From an uncultured virus (IMG/VR IMGVR_UViG_3300022555_000012) (taxonomy: Duplodnaviria > Heunggongvirae > Uroviricota > Caudoviricetes), in IMG/VR virus record IMGVR_UViG_3300022555_000012: 64,000 nt of DNA. One strand, written 5' to 3'. The notes under the pieces were generated by a model, which was given only the letters and a program-made list of their open reading frames with translations, was not told where the DNA came from and ran no database searches. The position numbers and the translations under genes are program-made. Positions within the stretch are counted from its first letter, which is position 1. Every line of letters starts with the position of its first letter. Below are positions 1 through 64,000 of this stretch, piece after piece.

Positions 1-232
1 CCAACATCGCCTCAGTCGGAACTCCCATCACCTCTAGATCATGCATTGTAACCATGGTATCTTCAACAACATCGTGAAGCACAGCCACAATCCGATGAAG
101 ATCGTCCTTCATTCTCAAGGCGACCCTCAATGGGTGAACGATGTAAGGTGTTACACCATCCTTGCGTTTTTGACCCACATGGGCAATGGCAGCGACTGAA
201 ATCGCTGCCTCAAATGTAAATTTTGGCGTCAT
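1..232 (-). CDS. HD-domain hydrolase (RelA/SpoT hydrolase, Mesh1-like); runs off window start
   Basis: Manual translation MTPKFTFEAAISVAAIAHVGQKRKDGVTPYIVHPLRVA...VAVLHDVVEDT contains the AHxGQxR..PYIxHP and LHDVVEDT motifs. Confidence 0.85.
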   Translation of the reverse strand, partial: MTPKFTFEAAISVAAIAHVGQKRKDGVTPYIVHPLRVALRMKDDLHRIVAVLHDVVEDTMVTMHDLEVMGVPTEAML

Positions 233-941
233 AGTTCCTTCACCTCTCCAAGTTTCATCTCAATTGCCACAGCCTCCACCTTAATCGTTGAGGCTTCCTT
301 ATAGTGCTCCAGAACTTTCTTCGCGGCCATACTGGAATACAATCTCGCGTGGTAGAATTCGACTGCCCACTTCTTCTCAAAACGGCCACCCGTCAAGAAG
401 GCCCCTGTATCTTTCCGGCGAATCACTGTCATTCTCACTTCGTTCACGGATACACCTCCCGAACTGCTTTCAACCTCTCACACTTTACCCGTGCCTGCAT
501 ATAAGGCTTGAGCAGATCCTTTGGAGCCGGAGCATCCTCATACCCCTTCATCTCCTTCTCCAACCGAGCGATCTCAATGTCGATCAACCCGGTGCAAATA
601 TTGTCTTCAGTCCCTGGAAGTGCCAGACGCCCGAGAACCTCGATACGACGCATCTGTTCTGCCTCGTTTAGAAACGCACATCCACCCATCTTCCCTTGAA
701 CCAGAATTTCGCCATTCCCGTTCTCATCCACGACAGAAATGGTTACGGAATTCGACACCTCCTGAACATCAACTATGAGTTTTTCGATCATTTGATCTCC
801 TTGATGACACCCTTGCATTTGAATTTCTTGTCGCCCTTCCAAGGTGCTCCACAGATTGCACCGTCCTGGGTCTTCCGGCTACCACGTTGGCTCTTGTGTA
901 TTGCCCCGCAGATTTCGCATTTGTATGTCTTCATACCTATA

Positions 942-970
942 CATTGCAGGAATTAGGTCAGAATACGGAA
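942..970 (-). promoter_or_regulatory. Phage promoter-like motif TTCCGTAT-N15-GCAATG (first of 13 copies)
   Basis: Plus-strand CATTGC at 942, 5407, 8224, 8416, 14131, 15302, 16866, 19610, 21673, 22981, 24261, 30028 and 48114, each followed after exactly 15 nt by ATACGG (ATACGA at 19631). Confidence 0.8.
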
Positions 971-1450
971 AACATTAGAACAATTTTGGGGTAACACTGG
1001 GTGGTTTCGTTAGAAATCTCACCCGTATTGAGATTCTCTCTACCGGGAATGACAGTCGGACAACATTATCATCCTTCACACTCCCGACCAGGATAATCTG
1101 CCTGCCATTGTAGTAGAATCCTTTGGGATCAAACTTCTTGCCCCTCTTATACCCAGTCCTCTCATCGTCCTGGGTCAAAACAGCCGAACAATACCAGCGG
1201 GCTTCAGGCTCATTCATCCAAGTTTCTCCATAATTCTCATCTCATTCTTCACAAAAGGAATGTCCGTCATCCCCATATACAGATAGGGACCAAAAATGTT
1301 CATCAGGTTCCACAACTCTGTCTCCAACTCTTTCTTCTCCTCATTCCAATGAGAAGTCTTGAGCAAATATGGATGCTCTTTCCTTAGAATCTCTCGACCA
1401 AAATCAGTAAGAGTTGCCCGGCACCGAACATTCACGTTACAAATTTGCAT

Positions 1451-2248
1451 TTAGTTCTCCGCAAGGGTGTTTGTGTCAACCTGAACCTTCATTTTATTGA
1501 CATCAGACAACTTCGCCCAGAACCGACCCTTTGCCTTAATGTCCCTACCATTAAAGCTTAATTCTCCGCCCTTGTGAAGATGAAATGTGATCGAAGAGAA
1601 AGATTCTGCACCCTTTCGGATATAAATGCGATCCACAGCCAACTCAGAACCGGCCTTGATCGTCACCAGAAACTTCGGCTGATTGGCACCATAAGTGTGC
1701 CAATCAAATTCTCCCTTCCCGATCTGTTTCGTCAGAGCATCATTCCGATGCTCCTTAATCAACCGGAAAGTCCAGTCCTCCGTCAGCCTAACCACCGTCC
1801 CAATGTCGGGGATCATGAACTGCCCAGGGTCAGTCCAGGTTGTCTGCCCAGTCTTCCGAGCCTTCGCCTCTCCATCCCTCTCCAACCTCTTCTCCTCAGA
1901 CAACAGATATATCCGTGTCTTTGTTAAAACGCCACTTCCACACCAACTGTTACGCTCAATCTTCCCACCGTTGAATGTGACCATCTTCATAAAGAGATCT
2001 ATCCCGACTTCCCGTGCCACTGGCCCAACAAATCCCTTTACCCAGGCTTCCTTGATCGTTTCCCGATGATTCTGCCATGCACCCCTTTCCTCCGGGATAC
2101 GAATGTCTACAGGCCCCTTCAACACCGCTTCCTTCAATCCGACATCAATCGCGGCCTGCTTGCCCTCTTCAAGGGTCAGGTAATATCGAATCTCAGGGTC
2201 AGCCGGATGCGGCTTACCCAATCTTGTCATATTTATTGTCGTTGTCAT
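1451..2248 (-). CDS. hypothetical phage protein
   Basis: 265 aa ORF tightly packed with its neighbours. Confidence 0.7.
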   Translation of the reverse strand: MTTTINMTRLGKPHPADPEIRYYLTLEEGKQAAIDVGLKEAVLKGPVDIRIPEERGAWQNHRETIKEAWVKGFVGPVAREVGIDLFMKMVTFNGGKIERNSWCGSGVLTKTRIYLLSEEKRLERDGEAKARKTGQTTWTDPGQFMIPDIGTVVRLTEDWTFRLIKEHRNDALTKQIGKGEFDWHTYGANQPKFLVTIKAGSELAVDRIYIRKGAESFSSITFHLHKGGELSFNGRDIKAKGRFWAKLSDVNKMKVQVDTNTLAEN

Positions 2249-2551
2249 AAGTCCATCACCTTATCCACCAGTATCTTAGTCCTCACTGCCTCGAATTCTA
2301 CATTGGCATAGCAGACTCCAACAAATTTAACTAATGTCTTCGCTCTCCCTCTATACTGGTTCAGAACCTTTCTAATTTGACGAAAGTGGTAAAGATCCGC
2401 CTCCGATAAATCATTTGTCCAATTACTACGACGAGGATCACCCTCTGGCCATCTCTTCAAGTATTCGGCCCTAAGACCCAATAAATATTCCCCGGTATCC
2501 TTCCGACGAAGCACATATTGTTTCCGATAATCATACATAATTCCTATCCTT

Positions 2552-4030
2552 TCAACACGGGTCATCCAAAATCTTGTTCCACTCATCCGAAAGTTCCCGT
2601 GTCATCTCCGGGGCAATCGGCACCTTCGCCGCCGCCAACTTCAATTCCTTGAAGAACCGTTGATAGGCATTCGCATATGCGAGCTTCGCCGTCTCCGCCC
2701 GTGCCTGTTCCAACTTGTGATCATCTTCCTTGTATACCGTTGACCGAATATCATTCCTCATTGTGTTCCGGCCATCCTTCACACTGTAATGAATGTTCGT
2801 CACATTCTGTCTCATATTCGACTCGTATACACTGACAGCCCGAGGGAACCATAAACCACAAGTCGTATGTGCCTGGACACATTGATTCGCAAATGTGCAA
2901 TACCCCGTAGACCTCTTTCCCTGCCGGCCGACATCGAACTGGAAGTGTCCACAGTTGTTACAGCACCGAGCCTCCTTGATCGCAAACCGATTCTTCGCAG
3001 GAATCCTCATCATCAACAGAGACACTTCCGTCTCAGACCGGGTAATCACATTCCCCTTCGTCCGACAGTAACAACAGGTGAACTCCCCACTCTCATCCAC
3101 ATCTGCCATTCTCCAGGAACAAATGGGACAGACACAAGACAAGGCTCCCTTTTTACTGATCTGCCGTTCATCATGACCCCATCGATCCTTGTCCGGGAAC
3201 ATCGGGAAAGTAAAATCACCCTTCTCCAACTTCGCCCGGTAAATCCTGTTCTTCCCAGCCTTCAACACATAATCAAAATTGTCCTGAATGGTTACATCTG
3301 TCTGGGAGGCCAACTCATCACTATGACCGTCTTCCTCAGACCGTTCCACATTCGAGAAGACACAAGTCATCTTGACACCATCTTTCCGAAGCACCGTCAC
3401 ATTCGACTTCAGACTTTTGATGACACCCAATGCTTCCTTACCACCTTTGAGCTTCACCTTTACCGTGTCCCCAGGAAGCAACCTTGGCCGATCCTCATCC
3501 TTCGCCATACCTTGTGCCAAAGAGGAAGGAGTTACGATCTTGCCCTCTCCAATCATTTCAAGCACCCGGTCAAGTCCCATGCCAAGATTCTTCTGTAATT
3601 GAGCCGTGCCATTCACAAGCACAGCATACTCGTTGATCTCTCCAATGAATTTGGAAAGTTTGTCATAGTAGCCCTTGTCAACCCTCTTATCATTCACGGA
3701 ATAGATCTGGTCATTTCTATAACTTTGACTTCTCAACATTGCTCCAAGACCGTTGGAAGGCCAATCCTGTCTCATCTCGATTTCAAAGACTCTCCACCGA
3801 GACTTCATATTGATTGCGTAAGCCACATTCTCAAAACCTGCTTGCTTCATCAAATAGTCAACCTGTCTCGCCCCGAGGAAGATTTCATCTCCTGGAGTAA
3901 TGAAGGCTTCATCAATGGGAGTGAGTTTATCGGGTCCATCCAAGACGATGAATTCCATATTGTGACACAGACCACGACCTCGCGTCTCACGAACCACTAC
4001 CGTCCGACCATTCATATCTTTCAATTGCAT
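2552..4030 (-). CDS. hypothetical protein with Cys-rich (Zn-binding) C-terminal motifs
   Basis: 492 aa; CPIC, CCYC and CCNNC motifs. Confidence 0.7.
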   Translation of the reverse strand: MQLKDMNGRTVVVRETRGRGLCHNMEFIVLDGPDKLTPIDEAFITPGDEIFLGARQVDYLMKQAGFENVAYAINMKSRWRVFEIEMRQDWPSNGLGAMLRSQSYRNDQIYSVNDKRVDKGYYDKLSKFIGEINEYAVLVNGTAQLQKNLGMGLDRVLEMIGEGKIVTPSSLAQGMAKDEDRPRLLPGDTVKVKLKGGKEALGVIKSLKSNVTVLRKDGVKMTCVFSNVERSEEDGHSDELASQTDVTIQDNFDYVLKAGKNRIYRAKLEKGDFTFPMFPDKDRWGHDERQISKKGALSCVCPICSWRMADVDESGEFTCCYCRTKGNVITRSETEVSLLMMRIPAKNRFAIKEARCCNNCGHFQFDVGRQGKRSTGYCTFANQCVQAHTTCGLWFPRAVSVYESNMRQNVTNIHYSVKDGRNTMRNDIRSTVYKEDDHKLEQARAETAKLAYANAYQRFFKELKLAAAKVPIAPEMTRELSDEWNKILDDPC

Positions 4031-4039
4031 AATATTCCT

Positions 4040-4441
4040 TTACTTTCCAAGCCACAAATATACCGGTTTTACCGCACAAAACGCTGAATAACCACCCACA
4101 TGCCCCCAGTCCTCACAGTAAACTCTCCACCCGGCCTCATTTTCCCCATCGTGATCCCCTTTAAGATCCCATTGCGTCAACTTGATTTTAGGTTCGCCAG
4201 GTTCCTGTAACCAAGACCACAAAAAAGGTGTGAAGTCTTCCGCGGTCAAACCCCTTCCTGGAAGCGGATTACCATGGCCAGGATCCTGATAAAGAAGCAT
4301 CCCAAAGTCGGGATTGATCTCCCAGCCCTGAATTCGTGCCGGGAATCTCTCACTGTCTGCCTGAATACAAATCAATTGCAAGGTCATTAGAAGCGTATCT
4401 CGACCTTTGCCATTCACATTGAATTGTCGATTGTCGAACAT
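4040..4441 (-). CDS. hypothetical phage protein
   Basis: 133 aa ORF in operon-like packing. Confidence 0.65.
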   Translation of the reverse strand: MFDNRQFNVNGKGRDTLLMTLQLICIQADSERFPARIQGWEINPDFGMLLYQDPGHGNPLPGRGLTAEDFTPFLWSWLQEPGEPKIKLTQWDLKGDHDGENEAGWRVYCEDWGHVGGYSAFCAVKPVYLWLGK

Positions 4442-4955
4442 TACTTCTTTCTCCGATACTTCTGCCTGATCACAGGGGCCATCCCCATATCCCGAATCGC
4501 CTTGAGAAGTTCTTGAAGTTCTTCAGTTTTTGCCGGCCGAGACATCTCAATCGCCATCCGATAATTGATAACCATCTGTTCCACGACAGGTTTTGGAACC
4601 AATTTGAAACTAAGACAATATCCTGGACTCGCCGAGTCTTCCGGGAACAATGCGATTACTGTCCCAGTTCCCTTACCGACCCGGAAAAGGACTGGATTCC
4701 TCTTATCTTTCATCTCTCAAATACCTCCCGACCGCAATCAATGTCGTCCCTGCGACCAATACGAATCCAACAAATGATTCTGCAATCCACTCTGCAGTGT
4801 TCTTCGGACATCCATCCCCAAAGTCCCGGTGAATATTCCACGCGAAATTACCGGCGATAAACAGTAACAACCATCCGGCCGATACCAGAGAGTTCCTCTT
4901 TTTCGGTTTCAACAATTCTAATAAGTAGTTCATCTTTTATTATACTCCCAAACTG

Positions 4956-5399
4956 TTAACTTTTGACGATCATATCGAAATGAACCCCGATCCGTCCGTG
5001 TTTCGGGAAATCGGCAAAGACATAGTTCTTTTTGACCTCATAAACCACTCCAGAGTCCTTGCCACGCCGTTTACCCCAGTCTGCCGTGATTGTGTCCCCA
5101 ACCTTGGGCATGGCCTCTTCCTTGGCCCAGTCAGGCCATATCGTGTCAATCTTAGAGGCAAAAGTCTCAATGACCGTCATTAATGTGTTCGAACTATACG
5201 ATAGATCTGGCTTTTTGGTAGGATCGAACCCTAATTTCGCCAAAGCCTCCGGTTTGAACTGAGTGGCATCGTCCCAAAGAGCGACAACCGCGTCCGGGAT
5301 TCCACTCGAAGCCTTCATTCCTGAGTAGGAAACCGTCATTCGACGGCGATTCAAGACCAAACTGATGTACTCATGCTGTTTGATAATTGCAGGTTTCAT
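4956..5399 (-). CDS. hypothetical protein, probably leaderless (start MKPAIIK)
   Basis: ATG lies 7 nt after the promoter motif at 5407. Confidence 0.6.
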   Translation of the reverse strand: MKPAIIKQHEYISLVLNRRRMTVSYSGMKASSGIPDAVVALWDDATQFKPEALAKLGFDPTKKPDLSYSSNTLMTVIETFASKIDTIWPDWAKEEAMPKVGDTITADWGKRRGKDSGVVYEVKKNYVFADFPKHGRIGVHFDMIVKS

Positions 5400-8300
5400 A
5401 CCTATACATTGCCGGAATTCAGGTAGGATACGGAATATTTCTTCAAAATCGCCGTCCGATCCGAATTCATAGAAGAACAACAACCAGCCCCGAAAGCCGG
5501 AGCGATATGCCAGGACTTGTCCTCCCCAGCCAGTATCTCGTCATACTTCTGACACCCGTATCTGCCGTCCCCGATCGCTACCAGTTCAGCACACTGATGC
5601 TTGACCTCATCCCAGGCCCCATATCCACACGACCTTACTTTGCAACAATGTCCACATTGTAGACAGGGTCTTGCACCCTCATATAAAGGCAAAGGAGACA
5701 GAACCTGGGTCTTAACCTTCAATTCTGTCTCCCTTTTCATACCAATGATTTACCGACGATTAGACTGTCGGTGCGGGTTCAGGCTCACCCTTGATCCCCC
5801 GGAGATCCTTCTGGTAACGTGCCAGATACTCTTCTGTCTCCTTCAACCGAGCTTGCAAATCCTGCAATGAGATTACAGCCTCATTGTAATCCGAAAGGAT
5901 TTCCTGACCACGACGGGTCACTGGCTTCGCCATTGACTCCCCAATCGTCACCTTGGCAATGCGTTCCAGTTCTGCCACCATAACCTTCTTCGCCTGAATC
6001 TTTTCAGTCTTCCGAAGAACAGACTCCATTGCCTCCTGGATCTTAGACTCAAGGTCCTTGATCCTGACGGCCTTGTATTCTTCCGCCTTCAACTGTTCAC
6101 GTTGAATTGTAACCGCCTTGGCATATTCCTGTGCCGTGGCAATGTTCACCTTGATCTGCTCCGGGGTGTCCCCAGGCTTCGCCAACCCTGCCAGGATCAC
6201 CAACACAACGAGATCATTGTCCATCTCTTGCTGTTGTTCACCGAACATTTCTTGAAACGCAAACGGAAACCTAACCCGACTCATTATTATGTTTTTCTCA
6301 CACGATAACATAATTCCATCCCTCCTTGGATGATTACTACCTCTTACTATCACGACCCACACTCGCCCGAGTGTATCAAGCCGTAAAATCAGTTCTTGAC
6401 GAAATATACGTCCACACCATCTTTGTTGATGTATATTCCTCGTCGTTTCAACTCGTCCTCGATGGCTGACGCCCTGAAATCTTCCTGCTGATTCGTATCG
6501 GACATTACCACTTCACTGTGATATACCCGGTATTCTGCCTCCAGATCCTCAATGGACATATCCTTCGTAGCCTTCTGTGCCAGATCCGCACCACGCCAAT
6601 ACTTCAACCATTTTTGCCACCAACTCATAATGCCTCCTTCACCGGGACTGCCCGGTATATTGAACGATCCACTTCTGTATCCATAAGTCCCAACCGCACG
6701 GCCTCTTTCACATCCTTCACAAATTCGTCAATGGCCTTGTTCGCTGCTTCCTCAGAGTCAAACACAAGAGGTCTGTCCTCTTCAACTTTCCAGCCGGCGT
6801 CATCCCACCCATAAGAATACTTCGTCTCAACTTTCCACTTCATTTGTCTCTCCGGGAAATCTCGACCTGAACCGGCCGGCATTTCTTAAAATACTCCCTC
6901 TCAAACTCCTCAATCTTCTTCTGTCTGGCTTGATAACCACACGCACTCGTGAATCCCATACTATCTATCCACGACTTAGGAAATTTCTTCCCCATCATCC
7001 GTTTCAACTTGTTGATGACATCATACTCTCCACCTCTCCCAAATAACATCTGACATCGTTTCGATGTTTCACAATGTTTCTTCCTCCATGAACAAGTGCA
7101 AATCCCAGAAAGTACTACCGTGGCACCGTCAATGGTGATCTCCATATCACTCTTAATTGCCCATCCCTTTGCTTTCATAATTTGTTCCCATCCTGAATTA
7201 CCAAATCATCCACCATCTTATCGAAGTTCTCCCCTTTGAGATTCCTCGTGAAGAGTTCTGCAAAATACTGAGTATTCACCTTCCGTATCGCTTCATACCT
7301 CAAATACCCCAGGGCAAGTTCATCCACCGTCTTCCCTGATGAATTACCGTCTCCCTTAACCTCTCGAACCAAATCTTGAATCTCTTTCACATCATACTCC
7401 AACACGGACTATAAGTTTCATCCTTCTGATCCCGGCACTTTGATATGCCCTTGATCTTCAAGGCCTTCTCAATCTCCACTGGGTCTTCCAATTTTACAAA
7501 GATTCCACCATCTTCCATGGTATATGAGTATGAAACCTTACGACCCAGTAAACTCTTCAATTTGTCGCCTGCCCTGTGTGATTTTACCCTGATAACCGTC
7601 ATAATTACCTCATCCAAATCATGCCCATCCGATTCGCCAAAGCATCACTGATCTTGTGAAGTCTATCCCACCGAGCATCCAGACCATCCCGAATCCCTAT
7701 GTCCTTCTCAATCACAGCCTGATACTGAACCCGACCCATCTCCCGGTTGATCCGGGTAGAACGCCTTTTCATATTTCGAGTCATCCAATGCCACCTCTCT
7801 GTCTTGACTGCGTTCATATCCCAATGAATCCCCTCACCATACTTGCCGCTTCCGCCCCATACTTGCTCGTGATGTGTGTCGCCATCGAACAATCCACATC
7901 CTCGCCCAGTTCCCCGGCATTCGCCTTCCGGTAATCCTCATCCTGGGTCATCAGATAATCATCAAAGGCAATCTGATCAAACCCAGTGTAAATGTCCTTG
8001 TAGAACCGTTTCACATCAGCCTTGAAGATCTCCATGAATCGCTTGCGACAGAACATGATACGACGATGTTTAGCCGCCATCTGAGCCTTGAGCCCCTGTG
8101 CCTTGGCCGCCTGTTCCTGTAACCCCAACATCCATAATCTTCCGTGACTCATTGAAATCTCCCGTTACAACCTAATTGTTGTTTTTACCGACTTCTCTCA
8201 CAACATCCCTGTTGTTACTGATACATTGCTGAAAGTCTGTCAAAATACGGAATTATTTTCCCAGTTTCTTGCGTATGTTCTCGGCCTCGCATTGAATCCG

Positions 8301-8431
8301 AGCCCGATTCTGTAGATTCTGCTCTTTTGTCCGCCAGGGACGATCCGGGTCATGGTTCTCCAAACGCCACAATGCCCCTTCCATATTCCGCCTTTGTGTC
8401 TTCGTCATAACCAGACATTGCAGAAAGTTAG

Positions 8432-8929
8432 TCAGGATACGGAACAACCAGCAAGAATTATTTGATAAGTCCAATGCTCCGGCGGCCACTCCAACTCAAT
8501 CCCTACCTGTTTCATCGTCGGCGTCAGACATACCCCAGATGCCTCTGGAGTCGTAACCACCTCAAATCCAGGATGTTCCTTCTGAAACAAAGCTATCTCC
8601 TGTCTTAAGGCTACCCGAGCCTTTGGCTGCCAATACAGACAGCACTTCAGTTGCCTGTCTGTCCAATCTGGGTATTTACCTCTCAATTTCTCAACATGCG
8701 TCCCCAGATCAAACCGGGTCCAGACAGCCCAGACATCTTTCTCCAAGTCGATTAATTGCCCTATCGGCTTGCAATGTGGTGGACATCCCGGCTTCTTTCC
8801 CCAATTAGGACATCCCTTTGAATGATTAGGATAGGGAGTAAGACACAGATCCTGCATCTTCATGTTGACTACTGGTTTGACTAAGTTCCAAGGCATATCA
8901 CATCTCCCTGACTTTTGACTTTGGGTCAT
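8432..8929 (-). CDS. DUF2284-like metal-binding protein
   Basis: LC..GCPNWGKKPGCPP motif and PEASG motif near the C-terminus. Confidence 0.6.
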   Translation of the reverse strand: MTQSQKSGRCDMPWNLVKPVVNMKMQDLCLTPYPNHSKGCPNWGKKPGCPPHCKPIGQLIDLEKDVWAVWTRFDLGTHVEKLRGKYPDWTDRQLKCCLYWQPKARVALRQEIALFQKEHPGFEVVTTPEASGVCLTPTMKQVGIELEWPPEHWTYQIILAGCSVS

Positions 8930-10760
8930 CCTCGGCCGGGATACCCTTCGCCCGGTCCCTTGCCCAATCCTCTGCCTTTATCAAATACTTGGCCCACCTC
9001 AAATACTCTCCCTGAAGCGTCCGGTCACAAAGGAACATCTTGTAATCCCCGAGATTGTAATCGCTCACATTCATAACCCGACCAATAGGCAACCACTCGT
9101 GACACATCCGGTCCGTCTCGTAAATCGTCTCATAATGCCCGTAACCCGGCCGGGTAGGACTATCTATCCACTTACCCTGCCGAGGCTTACTTAAACGACC
9201 CTGGGGCCAGGAAACCCTCACCTTAGACCTGTCCTTCTTGATTCCATCAACTTGACAGAAGTCCGGCATCACATTCGCATAATACCCCCTCTTCGGCTTG
9301 TCCCACTTATCTCCCTGCTTCCCATCCTTCCACTTCTCATCATAAGCCGAATCAATACAAATCCACTTCCCAATCTTGATCGATGAATTCAACTGATTCC
9401 GATATCCAGCCCAATCCACCTTGTTCGACGGAAGCCCCATCTCCTCATCCCTCAGAAGCACAACCCACTTCTCCATATCCTTCTGATTCCTGAGATTGAT
9501 AGGTGCATGAGGATGAAAGACCATTGACCTGTCCAGAAGCCCCTGAATCAGTATCACTATCCGATTGTAATGCTTCAACAGATTCTCGACCTTCTTCATG
9601 TGGTCATCGAACTTGACATCATCCTGGGTGATCATCGTCTCTGTCACGATCCTCTTGGTGAATCCATTCTCATCCTTCTCATCCCAGACAAGTCTCTCAT
9701 CAATCTTCTTGAACTGATCTGCCCCAATCTCATTGATCTTCGGTATCAGCCGGGGTGAGAAATCAACATCAGAGGCTATCCGATAGACATTCTCCCCATT
9801 CCGAATCAAGATGTAAGTCTGCTCATTCGCTCGTTTCCATTCCATGTGAGCCCAAGCCATTGCCAAATCCCTGGCTTCCCCATAGTCCTTTGAATTACGT
9901 CTGACTCTGAAGGCCACAACTCCACGCTTCTCCGGAAGTATCCGTTCAAGATTCTGAGGCTTAACAACCCACTCATCAAACTTCCCTATCTTATTGAAAT
10001 CCATCCCGCCCGTCTCATAATCGAAGATGGTTTCTTCATCCATATAGAGCAATTGTTGACGAATGACGACAGGAGTCTCAATCGGTGCCGGAGTCCCCTT
10101 GGCAATCTGTTCCACTTCCTCCAGGATGCCACAGTATAACTCTACCGTGAAGATCCTGTCTTCCACAACCTCCAAGACCTTCTTGATAGCTCCCAGCTTG
10201 ACCATATCCGGCAAGGCAATGTTCTTGGCAGCGACAGCAAAATCGTCACCCAGTTCACTGATATCCTTCGAGATCTCGGGCAATTTCTTCTGCAATTTCA
10301 TCAGATCCTTCTTATACTTCTTGGGATCTTCAGAGACTTTTGCCGGCAATAAGGACTGCTCAACCTCCGGGGATGCTTCCTGGGCAATCAGACATACCTT
10401 CTGGCCTTCCAGGATCAACTCCTGAGTCTTGTCCTGAATAGCCTTGCGAGCATCTTCCATTCTCTGATTCAGAATGGCTTTCCAGTTCGGTTCTTCCCGA
10501 CAAGTTGCCAGAAATTCATTAAAATGAACACGAGTCCCATTGGAGTGCCTATCCTCATAGACCGTGAACCCGAGATAGTTGCTTCCAATCTCCTCGACGC
10601 ACATCAGTTCCTCATGACTGCCATTGGGAACATGCTCCTCTTTCTTCTCATCCCATTTGGTATCATCGAACTTGATCCAGAACCAGTCTCCCACCCGGAC
10701 TTTACCAAGTAAGTCCCGAGACATCCTGGGAACATCAAATACTTGAACTTCTTGAGTCAT
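8898..10760 (-). CDS. large hypothetical phage protein with coiled-coil segments
   Basis: 620 aa uninterrupted ORF. Confidence 0.75.
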   Translation of the reverse strand: MTQEVQVFDVPRMSRDLLGKVRVGDWFWIKFDDTKWDEKKEEHVPNGSHEELMCVEEIGSNYLGFTVYEDRHSNGTRVHFNEFLATCREEPNWKAILNQRMEDARKAIQDKTQELILEGQKVCLIAQEASPEVEQSLLPAKVSEDPKKYKKDLMKLQKKLPEISKDISELGDDFAVAAKNIALPDMVKLGAIKKVLEVVEDRIFTVELYCGILEEVEQIAKGTPAPIETPVVIRQQLLYMDEETIFDYETGGMDFNKIGKFDEWVVKPQNLERILPEKRGVVAFRVRRNSKDYGEARDLAMAWAHMEWKRANEQTYILIRNGENVYRIASDVDFSPRLIPKINEIGADQFKKIDERLVWDEKDENGFTKRIVTETMITQDDVKFDDHMKKVENLLKHYNRIVILIQGLLDRSMVFHPHAPINLRNQKDMEKWVVLLRDEEMGLPSNKVDWAGYRNQLNSSIKIGKWICIDSAYDEKWKDGKQGDKWDKPKRGYYANVMPDFCQVDGIKKDRSKVRVSWPQGRLSKPRQGKWIDSPTRPGYGHYETIYETDRMCHEWLPIGRVMNVSDYNLGDYKMFLCDRTLQGEYLRWAKYLIKAEDWARDRAKGIPAEDDPKSKVREM

Positions 10761-12007
10761 TTCCTATCTCTTTCTCGCGACAAACCAACCACCCCAGACG
10801 GCCAAAACAAAAAACAACGCAGATATGATTCCCCACCAGACATAAGACGCCTTTGATGGTCCATTTTTCCCGAAGACTGTTGTCGCTACGATGCATGCCA
10901 GAATGCCTAACGCCACCGGCTTCAGAATTTCAATCGTCTCATGCTTCCATCTCTGATTGAAGGTGATCATTTGTCCCTTCTCCCATCCACCGTCTCGTTC
11001 CTGAGCGAAGACTCCCGTTTTTGGATACACCCGGCTTCGACAAGGCACCAGATGTTTGCATTGGGGACATATCCCTCCCATATGCATCTCCACAACCCCG
11101 TAGGCCTCGTAAAAATTACCCCTGAGTTGTTCCAGCTCTGAGCCACAATCATTACACAATCCGGTAACGGTCGTCAGCGTGAATCCCGTCTCCTTGCCTT
11201 CCCATGGTAAAACAATTTCAGGCATTGCTTTCCACTCTTCATGTGTTAATTTCATGCCTTTTTCTTTCTCGGGACAAACAACTCAACACCCCCGAGTGCC
11301 AAAGGAATTGTCAAACTGATAGTCTCTTTCATATTGCTCATACTACCGCAGACATTGTTCGTATCGGCCTTGCCATTCGCGACCGCCAGCAACCAGACAA
11401 TCTCCAGGTCGTGATTCACCTTCGTTAAAGTCTTCCGAGCCTCTTTATCCAAGGCTTCCAGTTTCAATAATGGTGTCCCATCCCGACGAGCTGATATGCT
11501 CACCTCAAATTTACCGGTCATCTTCATCAATGGCTCCTGTTGTTGAATTCAAAACCTGCATATAAAAAGCGTTCTCATTTACATCGAATGCGAATTCGGA
11601 AACATTATAAACCCGGCTTTTCCGTTTCCCGCTGGGAGTCAATCGAATCGAATCCGAAGACGAAAGACAATCGAATAAGGATTGGGAAGGATTCACAATC
11701 TCCTGTAGTAACACTTCTTCCTCAGTGTCATAAATTCTGATGGTGGTGTCAACACATCCTGCCGGAGCTGTAACCGGTGCCGGACTTCCTTGACTAAATT
11801 GTTTCCGTTCCTCGAAAATGACATAACAGTATGCCGCCGGGTCAATCACAGTCTCTTTCCCGAAGACCTCCCGAGGCCCAAAGAAACAACGAGCAACCAC
11901 TCCCGTCTCATTATCTCCTATCCGTTCCCACACACCACCACGATCATCCAATACGAATTTCTCACCAACCAAAACCTGTGCTACCTTCATTAAATCCCCT
12001 TTTTATG

Positions 12008-12571
12008 TTAAAACAATTTACCACGGAAGGCTTTAGACCATTCCGTCATCTTCATCATTCCACTTCCATCTGCGTTAATCACCATCATATTATTCTGATG
12101 ATCAACATTCGGTGCAAAGTCTCCCGAGTATACCTCAACCCCACTCAAATTAGCGAACAGAGAAAGCGTAAAAATCGGATAACCATTGGAACGGTTCACC
12201 GTCCCGGTAACTCGATACCCAGTCCATTCTACACCAGGATTCTGTTCCTCTGTCTTCAGAGCCTCCTTAATGAAGGCAAAAACATCGGCATCAGACATAA
12301 TGTAGTTGCCGGCTGAATCAGTTGCCCTGATCAATTCTCCAATTGACATCTCACCATGCCCCAGATGTTTTTTCAGCGTCGCCCTGAATCCTGCGTAGTC
12401 CCAGTCCAGTAATCTATCAGAATCCGCAGATCTTAAAACATCCTTTTTATTGTCATATTCAGCCGGGTAGTTGAACTGTCTCATCAACATATTCGAGGCT
12501 TTCCCGAAAGAACCCATTTCACCCCAACTATGACCTTCTGCTTTCCGAATCTTAGATTTCATAATTACCAA
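12008..12571 (-). CDS. hypothetical phage protein
   Basis: 187 aa ORF. Confidence 0.65.
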   Translation of the reverse strand: MVIMKSKIRKAEGHSWGEMGSFGKASNMLMRQFNYPAEYDNKKDVLRSADSDRLLDWDYAGFRATLKKHLGHGEMSIGELIRATDSAGNYIMSDADVFAFIKEALKTEEQNPGVEWTGYRVTGTVNRSNGYPIFTLSLFANLSGVEVYSGDFAPNVDHQNNMMVINADGSGMMKMTEWSKAFRGKLF

Positions 12572-13251
12572 CCCTTCGGTCGCGGCTTCCCCGGACTATA
12601 AATTCCCTTTCCATCAAACTCTTTCATCCGATCCAAAAGATTCCTAACCTCTCCTGCCTCAAGATGAATCCCATTATTCTTGCAAAGACCAAAAATAGTC
12701 GAAACCGTATTCCCATACAATTTGTCCAACATCATCAATGTTCTCGGTTCTTTCGGGAACGATGATCCACTCTCCCATCGGAAGTAACAAGCGTGAGTAA
12801 TCCCGAATCCTTCTGCGATTGACATCCCCGTAAGATCCCGACTGAGTCTTTCCTTCCGGAGATAATTTCCGAAGGCTATCCGGTATTGATCATCGCGACT
12901 ATCTGCCGCTTGATATCCACAGACCAGAACAGTTTTTTGCTGATGTGTCTTCCGACCACGATAAATTCCCCGAAGAAACTTGTCCCATTCCCGACGAGAT
13001 GGTGCTATCCCTTTCAAATCAAACATATTTTGAACCAACTTGGGAACGTCCCGGAACAGAACTGCCAATCTCTTCAATCGGATTATGCTCCCAGGGAATG
13101 CATCCCCGCATTCCCAACCGTAGATTGTGGCATGACTAATCCCCAGCACATAAGCAAGGTCATAAGGACTAATATCATGCTCCAACCTTTGCTTTTGCAA
13201 TTCCTGCCCGAAAGCCTGTTTAATGTTAAGATTTATTTTGCCTATTTGCAT
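12565..13251 (-). CDS. tandem XRE-family helix-turn-helix regulator
   Basis: Two HTH repeats: LAYVLGISHATIYGWECG and IAEGFGITHACYFRWESG. Confidence 0.8.
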   Translation of the reverse strand: MQIGKINLNIKQAFGQELQKQRLEHDISPYDLAYVLGISHATIYGWECGDAFPGSIIRLKRLAVLFRDVPKLVQNMFDLKGIAPSRREWDKFLRGIYRGRKTHQQKTVLVCGYQAADSRDDQYRIAFGNYLRKERLSRDLTGMSIAEGFGITHACYFRWESGSSFPKEPRTLMMLDKLYGNTVSTIFGLCKNNGIHLEAGEVRNLLDRMKEFDGKGIYSPGKPRPKGW

Positions 13252-15900
13252 ATAATGAAAATGGCTGAAACCAATGGAGCGTCATTCATAGGCCAAGACT
13301 TGTTGCCGACAGGCCACTTACCATCCGAATCACGACTTCCCCCAGTCCGCCAAAAATTGTTCTAACGACGACGCTCCATCTCGAACAGACGCTCATCCTT
13401 CCAAGGATGCCCATACAGTTCAATAAACTCCTCTTGCGTGATCTTTCGACCATTCAGATCATCCGGATATCCAAAACGGAACCAAGCATCACACCCCGCC
13501 GTATGAAAAATCCAAATCTGTTGAAGTAAAGGACTCCCATTATGAGTTTCCGGGACCATGCTCTTGTCAATCGGATCAAGAAGTTCAGTGGTAGGACAAC
13601 ACTTGAAGACATGCCCTTTTTTGAATTCAATCTTGGCATAGGTATCGACAATCGGAGTCGCCGGATCTTCATCCAGAACACATTCGCAACGCCAGGGACA
13701 AGACCCATATCCAACTCTATCCATCTTTGTGACTGTCACTTCAAGACCAGCGAACTGATCCATATAGGGATCACCGGTCTTTAAAATTTTACATCGTAGT
13801 TTCTTCATGGTGCCACCCCGGCATCAATCATTGCCATCGCCCGGTCACTGTAGACGGTGGGCTGTTCCCCACGCATCCGATATTCTGCCAGAGACGACTG
13901 AGGCTGAACTTCCCGAACCTTGTCCATCCCCATCACCTGAATCAACATTTTGTAAATCTTTTTCATATTAGAGAACCAACCTTCCGACACCTTGCAGTTT
14001 CAACTCCCTTGAAATCCCTACCCAATGCCACCCAATCTTCCCATCCTGCCACATCCCATACATATGCAACCAAATCCGACCCAACCTCGAAACCACCAGA
14101 CGCATCTGTAATTCCGTACTCATACCTATACATTGCAGGAAAATGTATAGAATACGGAAGAAATCTTCACAAATCGGGCATTGTCAAAACAAAGGATTCT
14201 GCCCTCATCCTGGCCGTCGCACTCCGAACATCAATATGCCCGAAAGTCTCTTCCAATGTCTCGTAATAGACCCCTAGAAGCCCCTTGGACCCGAGAAAAT
14301 CCACCTCGACCTTATACATCGCATTCAAATCCTTCGGGTATTCAGGGACCTTAACCCACCGATGCCCATCAAAATCACCCCGAAGCCCCTGATTCGATGC
14401 CTCCAGATTGGTAAACCCGACACTACTGGCCACCAACATCGTCAAATACAGGTCATTCAATGTCGCCACTTCTTCCTTCGTTTTCATTCTTTTTTTACTC
14501 TCGTCCTTCGTCATTTCATCGACCTTTTTCCAGAACTGCTCCCGACGATGTTTCATCAATTCAAATTGATTCCGATTCTCATCAATATCCTTGTCAATCT
14601 GGGCGATCTCCCATTTCTGTGTCCGGTTAAAAGCCTCCTCGAAAGTCATCCCCATCTTCATCTTCTCCCGAGTTCCCTTAAAACACCGACATAAGAACCC
14701 GATGACACCGATAGTCGCGTGAATCGTGCAACTGACACGACGATAGATCGGATTCTTCAGGATACAAATCATGATCTTGCATTTGATAATGTATAGACGC
14801 CACATCATTTGACACCCCGACGCCTCATTAACATCACCCTGTTCCGGGACTCTGTCATCATGTCATCAATCTTCTTCATCTCACAATTATATGACCTGTC
14901 AGAAGCCTCTTTATGCGACATCCCCATCTTCCGGCGTTCCCTTACCCCCTTGAAATATCGAGTTATTGAACACGCCGTCATCCATCCAGCCCAAATACGA
15001 CTGGCCAGCGACCTGAACCCAGGCACCGACCTTATTAATTTAGTCAACATAACTACCAGATCTCTCTGTAAACTTTACTCTTCTCCTGAAATTGAACGAT
15101 ATTGCGAAGGAGTCAGACCAAGTCTGGTCATCTCCGCCAACTCATCCATCGCTGCCTGCCTGTCCTGATGTCCCCGCCGAGAACCCTTCTGAAACTTATC
15201 CCTCTTCTCAGATGGTTTACGACTATCTTCCTCATTCCGCTGCCATACTTTACCCACAATACCCTCACTTGTTACTGCTTTTGACTTCCTTCACCCTACT
15301 ACATTGCCGATTGTTCCCTGGGATACGGAACTCCATTCAAATCCCAGATGAATTCACTATACGCGTCCCCAGGCCGAGGAAAGTTACCCTGTCCGGCTTT
15401 ATCACAGATCTTCCGTGCTACTGCCCTGGACACAAACTTGCCTTCATTCGTCACAAAACCCTGATCCTTGCCACCGGGATACGGCCGAGGACACACATTG
15501 TCCTCTCTCATCTTCAGACCAATCCTGTCATGCCTCCACCCCGTGTAGATCTTGCCCTTGTATTTGATCGCTGCCTTCTCAATCACCAAAGGCCCGAATA
15601 TCTTCCTCCGTGGTTCCGGAAGACCCGCATTTTCCCTCCAGACCTTCCTTTTAGGCAACTGCCTCTCAATCTTCTCCTCACCCTTGGCAATCCTCATCAA
15701 GAAGTCTGTCAAAGGTTCCGGGTCCTTCACGAGAAGGACTTCGTCTTCGTCATACCAAGTCCACTGAATCGTGTGATCGCACAAAGGCTTGAACTGTAGG
15801 AGTTTATCCCAATTAGTCTTGCACATACAATGCTGACTATGCTTCCCGACGACCTTGCCGTCTTTCCGAATAATATAATCTGTCACATTCGCTGATGTAC

Positions 15901-16230
15901 TCATGCTGCCACCTTTGATCTTTCCCGACATTCTGGACATCTATGAACCAATTCCTTCAATGACTCCTCACGATCTACCGTGAATCCTTCCAAATCGTAT
16001 CCAGACAGGTCAGGTTGCTCGTAGGGAGACTTGGCATTCATACCCCTGCTCTTCATCTCGGTTTCGAGTTCGTCATGCCTGGAAGACATACTGACAGGTT
16101 CTATCTGCCCCTTCCGGCCACTAATCCTATGCCCTTTGACAAAGTTGTGCCGGTGCTTATGAATTTCTCCGTGTTCTCCCAACAGATGCTGACGGCACAA
16201 GATACTCGGATTGACCATCCACATTCTCAT
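15901..16230 (-). CDS. pyrimidine-dimer DNA glycosylase / endonuclease V-like protein
   Basis: MRMW.V.P..LCRQHLLGEH.EIH and RH..L..EM..RG motifs. Confidence 0.75.
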   Translation of the reverse strand: MRMWMVNPSILCRQHLLGEHGEIHKHRHNFVKGHRISGRKGQIEPVSMSSRHDELETEMKSRGMNAKSPYEQPDLSGYDLEGFTVDREESLKELVHRCPECRERSKVAA

Positions 16231-17876
16231 AAATCCTCTTTATACTCCCTTGTCTTCCAATCCGCACTCTTCTTTCCACATCTCCCGCATTGCCCTTCAT
16301 ACCAGTCATGCCCACCAGTCCCTGCCCGTTCCTCTTCCTCACATCTCCGGATAGCATATTCCGTCATCTGCTCATCCCTGGTTTTGCCCTTGGTGGTGAA
16401 ACGGTCACAACTACAATGAATGCACCCACCCCGGCCTCCCGTATGACTCATCTTTATGTCACCACAGTATTTGCACTTGTCCATACATCTCGGACATGGC
16501 TCTCCCATCTTGGGAATATACCCTTCAGGGAATTTTGAATTACAGTAATGACACTTACCGTTCATACCGGCCTCCCAGGTTTACCACCGGGTTCAAGTCC
16601 CTGTCCACACCAAGAACAAATCTTTCGCCCAGGAACGAATGTTGTTTTACAGTTGAGACAGACACCAGCTTCCGGACATCCGTGATGATGACGAGTCTCA
16701 CAGACCCATCTGGGCTTATCGTGGTATGAGGTGTAGCCGCGACCAGGGGTGAATGACCCCTTATCCTGACCAACATGAAGACATTCCCGTTTCCCGCATT
16801 CTGAGTCGCAGGTATCCACGGAAACCCTCTTCCCATCCCAGTTTTTAGCCTTAATCATACTTACACATTGCAGAAAAGTGGTGGGAATACGGAATCATTT
16901 ACATTTCTCGACGAAAAGCTCGTCCGGGGTGACTCGCCAGCCCCTGGTAGTAGTAAGGCTCGTTACATGCCATCCACGACAAAATCTGCAAAAATAAACC
17001 CCCAATTTGTCCTTGGAAGTCCTTTCACAAATGACCGATGCAGACGCCCGAGCACCTAACTCATCCGAGTATCGACGCTTCGCCTGACATATGGCAATCT
17101 CTGGGTTTACCTTTGGAGCACTCACGATTTCTCAAATAGTTTGATCTTTGACGGAAGAACTTCCGCGAGTTTATCCAGGAACTCCAATGCCTCCCTGACA
17201 TCCTTGCGAATCTTGACCCGGTGTCTAATCGTCGCAATCTCGTAACAGGTTCCGTGTTCTCGTGCCGTGAGAATGATGAAATCAACATTGGGAAGCCGGA
17301 TATACCAACAATGAAAATAATGTGACCCGGAGAAACAAAAAGATGGTTTTCCAAACAGTTCCTTGAAATTCTTCCTGTTGTCCCCGGTAAGCCTGCACCC
17401 GTAGTCAAAATCCAACTTGGTCAAGCCTCTGCCATAATGCCGATTGGAAAATTGCATCCATTCCGGGAAATTCATGACAGGTGTCGCACCCAGCCGACAT
17501 TCGTAATATTCCTTACCCAACCCTTTTTCTCTAATCACTTTATGTTCTGGCAAACTCATATATCCCTCTTAAAAATGGCGGCCAGACGGGGGATTTTAGC
17601 GTATAACCCGAAGTTTCGATAAGATCTTACAGACTCCTGCCGGTGCGACCAGCACCCTTGAAACACCCCCCTCAAAGTGCCGTAATGAAAATGAAAACCT
17701 TCCTCTGCTGAAAATCCCTATTTGCCCAAGGAACCGGATTATCAGCCTCCAATACCAGACACGGCAACTCACAAGACGGGGAACAAGGAAATCCATCCCC
17801 AGCCACCGTCTTTTTATAAACCTCTTTCCACTCCTCAGAGGTCCGTATAACTGCCTTCTTCGTATAATCTTTCACC

Positions 17877-19118
17877 TCAATGTCTCCTTCCATACCTCTT
17901 TGTCAAATCTTCCCGATATCTCCAAAACTCCGGGTCATCTCCCCAGGTCTTCGACTCATCAGGCATAAAATGCTCAATCACGAAATAAGAACCTATCCCA
18001 AAGATTATCGCAAGAACAAAACCCAGCACGAACCACCAAGGATTGATATCCACCTGCAAATAATCATTGATCGACCTAAAATCCTTTTTCAACCACAACT
18101 TCGGTATGTCCACCCTCAATAACTCCCCGTATCTCTGCACCGAGAACGGCTTGCCGGCCATCTCATCCCTCAATGTAGCGTGTAAAGTCGTGTTGTCCAT
18201 CCAACTATGAACCTCTACCCACTTAATCTTTGTCCCGTCCAACGCCATAAAAGTGATCAACTCATTCTTATTGGGTCCCTGCCAGGCCGTCAAAACATCT
18301 TCAACCACTCCCTGCCCAACATCCTTGTCAAAAACGACCAACATCGGGTGAACAAGGTTCATTCTCCCGAGACTGGCACTTACCCTCTTCAGATACAAGA
18401 TCTCATCTCCTGAGAGCTTCAGTCCCCCGTAAATGACCACTGGTGTCGTATTCCCCTGATCTACCGGCCGAGGATACTTCGCCATCTGCTGTTCCGTCGC
18501 TTGTCCCCACTTCAATACCGAATTCGACACCCTGATCTTGTTCACATACTTGTGAACCTCAACATCAGGCCAGATCGTCTCGAAAGTCTTCGGCCAGTTA
18601 CAAGAATAGATCGGTCCATCAATACTGTCCGAGAACCCGGCAGAAGTTCCCTTGTTCATTCCAGTCTTAGCCTCTCCGTGCCATTGTGCCCTCCATTGAT
18701 TGTATTGACTCTCGGAAATCTCATTCTCTTGGCCATATTCATCTGTCCGATACCAAAAAGGTCCGTGATGCTTCGTGTAATGGTGAACGGTTGTAATTGT
18801 GGACTTTCCACATTTAGTAGTCGTAGTGTAAGTCTCGTGAGTCGTCCATTCCATCTCATGCCGGATTCCCGTCACCCTGAGATTCCACACCTCATTGAAC
18901 TTCGTCTTTGCCACTGCCCCTTCCCAGGAAAGAGCGGCAATCATAATACAGGCGATCAAGTTTACGACCGCATAGACCATAAACTTGATCCAGTTTTGCT
19001 TGATCTCCTCTGAATTCTTGGCTCCCTGCCACTTGCCAATAGGCCAAGTAGGACACACAAGTAAAATCAAGACCCCGATTAACGGGATCATCGCCGGTAT
19101 CCACCAAAAATTACCCAT
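17877..19118 (-). CDS. membrane protein with a large soluble domain
   Basis: Two N-terminal and one C-terminal hydrophobic helices; 413 aa. Confidence 0.7.
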   Translation of the reverse strand: MGNFWWIPAMIPLIGVLILLVCPTWPIGKWQGAKNSEEIKQNWIKFMVYAVVNLIACIMIAALSWEGAVAKTKFNEVWNLRVTGIRHEMEWTTHETYTTTTKCGKSTITTVHHYTKHHGPFWYRTDEYGQENEISESQYNQWRAQWHGEAKTGMNKGTSAGFSDSIDGPIYSCNWPKTFETIWPDVEVHKYVNKIRVSNSVLKWGQATEQQMAKYPRPVDQGNTTPVVIYGGLKLSGDEILYLKRVSASLGRMNLVHPMLVVFDKDVGQGVVEDVLTAWQGPNKNELITFMALDGTKIKWVEVHSWMDNTTLHATLRDEMAGKPFSVQRYGELLRVDIPKLWLKKDFRSINDYLQVDINPWWFVLGFVLAIIFGIGSYFVIEHFMPDESKTWGDDPEFWRYREDLTKRYGRRH

Positions 19119-19119
19119 A

Positions 19120-19587
19120 CTAACCCCTTGCTCCTACCATGCTTGCTGCCATCTGATAATGCTCATCCGATGTGTCAAACCGAACATGACCCACCGGGAG
19201 ATTGAACCGTGCCATAATCTTATTCTTGAACTTCATCAAGACCTTCGGCAAATACACGATGAATTCCGGCTTCTTCGGATCAATCATATAGACCACCCGA
19301 CCCCGAGGAATGTCCTCATACTCCAAACCCTTCCACTTGGGATTGGAGTGAACGGCATTATCCCACACATCAATGTGAGCCTTGTCCAGGATCTTGAAGT
19401 CACCATATTCCTCTGCCAGGGGCAAGGGAACAGCATGGGAAAACATATTCCCAGACACATCGCACCAGAACAGGCCGACTTCAGGGGTTGATGCCACCTT
19501 TGTCTTAACCAAGTTCTCACGTCTGAACTGGACGACGGCATTCCTTAAGGCCACTTCTTCCAACATCTTTTTTTCACGAATATCCAT
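19120..19587 (-). CDS. hypothetical protein
   Basis: 155 aa ORF downstream of the promoter motif at 19610. Confidence 0.65.
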   Translation of the reverse strand: MDIREKKMLEEVALRNAVVQFRRENLVKTKVASTPEVGLFWCDVSGNMFSHAVPLPLAEEYGDFKILDKAHIDVWDNAVHSNPKWKGLEYEDIPRGRVVYMIDPKKPEFIVYLPKVLMKFKNKIMARFNLPVGHVRFDTSDEHYQMAASMVGARG

Positions 19588-19639
19588 AAATCACCATTCC
19601 TTTGCTCAACATTGCCGGAATACTATCACAATACGAAAA

Positions 19640-20238
19640 TCACTTGGCAATCTCTTCCGTAATGTTCTTCATCACGTCTCTCGCACAATCGTCACAAACA
19701 TAAGCCGTTGCGGTAGGTCCTCCCGAAGTGATCATCCTTAATGCTCTGGTCCCGACCGGCATTGTGAACTTCGCCTTGTCCTCCTGGGTGTAAGGCTCCC
19801 GACGCTTTCGATTCTTATAGTCGAATTTCACCTGACAAAATCGACAAGCCACCTTAGACATTATTACCGTTCTTTCAAAGACCGGCACATAACTTCCTCG
19901 ACCATTATAGATTTTAATGCTCATAGTATTTTGGAACCCAATTCTTCTGCGATATTCTCCATCAACTCCCTCACACAATTATGACACACATAAGCCGTCC
20001 CCGTAGGTCCTGACGCTGTCACCATCCTGAAAGCCGTATCCCCTGAAGACATCATAAACTTCGCCTTATCTTCCGGGGTGTAATCTCGCCGCTCTTTCCG
20101 GGTTTTCACCTCGAAGGTTGACTGACAAAACCGGCAAGCCGTCTTCGACTTCAAAATGATCTTCGAGAAAACCGGACGGGTCCTTCCGTAGTTATCCTGT
20201 ATCTTGATACTCATTTCCAGATCTCCCTGTTCTTCCAA
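19640..20238 (-). CDS. two tandem paralogous Zn-finger proteins (both start MSIKI)
   Basis: Shared ACRFCQ...YT.EDKAKF...SGPT.TAYVC..C motifs. Confidence 0.7.
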
Positions 20239-20873
20239 ATGAATCGCATCTCACGAATCTCTTTCACCACCAACCCCAGGAGTCCAAGAATAACGACAAT
20301 GTTGAACCACTTATTCTCGTGACAGGCATTATGAATGACCACTTCAGTCAAACAGATAGCCATAAACAGGAACATCGCAATAAACAATACTCCCAAACCC
20401 ATCCTTAACTTGATATTCATCATTTCCGCTTCCCCCTTTTCCAAATTGATATCACCTTACATAGTACATCTATTCCCAAGGCAATAAGAACCAAAGCCTC
20501 AACAACATTGTACAACCTGCTATAGGGAACGTGCATGGCCACAAAAATCAGGCACGAAGCCGTGAAGAAGAATACCCCCGACATCAATGATCCCAATCCA
20601 ATCATTAATTTATCACTCATCTCAATTATTCCTTTGGAGCAGATTTAATAGACTCTGAGAAACTAATCGCATCCTCCTTGTTGTCGAATGTCATCAAAGA
20701 TGCATCCCGGTCAAATGCCGCCGAAAATCTCTTTTCCATCTTCGATCCCGTCAAATAACGGTATTGTATCCGACCGTCATCCGACCCAAGCATCTCCGCC
20801 GGGTGAATCTCTCCACTCTCTTTGACAATCACAAAGAAGTCCCCAGCCTTCAACTCACTCGATTTAATATTTT

Positions 20874-21579
20874 TCATTGTCCCTTCACCGCCTTTTCATA
20901 AATCAATGCCACTTCCACATCATTGATCGGCATATACCGATTCACATCCACCCCGACATTCACATGCCAGATCCCAGCAACCTTCTTGGTCTTCCAAGCA
21001 TTGTGAACATGCCCACAAATCATGAAGTCAAACATATCCCGGCAGTATTGGGCGTGATAAAACTCCCGCTCCCGGTGACGATCCGACATCTTGTCTCTCC
21101 AGGGATTCGCCATTCTCTCGTTATGCGGGAGAGCCTGCCAAGCCCGATAAACCTCTTCATCTGCCAGAGGACGATGCTGAACACCAACCCGATACTTCCC
21201 AATCTCACAAGACATAAAGTAACCCACGCCTTTGACACCGTTCTGCTCATCGTGATTCCCGGCCACAATTATCCATTTACCTGTCAATTGTTTGAGAATC
21301 TCTTCGGGATGAGTCTTGGCCCCCATAAACCCTTTCTCCCCACCACGACAAGCGAAGTCTCCGACACAGACAACCGTATCCTCCGGTTTGACCCTCATAT
21401 TGGCTTCCCGAATCAACATCGTATTCATCTGTTCGGCACGAAGATGAGCAATCTCGTGACTGACCCATGACCCGTCTGGGTTCAAGTCCCCAGGTTTCAA
21501 CTGCGGCCGTTTCGTATATTTAATTATGTTGGGGTGGATGCTAATAGTGCGGGTCAGCGGTCCAGAATCTAACACTCAT
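20874..21579 (-). CDS. calcineurin-like metallophosphoesterase; N-terminus MSVRFWTADPHY is out of frame with the body (recoded or pseudogene)
   Basis: HPNIIKY, VGDF, GNHD and GHVH motifs in the body; the DxH motif is in a 12-codon ORF (21541-21579) with RBS GGAAGGAG. Confidence 0.75.
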
Positions 21580-21707
21580 GTTAAACTCCTTCCGACCATT
21601 GACCCGCACAAATCTCCCCCGCCGAAAAGCGGTTGATTGCGTTCTATTGTCATTTTCTTATTCATATTCATACATTGCATATCATATCTTCAAATACGGA
21701 AAGTTTT

Positions 21708-22436
21708 TCACACATTCTGCTTCTTATCCCGATACCGATGATAATTCCCTCCCCTTGCCGTCGGCTGCTGTGTATGACAATTGGGACACAACCATCTTAA
21801 ATTCACCACCCTGTTGTCTGTCTTATCACCATTGACATGATCAACTTCCAACTTCAATTTCTTTCCATTCCAGATTGGTCCCTGAGAACAAAGAACACAA
21901 TAATACTTCGATGGATCTAATTTATAAAAACGACTATTTACGGCAACTCTTCCCTTGTGTCCTTCCCGAAACAATTCTTCGTGTGTATAAGGTCGTCCTC
22001 TACCTTTTCTGAAATGAGAGATGTCTAATCCTAAACGATCTGCGGCTCTGGTCAATGCTGGTCTTTCTATTCCAATACTTCTTGCCGCCTTCAAATAAGT
22101 ATCATTGTCCTTTACAGCCCGAATCACATCTTCATCTGAGAAAAGTTTTTCTCCAGATTTTGAAAAACCACGATGAGTGCAAATTGCACAACTTTTAGAT
22201 CTGTAATCTTTTTCTCTACCACATTTGCAAAGTTGCGGAGCACAATGCTTTCCGTGTTTATATCTCGGATTTGATTCTCCTCTCCCCATAGTGAAATGAG
22301 ACGTGTTAAGTCCAAGTCTTTCCGATATCCTTGAAACAGTCTGACGACTAACCCAAACTCTTCTTTCCACCTCAGAAAAAGACCTGCATTCTGAGACTGC
22401 TTTAACAACTTCCTCGATTTGTTTTTGACTTAACAT
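21708..22436 (-). CDS. HNH homing endonuclease
   Basis: LEVDHVNGDKTDNRVVNLRWLCPNCHTQ. Confidence 0.9.
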   Translation of the reverse strand: MLSQKQIEEVVKAVSECRSFSEVERRVWVSRQTVSRISERLGLNTSHFTMGRGESNPRYKHGKHCAPQLCKCGREKDYRSKSCAICTHRGFSKSGEKLFSDEDVIRAVKDNDTYLKAARSIGIERPALTRAADRLGLDISHFRKGRGRPYTHEELFREGHKGRVAVNSRFYKLDPSKYYCVLCSQGPIWNGKKLKLEVDHVNGDKTDNRVVNLRWLCPNCHTQQPTARGGNYHRYRDKKQNV

Positions 22437-22513
22437 GGCATATTTCTCCTAAAAATATACCAATATTCTGTCAGGACAGTTGACGTACATCAAGAACATT
22501 CTTTACAATGTTT

Positions 22514-22552
22514 TTACAAATGGTTATCCGCCGTGAAAAATCTTATGCTCAT
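22514..22552 (-). pseudogene. orphaned original N-terminus of the metallophosphoesterase (MSIRFFTADNHL*)
   Basis: Overlaps the upstream gene's stop (ATGA); carries the FTADxH motif; ends at the start of the HNH cassette. Confidence 0.75.
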
Positions 22553-23016
22553 ATCTTGTCCCAACCTTTTCGACCTCTATTTTCAATAAGCCACTTATCA
22601 AAGGCCACATCGTCATACACAACCATTCCAACGCTTGCTGCCTTTTCAGACCACTCACGAATCCTGTTGCCATTCCAGACTTGAAACTCCCAGACTTCCG
22701 GCTTATATCCGAGATTGTGATGACATTCGAGCCACCGAGAACTCATCCCACACTCAATCCACATCTTCGGATAACACTGAAGTATCGACTCCGGGTATTC
22801 TTTCAGAAGTTGTTCTTTGGGGACATTCATTCTCCCTTTTCTTCCTTCTTGACGACCGGCCGGCAATTGGCACCACAAAATGCGTCAGGACACGTAGGAT
22901 GTGTCCCTTTCAATGCCACGACCTTCTGGTCACACACAACACACTTGTATTCGATCTCTTTTAACTCATTCATACCACTACATTGCAGAAAGTTATCCAC
23001 AATACGGAAATAAAAA

Positions 23017-23137
23017 GGCGGTGAGGCATGGACTCGAACCATATCCAGGTTGGGATACGTCCCTCCCCTTCCAGCGATTCCGATTCTTCTCTCCCGCCAA
23101 GGTCCGGACCCGGACGGTCAATGCACGCTGCCTCCCC
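23017..23137 (-). ncRNA. tRNA-like RNA with T-arm and acceptor-like ends and a non-tRNA middle
   Basis: 5' GGGGAGG; 3' TATGG-TTCGAGT-CCATG-CCTCACC-GCC; internal GTCCGG/CCGGAC hairpin. Confidence 0.45.
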
Positions 23138-23151
23138 GAAAAACAATTTGA

Positions 23152-23266
23152 TTGAACGAGTCGGACGCTACTCCGACCACCAGAGGCTATACGGTCTTAC
23201 ACCGACTTATCTGACAGGTTTCCCTGTACCGAATTATGTGTGTCTGCTTCCCACACCGCCGCTCAA
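23152..23266 (-). ncRNA. tRNA-like structured RNA with extended middle
   Basis: TTGAGCG/CGTTCAA closing stem; GTGTG/CACAC arm; ACAGG-GAAA-CCTGT; GTCGGA-GTAGCG-TCCGAC. Confidence 0.5.
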
Positions 23267-23279
23267 CCAAGAACTCAAA

Positions 23280-23900
23280 TTACATCAATTTCTCGTCCAT
23301 CTGCTTCGATGCCACCGAATCCTTCGTCTCCTTGGACGTAATCATCTCAGGTTTCGACTTCACCTTATCAGCCAAAGCCACACCTAACCAGTTGTGATAG
23401 GGGTCTTTACAATAGGCCGTATGTTCTCGCCAGACATCCGTCAAAATATCCTGTTGCCGGGTAAAGTCTGCCATTTGACCTTCAATCGCATTCGCCAATT
23501 GCGTATAGAGTTCCTGTGGAATCCCGAGAGCTTCACTCTCACGACTCACATTGATCCCCATGCCGCCGGCCACTACAGCCCCAACAGCCGCATTACCCTT
23601 ACTCACTCCTGGATTTCCCTCGGCCGACGCCGCTTGAGCCATCCCTGCCCGTCCCTGGGCTTGTAAGGCGACCACCTTGAGGAACTTATCCGCCCACTCA
23701 TCCGTACAAGTGTGCTTATTCTTGATAACTGTCCGCATTTTGAAGAGAGCCGCCTCGACGACATTAAACTGTCCGTCATACCGGGTTGCCAATCCGATTT
23801 CGCCCTTCGCCACGTCCATTTGCCACAACTTCACACCGATACAGAACACGACCGCAATCACGATCAACGACAAAAACGCCGCCACTATTACCTTATTCAT
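23280..23900 (-). CDS. membrane-anchored helical protein (possibly LemA-like)
   Basis: N-terminal TM segment followed by helical body. Confidence 0.55.
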   Translation of the reverse strand: MNKVIVAAFLSLIVIAVVFCIGVKLWQMDVAKGEIGLATRYDGQFNVVEAALFKMRTVIKNKHTCTDEWADKFLKVVALQAQGRAGMAQAASAEGNPGVSKGNAAVGAVVAGGMGINVSRESEALGIPQELYTQLANAIEGQMADFTRQQDILTDVWREHTAYCKDPYHNWLGVALADKVKSKPEMITSKETKDSVASKQMDEKLM

Positions 23901-24292
23901 CTCTTCATCTCCCTATGTTTTTTAATACTACCCAGGCCGAACTCTCGACCTGATCTTAATGCGACGACCAAGGCCATCGGTTCTGGCCTTGACTCACGAC
24001 TCCAGGCTTCCCACCCAGTTCGGGACAATTTACATTCACCATTTAGCGGACCGCCTATCCTTCATTTTATGAAGCCAGTGGTGTGAGATTTGGTTTAATG
24101 TCCACCCCAGAACACCCATCTCCTTCTGTTCTGGATTCCGCAGGGATAACTACCGAACCGCTATTCCCCACAAGACTTAATCTCTAACGCATTATCTTTC
24201 TCCCGTTGAAAGTTTAAAATGTATAGCCTCAATACCTCATTATACCTCTTTGAGACTATACATTGCGGGAATTTTGTCAGAATACGGAAAGA

Positions 24293-25171
24293 TCAGGAAT
24301 TATTCTCAAAAATCTTTTGACACATACTTATGAAATAATCCTGATCAAAACAATGTTTCATCTGATTGATATCCTTATGAATCCACTGGACATTTGAAGA
24401 TATATATCCTTTGGAACTATCGATCCGATCCAAAGACGCCGTCCTATTCTCCACTTCGTCCATCTGAAGATCCATTCCTGAAATGGCACATTTCCGATCC
24501 TGCTTTAAAAATAGATTCCAAGCCTTTTTAATTCCAATCTTGAAAGACAACTTACGAACACTTGCACTCCGACGAATCCCACTCCAGGTCTTACCGCTTA
24601 TGTCCCCAAATCCCTTCCACAATGGATTTTCAACACCCAACCGATTTCGACTGTTCCGACAACCACAAGACCTTGTCGCTCCTGATAGTAAACTCCCACT
24701 TTTTACATTAACAGTTTTTCCACAATCACAATCACACTCCCATACCACATATCTGTAATTCCTTTCATCCAATGGCCTTTTTGCCAACAACATCCCAAAT
24801 CTTCTTTTAGACAAGTCTTTGGAAATTGTTGAACACCCACAGGAAATTGTCCTCCCTCCTGACAAATTACAACTTTGAACTTCAACAATATTTCCACAAT
24901 CGCATTTACATTCCCATAAAACGTGTCCATTTTTTCTCTTATCGGTAGATCTCAAAACTGTTAATTTCCCAAACTTCTTTCCGTTAAGATCTGTCTTGGA
25001 AAAACAGCCACAAGACTTCGTTTTCCCACTACGAAGTAATGTGGCCCGAACAACTGTTTTGACTCCACAATCACAGATACATTCCCAGAATACACCCTGG
25101 GCATTCTTATGACTGATTTTGGCGACTTGTAATTTCCCGAACTTTTTGCCTTCAATATTGATTTGTTTCAT
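24293..25171 (-). CDS. HNH-type homing endonuclease with three repeated N-terminal Cys modules
   Basis: GKKFGKL..W.C.CDCG..SCGC repeated three times; SLDRIDSSKGY...NVQW..KDIN. Confidence 0.85.
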   Translation of the reverse strand: MKQINIEGKKFGKLQVAKISHKNAQGVFWECICDCGVKTVVRATLLRSGKTKSCGCFSKTDLNGKKFGKLTVLRSTDKRKNGHVLWECKCDCGNIVEVQSCNLSGGRTISCGCSTISKDLSKRRFGMLLAKRPLDERNYRYVVWECDCDCGKTVNVKSGSLLSGATRSCGCRNSRNRLGVENPLWKGFGDISGKTWSGIRRSASVRKLSFKIGIKKAWNLFLKQDRKCAISGMDLQMDEVENRTASLDRIDSSKGYISSNVQWIHKDINQMKHCFDQDYFISMCQKIFENNS

Positions 25172-25216
25172 ACGACATATAATAGTATGATTACAAATTA
25201 ACGCAAGGAAATTCGA

Positions 25217-25876
25217 CTACTCAACAAGTTCTGTTCCCCAGTAGATTTTGCCGAGAAACGCTTCCCAGGTTCTTGGTGATTTACTCGTGACCTGCATCCT
25301 GACCCTTTCAAGAGGCGACACTCTCAAATCCTTAGCCGTTGGTTGGATAGGCTTCCGAATCAACTTCATCCCAACTTCTGAAGGCAGATGATTTGCCATC
25401 TTGTTGTTGCAAGAAATACAAGATAAGACAATATTTTCCCAAGTCATCTTTCCACCACGAGACTTTGGAATAATATGGCCCATATTCATCTCTTCTGTCT
25501 TTCCCTTGAATCCACAGAACTGACAAATCCCCTTATCCCTCAACCAGATGTTCCGACGACTAAAACTTGGCCTGTGATGAAGATTAATCTTTTGCCCAAA
25601 TCCACGATACTCAGTACAAACAATGACCTCTGGAATCAACAAATACCAATCATTTAAAGGAATAACCTGCGTTTCAGCGATCTTGGAGGTCCTAATTGCG
25701 TCATCCCAATTTACAATCCAACTATCAAAGTCGAAAGTGCAAAATGATGTCGGGTCCAAAAACAAGGCACGACCATTAAACACCTTCTTCACAGCATCAA
25801 ATACTGGAATGATGTTAATTGCCCTTCTCTCTGCATTCAAAACCAACGTCCTTGTTACTGTCATCGCCCTACTCAC
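25217..25876 (-). CDS. HNH endonuclease (McrA/HNH_5-like)
   Basis: FSRRNIWLRD..CQFCG...HIIPKSRGG..TWENIVLSC..CN. Confidence 0.85.
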   Translation of the reverse strand: MSRAMTVTRTLVLNAERRAINIIPVFDAVKKVFNGRALFLDPTSFCTFDFDSWIVNWDDAIRTSKIAETQVIPLNDWYLLIPEVIVCTEYRGFGQKINLHHRPSFSRRNIWLRDKGICQFCGFKGKTEEMNMGHIIPKSRGGKMTWENIVLSCISCNNKMANHLPSEVGMKLIRKPIQPTAKDLRVSPLERVRMQVTSKSPRTWEAFLGKIYWGTELVE

Positions 25877-25893
25877 GTTACACCTATCTCCCT

Positions 25894-26679
25894 TTACTGT
25901 TTACCTTCCTCCGTTTTGTTCACATCATCCTGTTTATCGAAAGTCTTTCCTAATCCAAAATCTTTTATAAAGTTTCGAAGCCTTGGGAGAGTTTCATCCG
26001 CCATCTTCCCAAAATTCACCTTCTCGCCTCTCCACCCCTTATAATTCAAATGCCAGTCTTCTCCATCCTCCGGACTCCACATGAAAGCCGGGATGTGATA
26101 CCCAGCCGCCAAATTTGCCGAAAACGACCTGGGTGTCAAGACACAGATCGCATTCTGCACCTGTCTCATCATAAACGGAACATCATCTCTCAATAAACTG
26201 TAATCTACATTCTCATATACTCTTGGAGTCTTCAAGTTCCCAATCGCATAAACCGTCTTCCCTGTCTCCCGGACAAATTCATTCACAATGTCCTGAACAT
26301 ACTTTGCCGGAGGATTATACGCGTAATTCGAATTTGGCTGAAGCAAAACCTTCGACGAACACTTTACAAAATCAGGCAATCTCAGTTCAGGATCTACTAT
26401 CGGAAGGCCAAATTCAGAATAATAAGTCCCGAGTATGTTTACAAACAATCCAGGATGCTTATTCCGATGCTTGTCTGCCGCCATAACATGCAGTTCCACA
26501 CCTCTCGTTCCAAACTTCAATCTCGGGTGATCATAAGCCTCAACCACATCTTTGAAGAAATTGACATATACGACCCCGTCAATCTTCTCGGCGAACTCTA
26601 TCGCCGCACTAAGACAACAGATATTGTCCCCACAATGTCCCAAATGTTCGCCGACGAAAAACTCTTTCATGTCAATCAT
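25894..26679 (-). CDS. putative glycosyltransferase (GT9-like)
   Basis: HCGDNICC N-terminal motif and SFSANLAAGYHIPAF C-terminal pattern. Confidence 0.45.
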   Translation of the reverse strand: MIDMKEFFVGEHLGHCGDNICCLSAAIEFAEKIDGVVYVNFFKDVVEAYDHPRLKFGTRGVELHVMAADKHRNKHPGLFVNILGTYYSEFGLPIVDPELRLPDFVKCSSKVLLQPNSNYAYNPPAKYVQDIVNEFVRETGKTVYAIGNLKTPRVYENVDYSLLRDDVPFMMRQVQNAICVLTPRSFSANLAAGYHIPAFMWSPEDGEDWHLNYKGWRGEKVNFGKMADETLPRLRNFIKDFGLGKTFDKQDDVNKTEEGKQ

Positions 26680-26773
26680 GTTTTATTCCTCACAAATTCC
26701 CCGACGAATGTAGAAATCATTAGGACCTCTTTAAAATTCCTGTCAATCATCCAAAACATTATCAGTCTTAAAA

Positions 26774-26849
26774 TGGCTGTCTCAGTAGGATTCGAACCTA
26801 CAACCTTCACATTCAGAGTGTGAAATGCTACCAATTACACCATGAGACA
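26774..26849 (-). tRNA. tRNA-Gln(CTG)
   Basis: Cloverleaf; TCACA-CTCTGAA-TGTGA; encoded CCA. Confidence 0.93.
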
Positions 26850-26859
26850 ATACTCCTCT

Positions 26860-26934
26860 TGGATGCTCGACTGGGATTCGAACCCAAACCGTCAGGATCA
26901 AAACCTGATGTGCTAGCCATTACACCATCGAGCA
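26860..26934 (-). tRNA. tRNA-Gln(TTG)
   Basis: TCAGG-TTTTGAT-CCTGA; CCA. Confidence 0.93.
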
Positions 26935-27228
26935 TACTTCAAAACTGAATCGGTGGATAATCCGGCTTGTTACCCCACCTCACTACCGACTTCCCTGTCT
27001 CCGGGGCCGCATAACAGTATACACTGTCATCCTCTGCCACCACCCGGTGAGTCGATCCACCCTTCCTGAATACCAAGGCTATTGGATTCTCAATCCGACA
27101 GATCACCTTGCCATCCACCAACACTTCCCTCCAGGCCTCTGCCGTAATATCACAGACCTTGTAATCTGAGTTCTTCCCGATAGACTGCATCACACTCACC
27201 AATATCGCCTGAACTTCATCTTTGTTTC

Positions 27229-28110
27229 TCATATTTTTACTCCAAAATACCCGCACAAAAATTGCACGGACTCTTCAACTGTCTTATTTTGCGTATCAAC
27301 TGCCAACGCTGACTCACCTGCGGGAATATCATACGGTGCATCTACCCCGGTGAAGTTCTTAATCTTCCCCGCCCGTGCCTTCGCATACATCCCCTTCACA
27401 TCCCTCTTCTCACAAACATTAAGATAGCTCTCAGCATAGACGATCTTCACATTCTTCACGATCCCGCGAACAATGTCCCTCAGTTCCTTCGTCGGAGATA
27501 CAAAACTTGCCAAAACCACAGTCTTGTTACGATTGAACATCTCACAAGTCCAGGCCGCCCGTCTAAGATTCTCTTCCCTGCCACCGTCCACGAACCCGAG
27601 TCCCTGACATAGCCCCGTCCGAAGGTCATCCCCGTCCACCAGGACGACATTGTAACCCGCAGCCATTAACTTGACCCGGAACTCCTTTGCCAAGGTCGTC
27701 TTGCCCGAACATGGTAGCCCAGTGAACCACACCGTTGTCTCCAGCAACTTCAGATACTGTTCCACATCAGGATGCAGATTACCAGCCCCTTGCCCATTCC
27801 TCACCTTTGTCGCAGAGATCTCCTGCACATCCTTGGGAACCTCCATGTAGTTGATATCGTATCCAACTCCACGCCCCACATTGATACTCTCGATATCTGG
27901 GAACAACATCACCTCGACCTTGTCTCCGTATACCCGGTTAATCATCTCACGTCTCTGATCGTAGGTATATGGGTCACTGTCCGAAATCGGAGTGTCCCTA
28001 CAACCGATAATCACCCTCTTGCCGGCATTAACCGCCTGGTCAATGATACATTTGTGACCGTTATGGAACGGCTGAAATCTGCCGACAAACAATGCTGCTC
28101 TTTGTTTCAT
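27229..28110 (-). CDS. cysC: nucleotidyltransferase (HIGH-type) fused to adenylylsulfate kinase
   Basis: GRFQPFHNGH; WFTGLPCSGKTT; DGDDLR; RDVKGMYAKARAGKIKNFTGVDAPY. Confidence 0.88.
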   Translation of the reverse strand: MKQRAALFVGRFQPFHNGHKCIIDQAVNAGKRVIIGCRDTPISDSDPYTYDQRREMINRVYGDKVEVMLFPDIESINVGRGVGYDINYMEVPKDVQEISATKVRNGQGAGNLHPDVEQYLKLLETTVWFTGLPCSGKTTLAKEFRVKLMAAGYNVVLVDGDDLRTGLCQGLGFVDGGREENLRRAAWTCEMFNRNKTVVLASFVSPTKELRDIVRGIVKNVKIVYAESYLNVCEKRDVKGMYAKARAGKIKNFTGVDAPYDIPAGESALAVDTQNKTVEESVQFLCGYFGVKI

Positions 28111-28121
28111 ATGATTCTCCT

Positions 28122-28199
28122 TGGCGTCCCGAGCAGGGTTCGAACCTGCGACCTAAAGTTTAGAAAACTCTTGCTCTATCCAAACTGAGCTACCGGGAC
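28122..28199 (-). tRNA. tRNA-Arg(TCT)
   Basis: AGAGT-TTTCTAA-ACTTT; CCA. Confidence 0.92.
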
Positions 28200-28213
28200 A
28201 AACTTTAATTATC

Positions 28214-28254
28214 TGGCGGGGAAGACAGGAGTCGAACCTGCACCGAACTGTTTA
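28214..28254 (-). pseudogene. 3' half of disrupted tRNA-Arg(CCT)
   Basis: TAAACAGT-TCGGT-GCAGG-TTCGACT-CCTGT-CTTCCCC-GCCA; pairs with the 5' half at 29021-29057. Confidence 0.85.
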
Positions 28255-28256
28255 CT

Positions 28257-28332
28257 TGGTAGGGCTACCCAGAATTGAACTGGGATCATCCGATTAGGAA
28301 TCGGGTACTCTGTCCATTTGAGCTATAGCCCC
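28257..28332 (-). tRNA. tRNA-Arg(CCT), intact replacement copy
   Basis: CCCGA-TTCCTAA-TCGGA; CCA. Confidence 0.92.
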
Positions 28333-28333
28333 A

Positions 28334-28972
28334 TCACTTTAAAAGTTCAAAATTCCCTCTATATTTTTCAACATCAGTTCTCTCTGCATCTCCTATTGGG
28401 TCTCTCAATATCCATATTCTAAGACTGTTCCGCCCGTCAGCCACACTGTGAGGAAGAACATAAACACTGTCATTATCAGCACAATATCCTAAAAAGAAGT
28501 CAACCTCCTCTTTACTGTAAGAATGCCTAACAGCCTTCTTATTTGCTCCTCCCTTTCTGACTGAACAAAATAAGAACTCGTGACATCCACGAGCAACCGG
28601 ATAAATATACTTACATTGACACTTTACAACACTTCCATCTTTTTTCAGAACCAACAAGTCTATCGGAGTGTCCTCCGTCATTGGTTTGAAAACCTTAACT
28701 CCTCCGAACATCAACCTCGCACAAATCATCTGCCTTGCCGCTTCACCGATATCGGTCTTTGACAATCCAGGTCTCTCTTTTGCCACTATCTGTTCTACAA
28801 CCCGACGACCTGGAGCCGAACGCAACACCTTCGACGAATCACACCCTTTAATAATATTCGCCATCGTTGACTTTGATCGTCCATACTTTTTGAGTAACTG
28901 TCCAAGTGTCAGTCCTCTCATTTCTCGATCTTCGACTATCTGCATCCTCACATCTTCTGATATTCTGTTCAT
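28334..28972 (-). CDS. HTH + PD-(D/E)XK homing-type endonuclease
   Basis: GE.....PIDLLV...KCQCK and Y....VDFF motifs; N-terminal HTH. Confidence 0.8.
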   Translation of the reverse strand: MNRISEDVRMQIVEDREMRGLTLGQLLKKYGRSKSTMANIIKGCDSSKVLRSAPGRRVVEQIVAKERPGLSKTDIGEAARQMICARLMFGGVKVFKPMTEDTPIDLLVLKKDGSVVKCQCKYIYPVARGCHEFLFCSVRKGGANKKAVRHSYSKEEVDFFLGYCADNDSVYVLPHSVADGRNSLRIWILRDPIGDAERTDVEKYRGNFELLK

Positions 28973-29020
28973 AAATCATCCTCCGAAAACAGAATATCAA
29001 CTTACTACAAACCAGTCAAC

Positions 29021-29057
29021 TAGGAAACAGCCGCATTGTCCATTGTGCTACATCCCC
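29021..29057 (-). pseudogene. 5' half of disrupted tRNA-Arg(CCT)
   Basis: GGGGATG-TAGCACAATGGACAATGCG-GCTGT-TTCCTA, then non-tRNA sequence. Confidence 0.85.
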
Positions 29058-29250
29058 AAAAATCTACTTCTTCAATCGTCTCTTACCACTCCTCTTGTTA
29101 CAGACCGGACACTTTGCCCCAGGGCCAACAAATGACCGGTCACAATACTCACAATAGAACTTCGTCTTCCGTGGTGCAAGTGCCTTCTCCCTATTCGAGA
29201 GAATGTCCTTATCAACTATCTCTTTCTTACGCATTGGAAATACTTCTTTC

Positions 29251-29326
29251 TGGAGTGCGTTAAGGGAATTGAACCCTCGACCCTGACATTGGAAGTGTCA
29301 CGCTCTACCAACTGAGCTAAACGCAC
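29251..29326 (-). tRNA. tRNA-Gly(TCC)
   Basis: TGACA-CTTCCAA-TGTCA; CCA. Confidence 0.93.
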
Positions 29327-29942
29327 GCTTTTCGATTTAACTAATGGTGAGAATATAAACAAATTATTGCTCATTCTCCAATTCATTGAGTTACTATCGC
29401 ATTCACCTTCATCCTCTGACCCAATACCCATGTCCCTCCCTGGGACTCAGGCCTATTATACTTCTCAATCCCCGTCACCGAAACTTCACACCATATCCTG
29501 CCAACCTTTGAAAGATGTGGAGCCACCGGCTTCAATGTGCAATGCCACCCTTTCCGACGAGCAAAACCTTTTGTCGGATGATCCTCTGCATCCAACCACT
29601 TGCCGAGAGGGATCACCTGCCGGCAATTTATAAACAACGGACCAAGTGTCTGATTCTTCCGAACTCGTAACAGTTTATACGCACGCATCTTTTTCTTTAG
29701 CCCGTAACTCCTGCATCGTCAACTTCGTTTTTCCCTTCTCATGCTTCCGAGGATTCCCACAACACCGGCACGAACAGGAATGAGGTGTATGAGCCATTAT
29801 CCCCACACTCTTCGGCGACAAGATCTTCGACTTGTCATCTAATGAGGACCAAGTCTCTTTCACGAACTTGTGAACCTTTGCCTTTTTACGCTTTTCCGCT
29901 GCCAATCTTGTTCCACGATCGCTCATACTTATTCCCCCTCTT

Positions 29943-30017
29943 TGGAGCGTCAGATGGGGATTGAACCCACGACATTCTACTTGGGAAGCAGACATTCTAC
30001 CACTGAATTACTGACGC
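29943..30017 (-). tRNA. tRNA-Gly(CCC)
   Basis: TCTGC-TTCCCAA-GTAGA; CCA. Confidence 0.93.
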
Positions 30018-30117
30018 ATTCAACCAACATTGCCAAATCTATCTTAAAATACGGAAAGAAGAAAGGACAGACCTATTTCAAGACTGTCCCTTCTCATCCA
30101 TATCTAACGGTCAAAGA

Positions 30118-31578
30118 TTATCCCCGGCGAAACCACGAGAACCAACCCTTCTCTGATTCTTTCTTCTTGGGTTCTTTCTGAAGTGCTTCCATTCTCTGCA
30201 CTTCTTTTGTGACCGCCACACCTCGTCTCACCAATGACACGTAATCCTTCTCCGCCCGTTCCACTTCCTTCTTCGCCTTCTCGACACACTCCATCAGATC
30301 CTGAAGGGCCTCCGCAAGCCTCTCCATCTCCCTGAAGGTCAGAACTTCCCTCTCAGGCTTCTCTGGATTCAGTTCCAGCAACCCTTCAGGTCCATCCGGT
30401 GTAACTACCACAGGCTCAACTACTGGTGTCACCTCGGGAACTACAGGCTGTTCTGGCATCACATCTCCAACCGTCAAGAACGTCGGCCTTCCGACCGTAA
30501 GTGAGTCGTTAATGAATCCCCTAATTTCCGCCCAGTCACGAATACTCGTCTGCATCTTCGTCGTATCCGTCGCCATCAATACCATATTGATCTCCTTCAG
30601 CATCTCGGCCGAGAATGGATCTCCCATCAAAAGATCACCATTCTTTGCAACACTCGGGACATTCTCAGCAATCCTGTCTGCCAGGTCCCGATACTTCCCA
30701 ATCTCATTCATGTTGATATACCACCTTTCGAATGTCTTGCATTTGACACCCAATCCCAAAGCAATTGGGGTCAAGTTCCCTGTCATCCCACAGAATTCTT
30801 TGCTCTGAGACTCCAAAACACATCCTGCCAGCGGAAAATCAAACGCCTGGGGCATTTGAACGGGTCCGACATACTTGACTTTGCAGACAATCGGAACCTT
30901 GATCTCCACACTTGTCTTACTCACTTCGGTCATCGGACTCGCCCGCAACCCTGACAAGAATATCACTGGTCTGTCCTGACCTCCTTTAGTCCTCAGACAT
31001 CCTATCGTCCCATGCAATGCCGGACCCAACTTCAGAGTATTCGTGGTCTTCAACTTCCTCTCTCCCAGATCCTCTTTGGAGTCCGCATCCTCTCCTGCCA
31101 GCAAATCATCCGGGTCTGGAGGAAGAGGCTTATTGACCTTCGTCACCGGGGCTTCAACGTCCGGCTCATTCTTTACCGGAATCCGACTACCCAGTGTCTT
31201 GATTTCAATATCAAAATGCTTATTGAACAGGTCAATAAATTCCTGAATAGGCACCCTCTCCGGTGTCGTCATCCGATATGTATCACCGAGAGCCAAGGGG
31301 ATACAACGACTTACAACATCCAGAACATCTTGATCTGCTTGAAAATTGAAACAAGCATCTCCGGCGAGACGAGGTGGAATCATATAAATCTCCCGAAGAA
31401 GTCTGTCGAGTTCTGCCCAGAAGATTGCTGCGGAGGAAGAATAGATCCTTCCTGCGGATCTCCTTGGCCTCCCGGCGACATGCAGTTCAATCTGATTTGA
31501 ATATTTACGATACCATCCATTACAAGTGTTCATCATCGATAATCTGTCTAAAATGCCCGGTACTGTATTCATATGCAT
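30118..31578 (-). CDS. hypothetical protein with C-terminal coiled coil
   Basis: 486 aa ORF. Confidence 0.7.
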   Translation of the reverse strand: MHMNTVPGILDRLSMMNTCNGWYRKYSNQIELHVAGRPRRSAGRIYSSSAAIFWAELDRLLREIYMIPPRLAGDACFNFQADQDVLDVVSRCIPLALGDTYRMTTPERVPIQEFIDLFNKHFDIEIKTLGSRIPVKNEPDVEAPVTKVNKPLPPDPDDLLAGEDADSKEDLGERKLKTTNTLKLGPALHGTIGCLRTKGGQDRPVIFLSGLRASPMTEVSKTSVEIKVPIVCKVKYVGPVQMPQAFDFPLAGCVLESQSKEFCGMTGNLTPIALGLGVKCKTFERWYINMNEIGKYRDLADRIAENVPSVAKNGDLLMGDPFSAEMLKEINMVLMATDTTKMQTSIRDWAEIRGFINDSLTVGRPTFLTVGDVMPEQPVVPEVTPVVEPVVVTPDGPEGLLELNPEKPEREVLTFREMERLAEALQDLMECVEKAKKEVERAEKDYVSLVRRGVAVTKEVQRMEALQKEPKKKESEKGWFSWFRRG

Positions 31579-31625
31579 CCTCTATTTGTTAATATTGCTT
31601 GATCTATTATACGCCGGAAGAAGAT

Positions 31626-31988
31626 TTATTTGCCGATGTTTTTAGAAATTTCTGCCCGAATCATGGCCACAACAGCCGGAAGATTCACAAAGACCTCTGA
31701 AGCCGTGAACCGGATCGTCTTAATCCCGTGAGAAGCGAAGACAGCATCCCTGTTCTTATCCGACTCCACCATTGCCTTCTGAAGATGATATTTGCCATCC
31801 GTCTCGATGATAAGTTTGGCCTTTGGACACCAGAAATCAGCGATATACCCATACATCGCCTTCTGACTGTGGATTGCTACCCCGAGTTGATTGTTCTTGA
31901 TCTTTGCCCAGAGTTTCTTCTCAGGCCAAGACTTGTGCCTGGACATATAAGCCGCCCGACGAACTATCCATGGCTTTTTCACCCTCAT
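31626..31988 (-). CDS. DUF559 / Vsr-like endonuclease
   Basis: EKKLW...YIADFWCP..KLIIETDG.YH....D..RD. Confidence 0.85.
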   Translation of the reverse strand: MRVKKPWIVRRAAYMSRHKSWPEKKLWAKIKNNQLGVAIHSQKAMYGYIADFWCPKAKLIIETDGKYHLQKAMVESDKNRDAVFASHGIKTIRFTASEVFVNLPAVVAMIRAEISKNIGK

Positions 31989-32623
31989 TCTTTTTTCTCA
32001 TCAACATTTTGATAACAATAAACCAGTTGGCATCCAAATCTTGTTGGGACATTTTCAACAATTTTTACCCCGAGTTGGCTCTCCATGTCTTCCCTTGTTG
32101 GAAAATTGGACAAATGTTGTTGTTCTGGTTTCTGCCCCAAAGGACATGACCCAATCAACCATCCTCCCGGTTTTATTTTCCCTTTAAGTTTTTGCATCAC
32201 AATTTCCGGATGAATCAAATGTTCCATAATCTCAAAAGTTAATATCAGGTCAAATTGCTCATGACTTTCAACTAAATAATCTCGAACATCAAATGTCTCC
32301 ATCTTTACCAAATTCTCGATACCTATTTTCCTCAACTCTTCTTTTCCATTTTGAATTCTCTTTTCGGCATAATCAATTCCCAACACTGAACTTCCAAACT
32401 TTAATGCCATAAAAACGGATGTTCTCCCCGTCCCACATCCGAAATCCAAAACCCTCATGTTTTGAGGTTTTATTCCTAGTTTTTCAAAAATATAAAGAAG
32501 ACTTTTACCAGATATTGAAGCGTTTATTAGTCCACTGTAGCCCCTCGACATCTCGTAGTATGGAATAACAGAATTATAAAGTCCTTTCCATTTTTGCTCA
32601 ATCTGAAGTGACTGACTGCTCAT
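31985..32623 (-). CDS. class I SAM-dependent methyltransferase
   Basis: VLDFGCGTG; FDLILTFEIMEHL; KPGG. Confidence 0.88.
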   Translation of the reverse strand: MSSQSLQIEQKWKGLYNSVIPYYEMSRGYSGLINASISGKSLLYIFEKLGIKPQNMRVLDFGCGTGRTSVFMALKFGSSVLGIDYAEKRIQNGKEELRKIGIENLVKMETFDVRDYLVESHEQFDLILTFEIMEHLIHPEIVMQKLKGKIKPGGWLIGSCPLGQKPEQQHLSNFPTREDMESQLGVKIVENVPTRFGCQLVYCYQNVDEKKE

Positions 32624-32936
32624 TGTTCGGCCCTTTCTTTTTCAATGTTACTTCCAAGATAAATTCCCTTATTACTTCTCCGTGGCATTCCAATGGACTA
32701 CACCAGCAAATCAATGTCAACTCCCCTGTTCTCATGTAGTTTTCCACGAGTATCATAAAAGCCTTCTGAGTTGGGTTTGTTGTCTCCAACTTGGTCAACA
32801 ACCATTCCCGATACATGCTGATCACCTCTGTCCGTGATCTCTTCAACGTTATCTCAAAGGGATTCCCCAGAGGTGATGGACGACCAATGTAAAATCCATC
32901 CCCTGTATAGATCTTTCTATTTTCAATCTTAATCAT
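32598..32936 (-). CDS. DUF4326-family protein
   Basis: YIGRPSPLGNPF...L.CWCSP..CHG. Confidence 0.8.
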   Translation of the reverse strand: MIKIENRKIYTGDGFYIGRPSPLGNPFEITLKRSRTEVISMYREWLLTKLETTNPTQKAFMILVENYMRTGELTLICWCSPLECHGEVIREFILEVTLKKKGPNNEQSVTSD

Positions 32937-33844
32937 GTCGAAAATGACTTCAAATCTTCCGCTATTGTGTCGAATCTTATTTTTCCTTCTTCTGTTAAAA
33001 GAAAGTCAATCCATTTGACCCCACCATAAACTGCTATTAAATTCCAAATCCTTAAATCGTCATGTTTTACAATCCCGATTGACTCTATCTCTAATTTCGC
33101 CTTCCACCAATCCCTACTCGGAGAAACAACACCACATTGTTTCAAAGTTTCCATATTCACGCCAGGAGTCCACTCCAACTCTTTCCCACCTTTAAACATT
33201 TTTAATTTCTGATCTTTCCAAATCTGCCGGTAACAATTTCTCAACTCTCCTCCCCAGAACGAGCGAACAGGACTTCTCTCAAATTCTCCCTCAATTACCC
33301 ATAAATTTCTTGTTTCATAGGTGTGAGCCTTCGGTTCCCCTACTAACCTTACTTTCCTACCACTATGTTTTTCAAGCCAACCTTTTTGATCTTGAGTGAA
33401 CTCCTTTATTTTACCCTGACCACAAGCTCTGACATCATTATAATCCGGCAACTCCACGAAAATTTTCCCTGAACAAGATGCCAAATTTTTAATGATTTGT
33501 TCCGGCTCTGGCATCCAATGTAAAACACTTAAAAGTAAAGTATTTTCATAAAAATCACAAACCTGTGACAACATTTTTGTTTTTTCAACAGTCAGATCGG
33601 TTTGACATATCGCCACAGCACCCAAATATTTTCTCACCCATTCTTTTTGAACACTAATCCGATCTGTCATTTTTTCTATAGAGAAAACAAAATTACCATT
33701 TTTTGCAGACTCTCTTGAGAAAAACCCTTCTGCACTTCCGACATCCAATACAACTCCAGGAAGAATCTCGTTTTTTAAGATTTCCCATCTTTCTTTACAA
33801 TCTCTTTCCCCATTAGACCCAACAACATTTTTTTGATACGGCAT
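32933..33844 (-). CDS. SAM methyltransferase with kinase-like C-terminus (WbdD-like architecture)
   Basis: VLDVGSAEGFFS; LLLSVLHW; HDDLRIWNL...WIDF. Confidence 0.6.
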   Translation of the reverse strand: MPYQKNVVGSNGERDCKERWEILKNEILPGVVLDVGSAEGFFSRESAKNGNFVFSIEKMTDRISVQKEWVRKYLGAVAICQTDLTVEKTKMLSQVCDFYENTLLLSVLHWMPEPEQIIKNLASCSGKIFVELPDYNDVRACGQGKIKEFTQDQKGWLEKHSGRKVRLVGEPKAHTYETRNLWVIEGEFERSPVRSFWGGELRNCYRQIWKDQKLKMFKGGKELEWTPGVNMETLKQCGVVSPSRDWWKAKLEIESIGIVKHDDLRIWNLIAVYGGVKWIDFLLTEEGKIRFDTIAEDLKSFST

Positions 33845-34094
33845 AATATTTACCTTAATTTTTGCACACTAACAATCTCTCGTGTCCCAAACCGTTAAAA
33901 TCCCATCTGGGGCTGTCGCAAACTGGATCTCTAATGTTCCCTTACATTTCTCCCCACCATGCCCCGATGGACAAGCCCAGTAATCTCGGCGTTCAAAAGT
34001 CTCAACCTTTAACCAGACCCCTGTGACACATTGATTACACTTCATCCTAAACCCAGGAGTGATTGATATTTTACTCTGTTTGTGGTCAATCATA

Positions 34095-34134
34095 TGGAGC
34101 CGGAGACAGGACTTGAACCCTCAACCTTTGCATT
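34095..34134 (-). pseudogene. 3' half remnant of a tRNA-Thr-like gene
   Basis: GAGGG-TTCAAGT-CCTGT-CTCCGGC-TCCA immediately after the intact tRNA-Thr(CGT). Confidence 0.7.
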
Positions 34135-34136
34135 CT

Positions 34137-34219
34137 TGGAGCCGAGTGAGGGACTCGAACCCCCGCGTCTTTCGAGGCAGCTTACGATGCTGCTGCTGTC
34201 GCCACTGAGCCAACCCGGC
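34137..34219 (-). tRNA. tRNA-Thr(CGT) with extended variable arm
   Basis: GCAGC-ATCGTAA-GCTGC; variable region CTCGAAAGAC; CCA. Confidence 0.85.
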
Positions 34220-34342
34220 AAATTACCAAACATAATCTTCCTCTTTAAAATAACCCATCCCCACTAGAAGTCTTCAACCATCCCATCCCAAAAGGATGTT
34301 CTTCAATGATCCCAAACCATGTTTGCTTGTGAATCATAATAT

Positions 34343-34418
34343 TGGAGCCGACAGTGGAAATCGAATCCACGACCTTCTCATTACCAATGAGATGCTCTAC
34401 CAACTGAGCTATGACGGC
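34343..34418 (-). tRNA. tRNA-Thr(GGT)
   Basis: TCTCA-TTGGTAA-TGAGA; CCA. Confidence 0.93.
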
Positions 34419-34454
34419 ATTATACTCCCTGGGAACCCAAGGAGACAAAACTTT

Positions 34455-35501
34455 TTACAACCAGAACCGGGTCCAGGAGAATTCACCGTGTTTCGGGTGA
34501 ACAAACCAGGCCGTCTGATGAGGATTCGAATGACGACCCTCACTATGGTCATTGGCATCCGTCCCGGACAACGATCCACCAATCATCCAGTCCTGTTGAT
34601 TGATAGCCGAATGGAAATGCCCCAGAACCATCTTGTGATGCCTCTTGGACTCATCCATATGGAAACGAGCAATAGCCTCACGACCTTTCTTCCGCTCAAT
34701 CCCATACCACGGAATGCCCATCTGACCGATGATCCCGTGTCCATGCCCACAGAGATACTTGGTATTCTGCACCTTTACGATGACTGATGCCACCGGGTGA
34801 ATGATTACCTTCACATTACTGCATCTCGAAACATACTCACTTGCGATATGTGCCGTGATGTAGCCAAAATTATTGAATCCACCCTGACTCTTCTGAGGCT
34901 TCTTCGTCAACCTTCCGTGATTATCCAGGGTCACAATCTCTGCCCTGACCGTCTCAAAGTGCTGACTCAATACCCGTAAGAACTCTCCAATCAGATACCC
35001 AGCCTTGACCGACTGCACCGGGGAAGGGAACTCATTGGTTACTAATAGTTCGGGATGAATGTCTCCCGAGATATAATCCCCTGTCCCGAGAACCACACAC
35101 TCATTGATTGTATAGGCTGAACGATTCGCCACTGTCCAATCAATCAATTTCTTGGCAAGAGTCGCCATTCTTTCAGTCGCCAGCTTGAAGTTGAATTCTC
35201 CGAACCCTTCGATCTCACTCGGCTCCGTCTTCTGCCCGATGTGAAGATCTGTCAACTGAACAACCAAACTCGCGACCGACTTCCCGGCCTTCTTTGCCGG
35301 CTTATAAAGAAAGACAGGGGGAACTGCCACTTCAATCTCATCCTTCAATTCCTGAACAATCTCGGATTGTTCTCCATCAGCCTTGCGACTTGAATCAATA
35401 ATTCCCTGAAGCCGGCGATTCTCATCACGAAGATGTTGTAATTGAGGCTCACTCAAAACGTTTTCCAACATCTCTCTTACAGACAGTTTTTTCGAACTCA
35501 T
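34455..35501 (-). CDS. calcineurin-like phosphoesterase
   Basis: TDLHIG, GDYISG, DNHGR, HGH and GHFH motifs. Confidence 0.8.
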   Translation of the reverse strand: MSSKKLSVREMLENVLSEPQLQHLRDENRRLQGIIDSSRKADGEQSEIVQELKDEIEVAVPPVFLYKPAKKAGKSVASLVVQLTDLHIGQKTEPSEIEGFGEFNFKLATERMATLAKKLIDWTVANRSAYTINECVVLGTGDYISGDIHPELLVTNEFPSPVQSVKAGYLIGEFLRVLSQHFETVRAEIVTLDNHGRLTKKPQKSQGGFNNFGYITAHIASEYVSRCSNVKVIIHPVASVIVKVQNTKYLCGHGHGIIGQMGIPWYGIERKKGREAIARFHMDESKRHHKMVLGHFHSAINQQDWMIGGSLSGTDANDHSEGRHSNPHQTAWFVHPKHGEFSWTRFWL

Positions 35502-35933
35502 CAGGTTCCCCTTATTTTCTTGGCTTGTGCCACATTCTTCGTTGTAGACCAGTAAAGAACATTATCAATTTTGAAAATGTTATCATGGAAAGTCCCGGTG
35601 TCTTTACCGAGATTGAAATCTGCCGGACTAAGTCCAGTCAATCTCCGGAATTCATGTTCTGGATGAAAAGCATCCTCACAATGCTGCTTAATCGTATCAC
35701 GAATGACTTTAGGAAAATCCAACTTATGAAGAAACTCACCAACTTTTATCCCCTTGATGTCCTTCAAATCCATACTTCTTGTCAGTTCGTGCAAACTTCT
35801 CACCGGCTTATTCGCCAGCCCCGTCTTCTCCAACCATCCCCTCACCTGAGAAGGTGTCAGACCTGTCATCTGAGCCAACAGTGTTCTTCCAGCATCGGGA
35901 TACTTTGCCTTTGCATCAGCAAGCCTAGACTCG

Positions 35934-36434
35934 TCATTTTTTGTCATTTTTAAGGCCTTTCTTAGAAAGTATCTTCGGCATATCATCCAACTCTTTCGGA
36001 AGTATCCCCAGTTTAATACGTTCCAAAGTCTCAATATAACTCATCACATTCCAGGCCCATGCTCCTGCGTGATTCTCGGATTCGTCCCCGGACATTACCT
36101 GATTCCCGTGTCTCATCGCCGAATCATAGAACCGAGATAACGGAATCCCCTTCTCCCAGTTCCTCTCACGCCCCCTGCCACCCTCTTCATAATGATTCGC
36201 AAGAACCTGTAATGCCAATGGTGGAATCAAATCAAATCGTCCTTTACCATTCCTATCAGATCGTTGTGCTCCGGAAGTATGAAGAACAATCGGCTCTTTC
36301 TTTACTTCAACTTCGACCTTCTCACATTCGGCACCATTGTCACATCCACCCTTACACTGATGGGTAAATTCATGGATTTCAAGATGTTTACACTTGGATG
36401 AACTGTTACAGGGCTTGCTGCATTTGACTTTCAT
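35934..36434 (-). CDS. dATP/dGTP diphosphohydrolase (DUF5664-like)
   Basis: GKGRFDLIPP...RNWEKGIP...DSAMRH...ENH...AWN. Confidence 0.8.
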   Translation of the reverse strand: MKVKCSKPCNSSSKCKHLEIHEFTHQCKGGCDNGAECEKVEVEVKKEPIVLHTSGAQRSDRNGKGRFDLIPPLALQVLANHYEEGGRGRERNWEKGIPLSRFYDSAMRHGNQVMSGDESENHAGAWAWNVMSYIETLERIKLGILPKELDDMPKILSKKGLKNDKK

Positions 36435-36835
36435 TTTGGATAACTCCCTGGAGGCAACTTATTGATATCCTTGTTGATCATTAAATCAGCCCAGGCCTTC
36501 ATTTCTACCAAATCTGTAAATATCGGGATGTGTTCCTCTTCGGCGATTTTCTTCTCAGCCAGTGACCCGGTTGAATTCTCCCATCCAGGTATCATGAACA
36601 GAGCATCAGCGGACCTGAGCCAAGCCACACAGTAATTATAAACATCCTGAATTTGTGGAACCGGCCGGACTCGCTTTACGAATGTGTAATCACAGAACAC
36701 CGGGAAGGGGGAAAATCCCAATTGGAATATCTTTGCTGTCCAGGACTCTCCATTGTCTATGTTGGCCAAGGTATGAAGCATATTCACACCATGAATGGGT
36801 CCAGCCACATAAACTTTAATATCTCGTCTTGTCAT
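36431..36835 (-). CDS. DUF4406 / nucleoside deoxyribosyltransferase-like protein
   Basis: VYVAGP...WL..ADALF.IPGWENSTGS..E...A. Confidence 0.7.
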   Translation of the reverse strand: MTRRDIKVYVAGPIHGVNMLHTLANIDNGESWTAKIFQLGFSPFPVFCDYTFVKRVRPVPQIQDVYNYCVAWLRSADALFMIPGWENSTGSLAEKKIAEEEHIPIFTDLVEMKAWADLMINKDINKLPPGSYPK

Positions 36836-37184
36836 TCTCTATTCCTAACACTAAGACCACTACACTAACGAGTTAAATATAAAACAATTATGGAACAACT
36901 GAATCTTCATCTCGAACCTTGATCGTCCCTTTAGGCTTAAAACCCTCACATCTCCCGTCATCTCCTATCTTAGCCTTAGACGAAACACTACACTTCCTAA
37001 ATCTGTTCCACTCACAATTACCACTGTTACAATCAATCTCCGACCAGTCTCGGCTCAGGAATGGAAACCTATCATTGTGAGGCATTAACCCGTGCCTATG
37101 CGTCTCATATTTGTCACATGCTCCGGCCATACATTACCCCTATACTATAGTGTTTACAATACAATTATATGGACTTTCTATCTA

Positions 37185-37207
37185 TGGTCTGACTGGAGGG
37201 ATTTGAA
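37185..37207 (-). pseudogene. 3' end of disrupted tRNA-Pro
   Basis: TTCAAAT-CCCTC-CAGTCAG-ACCA; acceptor pairs 6/7 with CTGACAG at 38062-38068. Confidence 0.75.
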
Positions 37208-37252
37208 ATTCATAATTCTTTTATATTCTTCCCTATGTGAGGAGATCATACA

Positions 37253-37942
37253 ATGCAACCCCTATACACAGAAGAAGAATTTGGGAATGCCAAATCCCGT
37301 CAACCTCTTCCCTTGAAATGTATTCATTGCCATAAGACATTCCATCGTCCAAAAAATAAAATTCAACTATCTCTCATTCCGAATCACAAAGGAGGATATA
37401 CTCACAATTACTGTTCCGCATCTTGTCAAAGACTTCATCAAAATCCGAAAGTTTTCGTAAAATGTGAATTTTGCAATAAGAAATTTACTAAACTCCCAAA
37501 TCAGATTAAAACAACGAAACACAACTTCTGTGATAAATCCTGTGCCGCCAAATACAACAATTCCCACAAAACTAAAGGAAATCGCATCTCTAAACTCGAA
37601 CTATGGCTCCAAGAACAACTCCCTATCCTCTACCCATCACTTGAATTTCACTTCAATCGTAAAGATGCTATCAACGGAGAACTCGACATATACATTCCTT
37701 CTCTCAAACTTGCCTTTGAATTGAATGGCATCTTCCACTATGAACCAATCTATGGCCCTGAAAAACTTTCCTCAATTCAAAACAATGATCTCCGTAAATC
37801 CCAGGCCTGTCTCGAACACAACATCGAACTCTGCCTGATTGATGTGTCCCATCAAATATACTTTAAGGAACAAACCTCTCTTAAATTTCTTAAAATCATC
37901 CAAGAAGTCATAAATATTAAAACTATCAGAATTTCGGAGTGA
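37253..37942 (+). CDS. Zn-finger repeat + Vsr/DUF559-like homing-type endonuclease (the only convincing + strand gene)
   Basis: CxxC/FC..SC repeats; SKLE...ELDIYIPSLKLAFELNGIFHY...D..K; RBS GAGGAG. Confidence 0.85.
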   Translation: MQPLYTEEEFGNAKSRQPLPLKCIHCHKTFHRPKNKIQLSLIPNHKGGYTHNYCSASCQRLHQNPKVFVKCEFCNKKFTKLPNQIKTTKHNFCDKSCAAKYNNSHKTKGNRISKLELWLQEQLPILYPSLEFHFNRKDAINGELDIYIPSLKLAFELNGIFHYEPIYGPEKLSSIQNNDLRKSQACLEHNIELCLIDVSHQIYFKEQTSLKFLKIIQEVINIKTIRISE

Positions 37943-38006
37943 CAGGCATCGAACCTGCAACCTTATGGTCCCAAACCACACGCTCTACCATTTGAGCTAC
38001 ACTCCG
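37934..38006 (-). tRNA. tRNA-Pro(TGG), intact replacement copy, no encoded CCA
   Basis: TGTGG-TTTGGGA-CCATA; acceptor CGGAGTG/CACTCCG. Confidence 0.9.
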
Positions 38007-38021
38007 GTCTTTTTATAAAAA

Positions 38022-38068
38022 TCCCTTGGTCCCAGGCCAAGTGCGATACCAGGCTTCGCTACTGTCAG
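38022..38068 (-). pseudogene. 5' two-thirds of disrupted tRNA-Pro(TGG)
   Basis: CTGACAG-TAGCGAAGCCTGGTATCGCA-CTTGG-CCTGGGA-CCAAG-GGA. Confidence 0.8.
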
Positions 38069-38084
38069 AATTTAACTACAAAAA

Positions 38085-38161
38085 TGGTGCCGAAAGAGGG
38101 AGTCGAACCCACGACCTTATCCTTATGAAGGATCTGCTCTGACCAACTGAGCTACATCGGC
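38085..38161 (-). tRNA. tRNA with CAT anticodon (Met or Ile2)
   Basis: GATCC-TTCATAA-GGATA; CCA. Confidence 0.88.
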
Positions 38162-38230
38162 ATTAATAAACGATTGATTATCAACAATTATTAATAACCT
38201 GCATTGATAATCAATGCCTCATTAATAACT

Positions 38231-38307
38231 TGGTGGACTTTACAGAACTCGAATCTGCGACCTTTTCCATGTCAAGGAAACGCTCTAACCAACTGAGCTA
38301 AAAGTCC
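38231..38307 (-). tRNA. tRNA-Val(GAC)
   Basis: TTTCC-TTGACAT-GGAAA; CCA. Confidence 0.92.
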
Positions 38308-38587
38308 AACTCTCTCACCTCATACAGTAATACTTCCCGGTCACACAGTGGAGTCTGTAATACTCCATGAAATCCATATAACTCTCGGCCCACTGATTCT
38401 TCTCATCCTCACTCAAACTCGTCCAATACCGATCTAAATCATTCGGATGTTGAACAGGCTTTCTTTTCCGCCGGCCTAAATTCTTGCAATACTTCTCATT
38501 ATACTCTCTGGCCGTACAAATCTCTTCAGCGTAATCTCTGCCCTTAAGCAACTCCTGTTTTCATTTTAGTCTCCTTGTTATTCCCTA

Positions 38588-38682
38588 TGTTCACAAAAAC
38601 ACAATGTTCACTGATTCATGAACAAGCCTCTTTTCGTGAACATCCTTGTTCACTTTTTCAACTTGTTCAACGAAACTGAACA
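38588..38682. repeat. cluster of seven TGTTCA/TGAACA hexamers
   Basis: Copies at 38588, 38605, 38619, 38637, 38647, 38664 and 38677, in mixed orientation. Confidence 0.7.
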
Positions 38683-38813
38683 AAAGAATACGGTCTTATT
38701 GCGTACTCGTCGAATCGGTATATCTACCGGCGGCGGGGCATCGAGTTGACCTAACAGCAGGACCATACTGCGTCCAATATGGCTTACACCGCTTCACCTG
38801 CATATTCTTTGGA

Positions 38814-39521
38814 TTACATCTTTCTACGACGAGTTTCTTCCCATTCCTCTCTTTCAAATCCGAATATTTCCTGAATTGCTCCAAGAATTTTCTGTATCAC
38901 ATCTGTTCTAAATACTTTTAAATAACAAACACCATATGGCTTTCTGCCCTTCTTTTTCCCATATCCGTCTTTTCTTATTATATCAATCTGACTTTTACGA
39001 AGAGATGATTCTTCCAATCCTAACACATTCAACCAATCCAGTTTAGCATCATCAAACGTGATCCCGTTTCCCGAGTAGAATTTCAAATGAATGGATATCT
39101 CATCATTTCTAATCTCGAAATATTTCCTGAGAAATCCAATAAAGAATCTCATCATTGCCTTATCTGTGTTACAAAATTCAACAGAATTTGCATTCTTATA
39201 TCCCTCGGCCCAATACAGTGAACATCCCAAAGCAAAGTCACATTCATTCGTCTTTTTATACATTTCTTTCCCCAGGGATTGCCATTCAACCCTTTTCTTT
39301 AAGGCATTCTCACTCCTGGCAACTGACCCTTTCCCTTGGCATCCAACTTTCGGAACACGAGCGTCTAATTCTGCCCTTTGATCCACCGTGAGAATTATAT
39401 CTCTTACCCATACACTAATTGACGCCTTTGAAACTCCGGTAATGCTTACAATCTCTTTTACAGACTTTCCCTCACCACGAAGTCTTCTTGCCTCGGCCTT
39501 TTCTTTTTCTTTCTTTATCAT
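38814..39521 (-). CDS. HTH + LAGLIDADG-like endonuclease
   Basis: N-terminal HTH; GCSLYWAEG helix; EFCNTD. Confidence 0.65.
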   Translation of the reverse strand: MIKKEKEKAEARRLRGEGKSVKEIVSITGVSKASISVWVRDIILTVDQRAELDARVPKVGCQGKGSVARSENALKKRVEWQSLGKEMYKKTNECDFALGCSLYWAEGYKNANSVEFCNTDKAMMRFFIGFLRKYFEIRNDEISIHLKFYSGNGITFDDAKLDWLNVLGLEESSLRKSQIDIIRKDGYGKKKGRKPYGVCYLKVFRTDVIQKILGAIQEIFGFEREEWEETRRRKM

Positions 39522-39581
39522 CCGAACCTCCTTATGTGTTTACCCTACACCTATGGTTCAAATATAAAGAAATTATTGCAT

Positions 39582-39658
39582 TGGCGTCTCCACCGGGGCT
39601 CGAACCCGGAATCTTGACCTTGAGAGGGTCATGTCCTAACCAATTAGACGATGGAGAC
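39582..39658 (-). tRNA. tRNA-Glu(CTC)
   Basis: TGACC-CTCTCAA-GGTCA; CCA. Confidence 0.93.
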
Positions 39659-39666
39659 AAAATAAC

Positions 39667-39734
39667 GAGAGGTACTCTATCCTTTAAGCTATTCCTTCTT
39701 GCGAAGGTTCTGGATTCGAACCAGGCCCCCTCTC
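39667..39734 (-). ncRNA. circularly permuted tRNA-like element A
   Basis: GAGAGG / T-arm CCTGG-TTCGAAT-CCAGA / CCTTC-GCAA-GAAGG / D-arm TAGCTTAAAGGATAGAGTA / CCTCTC. Confidence 0.8.
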
Positions 39735-39736
39735 TG

Positions 39737-39813
39737 TGGTCGGAGAAACAGGATTTGAACCTGCGACCCTTTCGTCCCGAACGAAATGCTCTACCAGTCT
39801 GAGCTATTCTCCG
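39737..39813 (-). tRNA. tRNA-Pro(CGG)
   Basis: TTTCG-TTCGGGA-CGAAA; CCA. Confidence 0.93.
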
Positions 39814-39816
39814 AAT

Positions 39817-40479
39817 TTAAACTACTGCGATACATCCCGCAGCCTTACATGCGAGTGCCATCTTCTCCTCATACTCTTTCTTCTCTCTCGGCTTCACTTC
39901 CCAGGGATATACCTCTGGACTCTCCATCCCCAAACACCCTGAATATGCCTGATAAACATCATCACTATCTACATTCTTTGCCGAAATCCAACCACTAAAT
40001 AAATCCTCATTAATCCTGTATCCCGGCTTATCTCCAAACCACTTAATCGGAACCGCCGGATACTTCAACATCCTCTTGATCTCATCCAAACTCATAAACC
40101 GAATGACCATCCCCGATTCCGAGATCATCCGATTCGCCATGAAGATCGGCTTACCCTTCTTCACACATCTTTCCAGATCCAACTGTTTCAGAGTGAAGAA
40201 ATCAGAATCCTTATCCTTCGTCTTGAATTCCAACTCAATCGTCATCCGGCCAAAGAACATCCTGGCATCACCTGTGATATCCTCGAATCTATCATAAATA
40301 GCGTCATCAGTCTCCCATTCCATTCCACGAAATCCCCTTGCAATCATTCTCCGGCAATTCTGAAACTGATCCAATAACTTCTGTCCCAGAAATCCTTGAA
40401 GCCTGATCCCATTGACAATATCTTCCCGGAACTTATCCTTGGATCTGATATCACGACGATGTTCTTCATTATCACTCAT
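39817..40479 (-). CDS. hypothetical protein (likely start MSDNEEH), possible PD-(D/E)XK fold
   Basis: ORF with GD...ELEFK motif; the longer upstream extension overlaps structured RNA. Confidence 0.55.
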   Translation of the reverse strand: MSDNEEHRRDIRSKDKFREDIVNGIRLQGFLGQKLLDQFQNCRRMIARGFRGMEWETDDAIYDRFEDITGDARMFFGRMTIELEFKTKDKDSDFFTLKQLDLERCVKKGKPIFMANRMISESGMVIRFMSLDEIKRMLKYPAVPIKWFGDKPGYRINEDLFSGWISAKNVDSDDVYQAYSGCLGMESPEVYPWEVKPREKKEYEEKMALACKAAGCIAVV

Positions 40480-40493
40480 ATCTGCCTCAAATA

Positions 40494-40681
40494 GTGTCAA
40501 GTGGGATTTGAACCCACATTCTCCCCTGCCGAACTCGACGTTCATCGGGGACGAGCTATTCCCAATCCTGCCATGCAGGATTTCTTCCCTACACCACTCT
40601 CCGGAACACCGCCCCAGCACCCTGTGGATGCCTTAATTTGGGCTGTCCTCGCCGGTATTCATTCCCGGTTGCTCTATTGAC
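40494..40681 (-). ncRNA. long structured RNA ending in a tRNA T-arm
   Basis: GTGGG-TTCAAAT-CCCAC-TTGAC can pair to GTCAA right after the tRNA-Ala CCA; internal AATCCTGC/GCAGGATT and TCCCC/GGGGA stems. Confidence 0.45.
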
Positions 40682-40756
40682 TGGTGGAGCGTAGGAGACT
40701 TGAACTCCTACTTCCTCGTTGCGAACGAGAGGTGCTACCATTATCACTAACGCCCC
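40682..40756 (-). tRNA. tRNA-Ala(CGC), intact replacement copy
   Basis: TCTCG-TTCGCAA-CGAGG; G3.U70 pair; CCA. Confidence 0.9.
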
Positions 40757-41286
40757 AATCTATTCTTTCTATGTTTCCGGCCATTACCACGATTCAAATT
40801 TCCATATGTCGGTGTAATTGAATGACAACAAGGACATATAAATTCGAGATTTTCAGGTCTATGTCGTTCTGGATTTCCGTCCTTATGATGTGCCGTTAAT
40901 GGAACCCTCCCAGTTACAGGATTTACCATCGACCAATTACATCTTTCTCCACTCGGAAGTATCGCCTCGCAAGTCCCCCCGGATCTTTCAAATAACCATC
41001 TCCGAACGTGTTCTGAAATTATACTACTGTTTCCTCCAGGAATTTCTCCATTCAACCACTTTCGGATAAACTCATCATACTGATATTGCAACTGACAATC
41101 CGTATCACAAAACTTTCGAGAACTCTTTATCGTTATCAATTCACCACAAGAAAGACAATTAATCCTTATTTTACCCGTTCCTTTTCGATTATTGTTATGA
41201 GTTGCCGAACAAACCCTACAACAAAATACTTGGTCCGCTCTCTTAGGACTAAAAGTATCCTTGCAATTCAAACAGATTTTTTCCAT
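40747..41286 (-). CDS. HNH homing endonuclease
   Basis: PLTAHHKDGNPERHRPENLEFICPCCHS; Cys-rich N-terminal repeats. Confidence 0.85.
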   Translation of the reverse strand: MEKICLNCKDTFSPKRADQVFCCRVCSATHNNNRKGTGKIRINCLSCGELITIKSSRKFCDTDCQLQYQYDEFIRKWLNGEIPGGNSSIISEHVRRWLFERSGGTCEAILPSGERCNWSMVNPVTGRVPLTAHHKDGNPERHRPENLEFICPCCHSITPTYGNLNRGNGRKHRKNRLGR

Positions 41287-41347
41287 ATATCCTCCAGCGT
41301 TTCTAAAACTCTACCGCTTTCGAGATTTATGGTCAATGTCTATTTCA

Positions 41348-41381
41348 GAACGTAGTGCTCTACCAAGTGAGCTACTTCCCC
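41348..41381 (-). pseudogene. 5' half of disrupted tRNA-Ala, broken after the first anticodon base (C)
   Basis: GGGGAAG-TAGCTCACTTGGTAGAGCA-CTACG-TTC, then non-tRNA sequence. Confidence 0.82.
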
Positions 41382-41479
41382 AGTAAACAATGCAGGCGAA
41401 GGTTTTTGTATTATTCTGGCTTTAACCTTCACACGCAGGATCAGATCTTTCAACCTGCCAGCACCCCGTGACCTACATT

Positions 41480-41555
41480 TGGTGGAGAAGACCGGGATCG
41501 AACCGGCCACCCTCACAATGCCATTGTGATGCTCTACCAGATGAGCTACTTCCCC
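41480..41555 (-). tRNA. tRNA-Ala(GGC)
   Basis: TCACA-ATGGCAT-TGTGA; G3.U70 pair; CCA. Confidence 0.92.
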
Positions 41556-41896
41556 AAAACCTTATCACCCTTCTTCTGATTACACGGATAACACGCGATC
41601 ACAATGTTCTTCGGGTCCAACTCCGGTCCACCCCTTGACTTCGGGATCACATGATCCAATGTCGCCAACTTCCTCATCTGTGCCTTCGTTGCATCATCGG
41701 GAACCTCTGGAACCAGCCCTGTCGCCTTACAGTAGTAACAAACCAAGTCACCTACCTCTGCCATCGCCTTATTCAGATGAGCCTCCCTGAAGGCTACCCA
41801 GGTCGCTCTCTCTTGTTCCTGGAGTTTCCTCACCAACAATACCCTGGCCGCCATTGAATGAGGATGTGGGTCCTCTACCCTTACTCTGTGTCTCAT
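41546..41896 (-). CDS. small HNH endonuclease
   Basis: CYYC...ATLDHVIPKSRGG....NIVIACYPCNQKKG. Confidence 0.85.
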   Translation of the reverse strand: MRHRVRVEDPHPHSMAARVLLVRKLQEQERATWVAFREAHLNKAMAEVGDLVCYYCKATGLVPEVPDDATKAQMRKLATLDHVIPKSRGGPELDPKNIVIACYPCNQKKGDKVLGK

Positions 41897-41914
41897 TATG
41901 TCCTCTAAAATAAC

Positions 41915-41995
41915 GCCCGACGCTCTTACATTTTCTGAGCTACCCTGCGATTACTTGGTCGCAGAGATAGGATTTTGTACCTATGACCTTCGGAC
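41915..41995 (-). ncRNA. circularly permuted tRNA-like element B (initiator-Met-like halves, internal ACCA)
   Basis: GTCCGA-AGGTC-ATAGG-TACAAAAT-CCTAT-CTCTGCG-ACCA-AGTAAT-CGCAGGG-TAGCTCAG...GAGCG-TCGGGC. Confidence 0.75.
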
Positions 41996-41997
41996 TC

Positions 41998-42073
41998 TGG
42001 TGGAGATTACGGGGATCGAACCCGTCACCCCTAGCTTGCAAAGCTAGTGCTCTACCAAATGAGCTAAACCCCC
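41998..42073 (-). tRNA. tRNA-Ala(TGC)
   Basis: CTAGC-TTTGCAA-GCTAG; CCA. Confidence 0.93.
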
Positions 42074-42378
42074 AAACTATCTACTTCTGCCTTCAAACCT
42101 GCTGCCGTCAACTCACTCACATGCTTCACGGCCTTCTCGTGATCCTCAACCTGGGCAATCGTCTTCCCAGTCTTATGAGCATCCAACGTAATCTTGTCAG
42201 CCATTCCCTCGGAATAACTGAACACTTGCATAAGTGTCTGAACCACATGCTGATAAGTGTTATGATCATCATCAAATAGAATGACCTGACACTGTTCTCC
42301 GGAATCAAAGATTCTGTGATCAAGTAACGGATGAACTTCATCCAATCTTCCGGTTCTCTTTATAACAGTGGTGCTCAT
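42064..42378 (-). CDS. clpS: ATP-dependent Clp protease adaptor ClpS-like
   Basis: VILFDDDHNTYQHVVQTL..VF.....A..IT..AH..G. Confidence 0.85.
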   Translation of the reverse strand: MSTTVIKRTGRLDEVHPLLDHRIFDSGEQCQVILFDDDHNTYQHVVQTLMQVFSYSEGMADKITLDAHKTGKTIAQVEDHEKAVKHVSELTAAGLKAEVDSLGV

Positions 42379-42430
42379 AAAAACATTATACTCCACAAAG
42401 TGTTTGGATTGAAAAAAAGAATTGGAGGAA

Positions 42431-42603
42431 TGAGGAAGAGGCAACGAGATTGCGAGTAAGACTTGGTGTTCTTACCCCCGGAATCTACCCCTCGGCCAAG
42501 GGATCTCCCAGGACTGGGCCGTAGCCCATACATTGACCATCTGTCACCGCACTCTCGAATGCCAATGAGCCTTTTCAGACTCTGCATTCATACTACTTCC
42601 TCA
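42431..42603 (-). ncRNA. candidate structured ncRNA (~170 nt)
   Basis: TGAGGAAG/CTTCCTCA closing stem; GAGAGTGCG/CGCAATCTC inner stem. Confidence 0.4.
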
Positions 42604-42649
42604 ACTAATTCGCGTCAATCACAAAAACTGAGGTTTTTTTTACAGAAAT

Positions 42650-42724
42650 TGGCAGGACGATTGGGAGTCGAACCCAACTCACAGATTTTGGAGATCTGGG
42701 CACCGCCACGTATACCTTCGTCCT
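42650..42724 (-). tRNA. tRNA-Trp(CCA), atypical D-arm
   Basis: CAGAT-CTCCAAA-ATCTG; acceptor AGGACGA/TCGTCCT; CCA. Confidence 0.85.
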
Positions 42725-42763
42725 ATCTATCAGTTTCGTATCAAAAACTATCAAATTGATAAT

Positions 42764-42839
42764 TGGAGCCGGAGGTCGGGGTCGAACCGACGACTTTCTG
42801 ATTACAAATCAGATACTCTGCCAACTGAGTTACACCGGC
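42764..42839 (-). tRNA. tRNA-Thr(TGT)
   Basis: TCTGA-TTTGTAA-TCAGA; CCA. Confidence 0.93.
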
Positions 42840-42980
42840 GAAAATGATGCTTGCCCCAGATATTACTGAGATACTTCAGGGGATTACAAACCTCCTATAC
42901 AGCACATAGATAGTCCGCGAAACCGTCCATGGTCAAATTCAGCCCCCGTAAATCGGGTTCTCCTTATCCTAAACAAGCGT

Positions 42981-43055
42981 TGGCGGGTTGTACGGGAATC
43001 GAACCCGTCTAATCAGATCGACAATCTGACACACTAACCGATGTGCTAACAACCC
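42981..43055 (-). tRNA. tRNA-Asp(GTC)
   Basis: TCAGA-TTGTCGA-TCTGA; CCA. Confidence 0.92.
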
Positions 43056-43058
43056 AAA

Positions 43059-43157
43059 CTACTTCTCAACTGCCCTCAACTTCGCCCAATATCCTTGTCT
43101 CTTTTGAAGTTCTATCCCGTACAACTTGCACCATTTTCTTACAGCATTATCACTTAC
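43059..43157 (-). pseudogene. C-terminal HTH remnant of a homing endonuclease
   Basis: VSDNAVRKWCKLYGIEL...* resembles GVSGNAVKKWIR of the HNH at 44356; no start codon. Confidence 0.6.
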
Positions 43158-43293
43158 CCTTGCAATAAGGACACTCCCAGACCTCTATCGTTCCTTCATT
43201 CTCGACAAATTTGCTTGCCGTATTCGTTGCAAGTGTCCGATTCTCCGGGTCCATTGCGATCACATGATTATTAAAACACAACATCTTATCTCC

Positions 43294-43371
43294 TGGTGTG
43301 CCTGACAAGAATCGAACTTGCAACCCTCAGCTTCGGAGGCTGATACTCTGATCCAATTGAGCTACAGGCAC
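43294..43371 (-). tRNA. tRNA-Arg(CCG)
   Basis: TCAGC-CTCCGAA-GCTGA; CCA. Confidence 0.92.
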
Positions 43372-43654
43372 ATTACTCTACATCTCTCTCATCTATCACA
43401 CTAATCGTTCCATCTGGAGAATTCATGTTCCTCACATACGCCTCATACTCATCAAACCCCTTGTCAATGAACTCATGAACCTCTCTCCTGGCTTCAGCAA
43501 TATCCTGACCTTCGAAAATCCTCAACGGCACCGCTAACATCTGATTCTTGGCCTTCTTCACTAATAAATGAATAAAGCTCGGACTCGTCAACACTTCGGT
43601 ATCCGATTCACATTCATTCACACATATTCCCATCCCGGCAATAATCTTCTTCAT

Positions 43655-43741
43655 TGGCGTTCCCGAGAGGATTTGAACCTCTATTTGCTTTCGCCCTTCA
43701 GATTCGTAGTCTGACATGCTATCCAATTACACCACGGGAAC
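43655..43741 (-). tRNA. tRNA-Arg(ACG) with extended variable arm
   Basis: TCAGA-CTACGAA-TCTGA; variable region AGGGCGAAAGCAAAT; CCA. Confidence 0.87.
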
Positions 43742-43743
43742 AT

Positions 43744-43799
43744 AACCTGCAACCTTCTGATTCGTAGTCAGAAACTCTATCCAATTGAGCTACGGGTAC
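43744..43799 (-). pseudogene. truncated tRNA-Arg(ACG), broken in the T-loop
   Basis: GTACCCG...TCTGA-CTACGAA-TCAGA-AGGTT-GCAGG-TT, then 2 nt and the intact copy. Confidence 0.85.
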
Positions 43800-43933
43800 A
43801 TTATACGCTTTTGGTGAGATTTAATTCTCACATTGAGAGGGATATCGAAAACTCTGGGGATGGGTCCCGATGCCTTGATAGTGCCCTTCTCTTCCGAACT
43901 TCACTCGGCGGTTTATTTTTCCTACAAAAGCTT

Positions 43934-44008
43934 TGGCACTCCCGAACAGAGTCGAACTGTCTTTCCTAGGATGAAAACCTAGTGTCCTAACCGGTAGACG
44001 ACGGGAGT
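43934..44008 (-). tRNA. tRNA-Glu(TTC)
   Basis: CTAGG-TTTTCAT-CCTAG; CCA. Confidence 0.92.
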
Positions 44009-44011
44009 AAA

Positions 44012-44329
44012 TTAACTTGTTGTCGCTGTTATTATCTGCTCAATTTTAAAATTTGGAGAGTGTATCACTCCAATCCTCCATGCCTGCACGTCATTCTCGT
44101 TCTTGGGCACATGCCCATAAAAATCTGTGGCTATATGAAGTCTGGCTGCTTCTGCCGCCTTATTTCCCCACATCTTCCTAACCTCTTCAATGCCCCCTTC
44201 ATGATGGCGAATATCCCTGTGCTTTTCACCAAGCTTTACAAAATATTCATCAAGCCACCTGTGAACCACGGCAAAATCACCACCGAGTTTTTCACGACAT
44301 TCCCTGCAATGCTCTTTATATTCAGCCAT
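44012..44329 (-). CDS. small His-rich hypothetical protein
   Basis: H.......G.....VHRWLD......HR..RHH..G....A.LHI..D pattern. Confidence 0.6.
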   Translation of the reverse strand: MAEYKEHCRECREKLGGDFAVVHRWLDEYFVKLGEKHRDIRHHEGGIEEVRKMWGNKAAEAARLHIATDFYGHVPKNENDVQAWRIGVIHSPNFKIEQIITATTS

Positions 44330-44355
44330 GATTGTTCTCCTTTTTTAGTGGTAGA

Positions 44356-45087
44356 CTAAACTCCTGCCTCTTGATATTGTCTTATCCATTTTTTTACAGC
44401 ATTACCGGAAACACCATACTTAATTCCAATTGCCTCTCTACTCATCTTTTTCATATCCTCTATCAATAATTCAAATGATGGTCGTTCTACTTTCCTGCTT
44501 CTAATACGACTGCACCTTGTACACCATAATGCTCCCCTCGTAATAACACATCCGCAATCCTGACACTTAATTTCGCGTTTTATCATTTTAACGCCGAGGT
44601 TTTTTCTTCCGCAAAAAGTGTTTTGCTGGCTATTGCAGTGAGGGCAAAGAATCCTCAAATTTTCAATCCTATTATCATTGTTTATCCCGTTTTCATGGTC
44701 GATAACTAAAATGAGTTCTTTTCCATTCCATTCTGGTAGTTGACCACACACATAACAAACATTTCTAAGCATCCCCTCTTTGAGTAGTCTATTTTTAAGG
44801 TTGGCCCTACTATATTCACAATTCTCAATAAGGACTTCTGATAATGGGATTCGAGATAATACCCTCTTTCTTCCTTTTGAAGACGACCTTCCCAACCAAT
44901 GAGAAACGTCAACTTTCAATCTTCTCACTTCAGCATGAACCGTTCTATAATTCCCTCCTTTTGGGACAAGTCCCATTCTTCGAAGCGTATCCGCTATTGA
45001 CATGCTATTTTTAGCCGCCTCTCTAAACTCCTCATCTGTCCATCTTTTCTTTCTCATTTTCCTCCTGTGGTTGAACTGTCTCCACAT
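44356..45087 (-). CDS. HNH homing endonuclease with C-terminal HTH
   Basis: LVIDHENGINNDNRIENLRILCPHCNSQ. Confidence 0.9.
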   Translation of the reverse strand: MWRQFNHRRKMRKKRWTDEEFREAAKNSMSIADTLRRMGLVPKGGNYRTVHAEVRRLKVDVSHWLGRSSSKGRKRVLSRIPLSEVLIENCEYSRANLKNRLLKEGMLRNVCYVCGQLPEWNGKELILVIDHENGINNDNRIENLRILCPHCNSQQNTFCGRKNLGVKMIKREIKCQDCGCVITRGALWCTRCSRIRSRKVERPSFELLIEDMKKMSREAIGIKYGVSGNAVKKWIRQYQEAGV

Positions 45088-45124
45088 AAGGTGAGAATAT
45101 AAAGAAATTATCGCAGGTTCTTAT

Positions 45125-45199
45125 TGGTGGGTGTAGGGAATTTTGAAATCCCGACCAACGGTTTAAAAGACCGCTGCTCTGCCTCTGAGCTACACACCC
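45125..45199 (-). tRNA. tRNA-Lys(TTT)
   Basis: GCGGT-CTTTTAA-ACCGT; CCA. Confidence 0.9.
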
Positions 45200-46021
45200 C
45201 TAATCATGTTCACACGCATTCGTTTACCATCTGCTTTCATAGCATCACCTTCCCTTTTGTTTAATCCCACAATGGACACTTGCCTGTTTTCATCTTCGTT
45301 AGAAAGCCCTCTATATCCCCCACAAAGTGAGCAATCTCTCCATCAATCATCGTGCAAGTATGCACTCCCATGAAGTCCCCTACAGCCTTCCTATACCGTT
45401 CCGGGATGTCACTGCCCTTGATCGCCCCATTAATGACCTTGTCCTTCGGCAATGAGAAGAAGACTTCCATCTCCTTCTTTAACTTCTTGGCCACAATCTC
45501 GACCAATCTCAAGGCTCCTTCATTCTTGATATGAAGAACTTCCGTCTCTATCAGCATCTTTCCTATCCGATACTTGACAGAATACCGAGTCTTCTTACCC
45601 CTAAACTTGCTGAGATTGATAATCTCCATCTTCCCCAGGGTCTTTCCACCGATCCTCATATCGACACTTAACATGATTTCTTTACTCCATTTTCATAAGT
45701 CGCAATCACATTAACAATGCTCGAATCCCACCAACATCCTCTGCCCATAGATGCCTGAATACGGCCCTTTCCATATCCTCCCACAACTTCTTCCACTACC
45801 CAAGTTTCACCACGTTTGCTTTGCTCTCGGGCATATCGAATTTGTTTATCTCGTCTTGTCCTCATCACGAACCTCTTTCTAAAAGGATGTGTCTGCCGGC
45901 TGCTCTTTCGGATTTCCAGCTTATCCTCGTCTACCTGGTGTACAGGCCCGTTAGGGACCCGATAACACGATCAAGAAACACACCTCGGGTCAACTGTGTG
46001 TTCCTATCCCCGTACAGGGAG

Positions 46022-46098
46022 TGGTGGGCGTGGTCAGGATCGAACTGACGGCCTGCTGCTTATCAGACAACCGCTCTAACCAACTGAGCTACACGCCC
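46022..46098 (-). tRNA. tRNA-Ile(GAT)
   Basis: GTTGT-CTGATAA-GCAGC; CCA. Confidence 0.9.
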
Positions 46099-46160
46099 GT
46101 AACTAAACCTTCTTCTTGATACTAAACCTCTTTCCTTTATTATCAAGTTTACATTCAAAA

Positions 46161-46299
46161 TTTTGAGATGCCGAAAACCGCAAAGGGCGTGTTTCTCTGC
46201 TATCCTACCATTAGATGACCGACCCGAAGGCCGGACGGGATTCGAACCCGCATTTTCAGTTTGGAATTGAAGTATCCCTTTGCTGAAGGTATCTCAAAA
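46161..46299 (-). ncRNA. Y RNA (YrlA)-like RNA: long terminal stem carrying permuted tRNA-like domain C
   Basis: GAGATACC-TTCA-GCAAAGGG-ATACTTC [T-arm; CCGGCC-TTCG-GGTCGG; D-arm] CCCTTTGC-GGTTTTC-GGCATCTC. Confidence 0.7.
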
Positions 46300-46310
46300 A
46301 GCCTTAAAAA

Positions 46311-46465
46311 TTCGGACACCAAAAATCGATTGGGACTTTTTTCACCAAAGAAGTATTCCCTATCTGAAGGTGTCTTAAAACAACTTGAAGATTCCTAAAC
46401 GCCAAAAATCGCGGCGGGGTGTTTTTTCGTATGAATGAAGTAACCACATGCTGAAGGTGTCTAAG
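46311..46465 (-). ncRNA. two further copies of the same stem RNA lacking the tRNA-like domain (46311-46378 and 46394-46465)
   Basis: Conserved GACACC-TTCA-G..., TACTTC, GAAAAA and GATTTTT-GG, with compensatory stem changes. Confidence 0.7.
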
Positions 46466-46511
46466 TCTCTTCAAAAATCCTTTATACCATACACATCGTA
46501 TCCTACATTGT

Positions 46512-46589
46512 TGGGTTGAATGACGGGACTTGAACCCGCAGGACCCTGATTCACAGTCAGGTGCGTCTACCAATTCCGCCACATCCAAC
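46512..46589 (-). tRNA. tRNA-His(GTG)
   Basis: CCTGA-CTGTGAA-TCAGG; G-1:C73; CCA. Confidence 0.93.
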
Positions 46590-46604
46590 ATCTTCTCCTG
46601 AAAT

Positions 46605-46955
46605 TCTGAGATCTATACAGACTTTTACTGCTACCCCAGGTCATACACCTGGTGATTATGGCCGATAATCCCATCCGGCCGTAGTCTTCTCCTTCGTGCG
46701 TCCACGTCGGATTGAAAGTTATGAGGGATTTCACGTCACCTTGCGGCTATCGTTCCATATGTTATCGACCCGACCGATATCCTGCGTCCCCTTGATCCGC
46801 CCGTCCCACCTTGAATGGTGGAGGTTCGTTTCTCCGTTCAGCCGTGCTCCATACACCACGTAATGTCTTAACCAGACTTGCGGTCCGGCTCCTCGTTGGG
46901 TCACAATCAGTTTCCCCGCTAAAGAAAACCGACTCACCCTTGCAATCAAAAATTT
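46605..46955 (-). ncRNA. candidate large structured ncRNA
   Basis: No convincing ORF; many hairpins (GCCGGAC/GTCTGGT, CCACC/GGTGG, GGCCG/CGGCC, CCAGGT/ACCTGG). Confidence 0.5.
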
Positions 46956-47440
46956 TAATTGGCTATCAACCCGTACAGTATCACTACTGCATGCTGATTC
47001 ATTCCGCAGTTCCCCACGTTGAACAATGCCGCCAATCAGAGCAAATAATGCGAGTTGACAGGATTTTTACCTGCTCCGGTGTGGATTTGATGTCCAGAGG
47101 CCGGTTTCCAACACATCCCGTAATCTCCGTATACGAAGACTCCAAGATAACATCTCGTGCTAACTCATTGGGGGATTGGAGGCGGCCGATTACTTCGCCT
47201 TCCCCGAAGCCTTCAGCCTCGTGTACTCTTATACGAACAATCCCAGTTCTTTCGTCCGAAGGGTTTTCAACCCTCAACTCCACACCTTTCGGCAGGGCTT
47301 TCATTTCGGTTTTGAAGCCTACGATCTCTTAAGCTACGGACAAATCATAACTTGGTGGACTACTCAGAAGGGTTTATACGACCTAGCCAAAGTCCTAATA
47401 ATTTAGACTTTGACAGTAGTCAATACCTTCCTTTCGCCCT

Positions 47441-47516
47441 TGGTAGAAGCGGCGGGGGTCGAACCCGCGACACCCTGATTAAGAGTCAGGTGCTCTGCCA
47501 ACTGAGCTACGCTTCC
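47441..47516 (-). tRNA. tRNA-Lys(CTT)
   Basis: CCTGA-CTCTTAA-TCAGG; CCA. Confidence 0.93.
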
Positions 47517-47532
47517 GATACGAGAAATAATG

Positions 47533-47599
47533 GCCGATGTCCTACCATTAGACGACCGGCCCTTTCGGTCCGGACGGGATTCGAACCCGCATTTTCAGC
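47533..47599 (-). ncRNA. circularly permuted tRNA-like element D
   Basis: GCTGA-AAAT-GCGGG-TTCGAAT-CCCGT-CCGGACC-GAAA-GGGCCGG-TCGTCTAATGGTAGGACA-TCGGC. Confidence 0.8.
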
Positions 47600-47614
47600 A
47601 CAGCCTTAAATAAA

Positions 47615-48080
47615 CTAGGGGATACAGACAGAAAACTCTATCAAAATCTCTATCTATTGGTGTGTTACTTCGGCGTGTTCTTCCAACACTCTTCGATCCG
47701 TAGTCTACTCGATCAGATATTTATGTCTGGATCGATGAACCACAGAACAAGTCCCGGACCGACCGGAAATCGGGTTTCCAGCCCTTTCTAATCGATCTGG
47801 ATGACCATACTAACTCCTACTCACACCTGCCTGTTCCCCTTTGGAAATTAATGCCGGTTACTTCTCCCCGGTAGCCACACCACTAGACCTAAACACAGAC
47901 CGCACTCCTACGCACGTAGGACGGTTCCATGCCTCATCGGTCGGACAGGTGTCTCCCAACTAATGACTGACCGAAGTTGTGCTTCCATCTACACCATGTC
48001 CCCCGAGTTTTAATCCGCAGGGCACTAGACCTCGAACCTAACCTTCCCTCGGTCAGTCTTGACTTTCGATATTCAGTTTT
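47615..48080 (-). ncRNA. candidate large structured ncRNA (~460 nt) directly downstream of a promoter motif
   Basis: GACTGACCGA/TCGGTCAGTC, TCCTACG/CGTAGGA, TCGATC/GATCGA and ACAGACAGAAAACTCTATC-type terminal stems; no credible ORF. Confidence 0.55.
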
Positions 48081-48156
48081 CAAATTGACGAAATGAATCG
48101 TCTCACATTTATACATTGCAGGAGTTCACCCGCAATACGGAAAAGATTTTGACAAT

Positions 48157-48188
48157 AAAAAACCCCAAGGCTTTTTGGCCCCAGGGTC
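48157..48188 (-). terminator. intrinsic terminator
   Basis: ACCCTGGGGC-CAAAAA-GCCTTGGGGT followed by a T-run on the minus strand. Confidence 0.7.
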
Positions 48189-48376
48189 TTGCTCTCATTC
48201 TCTTTTCCGTCCGCTTAATGCACACAAGAAAAGAACAAGAACCCTGTAGTTGCCGGGCGATCTTCTGTCGTCCAGGCCCCTGTAGGCTTCTGCTCTTTAA
48301 TGGTATGCATAATTACGCTCATGTGAATACTATACGCCGCTTCCTTAATCCGTTGCAACAAAATCTTTAATTATTT

Positions 48377-48943
48377 TTAAACCGATTCAGACTCATCTCG
48401 AATCTCATCCTGAAGTGCCTTAATTTCCTCATCCACTATCTGATCCGTCTCCTGTATCGTGGCCTCTCTCTGTTCCGTGTTCAAAAGGCTTGCCGCGTGT
48501 CTTGCAATCAATCTGTTCGCAACCCTGTTCGATACTGCCCTGGCTGTCTCAATCGCATATCCTCCACACTCTTTCCGTGAATCAGCAATCACCCGACGAA
48601 TCTGTTTCCGAAATTGAGATTCCCTCATCATCTCCGTCAAAGCCGCCTGACTTTTAAGGTCATCATTCTCCTGCTTGATACGAATCCATTCCATCGCCAT
48701 TCCGAAGAACATTGTCCCCAGACCACTGAAAAGACAGATGATGACTGATATCCAAATAGGAACTTTTGATGAAGCAATACCCGCCAGGACAGAGATGCCA
48801 ACTGAAAATAAAAATATACCACCGACAACCTGTAAACGAACTTGTCTCAGTTTTTCTTCGGCGAGCTTCTTAAGATCCCGATCGCTTTCGCTTTGATCTG
48901 TTCCGCCACCCTGATCGCTTGCAACGGGTCTATTCCTATCCAT
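48377..48943 (-). CDS. two-TM membrane protein (start uncertain)
   Basis: Two hydrophobic helices followed by a helical tail. Confidence 0.6.
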   Translation of the reverse strand: MDRNRPVASDQGGGTDQSESDRDLKKLAEEKLRQVRLQVVGGIFLFSVGISVLAGIASSKVPIWISVIICLFSGLGTMFFGMAMEWIRIKQENDDLKSQAALTEMMRESQFRKQIRRVIADSRKECGGYAIETARAVSNRVANRLIARHAASLLNTEQREATIQETDQIVDEEIKALQDEIRDESESV

Positions 48944-49040
48944 GATACCACCTTGTCAAATTGTAAAACCACGACATCATCCCGCTCCTGAACTTTTATA
49001 TTCACAGCGAGAACTTCTTCTTTCTTCTCAACAACCCGGC

Positions 49041-50219
49041 TCAAATTAGGCTCCTGCTGAACGAGTCTCTTCGTGCCGCCTGTAATCTTCCAAATGCCAC
49101 CTTCACATCTGAATCACTGTTGAATCTACTCAAACTCACCCTGAGTGTCGATAAGACATCACTGGGGTTCATTCCAATCGCTCCCAGGACGTGAGACTCC
49201 CTCTTCGTAGTCGAACAGGCCGACCCGGATGACACACAGATCCCGAACCTTGAACAGAGAATCCCACAGACAACTTCTGCCTCAATCCCTGGGATTGTGA
49301 CACTGACGATGTTGGGAAGTCTTTGAGTCGGATGACCATTCCTCTTTGCCTTATACAAGACACAAATTTGCCCGGCCAACCATTCTGTGATGTTCATCAT
49401 CCTTGGCATCTGCTTGGGAATTGCATCCATCGCCAATTCCACAGCCTTCCCGAATCCTACAATCTCAGGGACTGCCAGGGTTCCAGACCTCATCCCGTCC
49501 TCTTGGCCTCCTCCATGATGAAGAGGGTCTATCTGAGTCCCCTTCTTGACATAGAGTGCTCCCATACCCATTGGGCCGTGAATCTTGTGAGCCGACAGAG
49601 AAATCATATCTGCCCCGACATCATCCACATCGAACTTCACCTTCCCGAATGCCTGAACCGCATCACAGTGGAAGAGAACCTTATGTTTCTTGCAGAGTTC
49701 GGCGATCTTCGCAACTGGTTGAATCGTCCCAATCTCATTATTGGCATATTGGATACTGACGAGATAAGTGTTGTTCGACTTGGTCTTTAATTTCTCTTCA
49801 AGAGCATCAATGTCGATTACTCCGAACTGATCCACCGGTATTTCCCGGCAACCGTTCCATGAAGAATTCTTGCCCATCCACCTTGCCGGCTCAATAACCG
49901 AAGCGTGTTCAACAGCACTAATAAGGATACCACCCTCAAAACGTGGTTGTATTCCCTTGATAGCCCAGTTATTCGCCTCTGTTCCACCGGAAGTGAAGTA
50001 AATCTCCTCCGGGGAACATTTCAGGACATCTGCAATGATGGCACGAGAGTCTGATACGGCCTTCTGAGCCTCTCGACCGAGTCTGTAGACTGTCTCCGGA
50101 TTGCCATACCTCTCCTCGAAGTAATGTCTCATTGCCTCCACAACTTGCTCATCAAGAGCGGTTGTCGCGGCATTATCCAGATAAATCTCTACATCCCTAA
50201 GTTGAAAGTCAGGCTTCAT
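49041..50219 (-). CDS. iscS: cysteine desulfurase (IscS/NifS family)
   Basis: IYLDNAATT; FTSGGTEANN; HCDAVQ; SAHKIHGP; SSGSAC. Confidence 0.93.
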   Translation of the reverse strand: MKPDFQLRDVEIYLDNAATTALDEQVVEAMRHYFEERYGNPETVYRLGREAQKAVSDSRAIIADVLKCSPEEIYFTSGGTEANNWAIKGIQPRFEGGILISAVEHASVIEPARWMGKNSSWNGCREIPVDQFGVIDIDALEEKLKTKSNNTYLVSIQYANNEIGTIQPVAKIAELCKKHKVLFHCDAVQAFGKVKFDVDDVGADMISLSAHKIHGPMGMGALYVKKGTQIDPLHHGGGQEDGMRSGTLAVPEIVGFGKAVELAMDAIPKQMPRMMNITEWLAGQICVLYKAKRNGHPTQRLPNIVSVTIPGIEAEVVCGILCSRFGICVSSGSACSTTKRESHVLGAIGMNPSDVLSTLRVSLSRFNSDSDVKVAFGRLQAARRDSFSRSLI

Positions 50220-51640
50220 TTTGGCTCCTTGTTCACAGTCCCTCTTATCTTGGAGGCTTCTTCCGCAAAGTCAGAAATACAGTCCTTTGTGACCATATGT
50301 TCCATTCGATACGGACAATCCTCCGGCACATCCGAGTCCCATTCTACCAGACCTGGACCAACAAGTTCACACCAAACTTTCGATGCTGTCTCATTTTGCC
50401 CGTCTTCTCCTTCAAGAGCTGGGGCAAATGAGACACATTGCTTGCATCTTTTGCAGATACCGAGATTGGCCATTAGGTTTCCAGGAGAGCCAAGTTCAGA
50501 TTGTCCAAGTCATAGATGTTGGCTGACTGTGCCTCATCATACTTGCTGCTCTTTTTCTTGCCCTTCTCAGGCCCACCCATCAATTCGTAGATGATCCGCT
50601 TCTCAGTCTCATCCACCCGCAAGATCTTTGCCGGCACCCTCTGATTGTTGCGATACATCAGAGCATATCGATTAATCAGTTTCGCCACATCCTTCAATGA
50701 TACACTCTCCGGACCCTTAACTTCACTCATACTGCTTTCTCCTCTTCTTTCATATTCCCGGAACATTCGTCCCGGTCTGCTATTCTCTTCTTCAACACCT
50801 CGGCCGCAATCTCGGATTGCCCTCCTCGATCACTGCTCCCTAACAACATATTCTTCATTCCACTATGCCTCAACTTATCCAAAGCATCTTCCGGAGCATC
50901 CAGCACCATCAGGAATAACTCCTCATCCGTGATTGTCTTAAACTCCCTCACATCATCCGTGAAAACATCCTTTTCCAAATCAATTTGGTCTTTCCTTAAG
51001 ATCGTGTCTCCGTTAAATCGGCGAATCCTGGGATATCCCGGATAAGGTCCTGACATCCTCTGGTCCAATATAAAAGCCTCTTTCGGACCACCAACGGTGT
51101 TTACGGAACACTCATCTTTGATGTGCCCCCAACAAAACTGTCCGCAGTTATTTCCATGACAGACATATTTTCCGATGTAACTCTCCATGCACCATTATAT
51201 CCCGGAATCAAGAAACTTTGATTAAGTTTGTGCTGGTGGCGGTTGTTGAGGTTGTTTTACCCGAGGAGTGGCCTGTTTGATCTTGGCCATGATGACCGAC
51301 TGAAGATACTGTCTGGCCAATTTGTGAATGGTTCCATCCGGATAAATCAGCCTCAAACCGACCAATCTACTGAAAAGTTTCCCGGCATCTTGAGCTTTTG
51401 CCCCTGAAACAACAGCAAACCCTGTCTGATCATATTCAATCTGCTGCCAGAGCCATTCCCATTTCGCAACTGTGTCCTTCTCTACACAATCCGTCGCAGC
51501 CTTAAATCTAATTCTCACGGACTTCCAGGCTATCATTCCATTCTGAAGATCCTCATCTCCCATAATGGCTACAATGTTCTCAGCTTCTTCCTCGCTCTTG
51601 AACCATGCCAAAATTTCACCGAAAGATGCCATACTAACTC

Positions 51641-52468
51641 CTAAAACTCTTTGACGACTTTAACCGCCGCCTCAATCTCTTCCGCCCATTTCCGATCCGC
51701 CAGATACATATCCCTGGGATCGTCCATCTGCCATCCAGGTTCTCGAAGAAACTGAATCCGGGTATATCTCTTAACCGGGAGAGACTTGACGAAATAGTCA
51801 TGCATATTGTCTGATGCTCCATGCAACATCGCCTCAAGCACCCAGATTGCCGTCCCGACTCTCGTCCCCGGTGTCCCGCCCTCGTCCCCTGACTCTGTCC
51901 CGGTCCCAATCGAAAGTATCTCCACATCCTCAATCTTGGCCCCAAGAACCCTCACAGCCGCCGCAAGAGCCACCATACTCGGATTATTGGCATAGATTCC
52001 CCCATCAGCGTATCCCTTCCAAGGTGGGAAATAAGTCTCCGCTGCCGTTGCACAACGACAAATCTCCCAGGCCGGCCATGACCTATCATCAAAATTCGTC
52101 GATGAAAACACCTTCAATGTCTTCTGGCCAATATCGGCCGCCGTAATAAAGACAGGCTTCTTTGCATCCCCCAGCGTTGTTGGCCCAAAAACTGCCCTCA
52201 GAGCATCATTCAGTCCCGTGTCCGAATATTCCGACTGAAGAAGATTCATCTTCCGATACCAGGGTGCATCAAAAACCTTTCCCATCCACTTGTCAAAGAA
52301 ATCAGGAGAAATAATCTCGGGAGTCCCTAATGCCGCCGCTAAAACTTGCGGAGATCCAATCGATGTCCCTGCAAAGGCATCGAACTTGTCAAAACAGTTC
52401 GCCTCCGTCATTATGGAAGACTGTATCCGACCAAATACTCCACCACCATCAAGTGCCAATATTTTCAT
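51641..52468 (-). CDS. patatin-like phospholipase
   Basis: ILALDGGG, GTSIG and ADGGIYANNP motifs. Confidence 0.9.
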   Translation of the reverse strand: MKILALDGGGVFGRIQSSIMTEANCFDKFDAFAGTSIGSPQVLAAALGTPEIISPDFFDKWMGKVFDAPWYRKMNLLQSEYSDTGLNDALRAVFGPTTLGDAKKPVFITAADIGQKTLKVFSSTNFDDRSWPAWEICRCATAAETYFPPWKGYADGGIYANNPSMVALAAAVRVLGAKIEDVEILSIGTGTESGDEGGTPGTRVGTAIWVLEAMLHGASDNMHDYFVKSLPVKRYTRIQFLREPGWQMDDPRDMYLADRKWAEEIEAAVKVVKEF

Positions 52469-53552
52469 TATCTGTCCTCCAGGCTGCATCAATTTGATCC
52501 GCCGATACCCCAAAACACTGTTCAGCCAACTGAGCAGCAATCTGGGCCATCATTACCGGAGGAACACTCATACCTACACAATATACCCTTTTGTTCCTGG
52601 TGACATCAAGAAAATCATAATCATATGGATATGAACCGATTAGACAAATTTCAACCCAACTCAAATTCCTCATCTCTTCCGGGTGTTTCATGTTCTCCGT
52701 CGCCAAGACTGTCGGACTAACCCGCTCATTACTCAACCGGCACCAACTGAAATAACTGCCACCTGAGACTGTCGAATAAGCATCCCCCGGCCGACACCTG
52801 TGCCAATACGCCCGATCCACCGTATTCGCTGTTGTTCCCACCAAATCCTGTATCGGCAACTTGGCTGTAACATCCCTAAACGGGATTGCCGGCTCATTGA
52901 AACTTAAATGAATCGCCGGCAACTTCAAATCTTTTCTCCTGGCTATAAAGAAGACTCTCTCCCGGACCTGTGGAACTCCCATCGACGCCGCATTCAAAAG
53001 AAACAACTGAGGCTCATATCCAAGCGAAACAAACCGATCCATCACTAATTTACAGTAACCCTTCGCCTTCCCAGTCAGCATTCCTTGGACATTCTCTGCC
53101 ACCGCTATCTTCGGCCTTAACTCTCCAACCAAATCAAGATACTCAAAGAACAAGTCAGAAAGAACCTGCTCTGACTGCCCTTCCCTGAACTTCTTATTCT
53201 TTCCCCAGGCTTTCTCACGATCCCCGACCATCGAAAATGTCGAACAAGGCGGACTGCCGTCAAGCACATCCAAGTTATACAACTCCTTGGGTATGTCCTT
53301 CCTGGTCTTAAATGTCTGAATCGGTTCAAGGAAAGCGTGTTTTGGATGATGATTGGCTTGATAGAATGTCATCATCTCCTTATCAATTTCGTTGCATCCC
53401 AACATATCAAAGCCTGCCATCTTGTATCCGAAGGATGATCCTCCTCCACACGCAAAGGTAGAAAAGACAGTATGACCGTGTTTCTTTACTCTCTCCAGGT
53501 CAGTTCTTTTCCAGCAATACGGGAATCTGTGATCTTGAATCATTTTATCCAT
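52449..53552 (-). CDS. DNA (cytosine-5) methyltransferase, paralog 3
   Basis: FACGGG, GSPPC, ENV, Q.RERVFF and GMSVPP motifs. Confidence 0.92.
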   Translation of the reverse strand: MDKMIQDHRFPYCWKRTDLERVKKHGHTVFSTFACGGGSSFGYKMAGFDMLGCNEIDKEMMTFYQANHHPKHAFLEPIQTFKTRKDIPKELYNLDVLDGSPPCSTFSMVGDREKAWGKNKKFREGQSEQVLSDLFFEYLDLVGELRPKIAVAENVQGMLTGKAKGYCKLVMDRFVSLGYEPQLFLLNAASMGVPQVRERVFFIARRKDLKLPAIHLSFNEPAIPFRDVTAKLPIQDLVGTTANTVDRAYWHRCRPGDAYSTVSGGSYFSWCRLSNERVSPTVLATENMKHPEEMRNLSWVEICLIGSYPYDYDFLDVTRNKRVYCVGMSVPPVMMAQIAAQLAEQCFGVSADQIDAAWRTDNENIGT

Positions 53553-54619
53553 GCCTCATCTATCTGTGCTTTTGGCACTCCAAACCATTGTTCGGCAATC
53601 TGAGCCGCAATCTGGGCTGTCATCACCGGAGGAACACTCATGCCGATGCAATATAGCTTAGAATTACGATTCTTACCAAGGAAATCATAGTCGTAAGGAT
53701 ATGCACCGCACATACATGCCTCAACCCAACTAATCCCCCTCATCTCAGTTGGATGAGTATGCTGAGTGCTACTCGTCAATGTGAAGGCCGGCTTGTCTGC
53801 ACTTAATCTCTTGTAATTGAAGAAGTTTCCTCCCGAAGCCTCCTCAAAAGACTGTCCCTGTCTTGTTCTATGCCAGAATGCCCGAACAAATCCTCCCACT
53901 TCTGTCCCTTCCAGATCCTGAATAGGCAAATTATCACATACCTCTCCAAATGAAATCGGTTTTTCGGCGAAGTTGAATTTCAAACTCTTCCACTTCAGAT
54001 CCTTCCTTCGGGCAATGAAGAAAACCCTCTCCCTCGCCTGGGGAACCCCAAGGGATGCCGCATTCATCAAGAACAACTGAACATCATACCCAATATCATC
54101 ATATTTTTGCCGGATTAGGTCACAATATCCCCTTGCCTTTCCGATCAACATTCCCTTCACATTTTCAGCAACAGACACCTTCGGCCTTAACTTGTTCACC
54201 AAATCCAAATAGTCAAAGAACAAGTCTGATAGAACCTGCTCAGCCTGTCCTTCACGGAACTTCTTTTCCTTGCCCCAGGCTTCCTCTCGTGAGCCCGCCA
54301 TAGAGAAAGTAGAGCAGGGAGGACTACCATCAAGCACATCCAGATTAAACAGATCCTGGGGTAAATCAGCCCTATTCTTGAAGGTCTGAATAGGCTCGTG
54401 GTAAATGTGTTTGGGATGATGGTTCGCCAAATACAGTTCAACCATCTCCTTATCTATTTCATTGAATCCTATGACATCGAAGCCTGCCATCTTGTAACCG
54501 AAAGATGATCCTCCTCCACACGCAAAAGTTGAAAAGACGTTGTGACCATGCTTATGAACCCGGTCTAAATCTGTTTTCTTCCAACAGTAAGGAAATCTGT
54601 GATCTTGACTCATTGCCAT
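53540..54619 (-). CDS. DNA (cytosine-5) methyltransferase, paralog 2
   Basis: Same C5-MTase motifs. Confidence 0.92.
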   Translation of the reverse strand: MAMSQDHRFPYCWKKTDLDRVHKHGHNVFSTFACGGGSSFGYKMAGFDVIGFNEIDKEMVELYLANHHPKHIYHEPIQTFKNRADLPQDLFNLDVLDGSPPCSTFSMAGSREEAWGKEKKFREGQAEQVLSDLFFDYLDLVNKLRPKVSVAENVKGMLIGKARGYCDLIRQKYDDIGYDVQLFLMNAASLGVPQARERVFFIARRKDLKWKSLKFNFAEKPISFGEVCDNLPIQDLEGTEVGGFVRAFWHRTRQGQSFEEASGGNFFNYKRLSADKPAFTLTSSTQHTHPTEMRGISWVEACMCGAYPYDYDFLGKNRNSKLYCIGMSVPPVMTAQIAAQIAEQWFGVPKAQIDEAWIK

Positions 54620-55680
54620 GCCTCGTCTATCTGTTCTTTGGGAACCTTAAACCATTGTTCAGCTATTTGTGCTGCCAAATTCGCCGTCATCACCGGGGGA
54701 ACACTCATACCGATACAATACACCTTCTTTTTAGGAGAATGCTCCAGAAAATCATAATCATGAGGATATGATCCAATCATACACACTTCCACCCAACTAA
54801 TCTTTCTCTTCTCTGTCGGATGCGTTAATCCCCAGTTCGTCGTAAGTGTCAATGCCGGCTCATTTGCCGACAATCTCTTATTCCCGAATCCCATGCCTCC
54901 AGATACATCCGAATATGATCCACCCTGTCTCGTCTTCGACCAGAAAACATTCATCAACATCCCGCCCTCTGTCCCGGCAAGATCCTGAAATGGCAGATTA
55001 TCCATCACCGTCTGAAAAGTTATCTGCTTCTCATTACAGTCAATCTTTATATTCGTCCATCCTAAATCTTTTCTCCTGGCTATAAAGAAGACCCTCTCTC
55101 TCCTTTGTGGAACTCCCATTGTTGCCCCATTCACCAGAAACAACTGAACATCATATCCAATCTCGTTATACTTCCTCCGAATGAGGTCACAATAACCCTT
55201 CGCCTTTCCAACCAGAAGCCCTTTAACATTCTCTGCAACAGATACTTTCGGCTTCAACTTGTTCACCAAATCCAAATAGTCAAAGAACAAGTCTGATAGA
55301 ACCTGCTCGGCCTGTCCTTCACGGAACTTCTTATTCTTTCCCCATCCTGATTCGCGTTTTCCAGATGTTGAGAATGTCGAACACGGTGGACTGCCGTCAA
55401 GCACATCCAAATTATACAACTCCTTGGGCAAATCGGGTCTATTCTTGAATGTCTGAATCGCCTCATGATAGGTGTAAATCGGATTGTGGTTTGCCAAGTA
55501 TAACCCCACCATCTCCTTATCTATCTCGTTAAACCCTATGACATTGAAGCCTGACATCTTATAGCCGAAGGATGATCCTCCACCACAAGCAAAAGTTGAA
55601 AAGACAGTATGACCGTGTTTCTTTACCCGAACCAAGTCTGTCTTCTTCCAGCAATAGGGGAATCTGTGATCTTTAACCAC
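54610..55680 (-). CDS. DNA (cytosine-5) methyltransferase, paralog 1
   Basis: Same C5-MTase motifs. Confidence 0.92.
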   Translation of the reverse strand: MVKDHRFPYCWKKTDLVRVKKHGHTVFSTFACGGGSSFGYKMSGFNVIGFNEIDKEMVGLYLANHNPIYTYHEAIQTFKNRPDLPKELYNLDVLDGSPPCSTFSTSGKRESGWGKNKKFREGQAEQVLSDLFFDYLDLVNKLKPKVSVAENVKGLLVGKAKGYCDLIRRKYNEIGYDVQLFLVNGATMGVPQRRERVFFIARRKDLGWTNIKIDCNEKQITFQTVMDNLPFQDLAGTEGGMLMNVFWSKTRQGGSYSDVSGGMGFGNKRLSANEPALTLTTNWGLTHPTEKRKISWVEVCMIGSYPHDYDFLEHSPKKKVYCIGMSVPPVMTANLAAQIAEQWFKVPKEQIDEAWQ

Positions 55681-56266
55681 CCAACCTCTCCAAATCTACC
55701 TGATCGTTTTCGTCAGATGACCAGACAAACCCGCAACACGGGCACTTGGCATCACAATCTTTCACCAAATCAGCGATATCAATCTCCTTGTTGGTGAAAT
55801 TCTTATCCTCTCCTGGGACAAATCTCTTTTCGAGTTTGCTCGTTAAATCATCCATCCTCAATTTACCAAATAAGTCTGCATCAGCCCCCTGAACGGCATG
55901 CAACAACTCCAGAACAGATGGGGTAAAATCACCCTCAATCTCGGGATTATTCAAAGTGAGATTTGCCGACATCTCCTCATTCTCTGGAATATGAGCCACA
56001 ACCATCGGTGCTTCCGTCAATCCCTGGCTAATCAATACCTTGAATCTCTGGTGCCCCCCGACAATGTGTCCCGTTACCTCATTCCAGACAATCGGCTCGA
56101 CATACCCGAATCGATCCAAAGAGGCTTTAAGTCCTCTCATTGCCACATCATCAATGATCCTGGGATTTTCCGGCATCGGAGTCACAGCACCAAACTTAAT
56201 CACTCGAACTTCTATTTCACCGAGATTAGACATTGGATGCTCCATTCCTTTGTACGATTTCCCCAT
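55673..56266 (-). CDS. ParB/Srx N-terminal domain protein with C-terminal CPxC
   Basis: NPR.I...L..S..RFG.VEPIVWN...IVGGHQR. Confidence 0.85.
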   Translation of the reverse strand: MGKSYKGMEHPMSNLGEIEVRVIKFGAVTPMPENPRIIDDVAMRGLKASLDRFGYVEPIVWNEVTGHIVGGHQRFKVLISQGLTEAPMVVAHIPENEEMSANLTLNNPEIEGDFTPSVLELLHAVQGADADLFGKLRMDDLTSKLEKRFVPGEDKNFTNKEIDIADLVKDCDAKCPCCGFVWSSDENDQVDLERLGG

Positions 56267-56786
56267 TCGCCTTCTTCCACACGCTTCGGCATCTTGGACA
56301 TCTCATTCCCTCTTTGGTGCCTTCTGTTCCACCCTTACCCTTGCCACTACCCTTCTTCCCCTCTCCTTCTCCTGGCTGATCAAACTTATACCGTCCAAGA
56401 TAGTTCAACATATCAGCCAGACCGACCGTCTTGAAATCATCGGCCATCGTCTTCTCGGATTCTTGAAGTAACCCAACAACACTCTTCGTGAATGTTCCCC
56501 TGGTAGCCGGATTGTTCATCGTAATATTCAAGGCAACTTCTTCGTTGTCATCCAAATCAACGACTACGACATCTGTCTCCTCGACACCCTTGCTCTGAAG
56601 CACCTTAAACCGCTGGTGTCCCCCTACAATGTTTCCTGAACGCTTGTTCCAAATAATCGGAACCAGAACACCGTAACGATCAATTGAACCACCTAACCCA
56701 TCAATGGCCTCCTGCCGAATTTCCCTTGGGTTATATGCCGCCGGATGTAACTCCGATAATTTCTTCCGTTCCATTATCCAATTCAT
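56226..56786 (-). CDS. ParB/Srx N-terminal domain protein
   Basis: YNPR...PIIWNKRSGNIVGGHQR; CPRC. Confidence 0.85.
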   Translation of the reverse strand: MNWIMERKKLSELHPAAYNPREIRQEAIDGLGGSIDRYGVLVPIIWNKRSGNIVGGHQRFKVLQSKGVEETDVVVVDLDDNEEVALNITMNNPATRGTFTKSVVGLLQESEKTMADDFKTVGLADMLNYLGRYKFDQPGEGEGKKGSGKGKGGTEGTKEGMRCPRCRSVWKKANGEIVQRNGASNV

Positions 56787-57325
56787 GTTTTCCCCTTTAC
56801 GACCAAAATATCTTTACCATCCACCATCCACTTGTTACCGCAACAAGGACATTCCGTATCCCAGTCATCACTCTTCTTTTCACCCTCCATTACCCCGTCT
56901 CCACGATTCTGTTCAATGTTCTTTTCAAGGGATGCCTTCAGCTCATCCATTCGAACGGCCTGGAACAGATCCGGGGCAGAACCCTCGACCTGACTGATCA
57001 ACTCCATGATCGGCTCATCGAACTCTCCCTCGATCTTGACATTGTTCATCGTCAAACTCGCCGCCAACTCATCCTCGGGCGATAAATTGACAACAACCAT
57101 TGGAACTTCCGTTACCCCCTGTTGCATCAATATGGCATATCTCTGATGACCACTGACAATATGCTTCGTCTTCTCGTTCCAAACGATCAACTCCACCAGA
57201 CCGAAACGACCAATAGACGCCTTCAGACCTTTTAAGGCCGACGGAGATATAATCCGGGGATTATTGCTCTGAGGGATTGCGTCACTCAATTTTACAACCC
57301 GTGTTTCCCATTTATTTATGAGCAT
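56783..57325 (-). CDS. ParB/Srx N-terminal domain protein
   Basis: NNPR...IVWN...IVSGHQR; CPCC. Confidence 0.85.
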   Translation of the reverse strand: MLINKWETRVVKLSDAIPQSNNPRIISPSALKGLKASIGRFGLVELIVWNEKTKHIVSGHQRYAILMQQGVTEVPMVVVNLSPEDELAASLTMNNVKIEGEFDEPIMELISQVEGSAPDLFQAVRMDELKASLEKNIEQNRGDGVMEGEKKSDDWDTECPCCGNKWMVDGKDILVVKGKT

Positions 57326-57977
57326 TTTTCTTCCCCTTTAATTGTTTCCCTGTTCCAACCACTGCATTAAAAACGACCTCATTGTCTGTCACCTTCCATT
57401 GACTACTGCACTTGGGGCAACAAATCACCGCCTGGGTCTTCTCTGTGACCTCTGGCGGGTCTTCTTCCCCAGATCCTGCTCCTGGCACGGGTCCCTGTTG
57501 TCCTCCCTCGCCTGGCTCGACCGGGGCCTTCCCCGTAGTCTTTGGCTCTCGCTTCTTCTTGTCGAACCCTCGACCCTTCAGGTAATCATAAAGGTCCAGT
57601 AGTCCGATTTCCCGGAATTTACTCCCGAGTTGGGCTTCAGACATCCGAAGCTGTTCCACAACGTCCTTCGTGAAGTCACCTCGAACTTCCCGATTATTCA
57701 TTGTGATATTCAAGGCAACCTCTTCGTTGTCATCCAGATCAACAACGACGACATCTGTTTCGATCTCCCCCATCTCCAGGAGTTGCTTATATCTCTGATG
57801 CCCACCAACAATGTTTCCTGAACGCTTATTCCAAACGATATGAGACAACATTCCAAATTTGGCAATGGAATTCCCTAAACCCTCAAATGCCTGGTCAGAC
57901 ATCTTCCTGGGATTGTATTCAGCAGGGGTCAACTCATCCAACTTCATCTTCCTGACTTCTACTTTTACTTCACTCAT
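57312..57977 (-). CDS. ParB/Srx N-terminal domain protein
   Basis: YNPR...IVWNKRSGNIVGGHQR; CPKC. Confidence 0.85.
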   Translation of the reverse strand: MSEVKVEVRKMKLDELTPAEYNPRKMSDQAFEGLGNSIAKFGMLSHIVWNKRSGNIVGGHQRYKQLLEMGEIETDVVVVDLDDNEEVALNITMNNREVRGDFTKDVVEQLRMSEAQLGSKFREIGLLDLYDYLKGRGFDKKKREPKTTGKAPVEPGEGGQQGPVPGAGSGEEDPPEVTEKTQAVICCPKCSSQWKVTDNEVVFNAVVGTGKQLKGKKNAHK

Positions 57978-57987
57978 TCTTTGTCCT

Positions 57988-58791
57988 TTAAGGAATCAAT
58001 CCCCGTTTGCGAGCCAATGTTTCGTCTAAAACCTCATTCCAATCAAGATCTCTTAAATGTTTCTCACTCCTTGTCTCGTCATTCTCCTGTCTGGCTGCAC
58101 TTCCACGAGCCGCCTTTATTTTCATCCATTCATAAGATTGTGTCTGATAGTGGTTTAACAGAATTCCACTATTCTTGATGTATTCCTCACTTAGGGGTGA
58201 TTGATGCTGATAAGAAACACGATTTAAACAACCATCAGAACAATACCACCCATCTAACGCATGAGTGTGAACATCTAATCTTACAAGATTTCTCGTCCTA
58301 ACTATACTCTTTGTCCAAACTATTTTCTCAGGATCATATGACCTTCTATTGAGAAAACTTCCCATCACGCTCCTTGGCTGTCTTATTAGCCCCGAAGACC
58401 CGAAATTTACCCATGGAATCCTAACACTGTTAATTAATCCCGTTCCAAAAGACTTCCTCACCCATTCTGCCATGGTTCCCATCCGAGCATACACAAACTC
58501 GTCCAAGTCACATACCAGTATCCACTCCGAATCATTTTTCCTTGGTAAAACAAACTGATTGTATGCCATTATCTGAGCGTACCGATTTGGCACCCAAAAT
58601 GGTGAAATCAATCCTCTTTTCCAATACGGGTAAAGCACCTGCTTGTGATTATCCGTGCTGTTGTTGTCGATCATATAGAAGTGATCAACTCCTTCAGCCA
58701 AGTAATGATCCAGCCACTCTTTGAGAATGTGAGCCTCATTCTTGTAAAATGCCGCAATACTTAAAAAATGCTTACTCATTCTTCTTCCCAA
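57988..58791 (-). CDS. GT-A fold glycosyltransferase (family 2/92-like)
   Basis: KNEAHILKEWLDHY..GVDHFY.IDN.STD; DLDEF; LNHY. Confidence 0.85.
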   Translation of the reverse strand: MGRRMSKHFLSIAAFYKNEAHILKEWLDHYLAEGVDHFYMIDNNSTDNHKQVLYPYWKRGLISPFWVPNRYAQIMAYNQFVLPRKNDSEWILVCDLDEFVYARMGTMAEWVRKSFGTGLINSVRIPWVNFGSSGLIRQPRSVMGSFLNRRSYDPEKIVWTKSIVRTRNLVRLDVHTHALDGWYCSDGCLNRVSYQHQSPLSEEYIKNSGILLNHYQTQSYEWMKIKAARGSAARQENDETRSEKHLRDLDWNEVLDETLARKRGLIP

Positions 58792-59337
58792 ATCCCACCG
58801 GGACCCTGTACCATCCCCAGTCCTTCCCCACTCTTCAACCTCTCCGGTATCCCCTGTCCCATCTGACCTACTGATTCCACATACTTAACTGGGTTCCGAT
58901 CCTTTGCCAACACCGAGATACTCTCAGATGTGATAGCAACCTTGGTCTCACCTCTATATGGCTCCCCGGCTTTCGTTGCCTTCGGGTCATCAGGATCTCC
59001 AGCCGCCCATCCCTTTGCCTGAAATGCCATCAATGTCCACTCTAAGGCATCCCTCTCATCCTGATTCGTCTCTGTCTCTAACAACCTTCTCAACTCTTGA
59101 GGTGTTTTGTTAGCATACCGGTATTCACCGTGATATTCTTGAGCCTGAGCAAGCAATTCATGCCACTCCCTGTCCTCGACCTCATCAAGTTTTCCGTCTT
59201 CCTCAAAAACCTGATCAGTTCCATCACTACATTTCCGAGCCAAGTCCAGCACCTTTGAATGATCGCTCATTTAACTCCTTCAGTCATCGGTGCGGCCAAT
59301 CCCAGGCCGAGGTTGGGACTGACCACACCTAGACCAT

Positions 59338-61686
59338 TTAACACTGTGAATAACCACAACGACACTTTGAACAACCTTCCTCAAAAAGAAGATATCCTCC
59401 GCATTCAGGACACTTAATCTTGAGATTGTTCAATCCCCCATCACTCCGGCTGTGAACTGCATTTGGATCTGATTTTGTTCCATTCTCAATTACTGTCAAG
59501 TCCACCTTGCCCAATAACAGATCGTGCAAACCTGATATGGACTTGGCCGTCAGATATTTCTGAATCGCCTTCGCTAGACCATCTGCCAGGGATGACACTC
59601 GACCATCCTTAGTTGGAACAGACAAACTTGAACCAATTCCATCCAATTGCTCCATAATGTCTTCGAGCGACCCATTAATCCGGAGATACTGTGAAATGAT
59701 TCGACACATTCCCTCTAAATCCGAACAGGCCACATCTCCACCCTTACCAAGCTGAGCGAAGATCTCGAACTCACGCTGAGATACCGGGTCCACAACGATC
59801 TTGACATGCATATTCCCGAAATGAGTCATCTGCCTGATCCTGATCGCAGACATAATCTCCGGCAACCTCATCGGCTTAACGGTCTTATTCTCTTCCTCTT
59901 TCACCGGCTCAACCTTCTTTTCAGCCTTTTCTGCCAAGGCCATCGGTTGATTCTTCCGACATCCATCCCGGTAAACCGTCACTCCCTTGCATCGGTATTC
60001 ATAGGCCAACAAGTAAATCTTCCGAACATCTTCCACCGTCGCGTCATGATGAAAATTGATCGTCTTACTGATTGAACTATCACAATACTTCTGGAACTCC
60101 GCCTGCATCTTGATATGCCACTCGGGAGCAATATCATGGGCCGTACAGAACACACGTTTTACAGCATCCGGTATTCCTTCAACATCCTTCAGTGATCCCT
60201 TCTCCACGATTTCCGTCATCATCTTCTCATTATAGAAACCACGTTCTTTCGCCACCCGAACAAACACCTCATTGGCCTCGATCATCTTCTGGCCCTCTAA
60301 CACATTCCGGATAAACACCACTGAAAATAGGGGTTCCACACCTCCTGAACAATTGGCAATAATACTGATGGTTCCTGTTGGGGCAACGGTTGTCGTGCAA
60401 GCATTCCGCATCTTTATTCCCAACTTCTCCCAGCGACTTCCCTTCCAGTTCGGGAAAACTCCTCTCTCCGCCGCCAATGCTTCCGAAGCCTTGTGTGACT
60501 CCTCATTCAGGAACTTCATGATGTTCCCACCAAAGGCAACTCCCTCATCACTGTCATAGGGAATTCCCAAATCGAAAAGAGCATCAGCAAATCCCATAAT
60601 TCCAAGCCCAATCTTACGATTGTTCCTGCTTATTTCTGCCGTCTCCTGAATCGGATACCGATTAATATCAATGATATTATCAAGGAATCTTACCCCGGAG
60701 TAAATCACCTTACTGAATTCGTCCCAGTCATATCCGATTATGCCGTTTTTATGCGTCACGAATTTTGCCACATTGACACTTCCAAGATTACAACTCTCAT
60801 AGGGAAGAAGAGGCTGCTCTCCGCACGGATTTGTGGCTTCGATCATTCCGATGTGAGGAGTAGGATTATCCTCGTTGATTCGATCCAGAAAAACAATACC
60901 AGGCTCACCTGTCATCCACGCGTGTTCAACAATGAGGTCAAACATCTCTCCAACCTTCCAGACCCCACCCTCCTTCTTGGTAATGCGAGATTCCTTTCCC
61001 GTCCTCGGATTACGAACAACGTGTTCCTCCTGGGGATTTGAAACCACCTTCTTCATGAATTCCTCGGTAATCCCCACCGAAAGATTGAAGTTTGTCAATT
61101 CATTCAAGTCCTGTTTGACGTTGATGAAAGAGATAACGTCCGGATGATCCACCCTCATGATTCCCATATTGGCACCACGCCTGAAGGCTCCCTGCTGAAT
61201 GGCATCTGTCGCCTTCGCAAACACCTTCATAAAGGAGATGGGACCAGATGTCGTTCCACTACTCGATGTCACGAAGTCCCCATTCGGACGCAGCCGGCTG
61301 AAACTGAATCCCGTGCCTCCACCAGACTTCTGAATCATCGCCGCATTCTTGATGCTTGTAAATATTCCATCAATACTGTCTTCGATGGGCAATACAAAAC
61401 ATCCCGACAATACTCCTGCCGATCTCCCCGCATTCATAAGCGTCGGAGAGTTGGGCATAAACAACCCTTCAGTCATTATCCTGTAAAAATCCCTGGCAAC
61501 CTCAATCATCCGTTTCTCATCAGCACCATACTCGGCTTCTGCTGTCGCCGTTGCCGAAGCCACCCGGTCAAATAATTCCTCAACCGTCTCAATCAATTCT
61601 CCCTGCTCATTCTTCCGGAGATATCTTGACTCTAAAACCGCAATCCCATTCTTTGTCAGTAATTCTTTTGACATTTCATACTCCAT
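59338..61686 (-). CDS. nrdJ: class II (adenosylcobalamin-dependent) ribonucleotide reductase
   Basis: PNSPTLMNAG; ATNPCGEQPL; APTGTISII; C-terminal TSCPD-like domain and Zn ribbon. Confidence 0.92.
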   Translation of the reverse strand: MEYEMSKELLTKNGIAVLESRYLRKNEQGELIETVEELFDRVASATATAEAEYGADEKRMIEVARDFYRIMTEGLFMPNSPTLMNAGRSAGVLSGCFVLPIEDSIDGIFTSIKNAAMIQKSGGGTGFSFSRLRPNGDFVTSSSGTTSGPISFMKVFAKATDAIQQGAFRRGANMGIMRVDHPDVISFINVKQDLNELTNFNLSVGITEEFMKKVVSNPQEEHVVRNPRTGKESRITKKEGGVWKVGEMFDLIVEHAWMTGEPGIVFLDRINEDNPTPHIGMIEATNPCGEQPLLPYESCNLGSVNVAKFVTHKNGIIGYDWDEFSKVIYSGVRFLDNIIDINRYPIQETAEISRNNRKIGLGIMGFADALFDLGIPYDSDEGVAFGGNIMKFLNEESHKASEALAAERGVFPNWKGSRWEKLGIKMRNACTTTVAPTGTISIIANCSGGVEPLFSVVFIRNVLEGQKMIEANEVFVRVAKERGFYNEKMMTEIVEKGSLKDVEGIPDAVKRVFCTAHDIAPEWHIKMQAEFQKYCDSSISKTINFHHDATVEDVRKIYLLAYEYRCKGVTVYRDGCRKNQPMALAEKAEKKVEPVKEEENKTVKPMRLPEIMSAIRIRQMTHFGNMHVKIVVDPVSQREFEIFAQLGKGGDVACSDLEGMCRIISQYLRINGSLEDIMEQLDGIGSSLSVPTKDGRVSSLADGLAKAIQKYLTAKSISGLHDLLLGKVDLTVIENGTKSDPNAVHSRSDGGLNNLKIKCPECGGYLLFEEGCSKCRCGYSQC

Positions 61687-61726
61687 TTAAGGACATTATC
61701 GTCCAATTGTTTTTTACTAAAAGTCT

Positions 61727-62203
61727 TTAAAGTCGGATAGCTCTCTTCTCGGCAGCTTCCTTGGCCTTGTGTTCTGCTCGTTCCTTAGACCGTCTTGGCG
61801 TCCTTGCTAAAGCCGCCTTAGTCCATTCTCGTCTCTTCTTATCAGCTTCCACCTTCCGGGTTTCAGCCTGCTGGGACATCTGCTCCCGAATTTGAGATTT
61901 TTGTGCCATTGCATCTTGATAAACCTGGGTCATCGTTGATCCCCCTAACGGATTGATCTTCTCGATTCCCAGATCCCGACGCATTATAGCCTTCATTTCA
62001 ACATTTCTTTTAACCTGGTCAACGGCACGATCCATCGCAATATTTCTACTGGATCGAGTGACAAGTCCCGATAAGGTTGGAACCTTATGGGTTTCACGAG
62101 ATTTGCACTTGGGGCAAATCACAATCGGCTTCTCCGTCATGGAGTGCCGAATTTCAAAGACAAAATCGCATTTTTTACAGTTATAGTCGTAGGCTGGTAA
62201 CAT
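61727..62203 (-). CDS. FmdB-family zinc ribbon protein
   Basis: P.YDY.C..C...FE.......CPKC.S. Confidence 0.75.
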   Translation of the reverse strand: MLPAYDYNCKKCDFVFEIRHSMTEKPIVICPKCKSRETHKVPTLSGLVTRSSRNIAMDRAVDQVKRNVEMKAIMRRDLGIEKINPLGGSTMTQVYQDAMAQKSQIREQMSQQAETRKVEADKKRREWTKAALARTPRRSKERAEHKAKEAAEKRAIRL

Positions 62204-62230
62204 ACAGCACTCGCATTTCTAAAAAAATTG

Positions 62231-63106
62231 TTAAGATAAACCCAAAACATACACCGCAACTTGCCGACGATACTCCCTATAAGTCACGGCATCAACTGCT
62301 GACCCAATAAATCTTTTTACTGTCTGTAACTCCATATCTTGCTCTTTAACAAAGAAATCATAAATAAGCGGAAGGATATCGTTCTTCCATTGACCAAAGA
62401 ACGTCTGATAGGTTGTTGAAAGTCCTTTCCGAACCATATTCGCATAAACATCATTCTTCATGTCAACTTGACCTGTCTGAACCGCCTCCAACCACTTGCT
62501 GAAAATATCTTTCTTCACCGGGTTGTTTAATTTCGAAATAACGTAACTCTTCAGATCCCGGATAATCTCCCTGGCGTGACTCCAGTCAACACTCTGATTT
62601 TGTCTCTCTTGGAGATTGTAAACATTCGTGTCCCGGTTCTCAGTTATCGTTTCTGGTGAAAGTCTTATTCTCTCCCGAACTTGTTGTGATACAGCATTCT
62701 TAACCACTGAATTCCAAAATTTGAGATACCCGTCTCCACCACTTCCCACATCAAAGTGTCCTAATGCGTCATAAAGAGTATTCCCACCGGAAACCAGAGG
62801 CTTTACGAACCTCATCAAAACAAACTGCTGGAAATCCTCAATCTCGTCCGGACTTAATCCACTTTTGCTTATATACCATTCCGTGACTTGTCGAAGTTGA
62901 CTCCCAGGCCTATTACTTTTCGGATTTGACTTATCAAGTATTTGTTCGTATCCCGCCACCAATTTTTCAAAATTTGGAAGATCCGGATGTTCTCTCAACT
63001 TCGGAAGTATCTTTTCCTCGATAAACTTCCGAGCAAAGACACCAAGATCCCAGTCAGATAAACTGGAAACTATCGACTTTCGTATTGATGCCCAGATCGG
63101 AATCAT
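62231..63106 (-). CDS. hypothetical helical protein, paralog of the adjacent gene (possibly sigma-like)
   Basis: Shares F.KPLV.GG, DMKNDVY, TTYQ.F..QW and EYRRQVA with the ORF at 63103. Confidence 0.7.
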   Translation of the reverse strand: MIPIWASIRKSIVSSLSDWDLGVFARKFIEEKILPKLREHPDLPNFEKLVAGYEQILDKSNPKSNRPGSQLRQVTEWYISKSGLSPDEIEDFQQFVLMRFVKPLVSGGNTLYDALGHFDVGSGGDGYLKFWNSVVKNAVSQQVRERIRLSPETITENRDTNVYNLQERQNQSVDWSHAREIIRDLKSYVISKLNNPVKKDIFSKWLEAVQTGQVDMKNDVYANMVRKGLSTTYQTFFGQWKNDILPLIYDFFVKEQDMELQTVKRFIGSAVDAVTYREYRRQVAVYVLGLS

Positions 63107-64000
63107 TCCCCGGCCTCAATCTGTGCCCGGAGAATTCCACCAATCATCCACTTCGCCACTTGCCGACGATATTCCACCTGAGTCACAGCCTCAATAATGT
63201 CCGACCCGACATACCTCCGAACAACCGCCGGGTCCATGTCCATCTCATCAACGAAAAACCTCACAATCGTAGGATACACATTCGCTCTCCATTGATCTGC
63301 GAATGACTGGTATGTGGTCGTCAAACCATCTTTGACCATTTCCTGATACACATCATTCTTCATGTCAATGTCATTGACAGCTCCCTTGTCCATCGCAAAT
63401 TCCAACCACCGATTAAACATATCCACAAACTTCGGATTGTGAAGTTTCGGCTTAACATAAACTCCCAAGTCTCGAAGCATTGGTGCAACCTTTGACTCAT
63501 CAAACGGTTCCGCATTCCCCGGAATCTGAGCAACAGGATCAAGCTCATCACCTTCCTCATTGTGCTTCAAATCAAAAGTCTTTTCCTTGTGCAGTCTCAA
63601 AGTCTCCCGAATACGCCAGGTCACACGCTTGTCCACCATACTCATCCAGAGCTTATTCAATGACAAAGGCCCACCCTCGATATGGAATGACTGACGAAGA
63701 TTGTCCATCATATCCTTACCACCCTCAACCAGGGGCTTTAAAAAGTCCATCGCCAACATCTGCATCAAATCTTCCATCTCATCATCACCCATCCCCGATC
63801 GCTGTGCCTTGCTCCTGATGATATTTGATGCCGTCTTGGTATAAATCTTTCCCTCTTGGCTCCGAGGATCGGCATACTTCTGATATTCATCAAGAAGTCC
63901 TGTCAATCGATTCTCTTCTTCCTCGGTCCTGGCCATCCCTAATTGATCTTTAAGTGTCGGAATGACATCCTTTTGAATGAACTGCTGGGCGATAATCCCA
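63103..64000 (-). CDS. hypothetical helical protein (paralog); frame stays open past the window end
   Basis: In-frame GIIAQQFIQKDVIPTLKDQLG upstream of MARTEE matches the paralog's N-terminal region. Confidence 0.7.
   Translation of the reverse strand, partial: GIIAQQFIQKDVIPTLKDQLGMARTEEEENRLTGLLDEYQKYADPRSQEGKIYTKTASNIIRSKAQRSGMGDDEMEDLMQMLAMDFLKPLVEGGKDMMDNLRQSFHIEGGPLSLNKLWMSMVDKRVTWRIRETLRLHKEKTFDLKHNEEGDELDPVAQIPGNAEPFDESKVAPMLRDLGVYVKPKLHNPKFVDMFNRWLEFAMDKGAVNDIDMKNDVYQEMVKDGLTTTYQSFADQWRANVYPTIVRFFVDEMDMDPAVVRRYVGSDIIEAVTQVEYRRQVAKWMIGGILRAQIEAGE

Follow-up and report, generated by a model that had tools for sequence, protein, structure and literature searches.

A stop-led 4-nt break in a phage metallophosphoesterase gene lies in a conserved hairpin cassette and may be a miniature bypass site

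The window analysed here, a 64,000-nt stretch from an uncultured giant lake phage (IMGVR_UViG_3300022555_000012), contains a gene for a phosphatase-type enzyme, the reading frame of which is broken by 4 nt directly after its first metal-binding motif. The same stop-led break and the same RNA hairpin are found in a distant relative (locus L058), therefore the break looks like a built-in decoding device and not an error. Our preferred reading, to which we assign a probability of roughly 0.4, is that the break is a maintained recoding site in a conserved expression cassette, that ribosomes cross it to make one full-length enzyme, and that they do so by a miniature bypass of the stop-led 4- or 5-nt gap, in which the hairpin assists by folding again in their wake. 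The L058 cassette, the conserved upstream open reading frame (ORF), the record stability of the hairpin and the absence of the leader from 21 intact loci are new here.

RESULTS

Anatomy of the broken gene

The gene lies on the minus strand. An ATG (21579–21577) starts a 12-codon ORF (MSVRFWTADPHY; 21541..21579 with its stop), which is terminated by TAG (21543–21541) and encodes strand beta-1 and the metal-binding D-x-H of the enzyme. The metallophosphoesterase body (20874..21542) is in the +1 frame relative to this ORF; it runs from AGC at 21542, with His-x-Asn-Ile from 21536, to a TGA at 20876–20874. The break, TAGCATC (21537..21543), occupies 7 nt at a spot where homologs have one codon; as 3 nt are present in every intact homolog of a 31-row alignment, the window carries a 4-nt excess. 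Sequence and alignment thus confirm the frame break after D-x-H described in an earlier note on this DNA. That note removed AGCA to restore the family spacing; a 4-nt skip does restore it, but AGCA is not required, since the excess can equally be placed as TAGC (21543–21540), leaving ATC for Ile as in intact L054 and L055. Skipping TAGC gives Y-I-H, the residues of these two intact loci, and skipping AGCA gives Y-F-H. A possible body-frame restart codon, AUU (21545–21543), overlaps the TAG, and no Shine-Dalgarno sequence was seen before the body, unlike ordinary coupled starts such as the GAAGGGA-ATGA of the next gene.

From GTG 21575 to the TGA the frame is open and encodes a 233-aa calcineurin-like phosphoesterase body with Pfam matches above cut-off to PF12850 (E 1e-08) and PF00149 (E 1.7e-05). 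The intact catalytic motifs noticed earlier (GD, GNHD and GHVH) are indeed there. D74, N108-H109-D110, H135 and H190/H192 are invariant in all 31 rows, and the body retains 22/22 invariant family columns; the family motif set (GD, GNH[DE], H, GHxH) is found in one chain together with the fold. D-x-H-x-x-H-x-N-I is present in every intact homolog of the alignment. In the window, D-P-H is encoded in the 12-codon ORF, out of frame with the body, and the gene is therefore a member of the calcineurin-like metallophosphoesterases only if the break is crossed.

The closest solved relative is Aquifex aeolicus aq_1665 (PDB 1XM7), 22% identical to the phage enzyme (hmmsearch E 5.7e-09; Foldseek E 4.5e-09, TM 0.51/0.62), with which it shares the D-x-H-x-x-H-x-N-I-I, GD, GNHD and GHVH-type motifs and the fold; unlike the phage gene, it is encoded in one uninterrupted frame. 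An AlphaFold2 model of the read-through product P0001 has the normal family fold (pLDDT 83), with a strand at residues 4–8, and block 11–20 (pLDDT 68) has the lowest confidence among the N-terminal blocks. The loop at the break is of invariant length in the intact rows.

TAG is an ordinary stop in this phage, ending 13 of 99 minus-strand ORFs, and none of its 27 tRNAs is a suppressor. These observations, together with failure in L058, rule out reading of TAG as sense followed by a +1 shift at CCA_CCC_C. A body start at GTG 21575 (database gene call P0002) would give a product lacking D-x-H, and L058 has GCG at the same spot in a body frame that is closed upstream. A Tyr-to-Tyr hop to the UAU of I-I-K-Y would lose eight residues, among them H15, N17 and I18, all nearly invariant, and L058 has an earlier UAU that is not in frame. 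Neither a repeat run nor a terminator was found, and transcriptional slippage and terminator-like skipping were therefore rejected as well.

The 4 nt are present in the DNA

Contigs from runs of three studies (X2, X3 and X5; Logan) span the break with 0 differences and 0 gaps, a comparison of assembled contigs rather than reads in which some runs may be the source sample. A JGI contig (L049) is identical to the window at 6,665 of 6,666 positions. The frame-B ORF was found on 31 contigs, runs dated 2017 and 2020 contain the phage with the break, and the insert is non-repetitive; the 11 runs listed as holding the stretch include no RNA run. The assembly error that the earlier note had allowed for is thus not borne out, the same bases being present in the contigs of three studies and in L049, and we consider the chance that assembly or sequencing error produced the 4 nt to be negligible.

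An upstream ORF and a hairpin precede the break

A small upstream ORF of 25 codons (MTIERNQPLFGGGDLCGSMVGRSLT; 21576..21653, minus strand) ends in a TGA (21578–21576) that overlaps the start of the 12-codon ORF as ATGA. The Shine-Dalgarno sequence GGAAGGAG (21593–21586) of the 12-codon ORF lies within it, as does the 5′ hairpin arm; ATGA and a Shine-Dalgarno inside the first ORF are the usual layout for coupling of two ORFs. The segment previously taken for a 5′ UTR (21594–21620) is in reality part of this conserved, ATGA-coupled ORF. Its L058 counterpart has 24 codons and the identical ATGA overlap, and the two are set apart by indels of whole codons and, in the conserved block, by changes at third positions; the Shine-Dalgarno before the 12-codon ORF is kept despite sequence change (AGGAG versus GGGGG).

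Between the stop of the adjacent HNH gene and the leader lies a conserved motif pair (TTCCGTATT ... GCAATGTAT; 21670..21702, minus strand), which appears promoter-like; no sigma-70 consensus was found on the minus strand. The ATG of the upstream ORF is 17 nt past this motif, at the place where intact loci have the enzyme's own ATG (21–58 nt). Besides the window, L049 and L058, 9 of 21 intact loci have the [TC]AATGTA motif upstream of the gene.

The leader and the coding sequence are predicted to pair in a long imperfect RNA hairpin (~63 nt; 21547..21609, minus strand). Its 5′ arm (21609–21581) lies inside the upstream ORF, its apical loop (~21578–21575) is at the start codon, and its 3′ arm (21574–21547) comprises enzyme codons 2–11, with the 3′ foot at the codon for His-11, so that a single codon separates it from the stop. 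The stems are GUGCGGGUCA/UGACCCGCAC, UGGUC/GACCG and a 10-bp apical stem. Over 161 nt, the minimum free energy (MFE) reaches −49.4 kcal/mol (z −3.9; 0/200 shuffles equally stable), so that the pairing already suspected is stronger than was claimed. The region is the most stable of ~6,390 overlapping 100-nt sense-strand segments in the 64 kb (−47.0 versus a mean of −22.3, sd 5.5). Over positions −75 to +40, the MFE is −47.0, −47.0 and −45.3 kcal/mol in three broken loci (two distinct), versus −14.1 to −29.8 kcal/mol in 21 intact loci (17 distinct 5′ regions). None of the 21 intact loci has the hairpin leader, and leader and break strictly co-occur.

In the consensus fold of the window and L058, 15 base pairs are identical and four are kept through one-sided changes; no double compensatory change is present in the consensus register of these two sequences. 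The earlier note had asked whether homologs keep the stop, a short insert and a covarying antisense arm: L058 does keep the hairpin and the stop-led insert, covariation by double change being the part not seen. Weak pairing past the break that would bulge out AGCA (GAU/AUC, GGGG/CCCC) is present in the window MFE as proposed, but it is absent from L058, and the two folds share no conserved 3′ structure past the break. The hairpin region has no match among Rfam families.

The cassette recurs in a distant relative

The L058 body is 64% (amino acid) and 62% (nucleotide) identical to that of the window (pN 0.26, pS 0.83), and the pN/pS of the pair matches that of intact pairs. The 12-codon product is identical and 35 of its 36 nt are the same; 9/10 degenerate third positions in the 12 codons are identical versus 54/128 in the body (P = 0.0026). 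Both loci have the upstream ORF, ATGA, the 12-codon ORF, a stop right after UAU and a short frame-breaking excess. In L058, UAU is followed by a UGA stop and 2 nt, a 5-nt excess which throws the frame the opposite way: the +1 frame meets UAA after one codon, and +2/−1 is needed. As the L058 body frame is closed by a TGA four codons upstream of the break, it must be entered at or just before UUG; a 5-nt skip gives Y-N-H, as in the family consensus. L058 is known from a single contig, which ends 162 nt upstream of the 12-codon ORF.

A third lineage, P0005, has a body 73% identical to that of the window and a window-type frame-B N-terminus, its junction and leader being read from the protein sequence only; broken cassettes at the DNA level thus number two (window type and L058). 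Along the window and P0005 proteins from the 5′ end, identity is 55/60, then 47/60, then 35/60. In the body tree, L058 stands beside intact P0018 (96/94), and broken forms occur in two places. The cassette may have spread by recent gene conversion; if so, the purifying-selection signal in the bodies would mostly predate the break. Divergence is seen in the 5′ half of the upstream ORF and in the Shine-Dalgarno/apical region, but not in the hairpin arms or at the synonymous sites of the 12 codons; its confinement to the less constrained parts argues for an old cassette with selected structure. A recent lineage-specific pseudogene, which the earlier note had entertained, is difficult to reconcile with a stop-led break and hairpin that recur in a 64%-identical relative and with bodies that evolve like intact genes.

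N-terminally short ORFs (P0019, P0027, P0032, P0034, P0040, P0041 and P0046) in databases were considered as possible further broken forms; those with DNA (L059/L060, L065) or a longer cluster member (P0063, P0067) are gene-call or contig-end artefacts, and P0019, P0041 and P0046/P0068 are still candidates. Neither a search of the phage GenBank collection nor an exact-pattern search of IMG/VR found anything, and GTDB genomes yielded only an intein-bearing relative and a distant relative.

Directly upstream, on the same strand, lies an HNH endonuclease gene (21708..22436; 242 aa; Pfam HNH_3, E 1.2e-06), encoding an HTH-like region N-terminally and HNH_3 C-terminally, which is probably a free-standing homing endonuclease. 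HNH homologs (~50–54% identical) are found upstream of intact phosphoesterase genes in L056 and L062/L063, and none was found in L053, L054 or L003. One could speculate, by analogy with T4 MobA, that the insert protects the target of the HNH endonuclease; the idea is weakened because HNH homologs also adjoin intact genes. The phosphoesterase gene is itself a hotspot for mobile elements, with an intein at GNHD in L075/L126 and a ~1-kb insert in L046.

DISCUSSION

A proposed mechanism

We infer that the body is expressed in the broken state; the coupling, the slide and how far it goes, and what the hairpin contributes are put forward as a model. The hairpin would otherwise hide the Shine-Dalgarno and AUG of the enzyme; ribosomes would load on the 25-codon upstream ORF, the translation of which would melt the 5′ arm, terminate at the UGA that forms part of AUGA and start again on the enzyme AUG. 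After 12 codons, tRNA-Tyr would be on UAU in the P site with a stop in the A site (UAG in the window, UGA in L058), and the ribosome is proposed to pause because of that stop. The apical hairpin would by then have re-formed, and its lower stems would zip as the mRNA exits, biasing the ribosome forward. It would slide over the stop and 1 nt (4 nt, window) or the stop and 2 nt (5 nt, L058), and decoding would resume at AUC or AAU, respectively, to give a product with the family D-x-H-x-x-H spacing.

Some features count against a bypass. Take-off and landing codons do not match for any product in which the conserved residues are retained: tRNA-Tyr landing on AGC or AAU would make at best 2/3 pairs, and the one match, His CAC to CAC/CAU, would cost the protein three residues. 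No sequence feature accounts for an end of the slide after 4 or 5 nt, and a tunnel signal of the gene 60 kind is impossible because the nascent chain is only 12 residues long. Of the routes suggested at the outset (programmed bypass, +1 frameshift, guided excision/ligation), some form of recoding remains the best reading; a plain +1 shift is no general answer since L058, with its 5-nt excess, needs +2/−1, and guided excision lacks support because the pairing past the break is not conserved.

Comparison with known systems

To our knowledge, very few natural cases of efficient translational bypassing exist (T4 gene 60, yeast mitochondrial inserts and the phiHau3 candidate). As described for the T4 MobA/gene 60 cassette (10.1101/2022.08.31.505936), which has a conserved stop at the start of the gap, gene 60 and the window have in common that a metal site is split by an untranslated insert within a conserved enzyme motif, that an HNH endonuclease gene lies directly upstream, and that the cassette is conserved while host genes diverge. 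In both, the stop directly follows the last decoded codon (UAU-UAG in the window, UAU-UGA in L058). Pairing of the exiting mRNA is presented, in a further study, as a forward driver, with a distance of 26 nt given for T4 (10.1101/2024.12.09.627546); a 5′ structure on the exiting mRNA is found here, the hairpin foot being 3 nt before the stop and the apical loop ~29–32 nt 5′ of UAU. The T4 gap is 50 nt long, in a MobA (HNH) homing-endonuclease cassette, whereas that of our phage is 4–5 nt. Unlike gene 60, the window has no matched take-off and landing codons (no UAY landing keeps H15/N17), no 3′ take-off stem-loop, no Shine-Dalgarno in the gap and, with 12 residues, no long nascent-peptide signal. 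The site is at codon 12, therefore the hairpin swallows the gene's own ribosome-binding site, and opening it appears to require the upstream ORF. Another difference from gene 60 is that HNH homologs are found beside intact phosphoesterase genes too.

The terminase gene of Streptomyces phage phiHau3 is a candidate for bypass of two 10-nt frame-disrupting inserts (PMC10732093). The phiHau3 gene resembles the window in having short frame-breaking blocks that open with a slow-to-decode codon, flanks that are contiguous in insert-free relatives, a proposed 5′ stem-loop stimulator and a distance shorter than in T4. Its slow codon is a rare UUA, with a regulatory logic tied to host tRNA, and that of the window is a stop; the same source proposes an internal Shine-Dalgarno for the 10-nt insert and does not describe an upstream ORF or a hairpin enclosing the ribosome-binding site (PMC10732093).

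Unlike shifty-stop systems, the window has neither a re-pairing codon nor a closely spaced upstream Shine-Dalgarno, L058 needs the other frame, and only a skip of 4/5 nt, as opposed to 1/2, recovers the family spacing. Familiar shifty stops are CUU_UGA_C in prfB, with a Shine-Dalgarno 3 nt upstream of the frameshift site, and UCC_UGA_U in antizyme. What the window has in common with such sites is the A-site stop as a pause and the need for recoding to obtain a functional product (PMC5009743). The ATGA between the upstream and 12-codon ORFs is the textbook form of termination–reinitiation (PMC6728339). At the break, a start-like codon also overlaps the stop; unlike the textbook case, the restart codons are AUU and UUG and lack a Shine-Dalgarno. 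Genes in pieces (T4 39/60, Aeh1 nrdA) give working split enzymes beside homing endonucleases (10.1101/2022.08.31.505936); here, by contrast, one piece would be only 12 residues long and no endonuclease gene lies between the pieces.

Weighing the alternatives

It is unlikely, though a serious rival, that termination–reinitiation produces a two-piece enzyme. The 12-residue peptide (beta-1 and D-x-H) would be released, the same ribosome would restart the body at the start-like codon overlapping the stop (AUU-AG in the window, U-UG-A in L058), the pieces would assemble non-covalently, and the re-formed hairpin would block backward scanning and independent loading, giving 1:1 synthesis. Such a route is frame-agnostic, as the 4-nt and 5-nt excesses require; the best geometry-allowed start-like codon overlaps the stop in both lineages, body-frame entry in L058 is limited to UUG or just before, and the cassette already has one stop/start overlap (ATGA). 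Coupling of this kind is widespread (PMC6728339), and endonuclease-split genes with a metal site shared between halves still function (10.1101/2022.08.31.505936). However, coupling of the 12-codon ORF to the body would have to rely on AUU, which makes a very poor start, or on UUG, neither of them preceded by a Shine-Dalgarno; a free core-strand peptide of 12 residues must survive and meet a body made seconds later, and the need for so strong a hairpin is unexplained. We know of no such 12-residue split in the metallophosphoesterase family. A dead or silenced gene is slightly less plausible again: the leader, 12 codons and break would be a selfish or hitch-hiking cassette, possibly carried along with the HNH endonuclease through gene conversion, which replaces the 5′ end of the gene time and again; the bodies would look intact only since each invasion is recent, and the hairpin would serve the cassette (mRNA end, HNH gene regulation or target protection) and not the enzyme. 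The two body-tree positions of broken forms, the 5′-to-3′ identity gradient between the window and P0005, the presence/absence polymorphism of the adjacent HNH gene, the hotspot character of the gene and the occurrence of the window-type N-terminus in only two 90%-identity clusters of 5.8 billion proteins are all in keeping with this, and MobA insertions are reported to be mostly recent, though the element is old (10.1101/2022.08.31.505936). Yet no decayed body stands behind a cassette, 3/3 lineages being full-length and open with all invariant residues; though otherwise diverged, the cassettes keep Shine-Dalgarno, ATG and ATGA coupling and still encode the same 12 residues, which argues against a dead gene, as it needs none of these. 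Both inserts start with an in-frame stop, exactly between codons 12 and 13 (chance ~(3/64)^2 for a stop as first codon of both), and the same genotype is seen across years and studies.

We regard as improbable a programmed +1 frameshift at UAU_UAG_C, a shifty stop at which the A site would read AGC to give D-P-H-Y-S-I-H with one extra residue, L058 being a separate or defective case. It would suit such a site that the P-site codon is UAU, a weak wobble codon, rather than UAC, and that a stop occupies the A site; shifty-stop +1 sites are well known (PMC5009743), and the read-through P0001 is modelled as a normal family member. But tRNA-Tyr cannot re-pair on AUU (1/3 pairs), the Shine-Dalgarno that prfB has 3 nt upstream is missing, the L058 +1 frame meets its UAA even though the cassette is complete in L058, and the extra residue would enter the invariant-length loop, where the model has its lowest confidence among the N-terminal blocks (block 11–20). 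Removal of the 4 nt from the RNA, by guided excision/ligation or editing with the hairpin as splint, is very improbable: the weak pairing past the break that leaves UAUUAGC unpaired is a property of the window only, absent in L058, the hairpin matches no Rfam family, and no RNA ligase or splicing enzyme was found among the 71 window ORFs scanned. We know of no RNA-level excision system of such a kind in phages.

Implications

In its most specific form, which we hold tentatively, the miniature bypass would depend on a compact, portable cassette in which hairpin re-zipping at the mRNA exit pushes a stop-paused ribosome by 4/5 nt with no matched landing codon. A catalytic loop could then carry a frame-breaking insert, possibly as an endonuclease shield, at no cost to the protein. 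If a bypass is what takes place, this would be the smallest natural bypass cassette, with a 4–5-nt gap, a conserved 5′ hairpin and a coupled upstream ORF; since there is no codon matching, it would directly test exiting-mRNA pairing as a forward driver. If instead the enzyme is made in two pieces, it would be an extreme split protein, with a 12-residue piece bearing two metal ligands. In both cases, the annotation that gene callers produce, a 233-aa protein without its first catalytic motif, is wrong, and breaks of this type in phage enzymes should not be written off as pseudogenes or errors.

The phosphoesterase gene and its break

The minus strand is the coding strand for all genes in the part of the window that holds the site. 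By ORF reading, a 12-codon N-terminal ORF (MSVRFWTADPHY) runs on this strand from an ATG (21579–21577) to a TAG (21543–21541), one base out of phase with a metallophosphoesterase body of 233 residues (minus strand, GTG 21575 to TGA 20876–20874), which matches the calcineurin-like phosphoesterase families PF12850 (E 1e-08) and PF00149 (E 1.7e-05). A protein search with their +1 read-through (P0001, built with TATT read as Y) returned 59 relatives; every intact row of a 31-row alignment begins M-x-R-[FW]-W-T-[AS]-D-x-H-x-x-H-x-N-I, and this identifies the 12 codons as the true enzyme N-terminus, comprising strand β1 and metal-binding motif I. The closest solved relative, Aquifex aq_1665 (1XM7), shares this motif, and an AlphaFold model of P0001 (pLDDT 83) has residues 4–8 as a strand. 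At the break, the window has 7 nt (TAGCATC) in place of the single codon of the family; removal of TAGC gives TAT ATC CAC (Y-I-H), an exact match to the intact loci L054 and L055. Membership of the enzyme in the metallophosphoesterase family depends on the break being crossed.

The 4-nt frame break described in an earlier note is genuine. The JGI contig L049 (18.7 kb) agrees with the window at 6,665 of 6,666 positions, the break included, and Logan contigs (contigs, not reads) of runs X2, X3 and X5, from three studies dated 2017 and 2020, span it with 0 differences and 0 gaps, several of these runs possibly including the source sample. The ORF in the frame of the body (frame B) is recorded on 25 + 5 + 1 contigs, the longest of 342 kb. 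TAG terminates 13 of 99 minus-strand ORFs in the window, whose 27 tRNA genes include no suppressor; the break is real DNA in the standard code.

Broken and intact relatives

Related loci came from one JGI metagenome scan (77) and from IMG/VR (48); counting only loci whose 5′ end is complete and whose identity is 42% or more, 21 (17 distinct) have an intact gene. The gene on the 5,078-nt contig L058 is broken. Its body is 64% identical to that of the window in protein and 62% in DNA, with pS 0.83 (synonymous sites saturated) and pN 0.26, the same as between intact pairs; yet over the first 12 codons the two loci share 35 of 36 nt. There follow TGA, then AT, then AAT CAT CCC (N-H-P), hence 8 nt against 3 expected, and this 5-nt excess places the L058 body in the other alternative frame from that of the window. 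Skipping TGAAT yields Y-N-H, the family consensus. The body frame is shut by a TGA four codons upstream of the break, so the point of entry must lie only a few bases from the stop. L058 keeps a stop (TGA) and a short insert (5-nt excess) behind the same hairpin. P0005 (ENA, protein only, 73% identical) represents a third lineage with a frame-B N-terminus as in the window; an N-terminus-restricted search of 5.8 billion proteins found this N-terminus only in the clusters of P0005 and P0002, the database gene call of the body.

Leader and hairpin

In both broken loci, the stretch from a promoter-like motif, [TC]AATGTA, to the enzyme ATG is ∼70 bases longer (91 and 97 nt, versus 21–58 nt in the 9 intact loci showing the motif). 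The leader, previously regarded as a 5′ UTR, is instead a small ORF of 25 codons (21653–21576, minus strand), kept in L058 with 24 codons; its ATG is placed where intact loci have the enzyme ATG, and in both loci its TGA overlaps the enzyme ATG (ATGA). Between the two upstream ORFs, indels are of whole codons, and changes within a conserved block, F-G-G...L-C-G-S-M-V, fall at third positions. A conserved pair of motifs, TTCC-TATT... followed by GGTAATGTA, precedes the phosphoesterase gene in the window (21670–21702) and in the diverged relatives L054–L056, L058, L062, L063, L065, L067 and L068, and probably represents a phage promoter of a type other than sigma-70; on the window's coding strand there are 13 copies of TTCC..TATT.

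A long hairpin has its 5′ arm inside the upstream ORF and its 3′ arm in enzyme codons 2–11, with the Shine-Dalgarno inside the stem and the AUG at its apical loop; pairing ends with the His-11 codon, and a single codon separates this from the stop. The fold reaches −49.4 kcal/mol in the window (161 nt; z −3.9) and −48.1 kcal/mol in L058 (163 nt; z −3.2), and is the most stable of ∼6,390 100-nt windows of the 64 kb (−47.0 vs a mean of −22.3, sd 5.5); the MFE from −75 to +40 in the 21 intact loci is −14.1 to −29.8 kcal/mol. The proposed pairing of leader with coding sequence holds in both loci, but the extra pairing suggested past the break is confined to the window fold. Between the two cassettes (upstream ORF, hairpin, 12-codon ORF and stop-led break), 15 base pairs show no change and one-sided changes preserve 4 more, with no double compensatory change in their consensus fold; apical stems form in both, though register and sequence differ. 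Degenerate third positions are identical at 9/10 in the 12 codons versus 54/128 in the body (P = 0.0026), and the diverged parts are the 5′ half of the upstream ORF and the Shine-Dalgarno region, a pattern that fits an old cassette with selected structure better than a very recent transfer.

The second most stable sense-strand fold, a pair of long hairpins at 48111–48310 (−46.5 kcal/mol per 100 nt), occupies a stretch with few genes, flanked by a tRNA-Lys gene and the gene at 48377–48943, and has no Rfam match.

Genomic setting and mobile elements

The source of the window is a giant phage, with 27 tRNA genes, ribonucleotide reductase, methylases and several HNH genes. The tRNA genes (ARAGORN; minus strand, 26774–47516) include overlapping tRNA-Arg(ACG) calls (43655–43741 and 43727–43800) and an 83-nt tRNA-Thr(CGT) call (34137–34219); among them are endonuclease genes of HNH (25217–25876, 41546–41896), PD-(D/E)XK (28334–28972) and DUF559/Vsr-like (31626–31988) type, and a phage-encoded cytidylyltransferase-like domain fused to adenylylsulfate (APS) kinase (27229–28110; E 1.4e-46). 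Elsewhere, three tandem C5 cytosine DNA methylase genes (52449–55680) precede four tandem ParB_N-domain genes (55673–57977), and two small paralogous ORFs at 19640–20238 (112 and 105 aa, ∼55% identical, 58-nt overlap) each contain C-x-x-C pairs.

An HNH gene lies upstream of the phosphoesterase in the window (21708–22436), L056 (1–447), L062 (2420–2932) and L063 (922–1434), with no match in the close relatives L053, L054 and L003; by sequence comparison, this presence and absence is the pattern of a putative mobile homing endonuclease. A 293-nt piece of the gene, with 0 differences, is also present in run X7, which comes from a fourth study. HNH homologs also adjoin intact genes, so endonuclease immunity, an idea taken from MobA, the HNH homing endonuclease of the T4 gene 60 cassette (10.1101/2022.08.31.505936), is only a lead. 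In L075 (1735–3432) and L126, a contig binned in a Paludibacteraceae MAG, the phosphoesterase relative is a 565-aa ORF with an intein-like insert of ∼330 residues directly after the catalytic G-N-H-D, starting with Cys, the extein resuming at C-N-N-G-V-K. A distant relative in L046 (1418–2908) was matched as two same-frame pieces (residues 5–78 and 77–225) ∼1 kb apart; an intein, an intron or an inserted endonuclease could account for the separation.

Mechanistic interpretation

The sequence features point to an expression device rather than decay, since leader and break co-occur strictly, the first codon of both inserts is an in-frame stop, both inserts sit precisely between codons 12 and 13, and the Shine-Dalgarno, ATG, ATGA coupling and intact body are all retained. 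The selfish, gene-killing cassette that these features argue against is nonetheless supported by the placement of L058 in the body tree, where its neighbour is an intact gene (34 rows, truncated and very distant proteins excluded; backbone unresolved), the bias of window–P0005 identity to the 5′ end, the variable presence of the neighbouring HNH gene, and the other mobile elements hosted by the phosphoesterase gene; we consider it improbable. The 4-nt and 5-nt excesses rule out the plain +1 frameshift suggested earlier as the single answer, and call for a frame-agnostic mechanism, either short bypass or termination–reinitiation. The latter, for which start-like codons overlapping both stops (AUU-AG in the window, U-UG-A in L058) provide some support, is unlikely, if a little less so than the selfish cassette: β1 and two metal ligands would hardly function as a free 12-mer, and the body lacks a Shine-Dalgarno, with only AUU as restart codon in the window.

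These same points favour a bypass giving one chain (probability about 0.4), as do the return of the invariant loop length of the family on skipping the stop plus 1 or 2 nt, and a hairpin geometry suited to a forward push by re-pairing of the exiting mRNA. Translation of the upstream ORF would open the hairpin, which otherwise would block enzyme initiation; with the hairpin foot abutting the pause site, re-pairing would then push the ribosome forward, as argued for T4 gene 60 (10.1101/2024.12.09.627546). Against bypass, the break has no landing codon matching tRNA-Tyr, no sequence element fixing slide length and no nascent-peptide signal, and only two cassettes are known at the DNA level.

In how the break would work, its closest likeness is to T4 gene 60 and to the 10-nt inserts of phiHau3 (PMC10732093). 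It lacks the features that define gene 60, namely codons that match, a stem-loop at take-off, a Shine-Dalgarno within the gap and a nascent-peptide signal; the break would therefore represent a new variant rather than a member of the gene 60 type.

What the first reader, a model, noticed from the sequence alone, without database searches (positions are those of the whole stretch)
28214..29057. Endonuclease + replacement-tRNA cassette inserted in the anticodon loop of the same tRNA (Arg-CCT)
Seen, in minus-strand order: the 5' half of a tRNA-Arg(CCT) ending GCTGT-TTCCTA; a sigma70-like promoter (TTGACT-N17-TATTCT); a PD-(D/E)XK endonuclease; a complete but sequence-diverged tRNA-Arg(CCT); then the matching 3' half starting TAAACAGT. 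The halves rejoin into a 76-nt cloverleaf with TA present at both junctions. No room exists for a group I intron core, and no integrase is present. Known: free-standing homing endonucleases occur in phage tRNA clusters (e.g. T4 SegB). Inference: this is a splicing-free homing unit that destroys its target tRNA and complements it with a recoded, cleavage-resistant isoacceptor.
Basis: partly seen in the sequence, partly recalled or inferred. Interest (0 to 1): 0.9.

Follow-up and report, generated by a model that had tools for sequence, protein, structure and literature searches.

The report
Nuclease-plus-spare-tRNA cassette splitting phage tRNA-Arg
A selfish DNA-cutting-enzyme gene that carries its own working arginine tRNA sits in the anticodon loop of this large freshwater phage's older arginine tRNA gene. 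It breaks that gene in two without an intron, which shows a second way for such elements to invade an essential gene harmlessly.

Summary
On the minus strand lie a tRNA-Arg(CCT) 5' half (29057-29021) and a promoter-like site. Then come a 212-aa I-Ssp6803I-type PD-(D/E)XK endonuclease gene (28972-28334), an intact tRNA-Arg(CCT) (28332-28257) and the matching 3' half (28252-28214).

Joined in a script, the halves give a 76-nt cloverleaf. No group I intron core or integrase was found.

The layout is not unique. In 24 of 30 distinct related loci the endonuclease gene abuts a tRNA, nearly always tRNA-Arg, including in four bacterial genomes. Nine of 27 other metagenome loci carry orphan pieces of a broken outer tRNA around the gene. 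Five have both pieces, with different, self-matching stems and various deletions.

Best reading (about 0.65): an intron-less homing cassette (promoter, nuclease, spare tRNA) that cuts tRNA-Arg genes in the anticodon region and replaces the gene it destroys. The outer halves are a dead scar.

Not shown: cleavage specificity, resistance of the carried tRNA, and any empty allele (none found).

It is a new variant of known kinds (intron-encoded I-Ssp6803I, free-standing phage homing nucleases).

In passing: close relatives carry a widespread, mostly unannotated tRNA-Arg with a circularly permuted core.

The parts
29021..29057 (-). Outer (old) tRNA-Arg(CCT), 5' half: acceptor 5' strand, D arm, anticodon stem 5' strand, loop up to TTCCTA
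   Evidence: Sequence. Joined in a script with 28252-28214 it is called tRNA-Arg(cct), 76 nt, by ARAGORN.
28991..29019 (-). Promoter-like site TTGACT-17-TATTCT (TG before the -10), starting 1-2 nt after the broken loop
   Evidence: 9 of 12 matches; not significant alone. A TTGAC-type hexamer stands 0-2 nt after the broken loop in L013, L014 (TTGCAG), L016, L019 and L021 as well.
28979..28984 (-). GGAGGA ribosome-binding site, 6 nt before the ATG
   Evidence: Sequence.
28334..28972 (-). Homing-endonuclease gene, 212 aa: N-terminal three-helix HTH-like domain plus I-Ssp6803I-type PD-(D/E)XK nuclease domain
   Evidence: PF11645 E 7.9e-19. Profile against PDB 2OST E 1.3e-7, with D...QxK aligned. 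AlphaFold2 pLDDT 89.3. Foldseek top hit 2OST, E 1.5e-10, TM 0.78. D105, Q119 and K121 are invariant in 46 sequences.
28257..28332 (-). Inner (carried) intact tRNA-Arg(CCT), starting 1 nt after the ORF's stop codon
   Evidence: ARAGORN; Rfam tRNA 61.0 bits.
28253..28254 (-). TA at the 3' junction, repeated at the 5' junction (29022-29021): 2-nt microhomology or target duplication
   Evidence: Sequence.
28214..28252 (-). Outer (old) tRNA-Arg(CCT), 3' half: loop AA, anticodon stem 3' strand, variable loop, T arm, acceptor 3' strand, G, CCA
   Evidence: The orphan T arm GCAGG/TTCGACT/CCTGT was found by motif scan.

Best explanation
This is an intron-less homing cassette. It has its own promoter-like site, an I-Ssp6803I-type PD-(D/E)XK homing endonuclease gene, and a complete tRNA-Arg(CCT) fused to the end of that gene.

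Inferred mechanism: the enzyme cuts tRNA-Arg genes in or near the anticodon-loop DNA, as its solved relative does for tRNA-fMet genes. Break repair copies the cassette into the cut. The resident tRNA gene is left as two dead halves, and the carried tRNA supplies the lost function, so no splicing is needed.

Shown: the anatomy, the enzyme family, the conserved nuclease-tRNA-Arg linkage in phages and bacteria, the recurrence of broken outer tRNAs around the cassette, and the lack of a ribozyme.

Inferred: the target site, the resistance of the carried tRNA, continuing mobility, and that the outer halves are not rejoined.
For: (1) Enzyme family. PF11645. Profile hit to 2OST with the catalytic D...QxK aligned. 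Fold match to I-Ssp6803I, TM 0.78. Catalytic residues are invariant in 46 homologues. 26 of 26 locus ORFs have no internal stop. I-Ssp6803I recognises a 23-bp pseudo-palindromic target (PMC3384342, passages read). [quoted passage not shown]

(2) Linkage. 24 of 30 distinct assessable loci have a tool-called tRNA within -30..+60 nt of the stop codon: 19 ARAGORN tRNA-Arg, 1 Trp, 3 odd Arg-type tRNAs and 1 cut by a contig end. The stop codon often lies inside the tRNA. All 4 bacterial MAG loci have tRNA-Arg(CCT) within 60 nt.

(3) Recurrence. Besides the window, 5 distinct loci have both outer pieces around the nuclease gene (L016, L021, L027, L024, L019). Three have a 5' piece only (L013, L014, L018) and one a 3' piece only (L012). 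That is 9 of 27 distinct other metagenome loci.

(4) The outer pieces of different loci have different acceptor and T stems, yet each pair matches its own partner. This fits repeated invasion of different resident tRNA-Arg genes.

(5) Decay of outer genes:
- 1-nt deletion in the acceptor 3' strand (L016).
- Missing anticodon region (L021, L019).
- 5' piece cut at the D loop (L024, L018).
- 1-nt insertion in the loop (L013).
This speaks against a spliced, working outer tRNA.

(6) No group I intron match in the window region or in 29 loci.

(7) The nested form is fixed and identical in contigs of 4 runs from 4 studies.
Against: - No HEG-free (empty) allele of this tRNA was found. There were 0 exact matches of the 3' half in IMG/VR, no GenBank phage match to either half, and no contig joining 29021 to 28252 in 4 runs (contigs drop rare variants).
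- Junction positions differ between loci: after the anticodon in the window and L016, before it in L027, with deletions elsewhere. The 3' ends of the insert also differ. Strict site-specific homing of one fixed cassette is therefore not what is seen.
- The HEG tree is unresolved among phage rows (13 of 23 inner branches open), so the number of independent insertions cannot be counted.
- The window's outer tRNA is almost perfect. Its one U.U mismatch also occurs with the same acceptor sequence in a working-looking tRNA of another phage (L054). The window itself therefore shows no decay.
- Old and new tRNA have the same anticodon loop, so resistance would have to rest on the stems.
- 15 of 24 adjacent-tRNA loci show no outer pieces at all.
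Confidence: 0.65

Rival explanations
1. One-off scar. A free-standing nuclease-tRNA unit was pasted once, long ago, into a tRNA-Arg gene by illegitimate recombination. It has since been inherited vertically, and the nuclease no longer homes (domesticated or idle). The other loci are descendants of that event.
For: - The HEG tree does not separate nested from non-nested rows.
- The window, L013 and L014 share the same 5' junction form: loop ...TA, 1-3 nt, then a TTGAC-type hexamer.
- No empty allele was found.
Against: - HEG proteins of the nested loci are only 50-57% identical to the window's. Yet outer halves keep fully matching acceptor and T stems with different sequences in each locus. Neutral relics of one old event should not do that.
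- Neighbouring tRNAs differ in every locus.
- Nuclease catalytic residues are invariant.
Confidence: 0.17
2. The outer tRNA is still made. The 768-nt insert is removed from the transcript, or the two halves are made separately and joined (split-tRNA or protein-dependent splicing). On this reading the phage has two working tRNA-Arg(CCU).
For: - The window's outer halves are nearly perfect and end in CCA.
- Excision of the inner tRNA by RNase P and 3' processing would free both halves (inference).
Against: - No group I core.
- Folding of a mini-precursor and of the full 844-nt precursor gave no bulge-helix-bulge. Only 5 outer 5'-half bases paired with the 3' half.
- No RNA ligase or splicing endonuclease family was found among the 84 of 105 window ORFs scanned, nor in the 3 scanned.
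- In 8 of 9 other loci the outer gene shows a listed defect and could not give a tRNA: deleted anticodon, truncated half, a missing half, or an indel. The ninth, L027, shows only a shifted junction and one stem mismatch.
Confidence: 0.06
3. Recombination debris of a fast-evolving tRNA array. Broken tRNA pieces arise from tRNA-tRNA recombination, and the nuclease gene merely sits there without having caused the break.
For: - The window has another truncated tRNA-Arg(ACG) abutting a full copy without any nuclease gene between them (43800-43655).
- Several other nuclease genes lie between tRNAs.
Against: - The break lies in the anticodon arm in 6 of the 9 loci (L016, L021, L027, L019, L013, L014), as in the window, which is the target region of the enzyme's solved relative.
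- Outer pieces flank exactly the promoter-nuclease-tRNA unit.
- The same family sits beside tRNA-Arg(CCT) in bacterial chromosomes that have no tRNA array.
Confidence: 0.08

Closest known systems
I-Ssp6803I, the PD-(D/E)XK homing endonuclease encoded in the group I intron of the Synechocystis tRNA-fMet gene (PDB 2OST; PMC3384342 passages read; Bonocora and Shub 2001 seen only as a title in a reference list)
   Same: Same protein family and fold and same catalytic D...QxK motif. The gene sits in the anticodon loop of a tRNA gene. By analogy the target is the anticodon stem-loop DNA, which is naturally pseudo-palindromic.
   Different: - No intron ribozyme surrounds it, and the interrupted tRNA cannot be restored by self-splicing.
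- It carries a whole spare tRNA instead.
- It has an extra N-terminal HTH-like domain of about 70 aa.
- The associated tRNA is Arg, not fMet.
- It is found in phages and Myxococcota, not cyanobacteria.
Free-standing phage homing endonucleases and 'intron-less homing' in tRNA regions: T4/T6 SegB (GIY-YIG), frequently next to tRNAs (PMC13096335, abstract and section 10 read); T4 mobE (PMC2790892, abstract in a listing only)
   Same: A nuclease gene with its own expression signals sits among phage tRNA genes, next to a gene it presumably targets. It is expected to spread by break repair with co-conversion of neighbours.
   Different: - Different nuclease fold.
- Here the cassette lies inside the target gene and destroys it.
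- It is fused to one particular tRNA type (Arg). SegB showed no isotype preference (PMC13096335, section 10).
Genes split by homing-endonuclease insertion without an intron (Aeromonas phage Aeh1 nrdA split by mobE; recalled, not read here) and 'fractured genes' with split inteins (PMC2677866, abstract in a listing only)
   Same: A nuclease gene interrupts an essential gene without an intron.
   Different: There the two gene pieces still work together as protein fragments. Here function is supplied by a carried duplicate and the pieces decay.
Integrative elements that insert into tRNA genes and restore them with a carried copy of the 3' end (established knowledge, recalled)
   Same: The element compensates for the damage it does to a tRNA gene by carrying replacement tRNA sequence.
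   Different: - No integrase was found (84 of 105 window ORFs scanned, 3 more).
- The whole tRNA is carried, not just the part beyond the crossover.
- The junctions lie in the anticodon loop with only 2 nt of identity.

Membership tests
PF11645 / I-Ssp6803I-type PD-(D/E)XK homing endonucleases | Sequence match to the family profile above the curated cut-off | tested here: met
   68.5 bits against 26.1, E 7.9e-19, residues 73-179.
PF11645 / I-Ssp6803I-type PD-(D/E)XK homing endonucleases | Restriction-endonuclease-like fold resembling I-Ssp6803I | tested here: met
   AlphaFold2 pLDDT 89.3. The four top Foldseek hits are chains of 2OST; best E 1.5e-10, TM (target) 0.78.
PF11645 / I-Ssp6803I-type PD-(D/E)XK homing endonucleases | Catalytic acidic residue and (Q/E)xK motif | tested here: met
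   D105, Q119 and K121 are invariant in 46 sequences and align to D...QVK of 2OST.
PF11645 / I-Ssp6803I-type PD-(D/E)XK homing endonucleases | Site-specific cleavage of the nuclease-free tRNA gene in the anticodon region | not testable with these tools
   Needs an enzyme assay.
Group I intron in a tRNA anticodon loop | Ribozyme core (P3-P9) around or beside the ORF | tested here: not met
   No Intron_gpI match at E <= 10 in 27800-29500. Only 48 + 1 + 2-4 nt of the insert lie outside the ORF and the tRNA. No match in 29 related loci.
Free-standing homing endonuclease (intron-less homing) | Nuclease gene with its own expression signals, conserved next to one target gene across genomes | tested here: met
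   Promoter-like site and RBS. tRNA adjacency in 24 of 30 distinct loci, 19 of them ARAGORN-called Arg.
Free-standing homing endonuclease (intron-less homing) | Existence of nuclease-free alleles of the same site in related genomes | tested here: not met
   None found. The searches were narrow (exact match, GenBank phages, contigs of 4 runs), so absence is weak.
Free-standing homing endonuclease (intron-less homing) | Biased inheritance in mixed infection; the carried allele resists cleavage | not testable with these tools
   Needs experiments.
Archaeal-type spliced or split tRNA | Bulge-helix-bulge at the exon-intron junctions, or complementary leader and trailer | tested here: inconclusive
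   MFE folds of a mini-precursor and of the full precursor showed no such motif. No dedicated BHB search was run.
Integrase-type element inserted in a tRNA gene | Integrase gene and a direct repeat of the tRNA 3' part | tested here: not met
   No integrase or recombinase Pfam family among the 84 of 105 window ORFs scanned, nor in the 3 scanned. The repeat at the junctions is 2 nt.

The most novel reading that the evidence does not exclude
'Replacement homing' may be a general third strategy beside introns and inteins. Selfish nuclease cassettes invade an essential gene and stay harmless by carrying a spare copy of it.

Here it is used by an I-Ssp6803I-type nuclease whose closest solved relative uses a self-splicing intron at the same tRNA region. 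Unchecked earlier notes of this scan report the same layout with unrelated HNH nucleases on Arg, Lys, Leu, Gln and Thr tRNAs.

Repeated cycles of cut-and-replace would drive rapid turnover of phage tRNA genes. They may have favoured carried tRNAs with altered architecture, such as the core-permuted tRNA-Arg found next to this nuclease's closest relatives.
Probability: 0.4. Interest if true: 0.8.

Novelty: new variant of a known kind. Interest (0 to 1): 0.65.

Why it matters
Homing endonucleases are thought to survive inside essential genes only when hidden in self-splicing introns or inteins, or else to sit beside genes. This locus and its relatives show a member of an intron-associated nuclease family inside a tRNA gene with no intron. 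The damage is made good by a tRNA that travels with the nuclease.

If confirmed, three things would follow:
- It would explain why broken tRNA halves and duplicate isoacceptors are common in large phage tRNA arrays.
- It would add a mechanism for tRNA gene turnover between phages.
- It would offer compact nucleases with long tRNA-gene targets for study.

The finding also points to tRNA genes that standard annotation misses.

Tried and rejected
- Own genome: none is held.
- GenBank phages, blastn of 27800-29500: only generic tRNA matches, no relative.
- IMG/VR searches:
  - The exact 3' half gave 0 matches.
  - The HEG protein gave only 9 distant loci at 25-29% identity, of which 1 lies in a tRNA array.
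  - The HEG alignment gave none.
  - The neighbouring 293-aa protein gave none.
- ARAGORN's intron option did not find the split gene, so a join-and-scan script was used.
- First version of that scan was noisy, because 3' parts of intact tRNAs combine with random 5' sequence. It was redone with limits.
- Sequencing runs: no RNA holder is listed. Contigs of 4 runs show only the nested form. The listed joints 28153 to 29300/29302 carry 18-19 foreign letters and short sides of 20-21 nt, so they are cross-matches of other organisms' tRNAs.
- Orphan T arms after the inner tRNA in L032 and L034 were first taken for outer relics. They were rejected because Rfam calls them Y RNA-like (YrlA, 64.9 and 46.1 bits).
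- The orphan T arm 83 nt after the inner tRNA of L031 is left unexplained.
- Counting independent insertions on the HEG tree: the tree is unresolved.
- The EMBO J 2007 paper on I-Ssp6803I is not held.
- Literature searches for this layout and for the odd tRNA shape found no description. Subscription journals are largely not searched.

Full report
**1. What is there**

Read on the minus strand, the window holds these elements in order:
- tRNA-Gly(tcc), then a 56-aa zinc-ribbon-like ORF.
- The first 37 nt of a tRNA (29057-29021): acceptor strand, D arm, anticodon-stem strand, loop TTCCTA.
- A promoter-like TTGACT-17-TATTCT (29019-28991, 9 of 12 matches, TG before the -10). The region has 4 such sites against 2.5 +/- 1.4 in shuffles.
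- GGAGGA, then a 212-aa ORF (28972-28334).
- One base later, an intact tRNA-Arg(cct) (28332-28257; ARAGORN, Rfam 61.0 bits).
- AG, TA, then 39 nt that are the missing 3' part of the first tRNA (28252-28214), ending in CCA.
- tRNA-Arg(tct).

Joined in a script, the two outer pieces are called a 76-nt tRNA-Arg(cct) by ARAGORN. That tRNA has one U.U pair in the acceptor stem and a 3-bp D stem.

The join-and-scan procedure gave no hit in 12 other loci of 35,360 joins each, against a single cluster of 131 at this locus. The match of the halves is therefore not chance.

The nested form is found without a single difference in contigs of four runs from four freshwater studies (one run may be the source) and in a JGI contig (L010).

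The phage is large. The nuclease protein is on record on 19 contigs, the longest 342 kb. The window has 27 ARAGORN tRNAs, several HNH genes, three C5 methylases and a ribonucleotide reductase. No GenBank phage is close.

**2. The protein**

- It matches Pfam PF11645 (PD-(D/E)XK endonuclease) at E 7.9e-19.
- A profile of 46 homologues hits PDB 2OST at E 1.3e-7, with the D...QxK motif aligned.
- The AlphaFold2 model (pLDDT 89.3) has the four chains of 2OST as its best Foldseek matches. 2OST is titled 'a bacterial homing endonuclease: I-Ssp6803I'. The best match has E 1.5e-10 and TM 0.78.
- D105, Q119 and K121 are invariant.
- The first ~70 residues form three helices with a weak HTH match. I-Ssp6803I lacks this part.

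A review (PMC3384342, passages read) describes I-Ssp6803I as a tetramer that recognises a 23-bp pseudo-palindromic target. [quoted passage not shown] That it sits in a group I intron of that tRNA gene is in that title. The position of tRNA group I introns relative to the anticodon is recalled, not read.

**3. No intron, no integrase**

Rfam gave no group I intron match in 27800-29500 at E <= 10, nor in 29 related loci. The insert has only about 50 nt outside the ORF and the inner tRNA.

No integrase, recombinase, RNA ligase or splicing-endonuclease family appeared among the 84 of 105 window ORFs of 70 aa or more scanned. Three more near the locus were scanned. The 18 plus-strand ORFs were not scanned.

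MFE folds showed no bulge-helix-bulge.

**4. Relatives**

The protein has 93 homologues at E <= 0.001. A metagenome scan returned 33 loci and a genome scan returned 4 (Myxococcota and one 'Proteobacteria' MAG).

After merging identical copies and leaving out two loci with cut ORFs (L038, L040), 30 loci could be assessed. In 24 of them a tool-called tRNA begins or ends within -30..+60 nt of the stop codon:
- 19 are ARAGORN tRNA-Arg (cct, ccg, gcg).
- 1 is tRNA-Trp.
- 3 are odd Arg-type tRNAs seen by Rfam only.
- 1 is cut by the contig end.

The other 6:
- L042 adds one more via Rfam.
- L012 and L019 have a tRNA 3' piece directly after the stop.
- L017 has an odd tRNA overlapping the ORF end (seen by eye only).
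- L037 has tRNA-Glu 75 nt away.
- L020 has nothing.

In phage-type loci the tRNA follows the ORF on the same strand. The stop codon often lies in the tRNA's first ten bases.

In the bacterial clade (support 100/97) the tRNA-Arg(CCT) is convergent in 3 of the 4 genome loci and in both metagenome loci of that clade, L022 and L029. So the nuclease and tRNA-Arg form an old, tight unit.

**5. Broken outer tRNAs recur**

Besides the window, both outer pieces flank the unit in five loci:
- L016 (= L015).
- L021 (inner tRNA Arg-gcg).
- L027.
- L024 (5' piece cut at the D loop).
- L019 (no inner tRNA; the 3' piece begins at the variable loop).

A 5' piece alone is present in L013, L014 and L018, and a 3' piece alone in L012. 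That is 9 of 27 distinct other metagenome loci.

Each pair of pieces has its own acceptor and T-stem sequences, which match each other. The flanking tRNAs differ in every locus.

Defects are frequent:
- One G missing from the acceptor 3' strand in L016.
- The anticodon and part of the stem missing in L021 and L019.
- An extra base in the loop in L013.
- Two C-to-T changes in the anticodon in L014.

The break lies after the anticodon in the window and L016, and before it in L027.

A TTGAC-type hexamer starts 0-2 nt after the broken loop in the window, L013, L014, L016, L019 and L021. This supports a real promoter at the left end of the cassette.

L016's outer tRNA is 88% identical to the nuclease-adjacent tRNA of L041 and 79-80% identical to the carried tRNAs of L018, L024 and L034. 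It is only 70% identical to its own inner tRNA. The carried tRNA of one cassette thus looks like the victim of another.

**6. Reading**

The simplest account is a homing cassette made of a promoter, a nuclease gene and a spare tRNA. Steps:
- The family's solved member cuts tRNA anticodon-region DNA (shown for that member only).
- This enzyme is always beside tRNA-Arg (shown).
- It is found inside broken tRNA-Arg genes whose pieces differ from phage to phage yet fit each other (shown).
- The pieces decay (shown in other loci, not in the window).
- From this I infer repeated cutting of resident tRNA-Arg genes and insertion of the cassette, with the carried tRNA replacing the lost function.

Loci with only a 5' piece fit one-sided repair, in which the 3' side of the break recombines with the carried tRNA (inference). 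The variable junctions and insert ends mean that some events were illegitimate joins, or that deletions followed.

**7. Against**

- No empty allele was found.
- There are no RNA data.
- The tree is unresolved.
- The window's own outer tRNA shows no clear decay. Its U.U pair comes with an acceptor sequence that is also used by an intact-looking tRNA in another phage (L054).
- Old and new tRNA are 64% identical and share the 7-nt loop. Resistance of the new one is unproven.

**8. Known and new**

Known:
- I-Ssp6803I in a tRNA intron.
- Free-standing phage nucleases near tRNAs. For SegB the association with tRNAs is significant, and no isotype preference was seen (PMC13096335, section 10 read).
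- Nuclease insertions that split protein genes (recalled).

New here: a member of the intron-borne family without an intron, inside the tRNA gene, with a whole replacement tRNA.

Two literature searches found no description.

Earlier unchecked notes of this scan report the same layout with HNH nucleases in other phages. They agree with this reading but are not independent evidence.

**9. Noticed in passing: a core-permuted tRNA-Arg**

The nuclease's closest relatives (L011, L013, L014; L017 by eye) carry a tRNA that ARAGORN misses and Rfam scores at 33-37 bits.

Its order of parts is:
- acceptor strand, TA, N, a 3-nt strand;
- the anticodon arm;
- a 3-8-nt linker, then the complementary 3-nt strand;
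- a D-loop-like TAATTGGAGTAT;
- the T arm and the acceptor strand.

A 22-letter motif found 35 IMG/VR loci, one of them spurious. On 29 distinct sequences:
- 97.4% of cells pair.
- All 3 pairs of the new long-range helix change on both sides.
- 0 of 500 shuffles reach the observed score.

All anticodons are Arg (TCT, CCT, CCG).

The layout equals a circular permutation of tRNA positions 10-48, starting at 22 (inference from the pairing).

blastn finds the element in 272 GenBank phage records, including phi92, where it lies unannotated inside the tRNA array. Of the 30 records listed, 21 show no feature under the match, 4 show 'tRNA-OTHER', 1 shows a hypothetical protein, and 4 records have no annotation at all.

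Four literature searches found no description.

Noticed in passing
L011:3644-3717, L013:3633-3707, L014:745-819, L017 about 1240-1320; IMG/VR loci L047-L081; phage phi92 FR775895.2 51875-51953 (L082:1501-1579): A tRNA-Arg (anticodons TCT, CCT, CCG) with a rearranged core. A 3-bp helix encloses the anticodon arm, and the D-loop-like TAATTGGAGTAT follows it. This equals a circular permutation of positions 10-48. ARAGORN misses it and Rfam tRNA scores it at 33-37 bits. Covariation supports all four helices (29 sequences, 97.4% paired, 0 of 500 shuffles). It occurs in 272 GenBank phage records. Of the 30 listed, 21 have no feature under the match, 4 'tRNA-OTHER', 1 a hypothetical protein, and 4 records carry no annotation. 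Four literature searches found no description.
   Followed up: partly
window 43655-43800, minus strand: A tRNA-Arg(acg) truncated in its T loop (first ~56 nt) directly abuts a complete 87-nt tRNA-Arg(acg) with an unusually long variable region. This is a second 'old remnant plus new copy' in the same array, without a nuclease gene between them.
   Followed up: no
window 46178-46282 and 47539-47591, minus strand: Two paralogous Y RNA-like (YrlA) tRNA mimics: T arm, acceptor-like stem closed by a tetraloop, D arm. Rfam scores are 34.6 and 25.8 bits, below the gathering score of 69. Similar elements follow the carried tRNA in L032 (64.9 bits) and L034 (46.1 bits).
   Followed up: partly
window 41546-41896 (minus) and tRNA-Ala(ggc) 41480-41555: An HNH endonuclease ORF overlaps the first 10 nt of the next tRNA, so its stop codon lies inside the tRNA, as in many PD-(D/E)XK loci. 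Further nuclease genes in or near the array: HNH at 25217-25876, HNH_3 at 21708-22436, DUF559 (Vsr-like) at 31626-31988.
   Followed up: no
L043-L046 (Myxococcota and 'Proteobacteria' MAGs), L022, L029: Bacterial chromosomal relatives of the nuclease (44-50% identity) abut tRNA-Arg(CCT), mostly in convergent orientation 0-20 nt from its 3' end. No broken tRNA pieces were noticed. A Guanidine-III riboswitch lies near one of them (L046:1833-1894).
   Followed up: partly
L042:3441-3538: Next to a distant nuclease homologue (32% identity) lies a tRNA with about 25 extra nt in the anticodon loop. Rfam scores it at 61.1 bits and ARAGORN misses it. It may be a short intron in an AT-rich 78-kb contig.
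   Followed up: no
L032:1916-2260: A bacterial class A RNase P RNA (291.7 bits) lies on the same 3.5-kb contig as the nuclease, a tRNA array and Y RNA-like elements.
   Followed up: no
window 52449-55680 and 55673-57977, minus strand: Three tandem C5 cytosine DNA methylase genes are followed by four tandem ParB_N-domain genes.
   Followed up: no
window 27229-28110, minus strand: A 293-aa fusion of a cytidylyltransferase-like domain and an adenylylsulphate (APS) kinase domain sits right after tRNA-Arg(tct).
   Followed up: no

What the first reader, a model, noticed from the sequence alone, without database searches (positions are those of the whole stretch)
37185..38068. Second cassette: tRNA-Pro(TGG) split by a new tRNA-Pro(TGG) plus an inverted Vsr-like endonuclease
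Seen: an old tRNA-Pro runs to its variable loop (38022-38068), followed by an intact diverged tRNA-Pro(TGG), a + strand Zn-finger/Vsr-like nuclease whose stop codon overlaps the new tRNA's acceptor stem, and the old T-loop, acceptor and CCA (37185-37207). The nuclease family, orientation and breakpoint all differ from the Arg cassette. Inference: the destroy-and-replace strategy arose or was acquired independently.
Basis: partly seen in the sequence, partly recalled or inferred. Interest (0 to 1): 0.82.

Follow-up and report, generated by a model that had tools for sequence, protein, structure and literature searches.

The report
tRNA-cutting homing nuclease with spare tRNA
A selfish nuclease gene of a large, unnamed phage family has landed in the T-loop of a proline tRNA gene, broken it in two, and brought a working proline tRNA with it.

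Summary
On the - strand lie, in order: nt 1-47 of an old tRNA-Pro(TGG) (38068-38021), a 14-nt spacer, an intact different tRNA-Pro(TGG) (38006-37934), the antisense of a 229-aa ORF (37253-37942, +; its end overlaps the tRNA by 9 nt), a 45-nt leader, and nt 54-76 of the old tRNA (37207-37185). Six nt (48-53) are lost.

The ORF has two CCCC zinc modules and a C-terminal domain whose best structural match is the homing endonuclease I-Bth0305I (Z 10.2), then Vsr.

Its relatives (147 in IMG/VR, 3,634 protein clusters, none given a functional name among the 120 listed) sit antisense in phage tRNA arrays.
- 53 of 72 units abut the 3' end of a tRNA, of 28 different anticodons.
- 40 of 72 carry a T-loop motif just upstream of the start codon.
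- 13 of 72 are flanked by a sharp 17-21-nt direct repeat, about T54-N73 of the abutting tRNA.

So the family inserts at the T-stem/T-loop boundary of tRNA genes and normally patches the tRNA. The window is a rarer outcome: a whole spare tRNA was carried in.

The closest known analogue is T4 SegB, from a different nuclease family. Cleavage and mobility are inferred. No empty site was found.

The parts
38021..38068 (-). Old tRNA-Pro(TGG), 5' piece, nt 1-47: acceptor 5' strand, D arm, anticodon arm, GGAT of the variable loop. Pseudogene: C32 C33.
   Evidence: Sequence. R1 hit at 38025-38059, model positions 10-44. Its D arm is identical to that of intact tRNA-Pro genes flanking the same 22-mer in 63 other metagenome loci.
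38007..38020 (.). 14-nt spacer. Left end of the inserted 813-bp segment (37208-38020).
   Evidence: Sequence. It has no counterpart in the intact relatives of the old tRNA, which continue with C48 and the T stem.
37934..38006 (-). Intact cargo tRNA-Pro(TGG): C1-G72, A73, G37, T-loop TTCGATG, no encoded CCA.
   Evidence: ARAGORN; Rfam RF00005 at 63.9 bits; R1 at 57.8 bits. It is 57/74 identical to the resident tRNA-Pro(CGG) at 39737-39813 and 30/48 identical to the old piece.
37253..37942 (+). Free-standing nuclease gene, 229 aa: two CCCC zinc modules (residues about 20-100) and a Vsr-like / I-Bth0305I-like nuclease domain (residues 110-225).
   Evidence: Pfam zf-FCS at 7.5e-8. PHROGs 559, 1271, 3339 and 9084, labelled 'HNH/homing endonuclease'. 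AF2 model with pLDDT 90. VIA-align matches: 3r3p_B Z 10.2, 3hrl_A Z 10.1, 1cw0_A Z 9.6. Invariant residues C23 C26 C54 C58 C71 C74 C93 C97 E143 D145 E156 N158 H162 K182 in 48 sequences.
37208..37252 (+). Leader of the nuclease gene (GAGGAG 8 nt before the ATG). Right end of the inserted segment.
   Evidence: Sequence. The only promoter-like match (37189-37216) is no better than chance: 5 found, 4.1 expected.
37185..37207 (-). Old tRNA-Pro(TGG), 3' piece, nt 54-76: T-loop, T-stem 3' strand, acceptor 3' strand, A73, CCA.
   Evidence: Sequence. It pairs 6/7 with the acceptor of the 5' piece. It starts at T54, like the fragments upstream of the family's other members.

Best explanation

Its family lives antisense inside the tRNA arrays of large uncultivated phages. 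Each gene abuts the 3' end of 'its' tRNA. On the other side it is bordered by a tRNA 3' piece that begins exactly at T54.

I infer that the enzyme recognises the near-palindromic T arm of tRNA genes and breaks them at or near 53|54, and that the break is repaired from a copy that carries the nuclease gene.
- When the donor's tRNA matches the target, the result is an intact tRNA, the nuclease gene and a displaced T54-N73(+CCA/CAA) piece.
- In the window, the resident tRNA-Pro(TGG) was too unlike the donor's tRNA-Pro(TGG). The right end joined at the T-loop and the left end joined outside the donor tRNA. A whole spare tRNA plus the nuclease gene (813 bp) was therefore copied in, and nt 48-53 were lost.

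The old gene is dead and decaying. The cargo tRNA supplies the function.

Shown: the anatomy, the fold, and the family-wide association and scars. Inferred: the cleavage site, the mobility, the repair route, and that the cargo tRNA is used.
For: Anatomy of the window.

Fold: I-Bth0305I catalytic domain Z 10.2 (rmsd 3.1, 98 of 98 residues aligned), NGO0050 Z 10.1, Vsr Z 9.6, on a model of pLDDT 90. Catalytic-type residues and 8 Cys are invariant in 48 sequences.

Family, from 147 IMG/VR relatives of which 80 loci were kept:
- 66 of 72 non-redundant units have opposite-strand tRNAs within 3 kb; 1 has a same-strand tRNA.
- 53 of 72 have a tRNA 3' end within -75..+110 nt of the stop, against a mean of 10.2 (max 16) at random positions in the same arrays. 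These tRNAs carry 28 anticodons.
- The motif TTCRANNC occurs on the tRNA strand within 85 nt upstream of the ATG in 40 of 72 units. This compares with 7 on the other strand, 7 and 4 inside the ORF start, and 5.4 expected.
- An unbiased repeat scan found 13 of 72 units flanked by a 17-21-nt direct repeat scoring above 12, the 99th percentile of 355 shuffled pairs. Each repeat starts at (once 1 nt before) T54 of the tRNA next to the nuclease stop and ends between nt 70 and 74.
- Of the 13 displaced copies, 11 are followed by CCA (6) or CAA (5). None of the 13 intact copies is.
- The fragment's acceptor strand pairs with the abutting tRNA in 15 of 53 units, against a control mean of 1 and max of 4.
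- Abutting tRNAs have CCA after N73 in 12 of 51 cases, other tRNAs in 195 of 362.
- L047 is a chimera. Its 5' body pairs 7/7 with the displaced piece, but only 3/7 with the T arm/acceptor now attached to it.
- Closely related nucleases sit by different isotypes, e.g. two paralogues in L004 by Phe and Ser.

Precedent:
- SegB recognises 27 bp including the 11-bp T-psi-C element and drives inheritance of itself and neighbouring tRNA genes (PMC2330249, abstract and passages). Its motif is RAWTSGAAC (PMC13096335, sections 9, 10).
- I-Bth0305I is a homodimer that reads a 14-bp pseudopalindrome (PMC3239194, abstract and passages).
Against: - No cleavage data exist, and no empty-site allele was found. 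The only other copies of the locus (L091 100%, L098 99.98% identical) carry the same cassette. Flanking genes have no IMG/VR relatives.
- The three-piece arrangement is seen once in 72 units.
- Only 13 of 72 units show a clean repeat, and 32 of 72 lack the strict T-loop motif TTCRANNC upstream.
- Both ends of the T54-N73 repeat are sharper than simple recombination predicts. The 2-nt overhang of I-Bth0305I cannot make a 20-nt duplication.
- The abutting and cargo tRNAs keep a normal T arm, so self-immunity is unexplained.
- The N-terminal half is not the NUMOD/HTH type of I-Bth0305I.
- The cargo tRNA is more like the resident tRNA-Pro(CGG) (57/74) than the old piece is. The cargo could therefore come from within this genome.
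Confidence: 0.68

Rival explanations
1. The unit is a transposon-like element rather than a classical homing gene. The nuclease cuts the two strands of a tRNA gene about 20 nt apart, at 53|54 and 73|74. Insertion then creates a 20-bp target duplication (T54-N73), which by itself keeps the tRNA whole. The window would be an aberrant event.
For: Both repeat boundaries are sharp and nearly the same in 13 units on tRNAs of about ten isotypes. Close paralogues sit at different isotypes, each with a matching piece: L004 Ser, and L021/L027. SegB often cuts after CCA, at the 3' end of tRNA genes, although it binds the T arm (PMC2330249, passages).
Against: The prototype of the fold makes 2-nt 5' overhangs (PMC3239194, passages). 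The L047 chimera carries a foreign T arm/acceptor, which a pure target duplication cannot give. The window has no duplication at all.
Confidence: 0.2
2. The nuclease gene is a passenger. The old tRNA-Pro was split by unrelated illegitimate recombination or array shuffling, for instance driven by one of the HNH or other nucleases of the array. The neighbourhood is coincidence.
For: The array holds several other nuclease genes: HNH at 40747-41286, 41546-41896 and 44356-45087, and PDDEXK_5 at 28334-28972. It also holds other orphan tRNA pieces.
Against: The 3' breakpoint (T54) and its distance from the ATG (45 nt) match the family-wide pattern: 40 of 72 units, positions mostly 23-49 nt. The association with an abutting tRNA is 5-fold above array background.
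Confidence: 0.08
3. The main role is not selfish spread but phage benefit. The nuclease would be a SegB-like driver of recombination or amplification of tRNA genes, or a weapon against co-infecting phages. The fragments are scars of its breaks in its own genome.
For: SegB-dependent amplification of a tRNA+segB unit helps T6 escape a tRNA-cutting defence (PMC13096335, abstract and sections 7, 9, 12). The window's array has many pseudo-tRNAs and orphan T arms.
Against: No tandem amplification of the unit is seen in the window. This reading does not exclude homing, and nothing here tests fitness.
Confidence: 0.15
4. The split tRNA-Pro is still functional. The 813 bp would act as an intron, or the halves would be joined in trans.
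For: The halves are collinear on one strand, and their acceptor strands pair 6/7.
Against: The T-stem 5' strand (nt 49-53) is absent at both junctions. U33 is replaced by C. No Rfam intron family hits the window; all 25 hits are tRNA. An intact tRNA of the same anticodon lies inside the segment.
Confidence: 0.02

Closest known systems
SegB of phage T4/T6 (free-standing GIY-YIG homing endonuclease in the tRNA gene cluster)
   Same: It is a free-standing nuclease gene inside a phage tRNA cluster and is associated with tRNAs of many isotypes. Its target includes the conserved T-psi-C element of tRNA genes. Its spread carries neighbouring tRNA genes along and removes the recipient's markers (PMC2330249 abstract and passages; PMC13096335 sections 9, 10).
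   Different: The nuclease fold differs: no GIY-YIG match in Pfam or PHROGs, and a Vsr-like fold by structure. The gene is always antisense to the tRNAs and abuts a tRNA 3' end. A T54-N73 direct repeat, chimeric tRNAs and split tRNAs as scars are not mentioned in the parts of those papers I read.
I-Bth0305I and the EDxHD / Vsr-like homing endonuclease family (including free-standing members)
   Same: The C-terminal catalytic domain has the same fold (Z 10.2). The layout is also shared: an N-terminal DNA-binding part plus a C-terminal nuclease. Both are found in phages.
   Different: I-Bth0305I is intron-encoded in recA and has NUMOD/HTH motifs (PMC3239194). Here there are two CCCC zinc modules (zf-FCS), no intron, and the target is a tRNA gene. 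Sequence similarity to PDB chains is nil.
Integrase-type islands and prophages that integrate into the 3' part of tRNA genes (recalled knowledge)
   Same: The element carries or creates a copy of the tRNA's 3' part. The gene therefore stays whole, and a displaced 3' piece marks the far end.
   Different: There is no integrase. The element is about 0.8 kb with a single nuclease gene. The repeat starts at T54 and stops at N73.
'Fractured genes' split by Vsr-like or GIY-YIG homing genes and rescued by split inteins (PMC2677866, abstract only)
   Same: A homing gene sits inside an essential gene without an intron, and the host function is rescued by another device.
   Different: The rescue here is a duplicated 3' part or a whole spare gene, not protein splicing. 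The host gene is an RNA gene.

Membership tests
EDxHD / Vsr-like homing endonucleases (I-Bth0305I type) | Vsr-like PD-(D/E)XK catalytic fold in the C-terminal domain | tested here: met
   VIA-align wide: 3r3p_B Z 10.2 (rmsd 3.1, 98 aligned); 1cw0_A (Vsr) Z 9.6. Foldseek alone was weak: best Vsr E 0.18, probability 0.87.
EDxHD / Vsr-like homing endonucleases (I-Bth0305I type) | The conserved acidic/His catalytic motif that names the family | tested here: inconclusive
   E143, D145, E156, N158, H162 and K182 are invariant in 48 sequences. I did not map them residue by residue onto the EDxHD motif.
EDxHD / Vsr-like homing endonucleases (I-Bth0305I type) | N-terminal NUMOD/HTH DNA-binding region | tested here: not met
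   Pfam finds zf-FCS (7.5e-8) and no HTH/NUMOD. Eight Cys are invariant, in two CCCC sets.
EDxHD / Vsr-like homing endonucleases (I-Bth0305I type) | Site-specific DNA cleavage next to its own insertion site | not testable with these tools
   Needs purified protein and a tRNA-gene substrate.
Homing endonuclease gene (any family) | Presence/absence polymorphism at an otherwise homologous site | tested here: inconclusive
   No empty allele was found: L091 and L098 carry the cassette; there are no IMG/VR relatives of the flanks; scans for two other units gave only the same contig or a non-syntenic intact tRNA.
SegB-like (GIY-YIG) tRNA-cluster homing endonucleases | GIY-YIG catalytic domain | tested here: not met
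   No GIY-YIG family appears among the Pfam or PHROGs hits. The fold is Vsr-like.
SegB-like (GIY-YIG) tRNA-cluster homing endonucleases | Target includes the T-psi-C element of tRNA genes | tested here: inconclusive
   Indirect only: displaced pieces start at T54 in the 13 clean repeats, and a T-loop motif lies upstream of the ATG in 40 of 72 units.
tRNA-integrating islands (integrase type) | Tyrosine or serine recombinase encoded by the element | tested here: not met
   The 813-bp segment encodes only the nuclease and a tRNA.
tRNA-integrating islands (integrase type) | Direct repeat of the tRNA 3' part at both ends | tested here: met
   Met for 13 of 72 family units. Not met in the window, where the two flanking pieces are halves, not repeats.
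Intron-containing or split tRNA genes | All cloverleaf parts present, so that joining gives a functional tRNA | tested here: not met
   Nt 48-53 are missing. There was 1 odd ARAGORN call in 2,535 joins. The old piece has C33. No intron family was found.

The most novel reading that the evidence does not exclude
A very large, unnamed family of zinc-module/Vsr-like nucleases forms an intron-less mobile element. It invades tRNA genes precisely at the T-stem/T-loop boundary and keeps them alive with a 20-nt T54-N73 patch, either made at insertion or carried along. This would be a third solution, beside introns and inteins, to inserting into an essential gene. When the patch does not fit, the tRNA dies (L047) or a whole spare tRNA is delivered (this window). 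That would make the family a major shaper of phage tRNA arrays.
Probability: 0.35. Interest if true: 0.8.

Novelty: new variant of a known kind. Interest (0 to 1): 0.62.

Why it matters
Phage tRNA arrays are large, fluid and full of pseudo-tRNAs, and what shapes them is poorly known.

This case points to a huge uncharacterised nuclease family: 3,634 clusters at E <= 1e-10, none given a functional name among the 120 listed, and almost absent from cultured phages (5 partial hits). It may be a tRNA-gene-specific selfish element with a precise insertion point and a built-in repair patch.

If confirmed by cleavage mapping, it would:
- extend the SegB paradigm to a second nuclease fold;
- explain many orphan tRNA pieces and chimeric tRNAs in huge-phage genomes;
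- give annotators a simple signature (a T54-N73 repeat around an antisense nuclease gene);
- offer a natural enzyme family that reads a universal tRNA-gene motif.

Tried and rejected
- Virtual excision with ARAGORN. Window: 2,535 joins gave one odd 83-nt call. All loci: 328,440 joins with filler for the lost T-stem strand. ARAGORN accepted almost any 5' body with any fragment, so the method did not discriminate and I dropped it.
- Loose split-tRNA finder: 30 of 60 units had candidates, against 22-33 in 20 permutations. No signal apart from the window.
- Partner search over 420 nt: 34 of 72 units had some partner, against a control mean of 23.9 (max 30). Only the 11 'own 3' end pairs' cases, L047 and the window are credible.
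- R1 search of 15 loci: many low-scoring full-length matches, not usable for calling fragments.
- Empty-site searches. The 26-nt old-tRNA pattern in IMG/VR gave 0 hits. Flanking proteins gave 0 relatives. INPHARED megablast gave no match. The L031 and L060 patterns gave only the same contig, or one non-syntenic intact tRNA-Gly.
- PDB sequence search: only chance-level hits (E >= 0.056).
- T-loop 'immunity' variants in abutting tRNAs: no clear difference; the registers were partly off by one.
- Promoter/terminator scan: at chance level.
- Inverted repeats upstream of the ATG: 20 of 72 units, against a shuffle mean of 7.7, but only about 5 involve the T-loop motif.
- Homodimer prediction of the nuclease domain: no answer.
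- The earlier-findings tool and the whole genome were not available.
Full report
**1. What is in the window**

The window is phage-like. ARAGORN finds 27 tRNA genes, all on the - strand between 26.7 and 47.5 kb. Rfam confirms 25 of them and reports no other RNA family.

Nuclease genes lie between the tRNAs: HNH at 40747-41286, 41546-41896 and 44356-45087, and PDDEXK_5 at 28334-28972. The exact protein of the finding is on record on 16 contigs, the longest 342 kb.

Read on the - strand, the finding's region holds:

| Coordinates | Content |
|---|---|
| 38161-38085 | tRNA-Met |
| (16 nt) | gap |
| 38068-38021 | old tRNA piece: CTGACAG TA GCGA AGCCTGGTA TCGC A CTTGG CCTGGGA CCAAG GGAT |
| (14 nt) | spacer |
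| 38006-37934 | complete tRNA-Pro(TGG) |
| 37942-37253 | antisense of a 229-aa ORF; its last 9 nt overlap the tRNA |
| (45 nt) | leader |
| 37207-37185 | TTCAAAT CCCTC CAGTCAG A CCA |

**2. The two outer pieces are one former tRNA-Pro(TGG)**

The acceptor strands pair at 6 of 7 positions.

A 22-nt stretch of the D arm occurs exactly in 65 metagenome loci. Two of them (L091 100%, L098 99.98% identical over 4.0-4.6 kb) are the same phage with the same cassette. In 59 of the other 63 the match lies in or beside an ARAGORN-called tRNA, and nearly all the full-length flanking sequences read as intact tRNA-Pro genes with the same D arm. Several of them share the same anticodon stem. They continue ...CCAAG GGATC GNNGG TTCAAAT CC...ACCA.

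Against these relatives:
- The 5' piece ends at nt 47.
- The 3' piece begins at T54.
- Six nt are gone: C48 and the T-stem 5' strand.
- The old piece has C32 C33 where most of the relatives listed have T at those positions, and an A6/A67 mismatch. I read these as decay after inactivation.

No simple join restores a cloverleaf: 1 odd call among 2,535 joins. My tRNA covariance model (R1) finds the D and anticodon arms at 38025-38059 (10.4 bits, E 0.39).

**3. The inner tRNA**

The inner tRNA is sound, at 63.9 bits with Rfam and 57.8 bits with R1. It is a different gene from the old one:
- 30/48 identical to the old 5' piece;
- 57/74 identical to the resident tRNA-Pro(CGG) at 39737-39813.

It has no encoded CCA. 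N73 is followed directly by the ORF's antisense.

**4. The protein**

- Pfam gives zf-FCS (7.5e-8).
- PHROGs gives families labelled HNH or homing endonuclease (7e-14 and weaker).
- In an alignment of 48 family members, eight Cys forming two CCCC sets are invariant, as are E143, D145, E156, N158, H162 and K182.
- An AlphaFold2 model has pLDDT 90.
- Foldseek gave nothing at E <= 0.001, but Vsr and the Vsr-like PvuRts1I/AbaSI are among its top rows.
- The search that does not lean on Foldseek puts residues 110-225 on the I-Bth0305I catalytic domain (3r3p_B: Z 10.2, rmsd 3.1, 98 aligned), NGO0050 (Z 10.1) and Vsr (Z 9.6). These are three of the only four chains with Z >= 8 among 48,161.

The nearest solved relative is a homing endonuclease.

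**5. The family**

IMG/VR holds 147 relatives, of which 80 loci were fetched. The protein collection holds 3,634 clusters at E <= 1e-10; among the 120 listed the only source names are 'hypothetical protein' and one 'ribosomal protein L44E'. GenBank phages give only 5 partial hits.

After removing duplicates and units at locus ends, 72 units remain.

| Measure | Observed | Control |
|---|---|---|
| Opposite-strand tRNAs within 3 kb | 66 of 72 | 1 of 72 has a same-strand tRNA |
| tRNA 3' end within -75..+110 nt of the stop | 53 of 72 (28 anticodons) | mean 10.2, max 16 in 200 random draws in the same arrays |
| TTCRANNC on the tRNA strand within 85 nt upstream of the ATG | 40 of 72, mostly 23-49 nt away | 7 on the other strand; 7 and 4 in the first 85 nt of the ORF; 5.4 expected from background |

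Only 4 of the 40 T-loop motifs lie under an ARAGORN call.

**6. The scars**

A repeat scan that assumes nothing about tRNAs compared the 120 nt upstream of each ATG with the 340 nt around each stop. Thirteen of 72 units score above 12, the 99th percentile of 355 shuffled pairs (control max 18).

All 13 repeats have the same shape:
- They begin at (once 1 nt before) T54 of the tRNA next to the nuclease stop.
- They run 17-21 nt, ending between nt 70 and 74, most often at the discriminator N73.
- In the intact copy, G53 precedes the repeat and element sequence follows it.
- In the displaced copy, element sequence precedes it, and CCA (6), CAA (5) or another triplet (2) follows.
- None of the 13 intact copies is followed by CCA or CAA.

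The tRNAs involved are Arg, His, Met (two), Ile(TAT), Pro(TGG), a Pro-like tRNA, Gly, Lys, a CTA suppressor and others.

Independent checks agree:
- The fragment's acceptor strand pairs with the abutting tRNA's 5' end in 15 of 53 units, against a control mean of 1 and max of 4 in 200 permutations. A few of the 15 have atypical T-loops and may be chance.
- Abutting tRNAs carry CCA after N73 in 12 of 51 cases, other tRNAs in 195 of 362.

L047 is a chimera. A Met-like 5' body (acceptor ACCGATA) pairs 7/7 with the displaced piece (TATCGGT). The T arm and acceptor strand now attached to it (…CTCGT TACCCCA) pair only 3/7 with it. In that unit, the element seems to have brought the 3' part of another tRNA and killed the target.

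A quick tree, with many weak forks, puts close nuclease relatives beside different isotypes. One example is two paralogues in a single phage (L004) beside Phe and Ser.

**7. Reading**

The family inserts at the T-stem/T-loop boundary of tRNA genes. Three outcomes are seen:

| Outcome | Description | Units |
|---|---|---|
| (a) Patched | tRNA intact, plus a displaced T54-N73 piece | at least 13 |
| (b) Chimeric | dead tRNA | L047 |
| (c) Three-piece | a whole spare tRNA carried into a broken one | the window, once in 72 |

The T arm of a tRNA gene is a near-palindrome with the core TTCGAA. The prototype of this fold is a homodimer that reads a 14-bp pseudopalindrome centred on its cut (PMC3239194, abstract and passages).

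T4 SegB belongs to another nuclease family. It recognises 27 bp that include the 11-bp T-psi-C element, cuts many tRNA genes at their 3' ends, and drives inheritance of itself and neighbouring tRNA genes at the cost of the recipient's markers (PMC2330249, abstract and passages). Its cleavage motif is RAWTSGAAC, and it is widely linked with tRNAs of many isotypes (PMC13096335, sections 7, 9, 10, 12).

I therefore take the present family to be a functional analogue of SegB with a different fold and a more intimate, in-gene insertion.

For the window I infer the following:
- A break occurred at the T-loop of the resident tRNA-Pro(TGG).
- The right end joined at the T-loop.
- The left end found no usable homology in the diverged donor tRNA. 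It joined 14 nt upstream of the donor tRNA, with the loss of nt 48-53.

**8. What remains open**

- The enzyme's cut sites are unknown.
- It is not clear how a repeat with two sharp ends arises on each new tRNA. Options are a staggered double cut, one-sided repair, or a carried patch later corrected. The 2-nt overhang of I-Bth0305I does not explain it, while the L047 chimera argues for a carried patch.
- It is unexplained how intact abutting tRNAs escape cutting. Their T-loops look normal.
- It is unknown whether the cargo came from another phage or from this genome.
- No empty site was found.
- The dimer prediction gave no answer.
- Literature searches turned up no description of this family or of the T54-N73 repeat. 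That covers only the held library, and I read only the papers named above.

**9. Verdict**

- Observation: confirmed.
- Interpretation: partly supported. The 'destroy and replace' outcome is real here, but it is a by-product of a family whose usual mode is 'split and patch'.
- Novelty: a new variant of a known kind, the tRNA-cluster homing endonucleases.
- Interest: 0.62.

Noticed in passing
window 43655-43800 (- strand): A tRNA-Arg(ACG) 5' portion (43800->~43744) stops inside its T-loop, after GCAGG TT. Two nt later a second, complete tRNA-Arg(ACG) with CCA begins (43741->43655). ARAGORN calls both as overlapping genes. R1 gives 26.5 and 55.3 bits.
   Followed up: partly
window 46200-46262 and 47540-47602 (- strand): Two similar motifs read like a permuted tRNA: a T arm (GCGGG TTCGAAT CCCGT), then a closed acceptor-like hairpin (CCGGCC TTCG GGTCGG, versus CCGGACC GAAA GGGCCGG in the second copy), then a D-arm-like GTC(A/G)TCTAATGGTAGGA. 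R1 scores the T arms at 16.2 bits. There is no Rfam hit.
   Followed up: partly
window 40501-40522, 39710-39724, 34106-34127, 28214-28256, 47169-47243, 47248-47343 (- strand): Further orphan T arms and low-scoring pseudo-tRNAs in the array (R1, 8-18 bits). The one at 28214-28256 is a T arm plus acceptor strand plus GCCA, lying between two tRNA-Arg genes and next to the PDDEXK_5 nuclease gene.
   Followed up: no
L014:2950-2994 (upstream of the nuclease ATG): A 44-nt perfect palindrome made of the displaced tRNA 3' piece and its inverted copy (ATAGTAGTCAGATTCGAAAT|ATTTCGAATCTGACTACTAT with TTAA centre). Shorter palindromes with TTCGAA half-sites occur in L052, L060, L067 and L072.
   Followed up: partly
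L008:3740-3870 and L075:3655-3790 (- strand): The tRNAs abutting the nuclease carry long internal insertions (about 40-60 nt) that ARAGORN does not resolve. Many ARAGORN calls of 84-97 nt for normally short isotypes (Pro, Ile-TAT, Lys, Asn, Met) are scattered through the loci.
   Followed up: no
L037:3001-3669 (+): The nuclease homologue has one in-frame stop, at a variable position of the conserved NNDxRK stretch. Several loci (L010, L022, L047, L062) hold tRNAs with anticodon CTA. This may point to stop-codon reassignment in some of these phages.
   Followed up: no
all fetched loci: After the discriminator, 195 of 362 array tRNAs encode CCA and 53 have CAA. About nine in ten trailers start with C.
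   Followed up: no
window 27229-28110 (-) and 42064-42444 (-): Genes inside the tRNA array include a cytidylyltransferase-like/APS-kinase fusion (PF01467 + PF01583) and a ClpS-like adaptor (PF02617).
   Followed up: no

Follow-up and report, generated by a model that had tools for sequence, protein, structure and literature searches.

A free-standing cassette consisting of a promoter, a gene for an HNH endonuclease and a gene for tRNA-Ala(CGC) has probably entered the anticodon loop of a resident tRNA-Ala gene, the third in the tRNA array of an uncultured phage. The cassette lies in a stretch of 64,000 nt (IMGVR_UViG_3300022555_000012; hereinafter the window), where the orphan 5' part of a tRNA-Ala (hereinafter the stub) is followed by the nuclease gene and by an intact but divergent tRNA-Ala(CGC), the presumed cargo. 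The parts named in the original prediction, namely a tRNA 5' half, the promoter-like TTGACC-N17-TAGAGT, the HNH gene and a tRNA-Ala(CGC) that contains the HNH stop codon, are all present on the minus strand (Table 1). The central claim of that prediction, disruption of an older tRNA-Ala gene by a nuclease cassette that carries a rescue tRNA, gains support from a second cassette in the same array, from the HNH family at large and from an empty site in Pyrinomonadaceae, whereas no empty allele was found at the locus itself.

Table 1. Features of the HNH cassette and of cassette 1 in the window
Feature	Coordinates	Strand	Evidence or remark
Native tRNA-Ala(GGC), upstream neighbour, closest acceptor-stem relative of the stub	41555-41480	-	
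Stub, orphan 5' part of a resident-type tRNA-Ala	41381-41348	-	sequence, nhmmer, 5'-half profile
Stub composition: acceptor strand, D arm, 5' strand of the anticodon stem, T32, T33 (C34)		-	
Stub numbering	G1 = 41381, T33 = 41349, C34 = 41348	-	
Promoter-like TTGACC-N17-TAGAGT, between stub and HNH gene	41336 to 41308	-	9/12 matches
GGAGG, Shine-Dalgarno-like, 4 nt ahead of the ATG	41295-41291	-	read from sequence
HNH endonuclease gene, 179 aa, ATG at 41286	41286-40747	-	ORF, PHROG, motif
Intact divergent tRNA-Ala(CGC), presumed cargo/rescue tRNA	40756-40682	-	ARAGORN, Rfam
40 nt 3' of the cargo tRNA: cassette tail or strongly altered old 3' half	40681-40642	-	weak candidate
Homologue of the 3' CCA and spacer trailing native tRNA-Ala(GGC)	40641-40614	-	local and global alignment
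Cassette 1, old tRNA-Arg(CCT) 5' half, ending TTCCTA	29057-29021	-	
Cassette 1, promoter-like TTGACT-N17-TATTCT, between 5' half and nuclease gene		-	
Cassette 1, PD-(D/E)XK gene	28972-28334	-	Pfam PDDEXK_5, E 7.9e-19
Cassette 1, intact, different tRNA-Arg(CCT)	28332-28257	-	
Cassette 1, old 3' half, four bases after the intact tRNA	28253-28214	-	stem and acceptor pair with the upstream half

The phage and its tRNA array

The window looks like a part of a very large uncultured phage. Its PHROG matches include phage nucleotide metabolism proteins, ParB-like proteins and methyltransferases, an identical HNH protein is present on contigs of up to 342 kb, and the stretch was found in eight freshwater or lake runs from four studies. 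Between 26.7 and 47.5 kb, 27 tRNA genes are encoded, all on the minus strand as are nearly all genes of the window; isoacceptors are grouped within this array, and nuclease genes of the HNH, HNH_5, PD-(D/E)XK and DUF559 families (Pfam, PHROG) are interleaved with the tRNA genes.

Several other features of the window deserve mention in their own right. At 52449-57977 (minus strand), a tandem of three paralogous DNA methyltransferase genes precedes a tandem of four ParB-like genes. Two tRNA-like elements (46178-46282 and 47533-47599, minus strand) share an identical 29-nt T-arm stretch and give weak matches to YrlA (Y RNA-like) with 34.6 and 25.8 bits, respectively, against a gathering score of 69. 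An ORF of 220 aa (39817-40479, minus strand), which ends 3 nt before tRNA-Pro(CGG), contains an IELEFK motif that recalls (D/E)xK nucleases; no family was found for it in Pfam, PHROG or NCBIfam, and the only lead is a weak one from the Atlas, to PD-(D/E)XK with a high score carried by 32% of the cluster members.

Organisation of the cassette

The spacer between tRNA-Ala(GGC) and the stub is 98 nt long. Contigs from two runs that belong to different studies bridge the whole arrangement with zero differences (X2, 38852-44329; X3, 40063-43159), which excludes an assembly artefact.

The HNH ORF is similar to PHROG HNH families (phrog_1271, E 1.3e-17); no Pfam family was detected at E <= 0.01, nothing above the cut-off was found in NCBIfam, and a search of the PDB sequences with the HNH profile yielded only E >= 0.13. 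The protein contains Cys pairs at its N-terminus and an HH-DGN...N...CPCCH motif, in which the HH-DGN, N146 and CPxC columns do not vary across 11 homologues. The ORF is accordingly predicted, from its sequence, to encode a nuclease domain with an intact catalytic motif. A GIY-YIG domain is absent, as only HNH families match the protein (Pfam, PHROG). No other long ORF of the cassette has database relatives; the further ORFs of at least 30 aa listed between stub and tRNA overlap the HNH gene or the tRNA in other frames. The HNH ORF has its own start, a Shine-Dalgarno-like sequence and a promoter-like site, with no surrounding intron family in Rfam. Taken alone, the promoter-like site is at chance level (2 sites found against 2.4 +/- 1.5 expected), but across homologous loci such a site lies within 80 nt upstream of the ATG in 46 of 139 cases, compared with 5 of 139 in-ORF controls.

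The stop codon of the HNH ORF, TAG, coincides with nt 8-10 of tRNA-Ala(CGC), so that the two genes overlap by 10 nt. It had been argued that this overlap couples the nuclease to its rescue tRNA; the physical coupling is indeed present but is not specific to nucleases. A ClpS-like ORF and a 116-aa HNH_5 ORF likewise end in a TAG that forms nt 8-10 of the following tRNA, tRNA-Ala(TGC) and tRNA-Ala(GGC), respectively, each with a 10-nt overlap (42064-42073 and 41546-41555, minus strand), and hence the overlap is a general packing feature in this array. The bases T8-A9-G10 are near-universal in tRNAs, and the stop overlap may reflect this conservation combined with tight packing. Just upstream of the HNH_5 gene, a D-arm-like stretch (41915-41955, minus strand; GTAGCTCAG...AGAGC), which was matched by no profile, may represent a decayed 5' tRNA stub.

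Other scars in the array

Cassette 1 (28214-29057, minus strand) shows the same layout with an unrelated nuclease. Here, an old tRNA-Arg(CCT) gene is split in the anticodon loop, and both halves, which are mutually complementary, are retained around a promoter-like site, a PD-(D/E)XK gene and a complete, different tRNA-Arg(CCT). The best match of the cassette 1 nuclease among the PDB sequences is 2OST (E 0.028), which we take to be I-Ssp6803I. The original prediction counted three nuclease families with this layout; the full layout could be confirmed for two, HNH and PD-(D/E)XK, and no cassette corresponding to the second one of that count was found.

Two further loci contain tRNA fragments next to intact tRNA genes. 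A truncated tRNA-Arg(ACG) (43796-43744, minus strand), which extends up to the 5' strand of the T stem, abuts an intact but divergent tRNA-Arg(ACG) whose variable region is enlarged (within 43655-43796, minus strand); this intact tRNA is followed by a 93-aa ORF of no known family that ends 1 nt before tRNA-Arg(CCG). At 34219-34095 (minus strand), a tRNA-Thr(CGT) with an unusually long variable region is followed, 2 nt on, by an orphan 3' half (34134-34095) with an acceptor strand that differs from that of tRNA-Thr(CGT); its 5' partner was not found. Together with cassette 1, the tRNA-Arg(ACG) and tRNA-Thr scars suggest that replacement of tRNA genes by foreign copies is common in the array.

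Homologues of the HNH nuclease

In a search with a profile of 11 homologues, 554 of 599 pattern matches from metagenomes and 469 of 600 from species genomes proved to be HNH relatives. The comparative set consists of the 80 best relatives from either source, which are 33-47% identical to the window HNH. tRNA genes are present at 73 of the 80 metagenomic loci and at all 80 genomic loci (153/160), and 454 of the 497 tRNAs at these 160 best loci are encoded on the HNH strand. At 95 of the 160, the next same-strand tRNA starts between -50 and +70 nt from the HNH stop; it overlaps the HNH ORF at 46 loci, by exactly 10 nt at 33 of these. Among cultured phages, HNH homologues also occur in tRNA regions, one of them immediately ahead of tRNA-Thr in a T5-like phage. 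These data demonstrate a family-wide link between this type of HNH gene and tRNA genes.

Matches to a tRNA 5' half were detected within 160 nt upstream of the HNH gene at 15 of 137 loci, compared with 0 on the opposite strand and 0 of 141 within the ORFs. By reading of the sequences, about 10 of the 15 are genuine stubs, ending at T33 and continuing without a gap into the cassette, and the other 5 look like whole tRNAs missed by ARAGORN. In the clear cases, the distance from stub to ATG is 49-60 nt, so that the layout of the window, with about 60 nt that include a promoter-like site, recurs in homologous loci. On the other side, 3'-half matches follow the HNH-linked tRNA at 15 of 136 loci, compared with 0 on the opposite strand and 4 of 141 within the ORFs, this being the noisier measure.

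A rough tree of 152 proteins, without support values and leaving out the 19 of 160 loci that lack a complete ORF, contains clades that are faithful to a single tRNA partner, namely Thr(CGT), Thr(TGT) or Ala(CGC). The window HNH belongs to a mixed group from phage arrays, outside the clades with stubs and empty sites. Separately, in locus L014 (3650-3915) a tRNA-Thr(GGT)-like gene is split in the anticodon loop by about 190 nt without a long ORF, 70 nt upstream of an HNH homologue.

The relatives with an intact ancestral tRNA at this position, for which the original prediction recommended a search, did not come to light: no nuclease-free allele or ancestor was found among phage records, viral contigs and four runs. 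A blastn search of 39500-42500 against 50,697 phage records returned short matches only, each covering no more than 6% of the query and nearly all falling under annotated tRNA genes. Among viral contigs, the HNH protein had 0 relatives among 21 pattern matches, the pattern of stub and tRNA-Ala(GGC) was found 0 times, and the ClpS-like neighbour gave a single match of 20 residues. Population contigs of the four runs (85% likeness) contain the filled allele only; none of the 15 joints listed of the 38 in these runs, at the same likeness, removes the cassette, and the intact resident tRNA is on no contig of the four. Since no nuclease-free relative of the phage was found, insertion at this locus would follow by analogy with loci where the empty state is available.

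An empty site in Pyrinomonadaceae

Such a locus exists in Pyrinomonadaceae, in which the HNH homologues are 39% identical to the window HNH. In genome G001, the native promoter is followed by a tRNA-Ala(CGC) stub that ends at T33, the HNH gene, an intact variant tRNA-Ala(CGC) and the native downstream flank. None of the 10 relatives that share the upstream gene (70-78% identity) carries the HNH gene, and in 7 of these HNH-free relatives an intact tRNA-Ala(CGC) lies behind the same promoter motif. (The 10 relatives are 11 of 12 fetched loci minus G001, the twelfth, from an unpublished genome, being excluded; the tallies of 70/151 and 25/151 include genomes flagged as unpublished, and the sequence-level claims are independent of both.) Thus, empty-site polymorphism exists for homologues of the window HNH. 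As the right-hand junction in G001 is located within the tRNA or beyond it, no orphan 3' half remains; the window cassette has this right-hand layout too. According to the tree, the Pyrinomonadaceae HNH genes linked to tRNA-Ala(CGC) are not the closest relatives of the window HNH.

The anticodon stems differ between the two states. All 9 HNH-free tRNAs have CCGCG/TGCGG, and the stem is different in all 8 HNH-linked tRNAs: six have CGGCG/TGCCG, in which pair 28:42 is flipped, one has CGACG/TGTCG and one GCGCG/CGCGC. At the level of sequence, these differences fit a change to immunity next to the insertion site, and they may have been inherited jointly as opposed to arising independently. Further close HNH homologues (L182-L186) come in two layouts that mirror each other, stub-HNH-tRNA and tRNA-terminator-HNH-3' remnant. 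A cargo-type anticodon stem is already present in the stub of L182, and the new tRNA at this locus carries yet another variant, a hint of serial invasion.

These homologous loci also bear on an explanation of the window that involves no travelling rescue tRNA, namely that the HNH gene slipped between two tandem tRNA-Ala genes, of which the intact one is the phage's own and the upstream copy later decayed by deletion, leaving the stub. Many HNH relatives do sit between two intact tRNAs, or downstream of one, the array groups isoacceptors, and the 10-nt overlap, being found also at the ClpS-like and HNH_5 ORFs, is no proof that nuclease and tRNA moved together. We nevertheless consider this scenario unlikely: the stub ends in the anticodon loop, at the same point as those of about 10 independent loci and as the empty-site junction; the likeness to native tRNA-Ala resides in the stub and not in the intact tRNA; and cassette 1 keeps both old halves around a complete tRNA.

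Resident and foreign tRNA sequences

The stub is recognised as a tRNA part by two profiles. With a profile of 26 window tRNAs, nhmmer matched 41340-41380 to model positions 2-43 (E 1.5e-5), and in the whole 64-kb window, with tRNAs masked, the stub is the top match of the 5'-half profile (13.1 bits, E 0.009). The tRNA pattern is lost directly after the 34 nt, GGGGAAGTAGCTCACTTGGTAGAGCACTACGTTC. The stub had been read as extending through position 34 = C; C34 is present, but the break may be after T33 or C34, related loci break after T33, and C34 may belong either to the old tRNA or to the insert.

The acceptor strand of the stub, GGGGAAG, is identical to that of tRNA-Ala(GGC), and its D arm, TAGCTCAYYTGGTAGAGCA, is common to the stub and both native tRNA-Ala genes. 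The stub is identical to tRNA-Ala(GGC) at 27 of 34 positions and is at the same distance from tRNA-Ala(TGC), the 7 differences from each native gene being chiefly in the anticodon stem; in raw identity it is as near to tRNA-Pro(CGG) (28 matches) as to the tRNA-Ala genes. The concern that the stub merely copies tRNA-Ala(GGC) is thus not borne out, and its distance from each native gene indicates a third paralogue of the resident family. With the anticodon missing, the alanine/CGC identity of the stub would rest on the acceptor stem and on the grouping of isoacceptors in the array, which makes a resident trio TGC-GGC-CGC the simplest reading; the old tRNA gene, then, presumably carried the anticodon CGC.

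The intact gene is predicted to encode a tRNA-Ala: its cloverleaf scores 52.1 bits in Rfam (gathering score 29), ARAGORN assigns the anticodon cgc, and it has the G3:U70 pair (G3 with T70 in the gene). Its identity to the two native tRNA-Ala genes, 59% and 69%, is below the 74% that these share with each other, its D stem differs from the stub and native type, its anticodon stem is TCTCG/CGAGG as opposed to CTACG in the stub, and it has no blastn match in the 50,697 phage records. These comparisons assign the stub to the resident type and the intact tRNA to a foreign one.

The absence of the old 3' half, which had been reported for this locus, is corroborated: neither the whole-tRNA profile nor the 3'-half profile matched anything near the cassette in nhmmer searches. 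Two candidates were rejected, a T-arm-like piece (40525-40498) that has the wrong acceptor strand, and the 43 nt after the cargo tRNA as a decayed 3' half, for which the best score, 3, is inside the shuffle range. The 40 nt directly after the cargo tRNA (40681-40642) alone show no significant tRNA likeness, and a CCGG...CCGG hairpin is located where the T stem of tRNA-Ala(GGC) would be. The stretch that follows, which starts 40 and ends 68 nt after the cargo tRNA, aligns locally to the sequence trailing tRNA-Ala(GGC) with a score reached by 6 of 2000 shuffles, and a collinear global alignment with the 3' flank of tRNA-Ala(GGC) gives 43 of 74 identical positions, reached by 0 of 3000 shuffles. 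From the alignment to the CCA and spacer of tRNA-Ala(GGC), the return to resident DNA appears to lie behind the cargo by about the length of a tRNA 3' part, probably at 40641-40614. The region 40492-40681 (minus strand) contains a perfect T arm (40525-40498), its ends pair (GTCAA...TTGAC), and ARAGORN reports a tRNA with a 102-nt intron there only when run in intron mode with the threshold lowered; the region may correspond to a tRNA-like RNA or to a tRNA that has been wrecked.

The same comparisons address the suggestion that the stub is a by-product of recombination between tRNA-Ala paralogues, or a partial duplication, that lies next to a nuclease gene by chance in a scarred array. Fragments without a nuclease do occur in the array (tRNA-Arg(ACG) at 43796-43744 and the tRNA-Thr 3' half at 34134-34095), and the acceptor strand shared with tRNA-Ala(GGC) would be accounted for. 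Yet 7 differences in 34 positions from tRNA-Ala(GGC), with equal distance from tRNA-Ala(TGC), argue against a recent copy, the succession of stub, about 60 nt with a promoter-like site and ATG recurs in homologous loci, and the controls there yielded 0 matches; we regard a chance origin of this kind as quite improbable. A working tRNA, in which the stub would be joined to a distant 3' half or would flank a self-splicing intron with the HNH gene, is hardly credible: group I introns with nuclease genes are known in the anticodon loops of bacterial tRNAs, but Rfam detected no intron or ribozyme family in 24000-50000 (E <= 1) or 40440-41480 (E <= 10), no 3' exon was found, and a complete tRNA with the same anticodon lies inside the would-be intron.

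Proposed mechanism and comparison with known systems

Under the favoured scenario of an incoming nuclease cassette, the HNH enzyme would act on a co-infecting genome that lacks the nuclease, cutting or nicking its resident-type tRNA gene close to the anticodon loop, and the cassette would be copied in by repair from the cassette-bearing genome. The resident 5' half would remain as a dead stub and the 3' part would be overwritten or lost, with the native spacer resuming about 40 nt after the cargo tRNA. Decoding by alanine CGC tRNA would be kept by the cargo, which would make the insertion harmless without an intron, and the different anticodon stem of the cargo would probably confer immunity to the nuclease. 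The activity of the HNH protein, its cut site and the immunity of the cargo are presumed here.

The closest known system is SegB of phage T4, described as a free-standing GIY-YIG homing endonuclease in a tRNA gene cluster that recognises the sequence of tRNA genes, which it cuts at the T-psi-C region and the 3' end, and that is passed on during co-infection along with the tRNA genes next to it (PMC2330249). According to the same description, the SegB ORF ends at the start of a tRNA, and tRNA processing between the last codon and the stop codon was proposed to lower expression; SegB is located between intact tRNA genes, and neither a broken-tRNA stub nor a same-anticodon spare is described for it (PMC2330249). 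The window thus resembles SegB in having a selfish nuclease gene in a phage tRNA cluster with an ORF that ends at a tRNA start, but its nuclease is HNH and not GIY-YIG and is accompanied by a stub and a spare tRNA with the same anticodon; by analogy, it would work like SegB without being a member of that system. The tRNA region of phage T5 is described as containing HNH endonucleases, F-TflI, II and IV (PMC2330249), which share with the window the position of an HNH gene within a tRNA cluster. In the T5-like phage HdH2, an HNH protein matches that of the window (tblastn, 38% identity over 68% of the query, E 1e-18), and the last base of its annotated CDS is the first of tRNA-Thr; unlike in the window, the HdH2 annotation contains no broken tRNA.

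Group I introns with nuclease genes occupy anticodon loops of bacterial tRNAs, as in the case of I-Ssp6803I in the cyanobacterial tRNA-fMet. The insertion point is the same, but the window has no ribozyme and no 3' exon, and the old gene is dead, function being provided by a spare gene and not by splicing. Integrase-type islands insert by means of a tyrosine integrase, with duplication of the tRNA 3' part. As with the cassette, a tRNA gene is targeted and restored from the element's own tRNA sequence, with a displaced fragment left; in contrast, the cassette has HNH as its sole gene and carries a whole tRNA, and the displaced piece is a 5' stub. Islands and prophages of this integrase-borne type are described as leaving tRNA gene fragments at tRNA genes (PMC9897764). 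In fractured genes, free-standing nuclease genes are described as splitting protein genes between split inteins (PMC2677866). The common feature is a free-standing homing endonuclease inside an essential gene with function kept, but in the window function would be restored by a replacement copy and not by trans protein splicing. The presence of an HNH gene next to tRNA arrays of bacteria has been reported before. In the literature outside subscription journals and supplements, we found no paper on a nuclease gene that splits a tRNA anticodon loop and supplies a same-anticodon spare.

Implications

In the common view, a homing nuclease can live inside an essential gene only with an intron or intein and is otherwise confined to the space between genes; here, the cost of gene breakage would be paid by a replacement copy. 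We tentatively propose, as a generalisation that may well prove too broad, that at least two unrelated nuclease folds, HNH and PD-(D/E)XK, converged on an intron-free strategy that combines a cut in the anticodon loop with an immune spare tRNA, in genomes ranging from giant lake phages to Patescibacteria, cyanobacteria and Acidobacteriota. Such elements would drive the turnover of tRNA genes in an arms race of flipped anticodon-stem pairs, with new variants invading the cargo tRNA of previous ones. If this is true, it would explain tRNA stubs and divergent, odd tRNAs in phage arrays as well as some partial bacterial tRNA genes, and annotators should then treat such stubs as scars and not as genes. 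It would also provide natural enzyme/target pairs for the study of how the anticodon arm is read, with resident and cargo stems one flipped base pair apart, and would identify a force that shuffles tRNA genes between phages.
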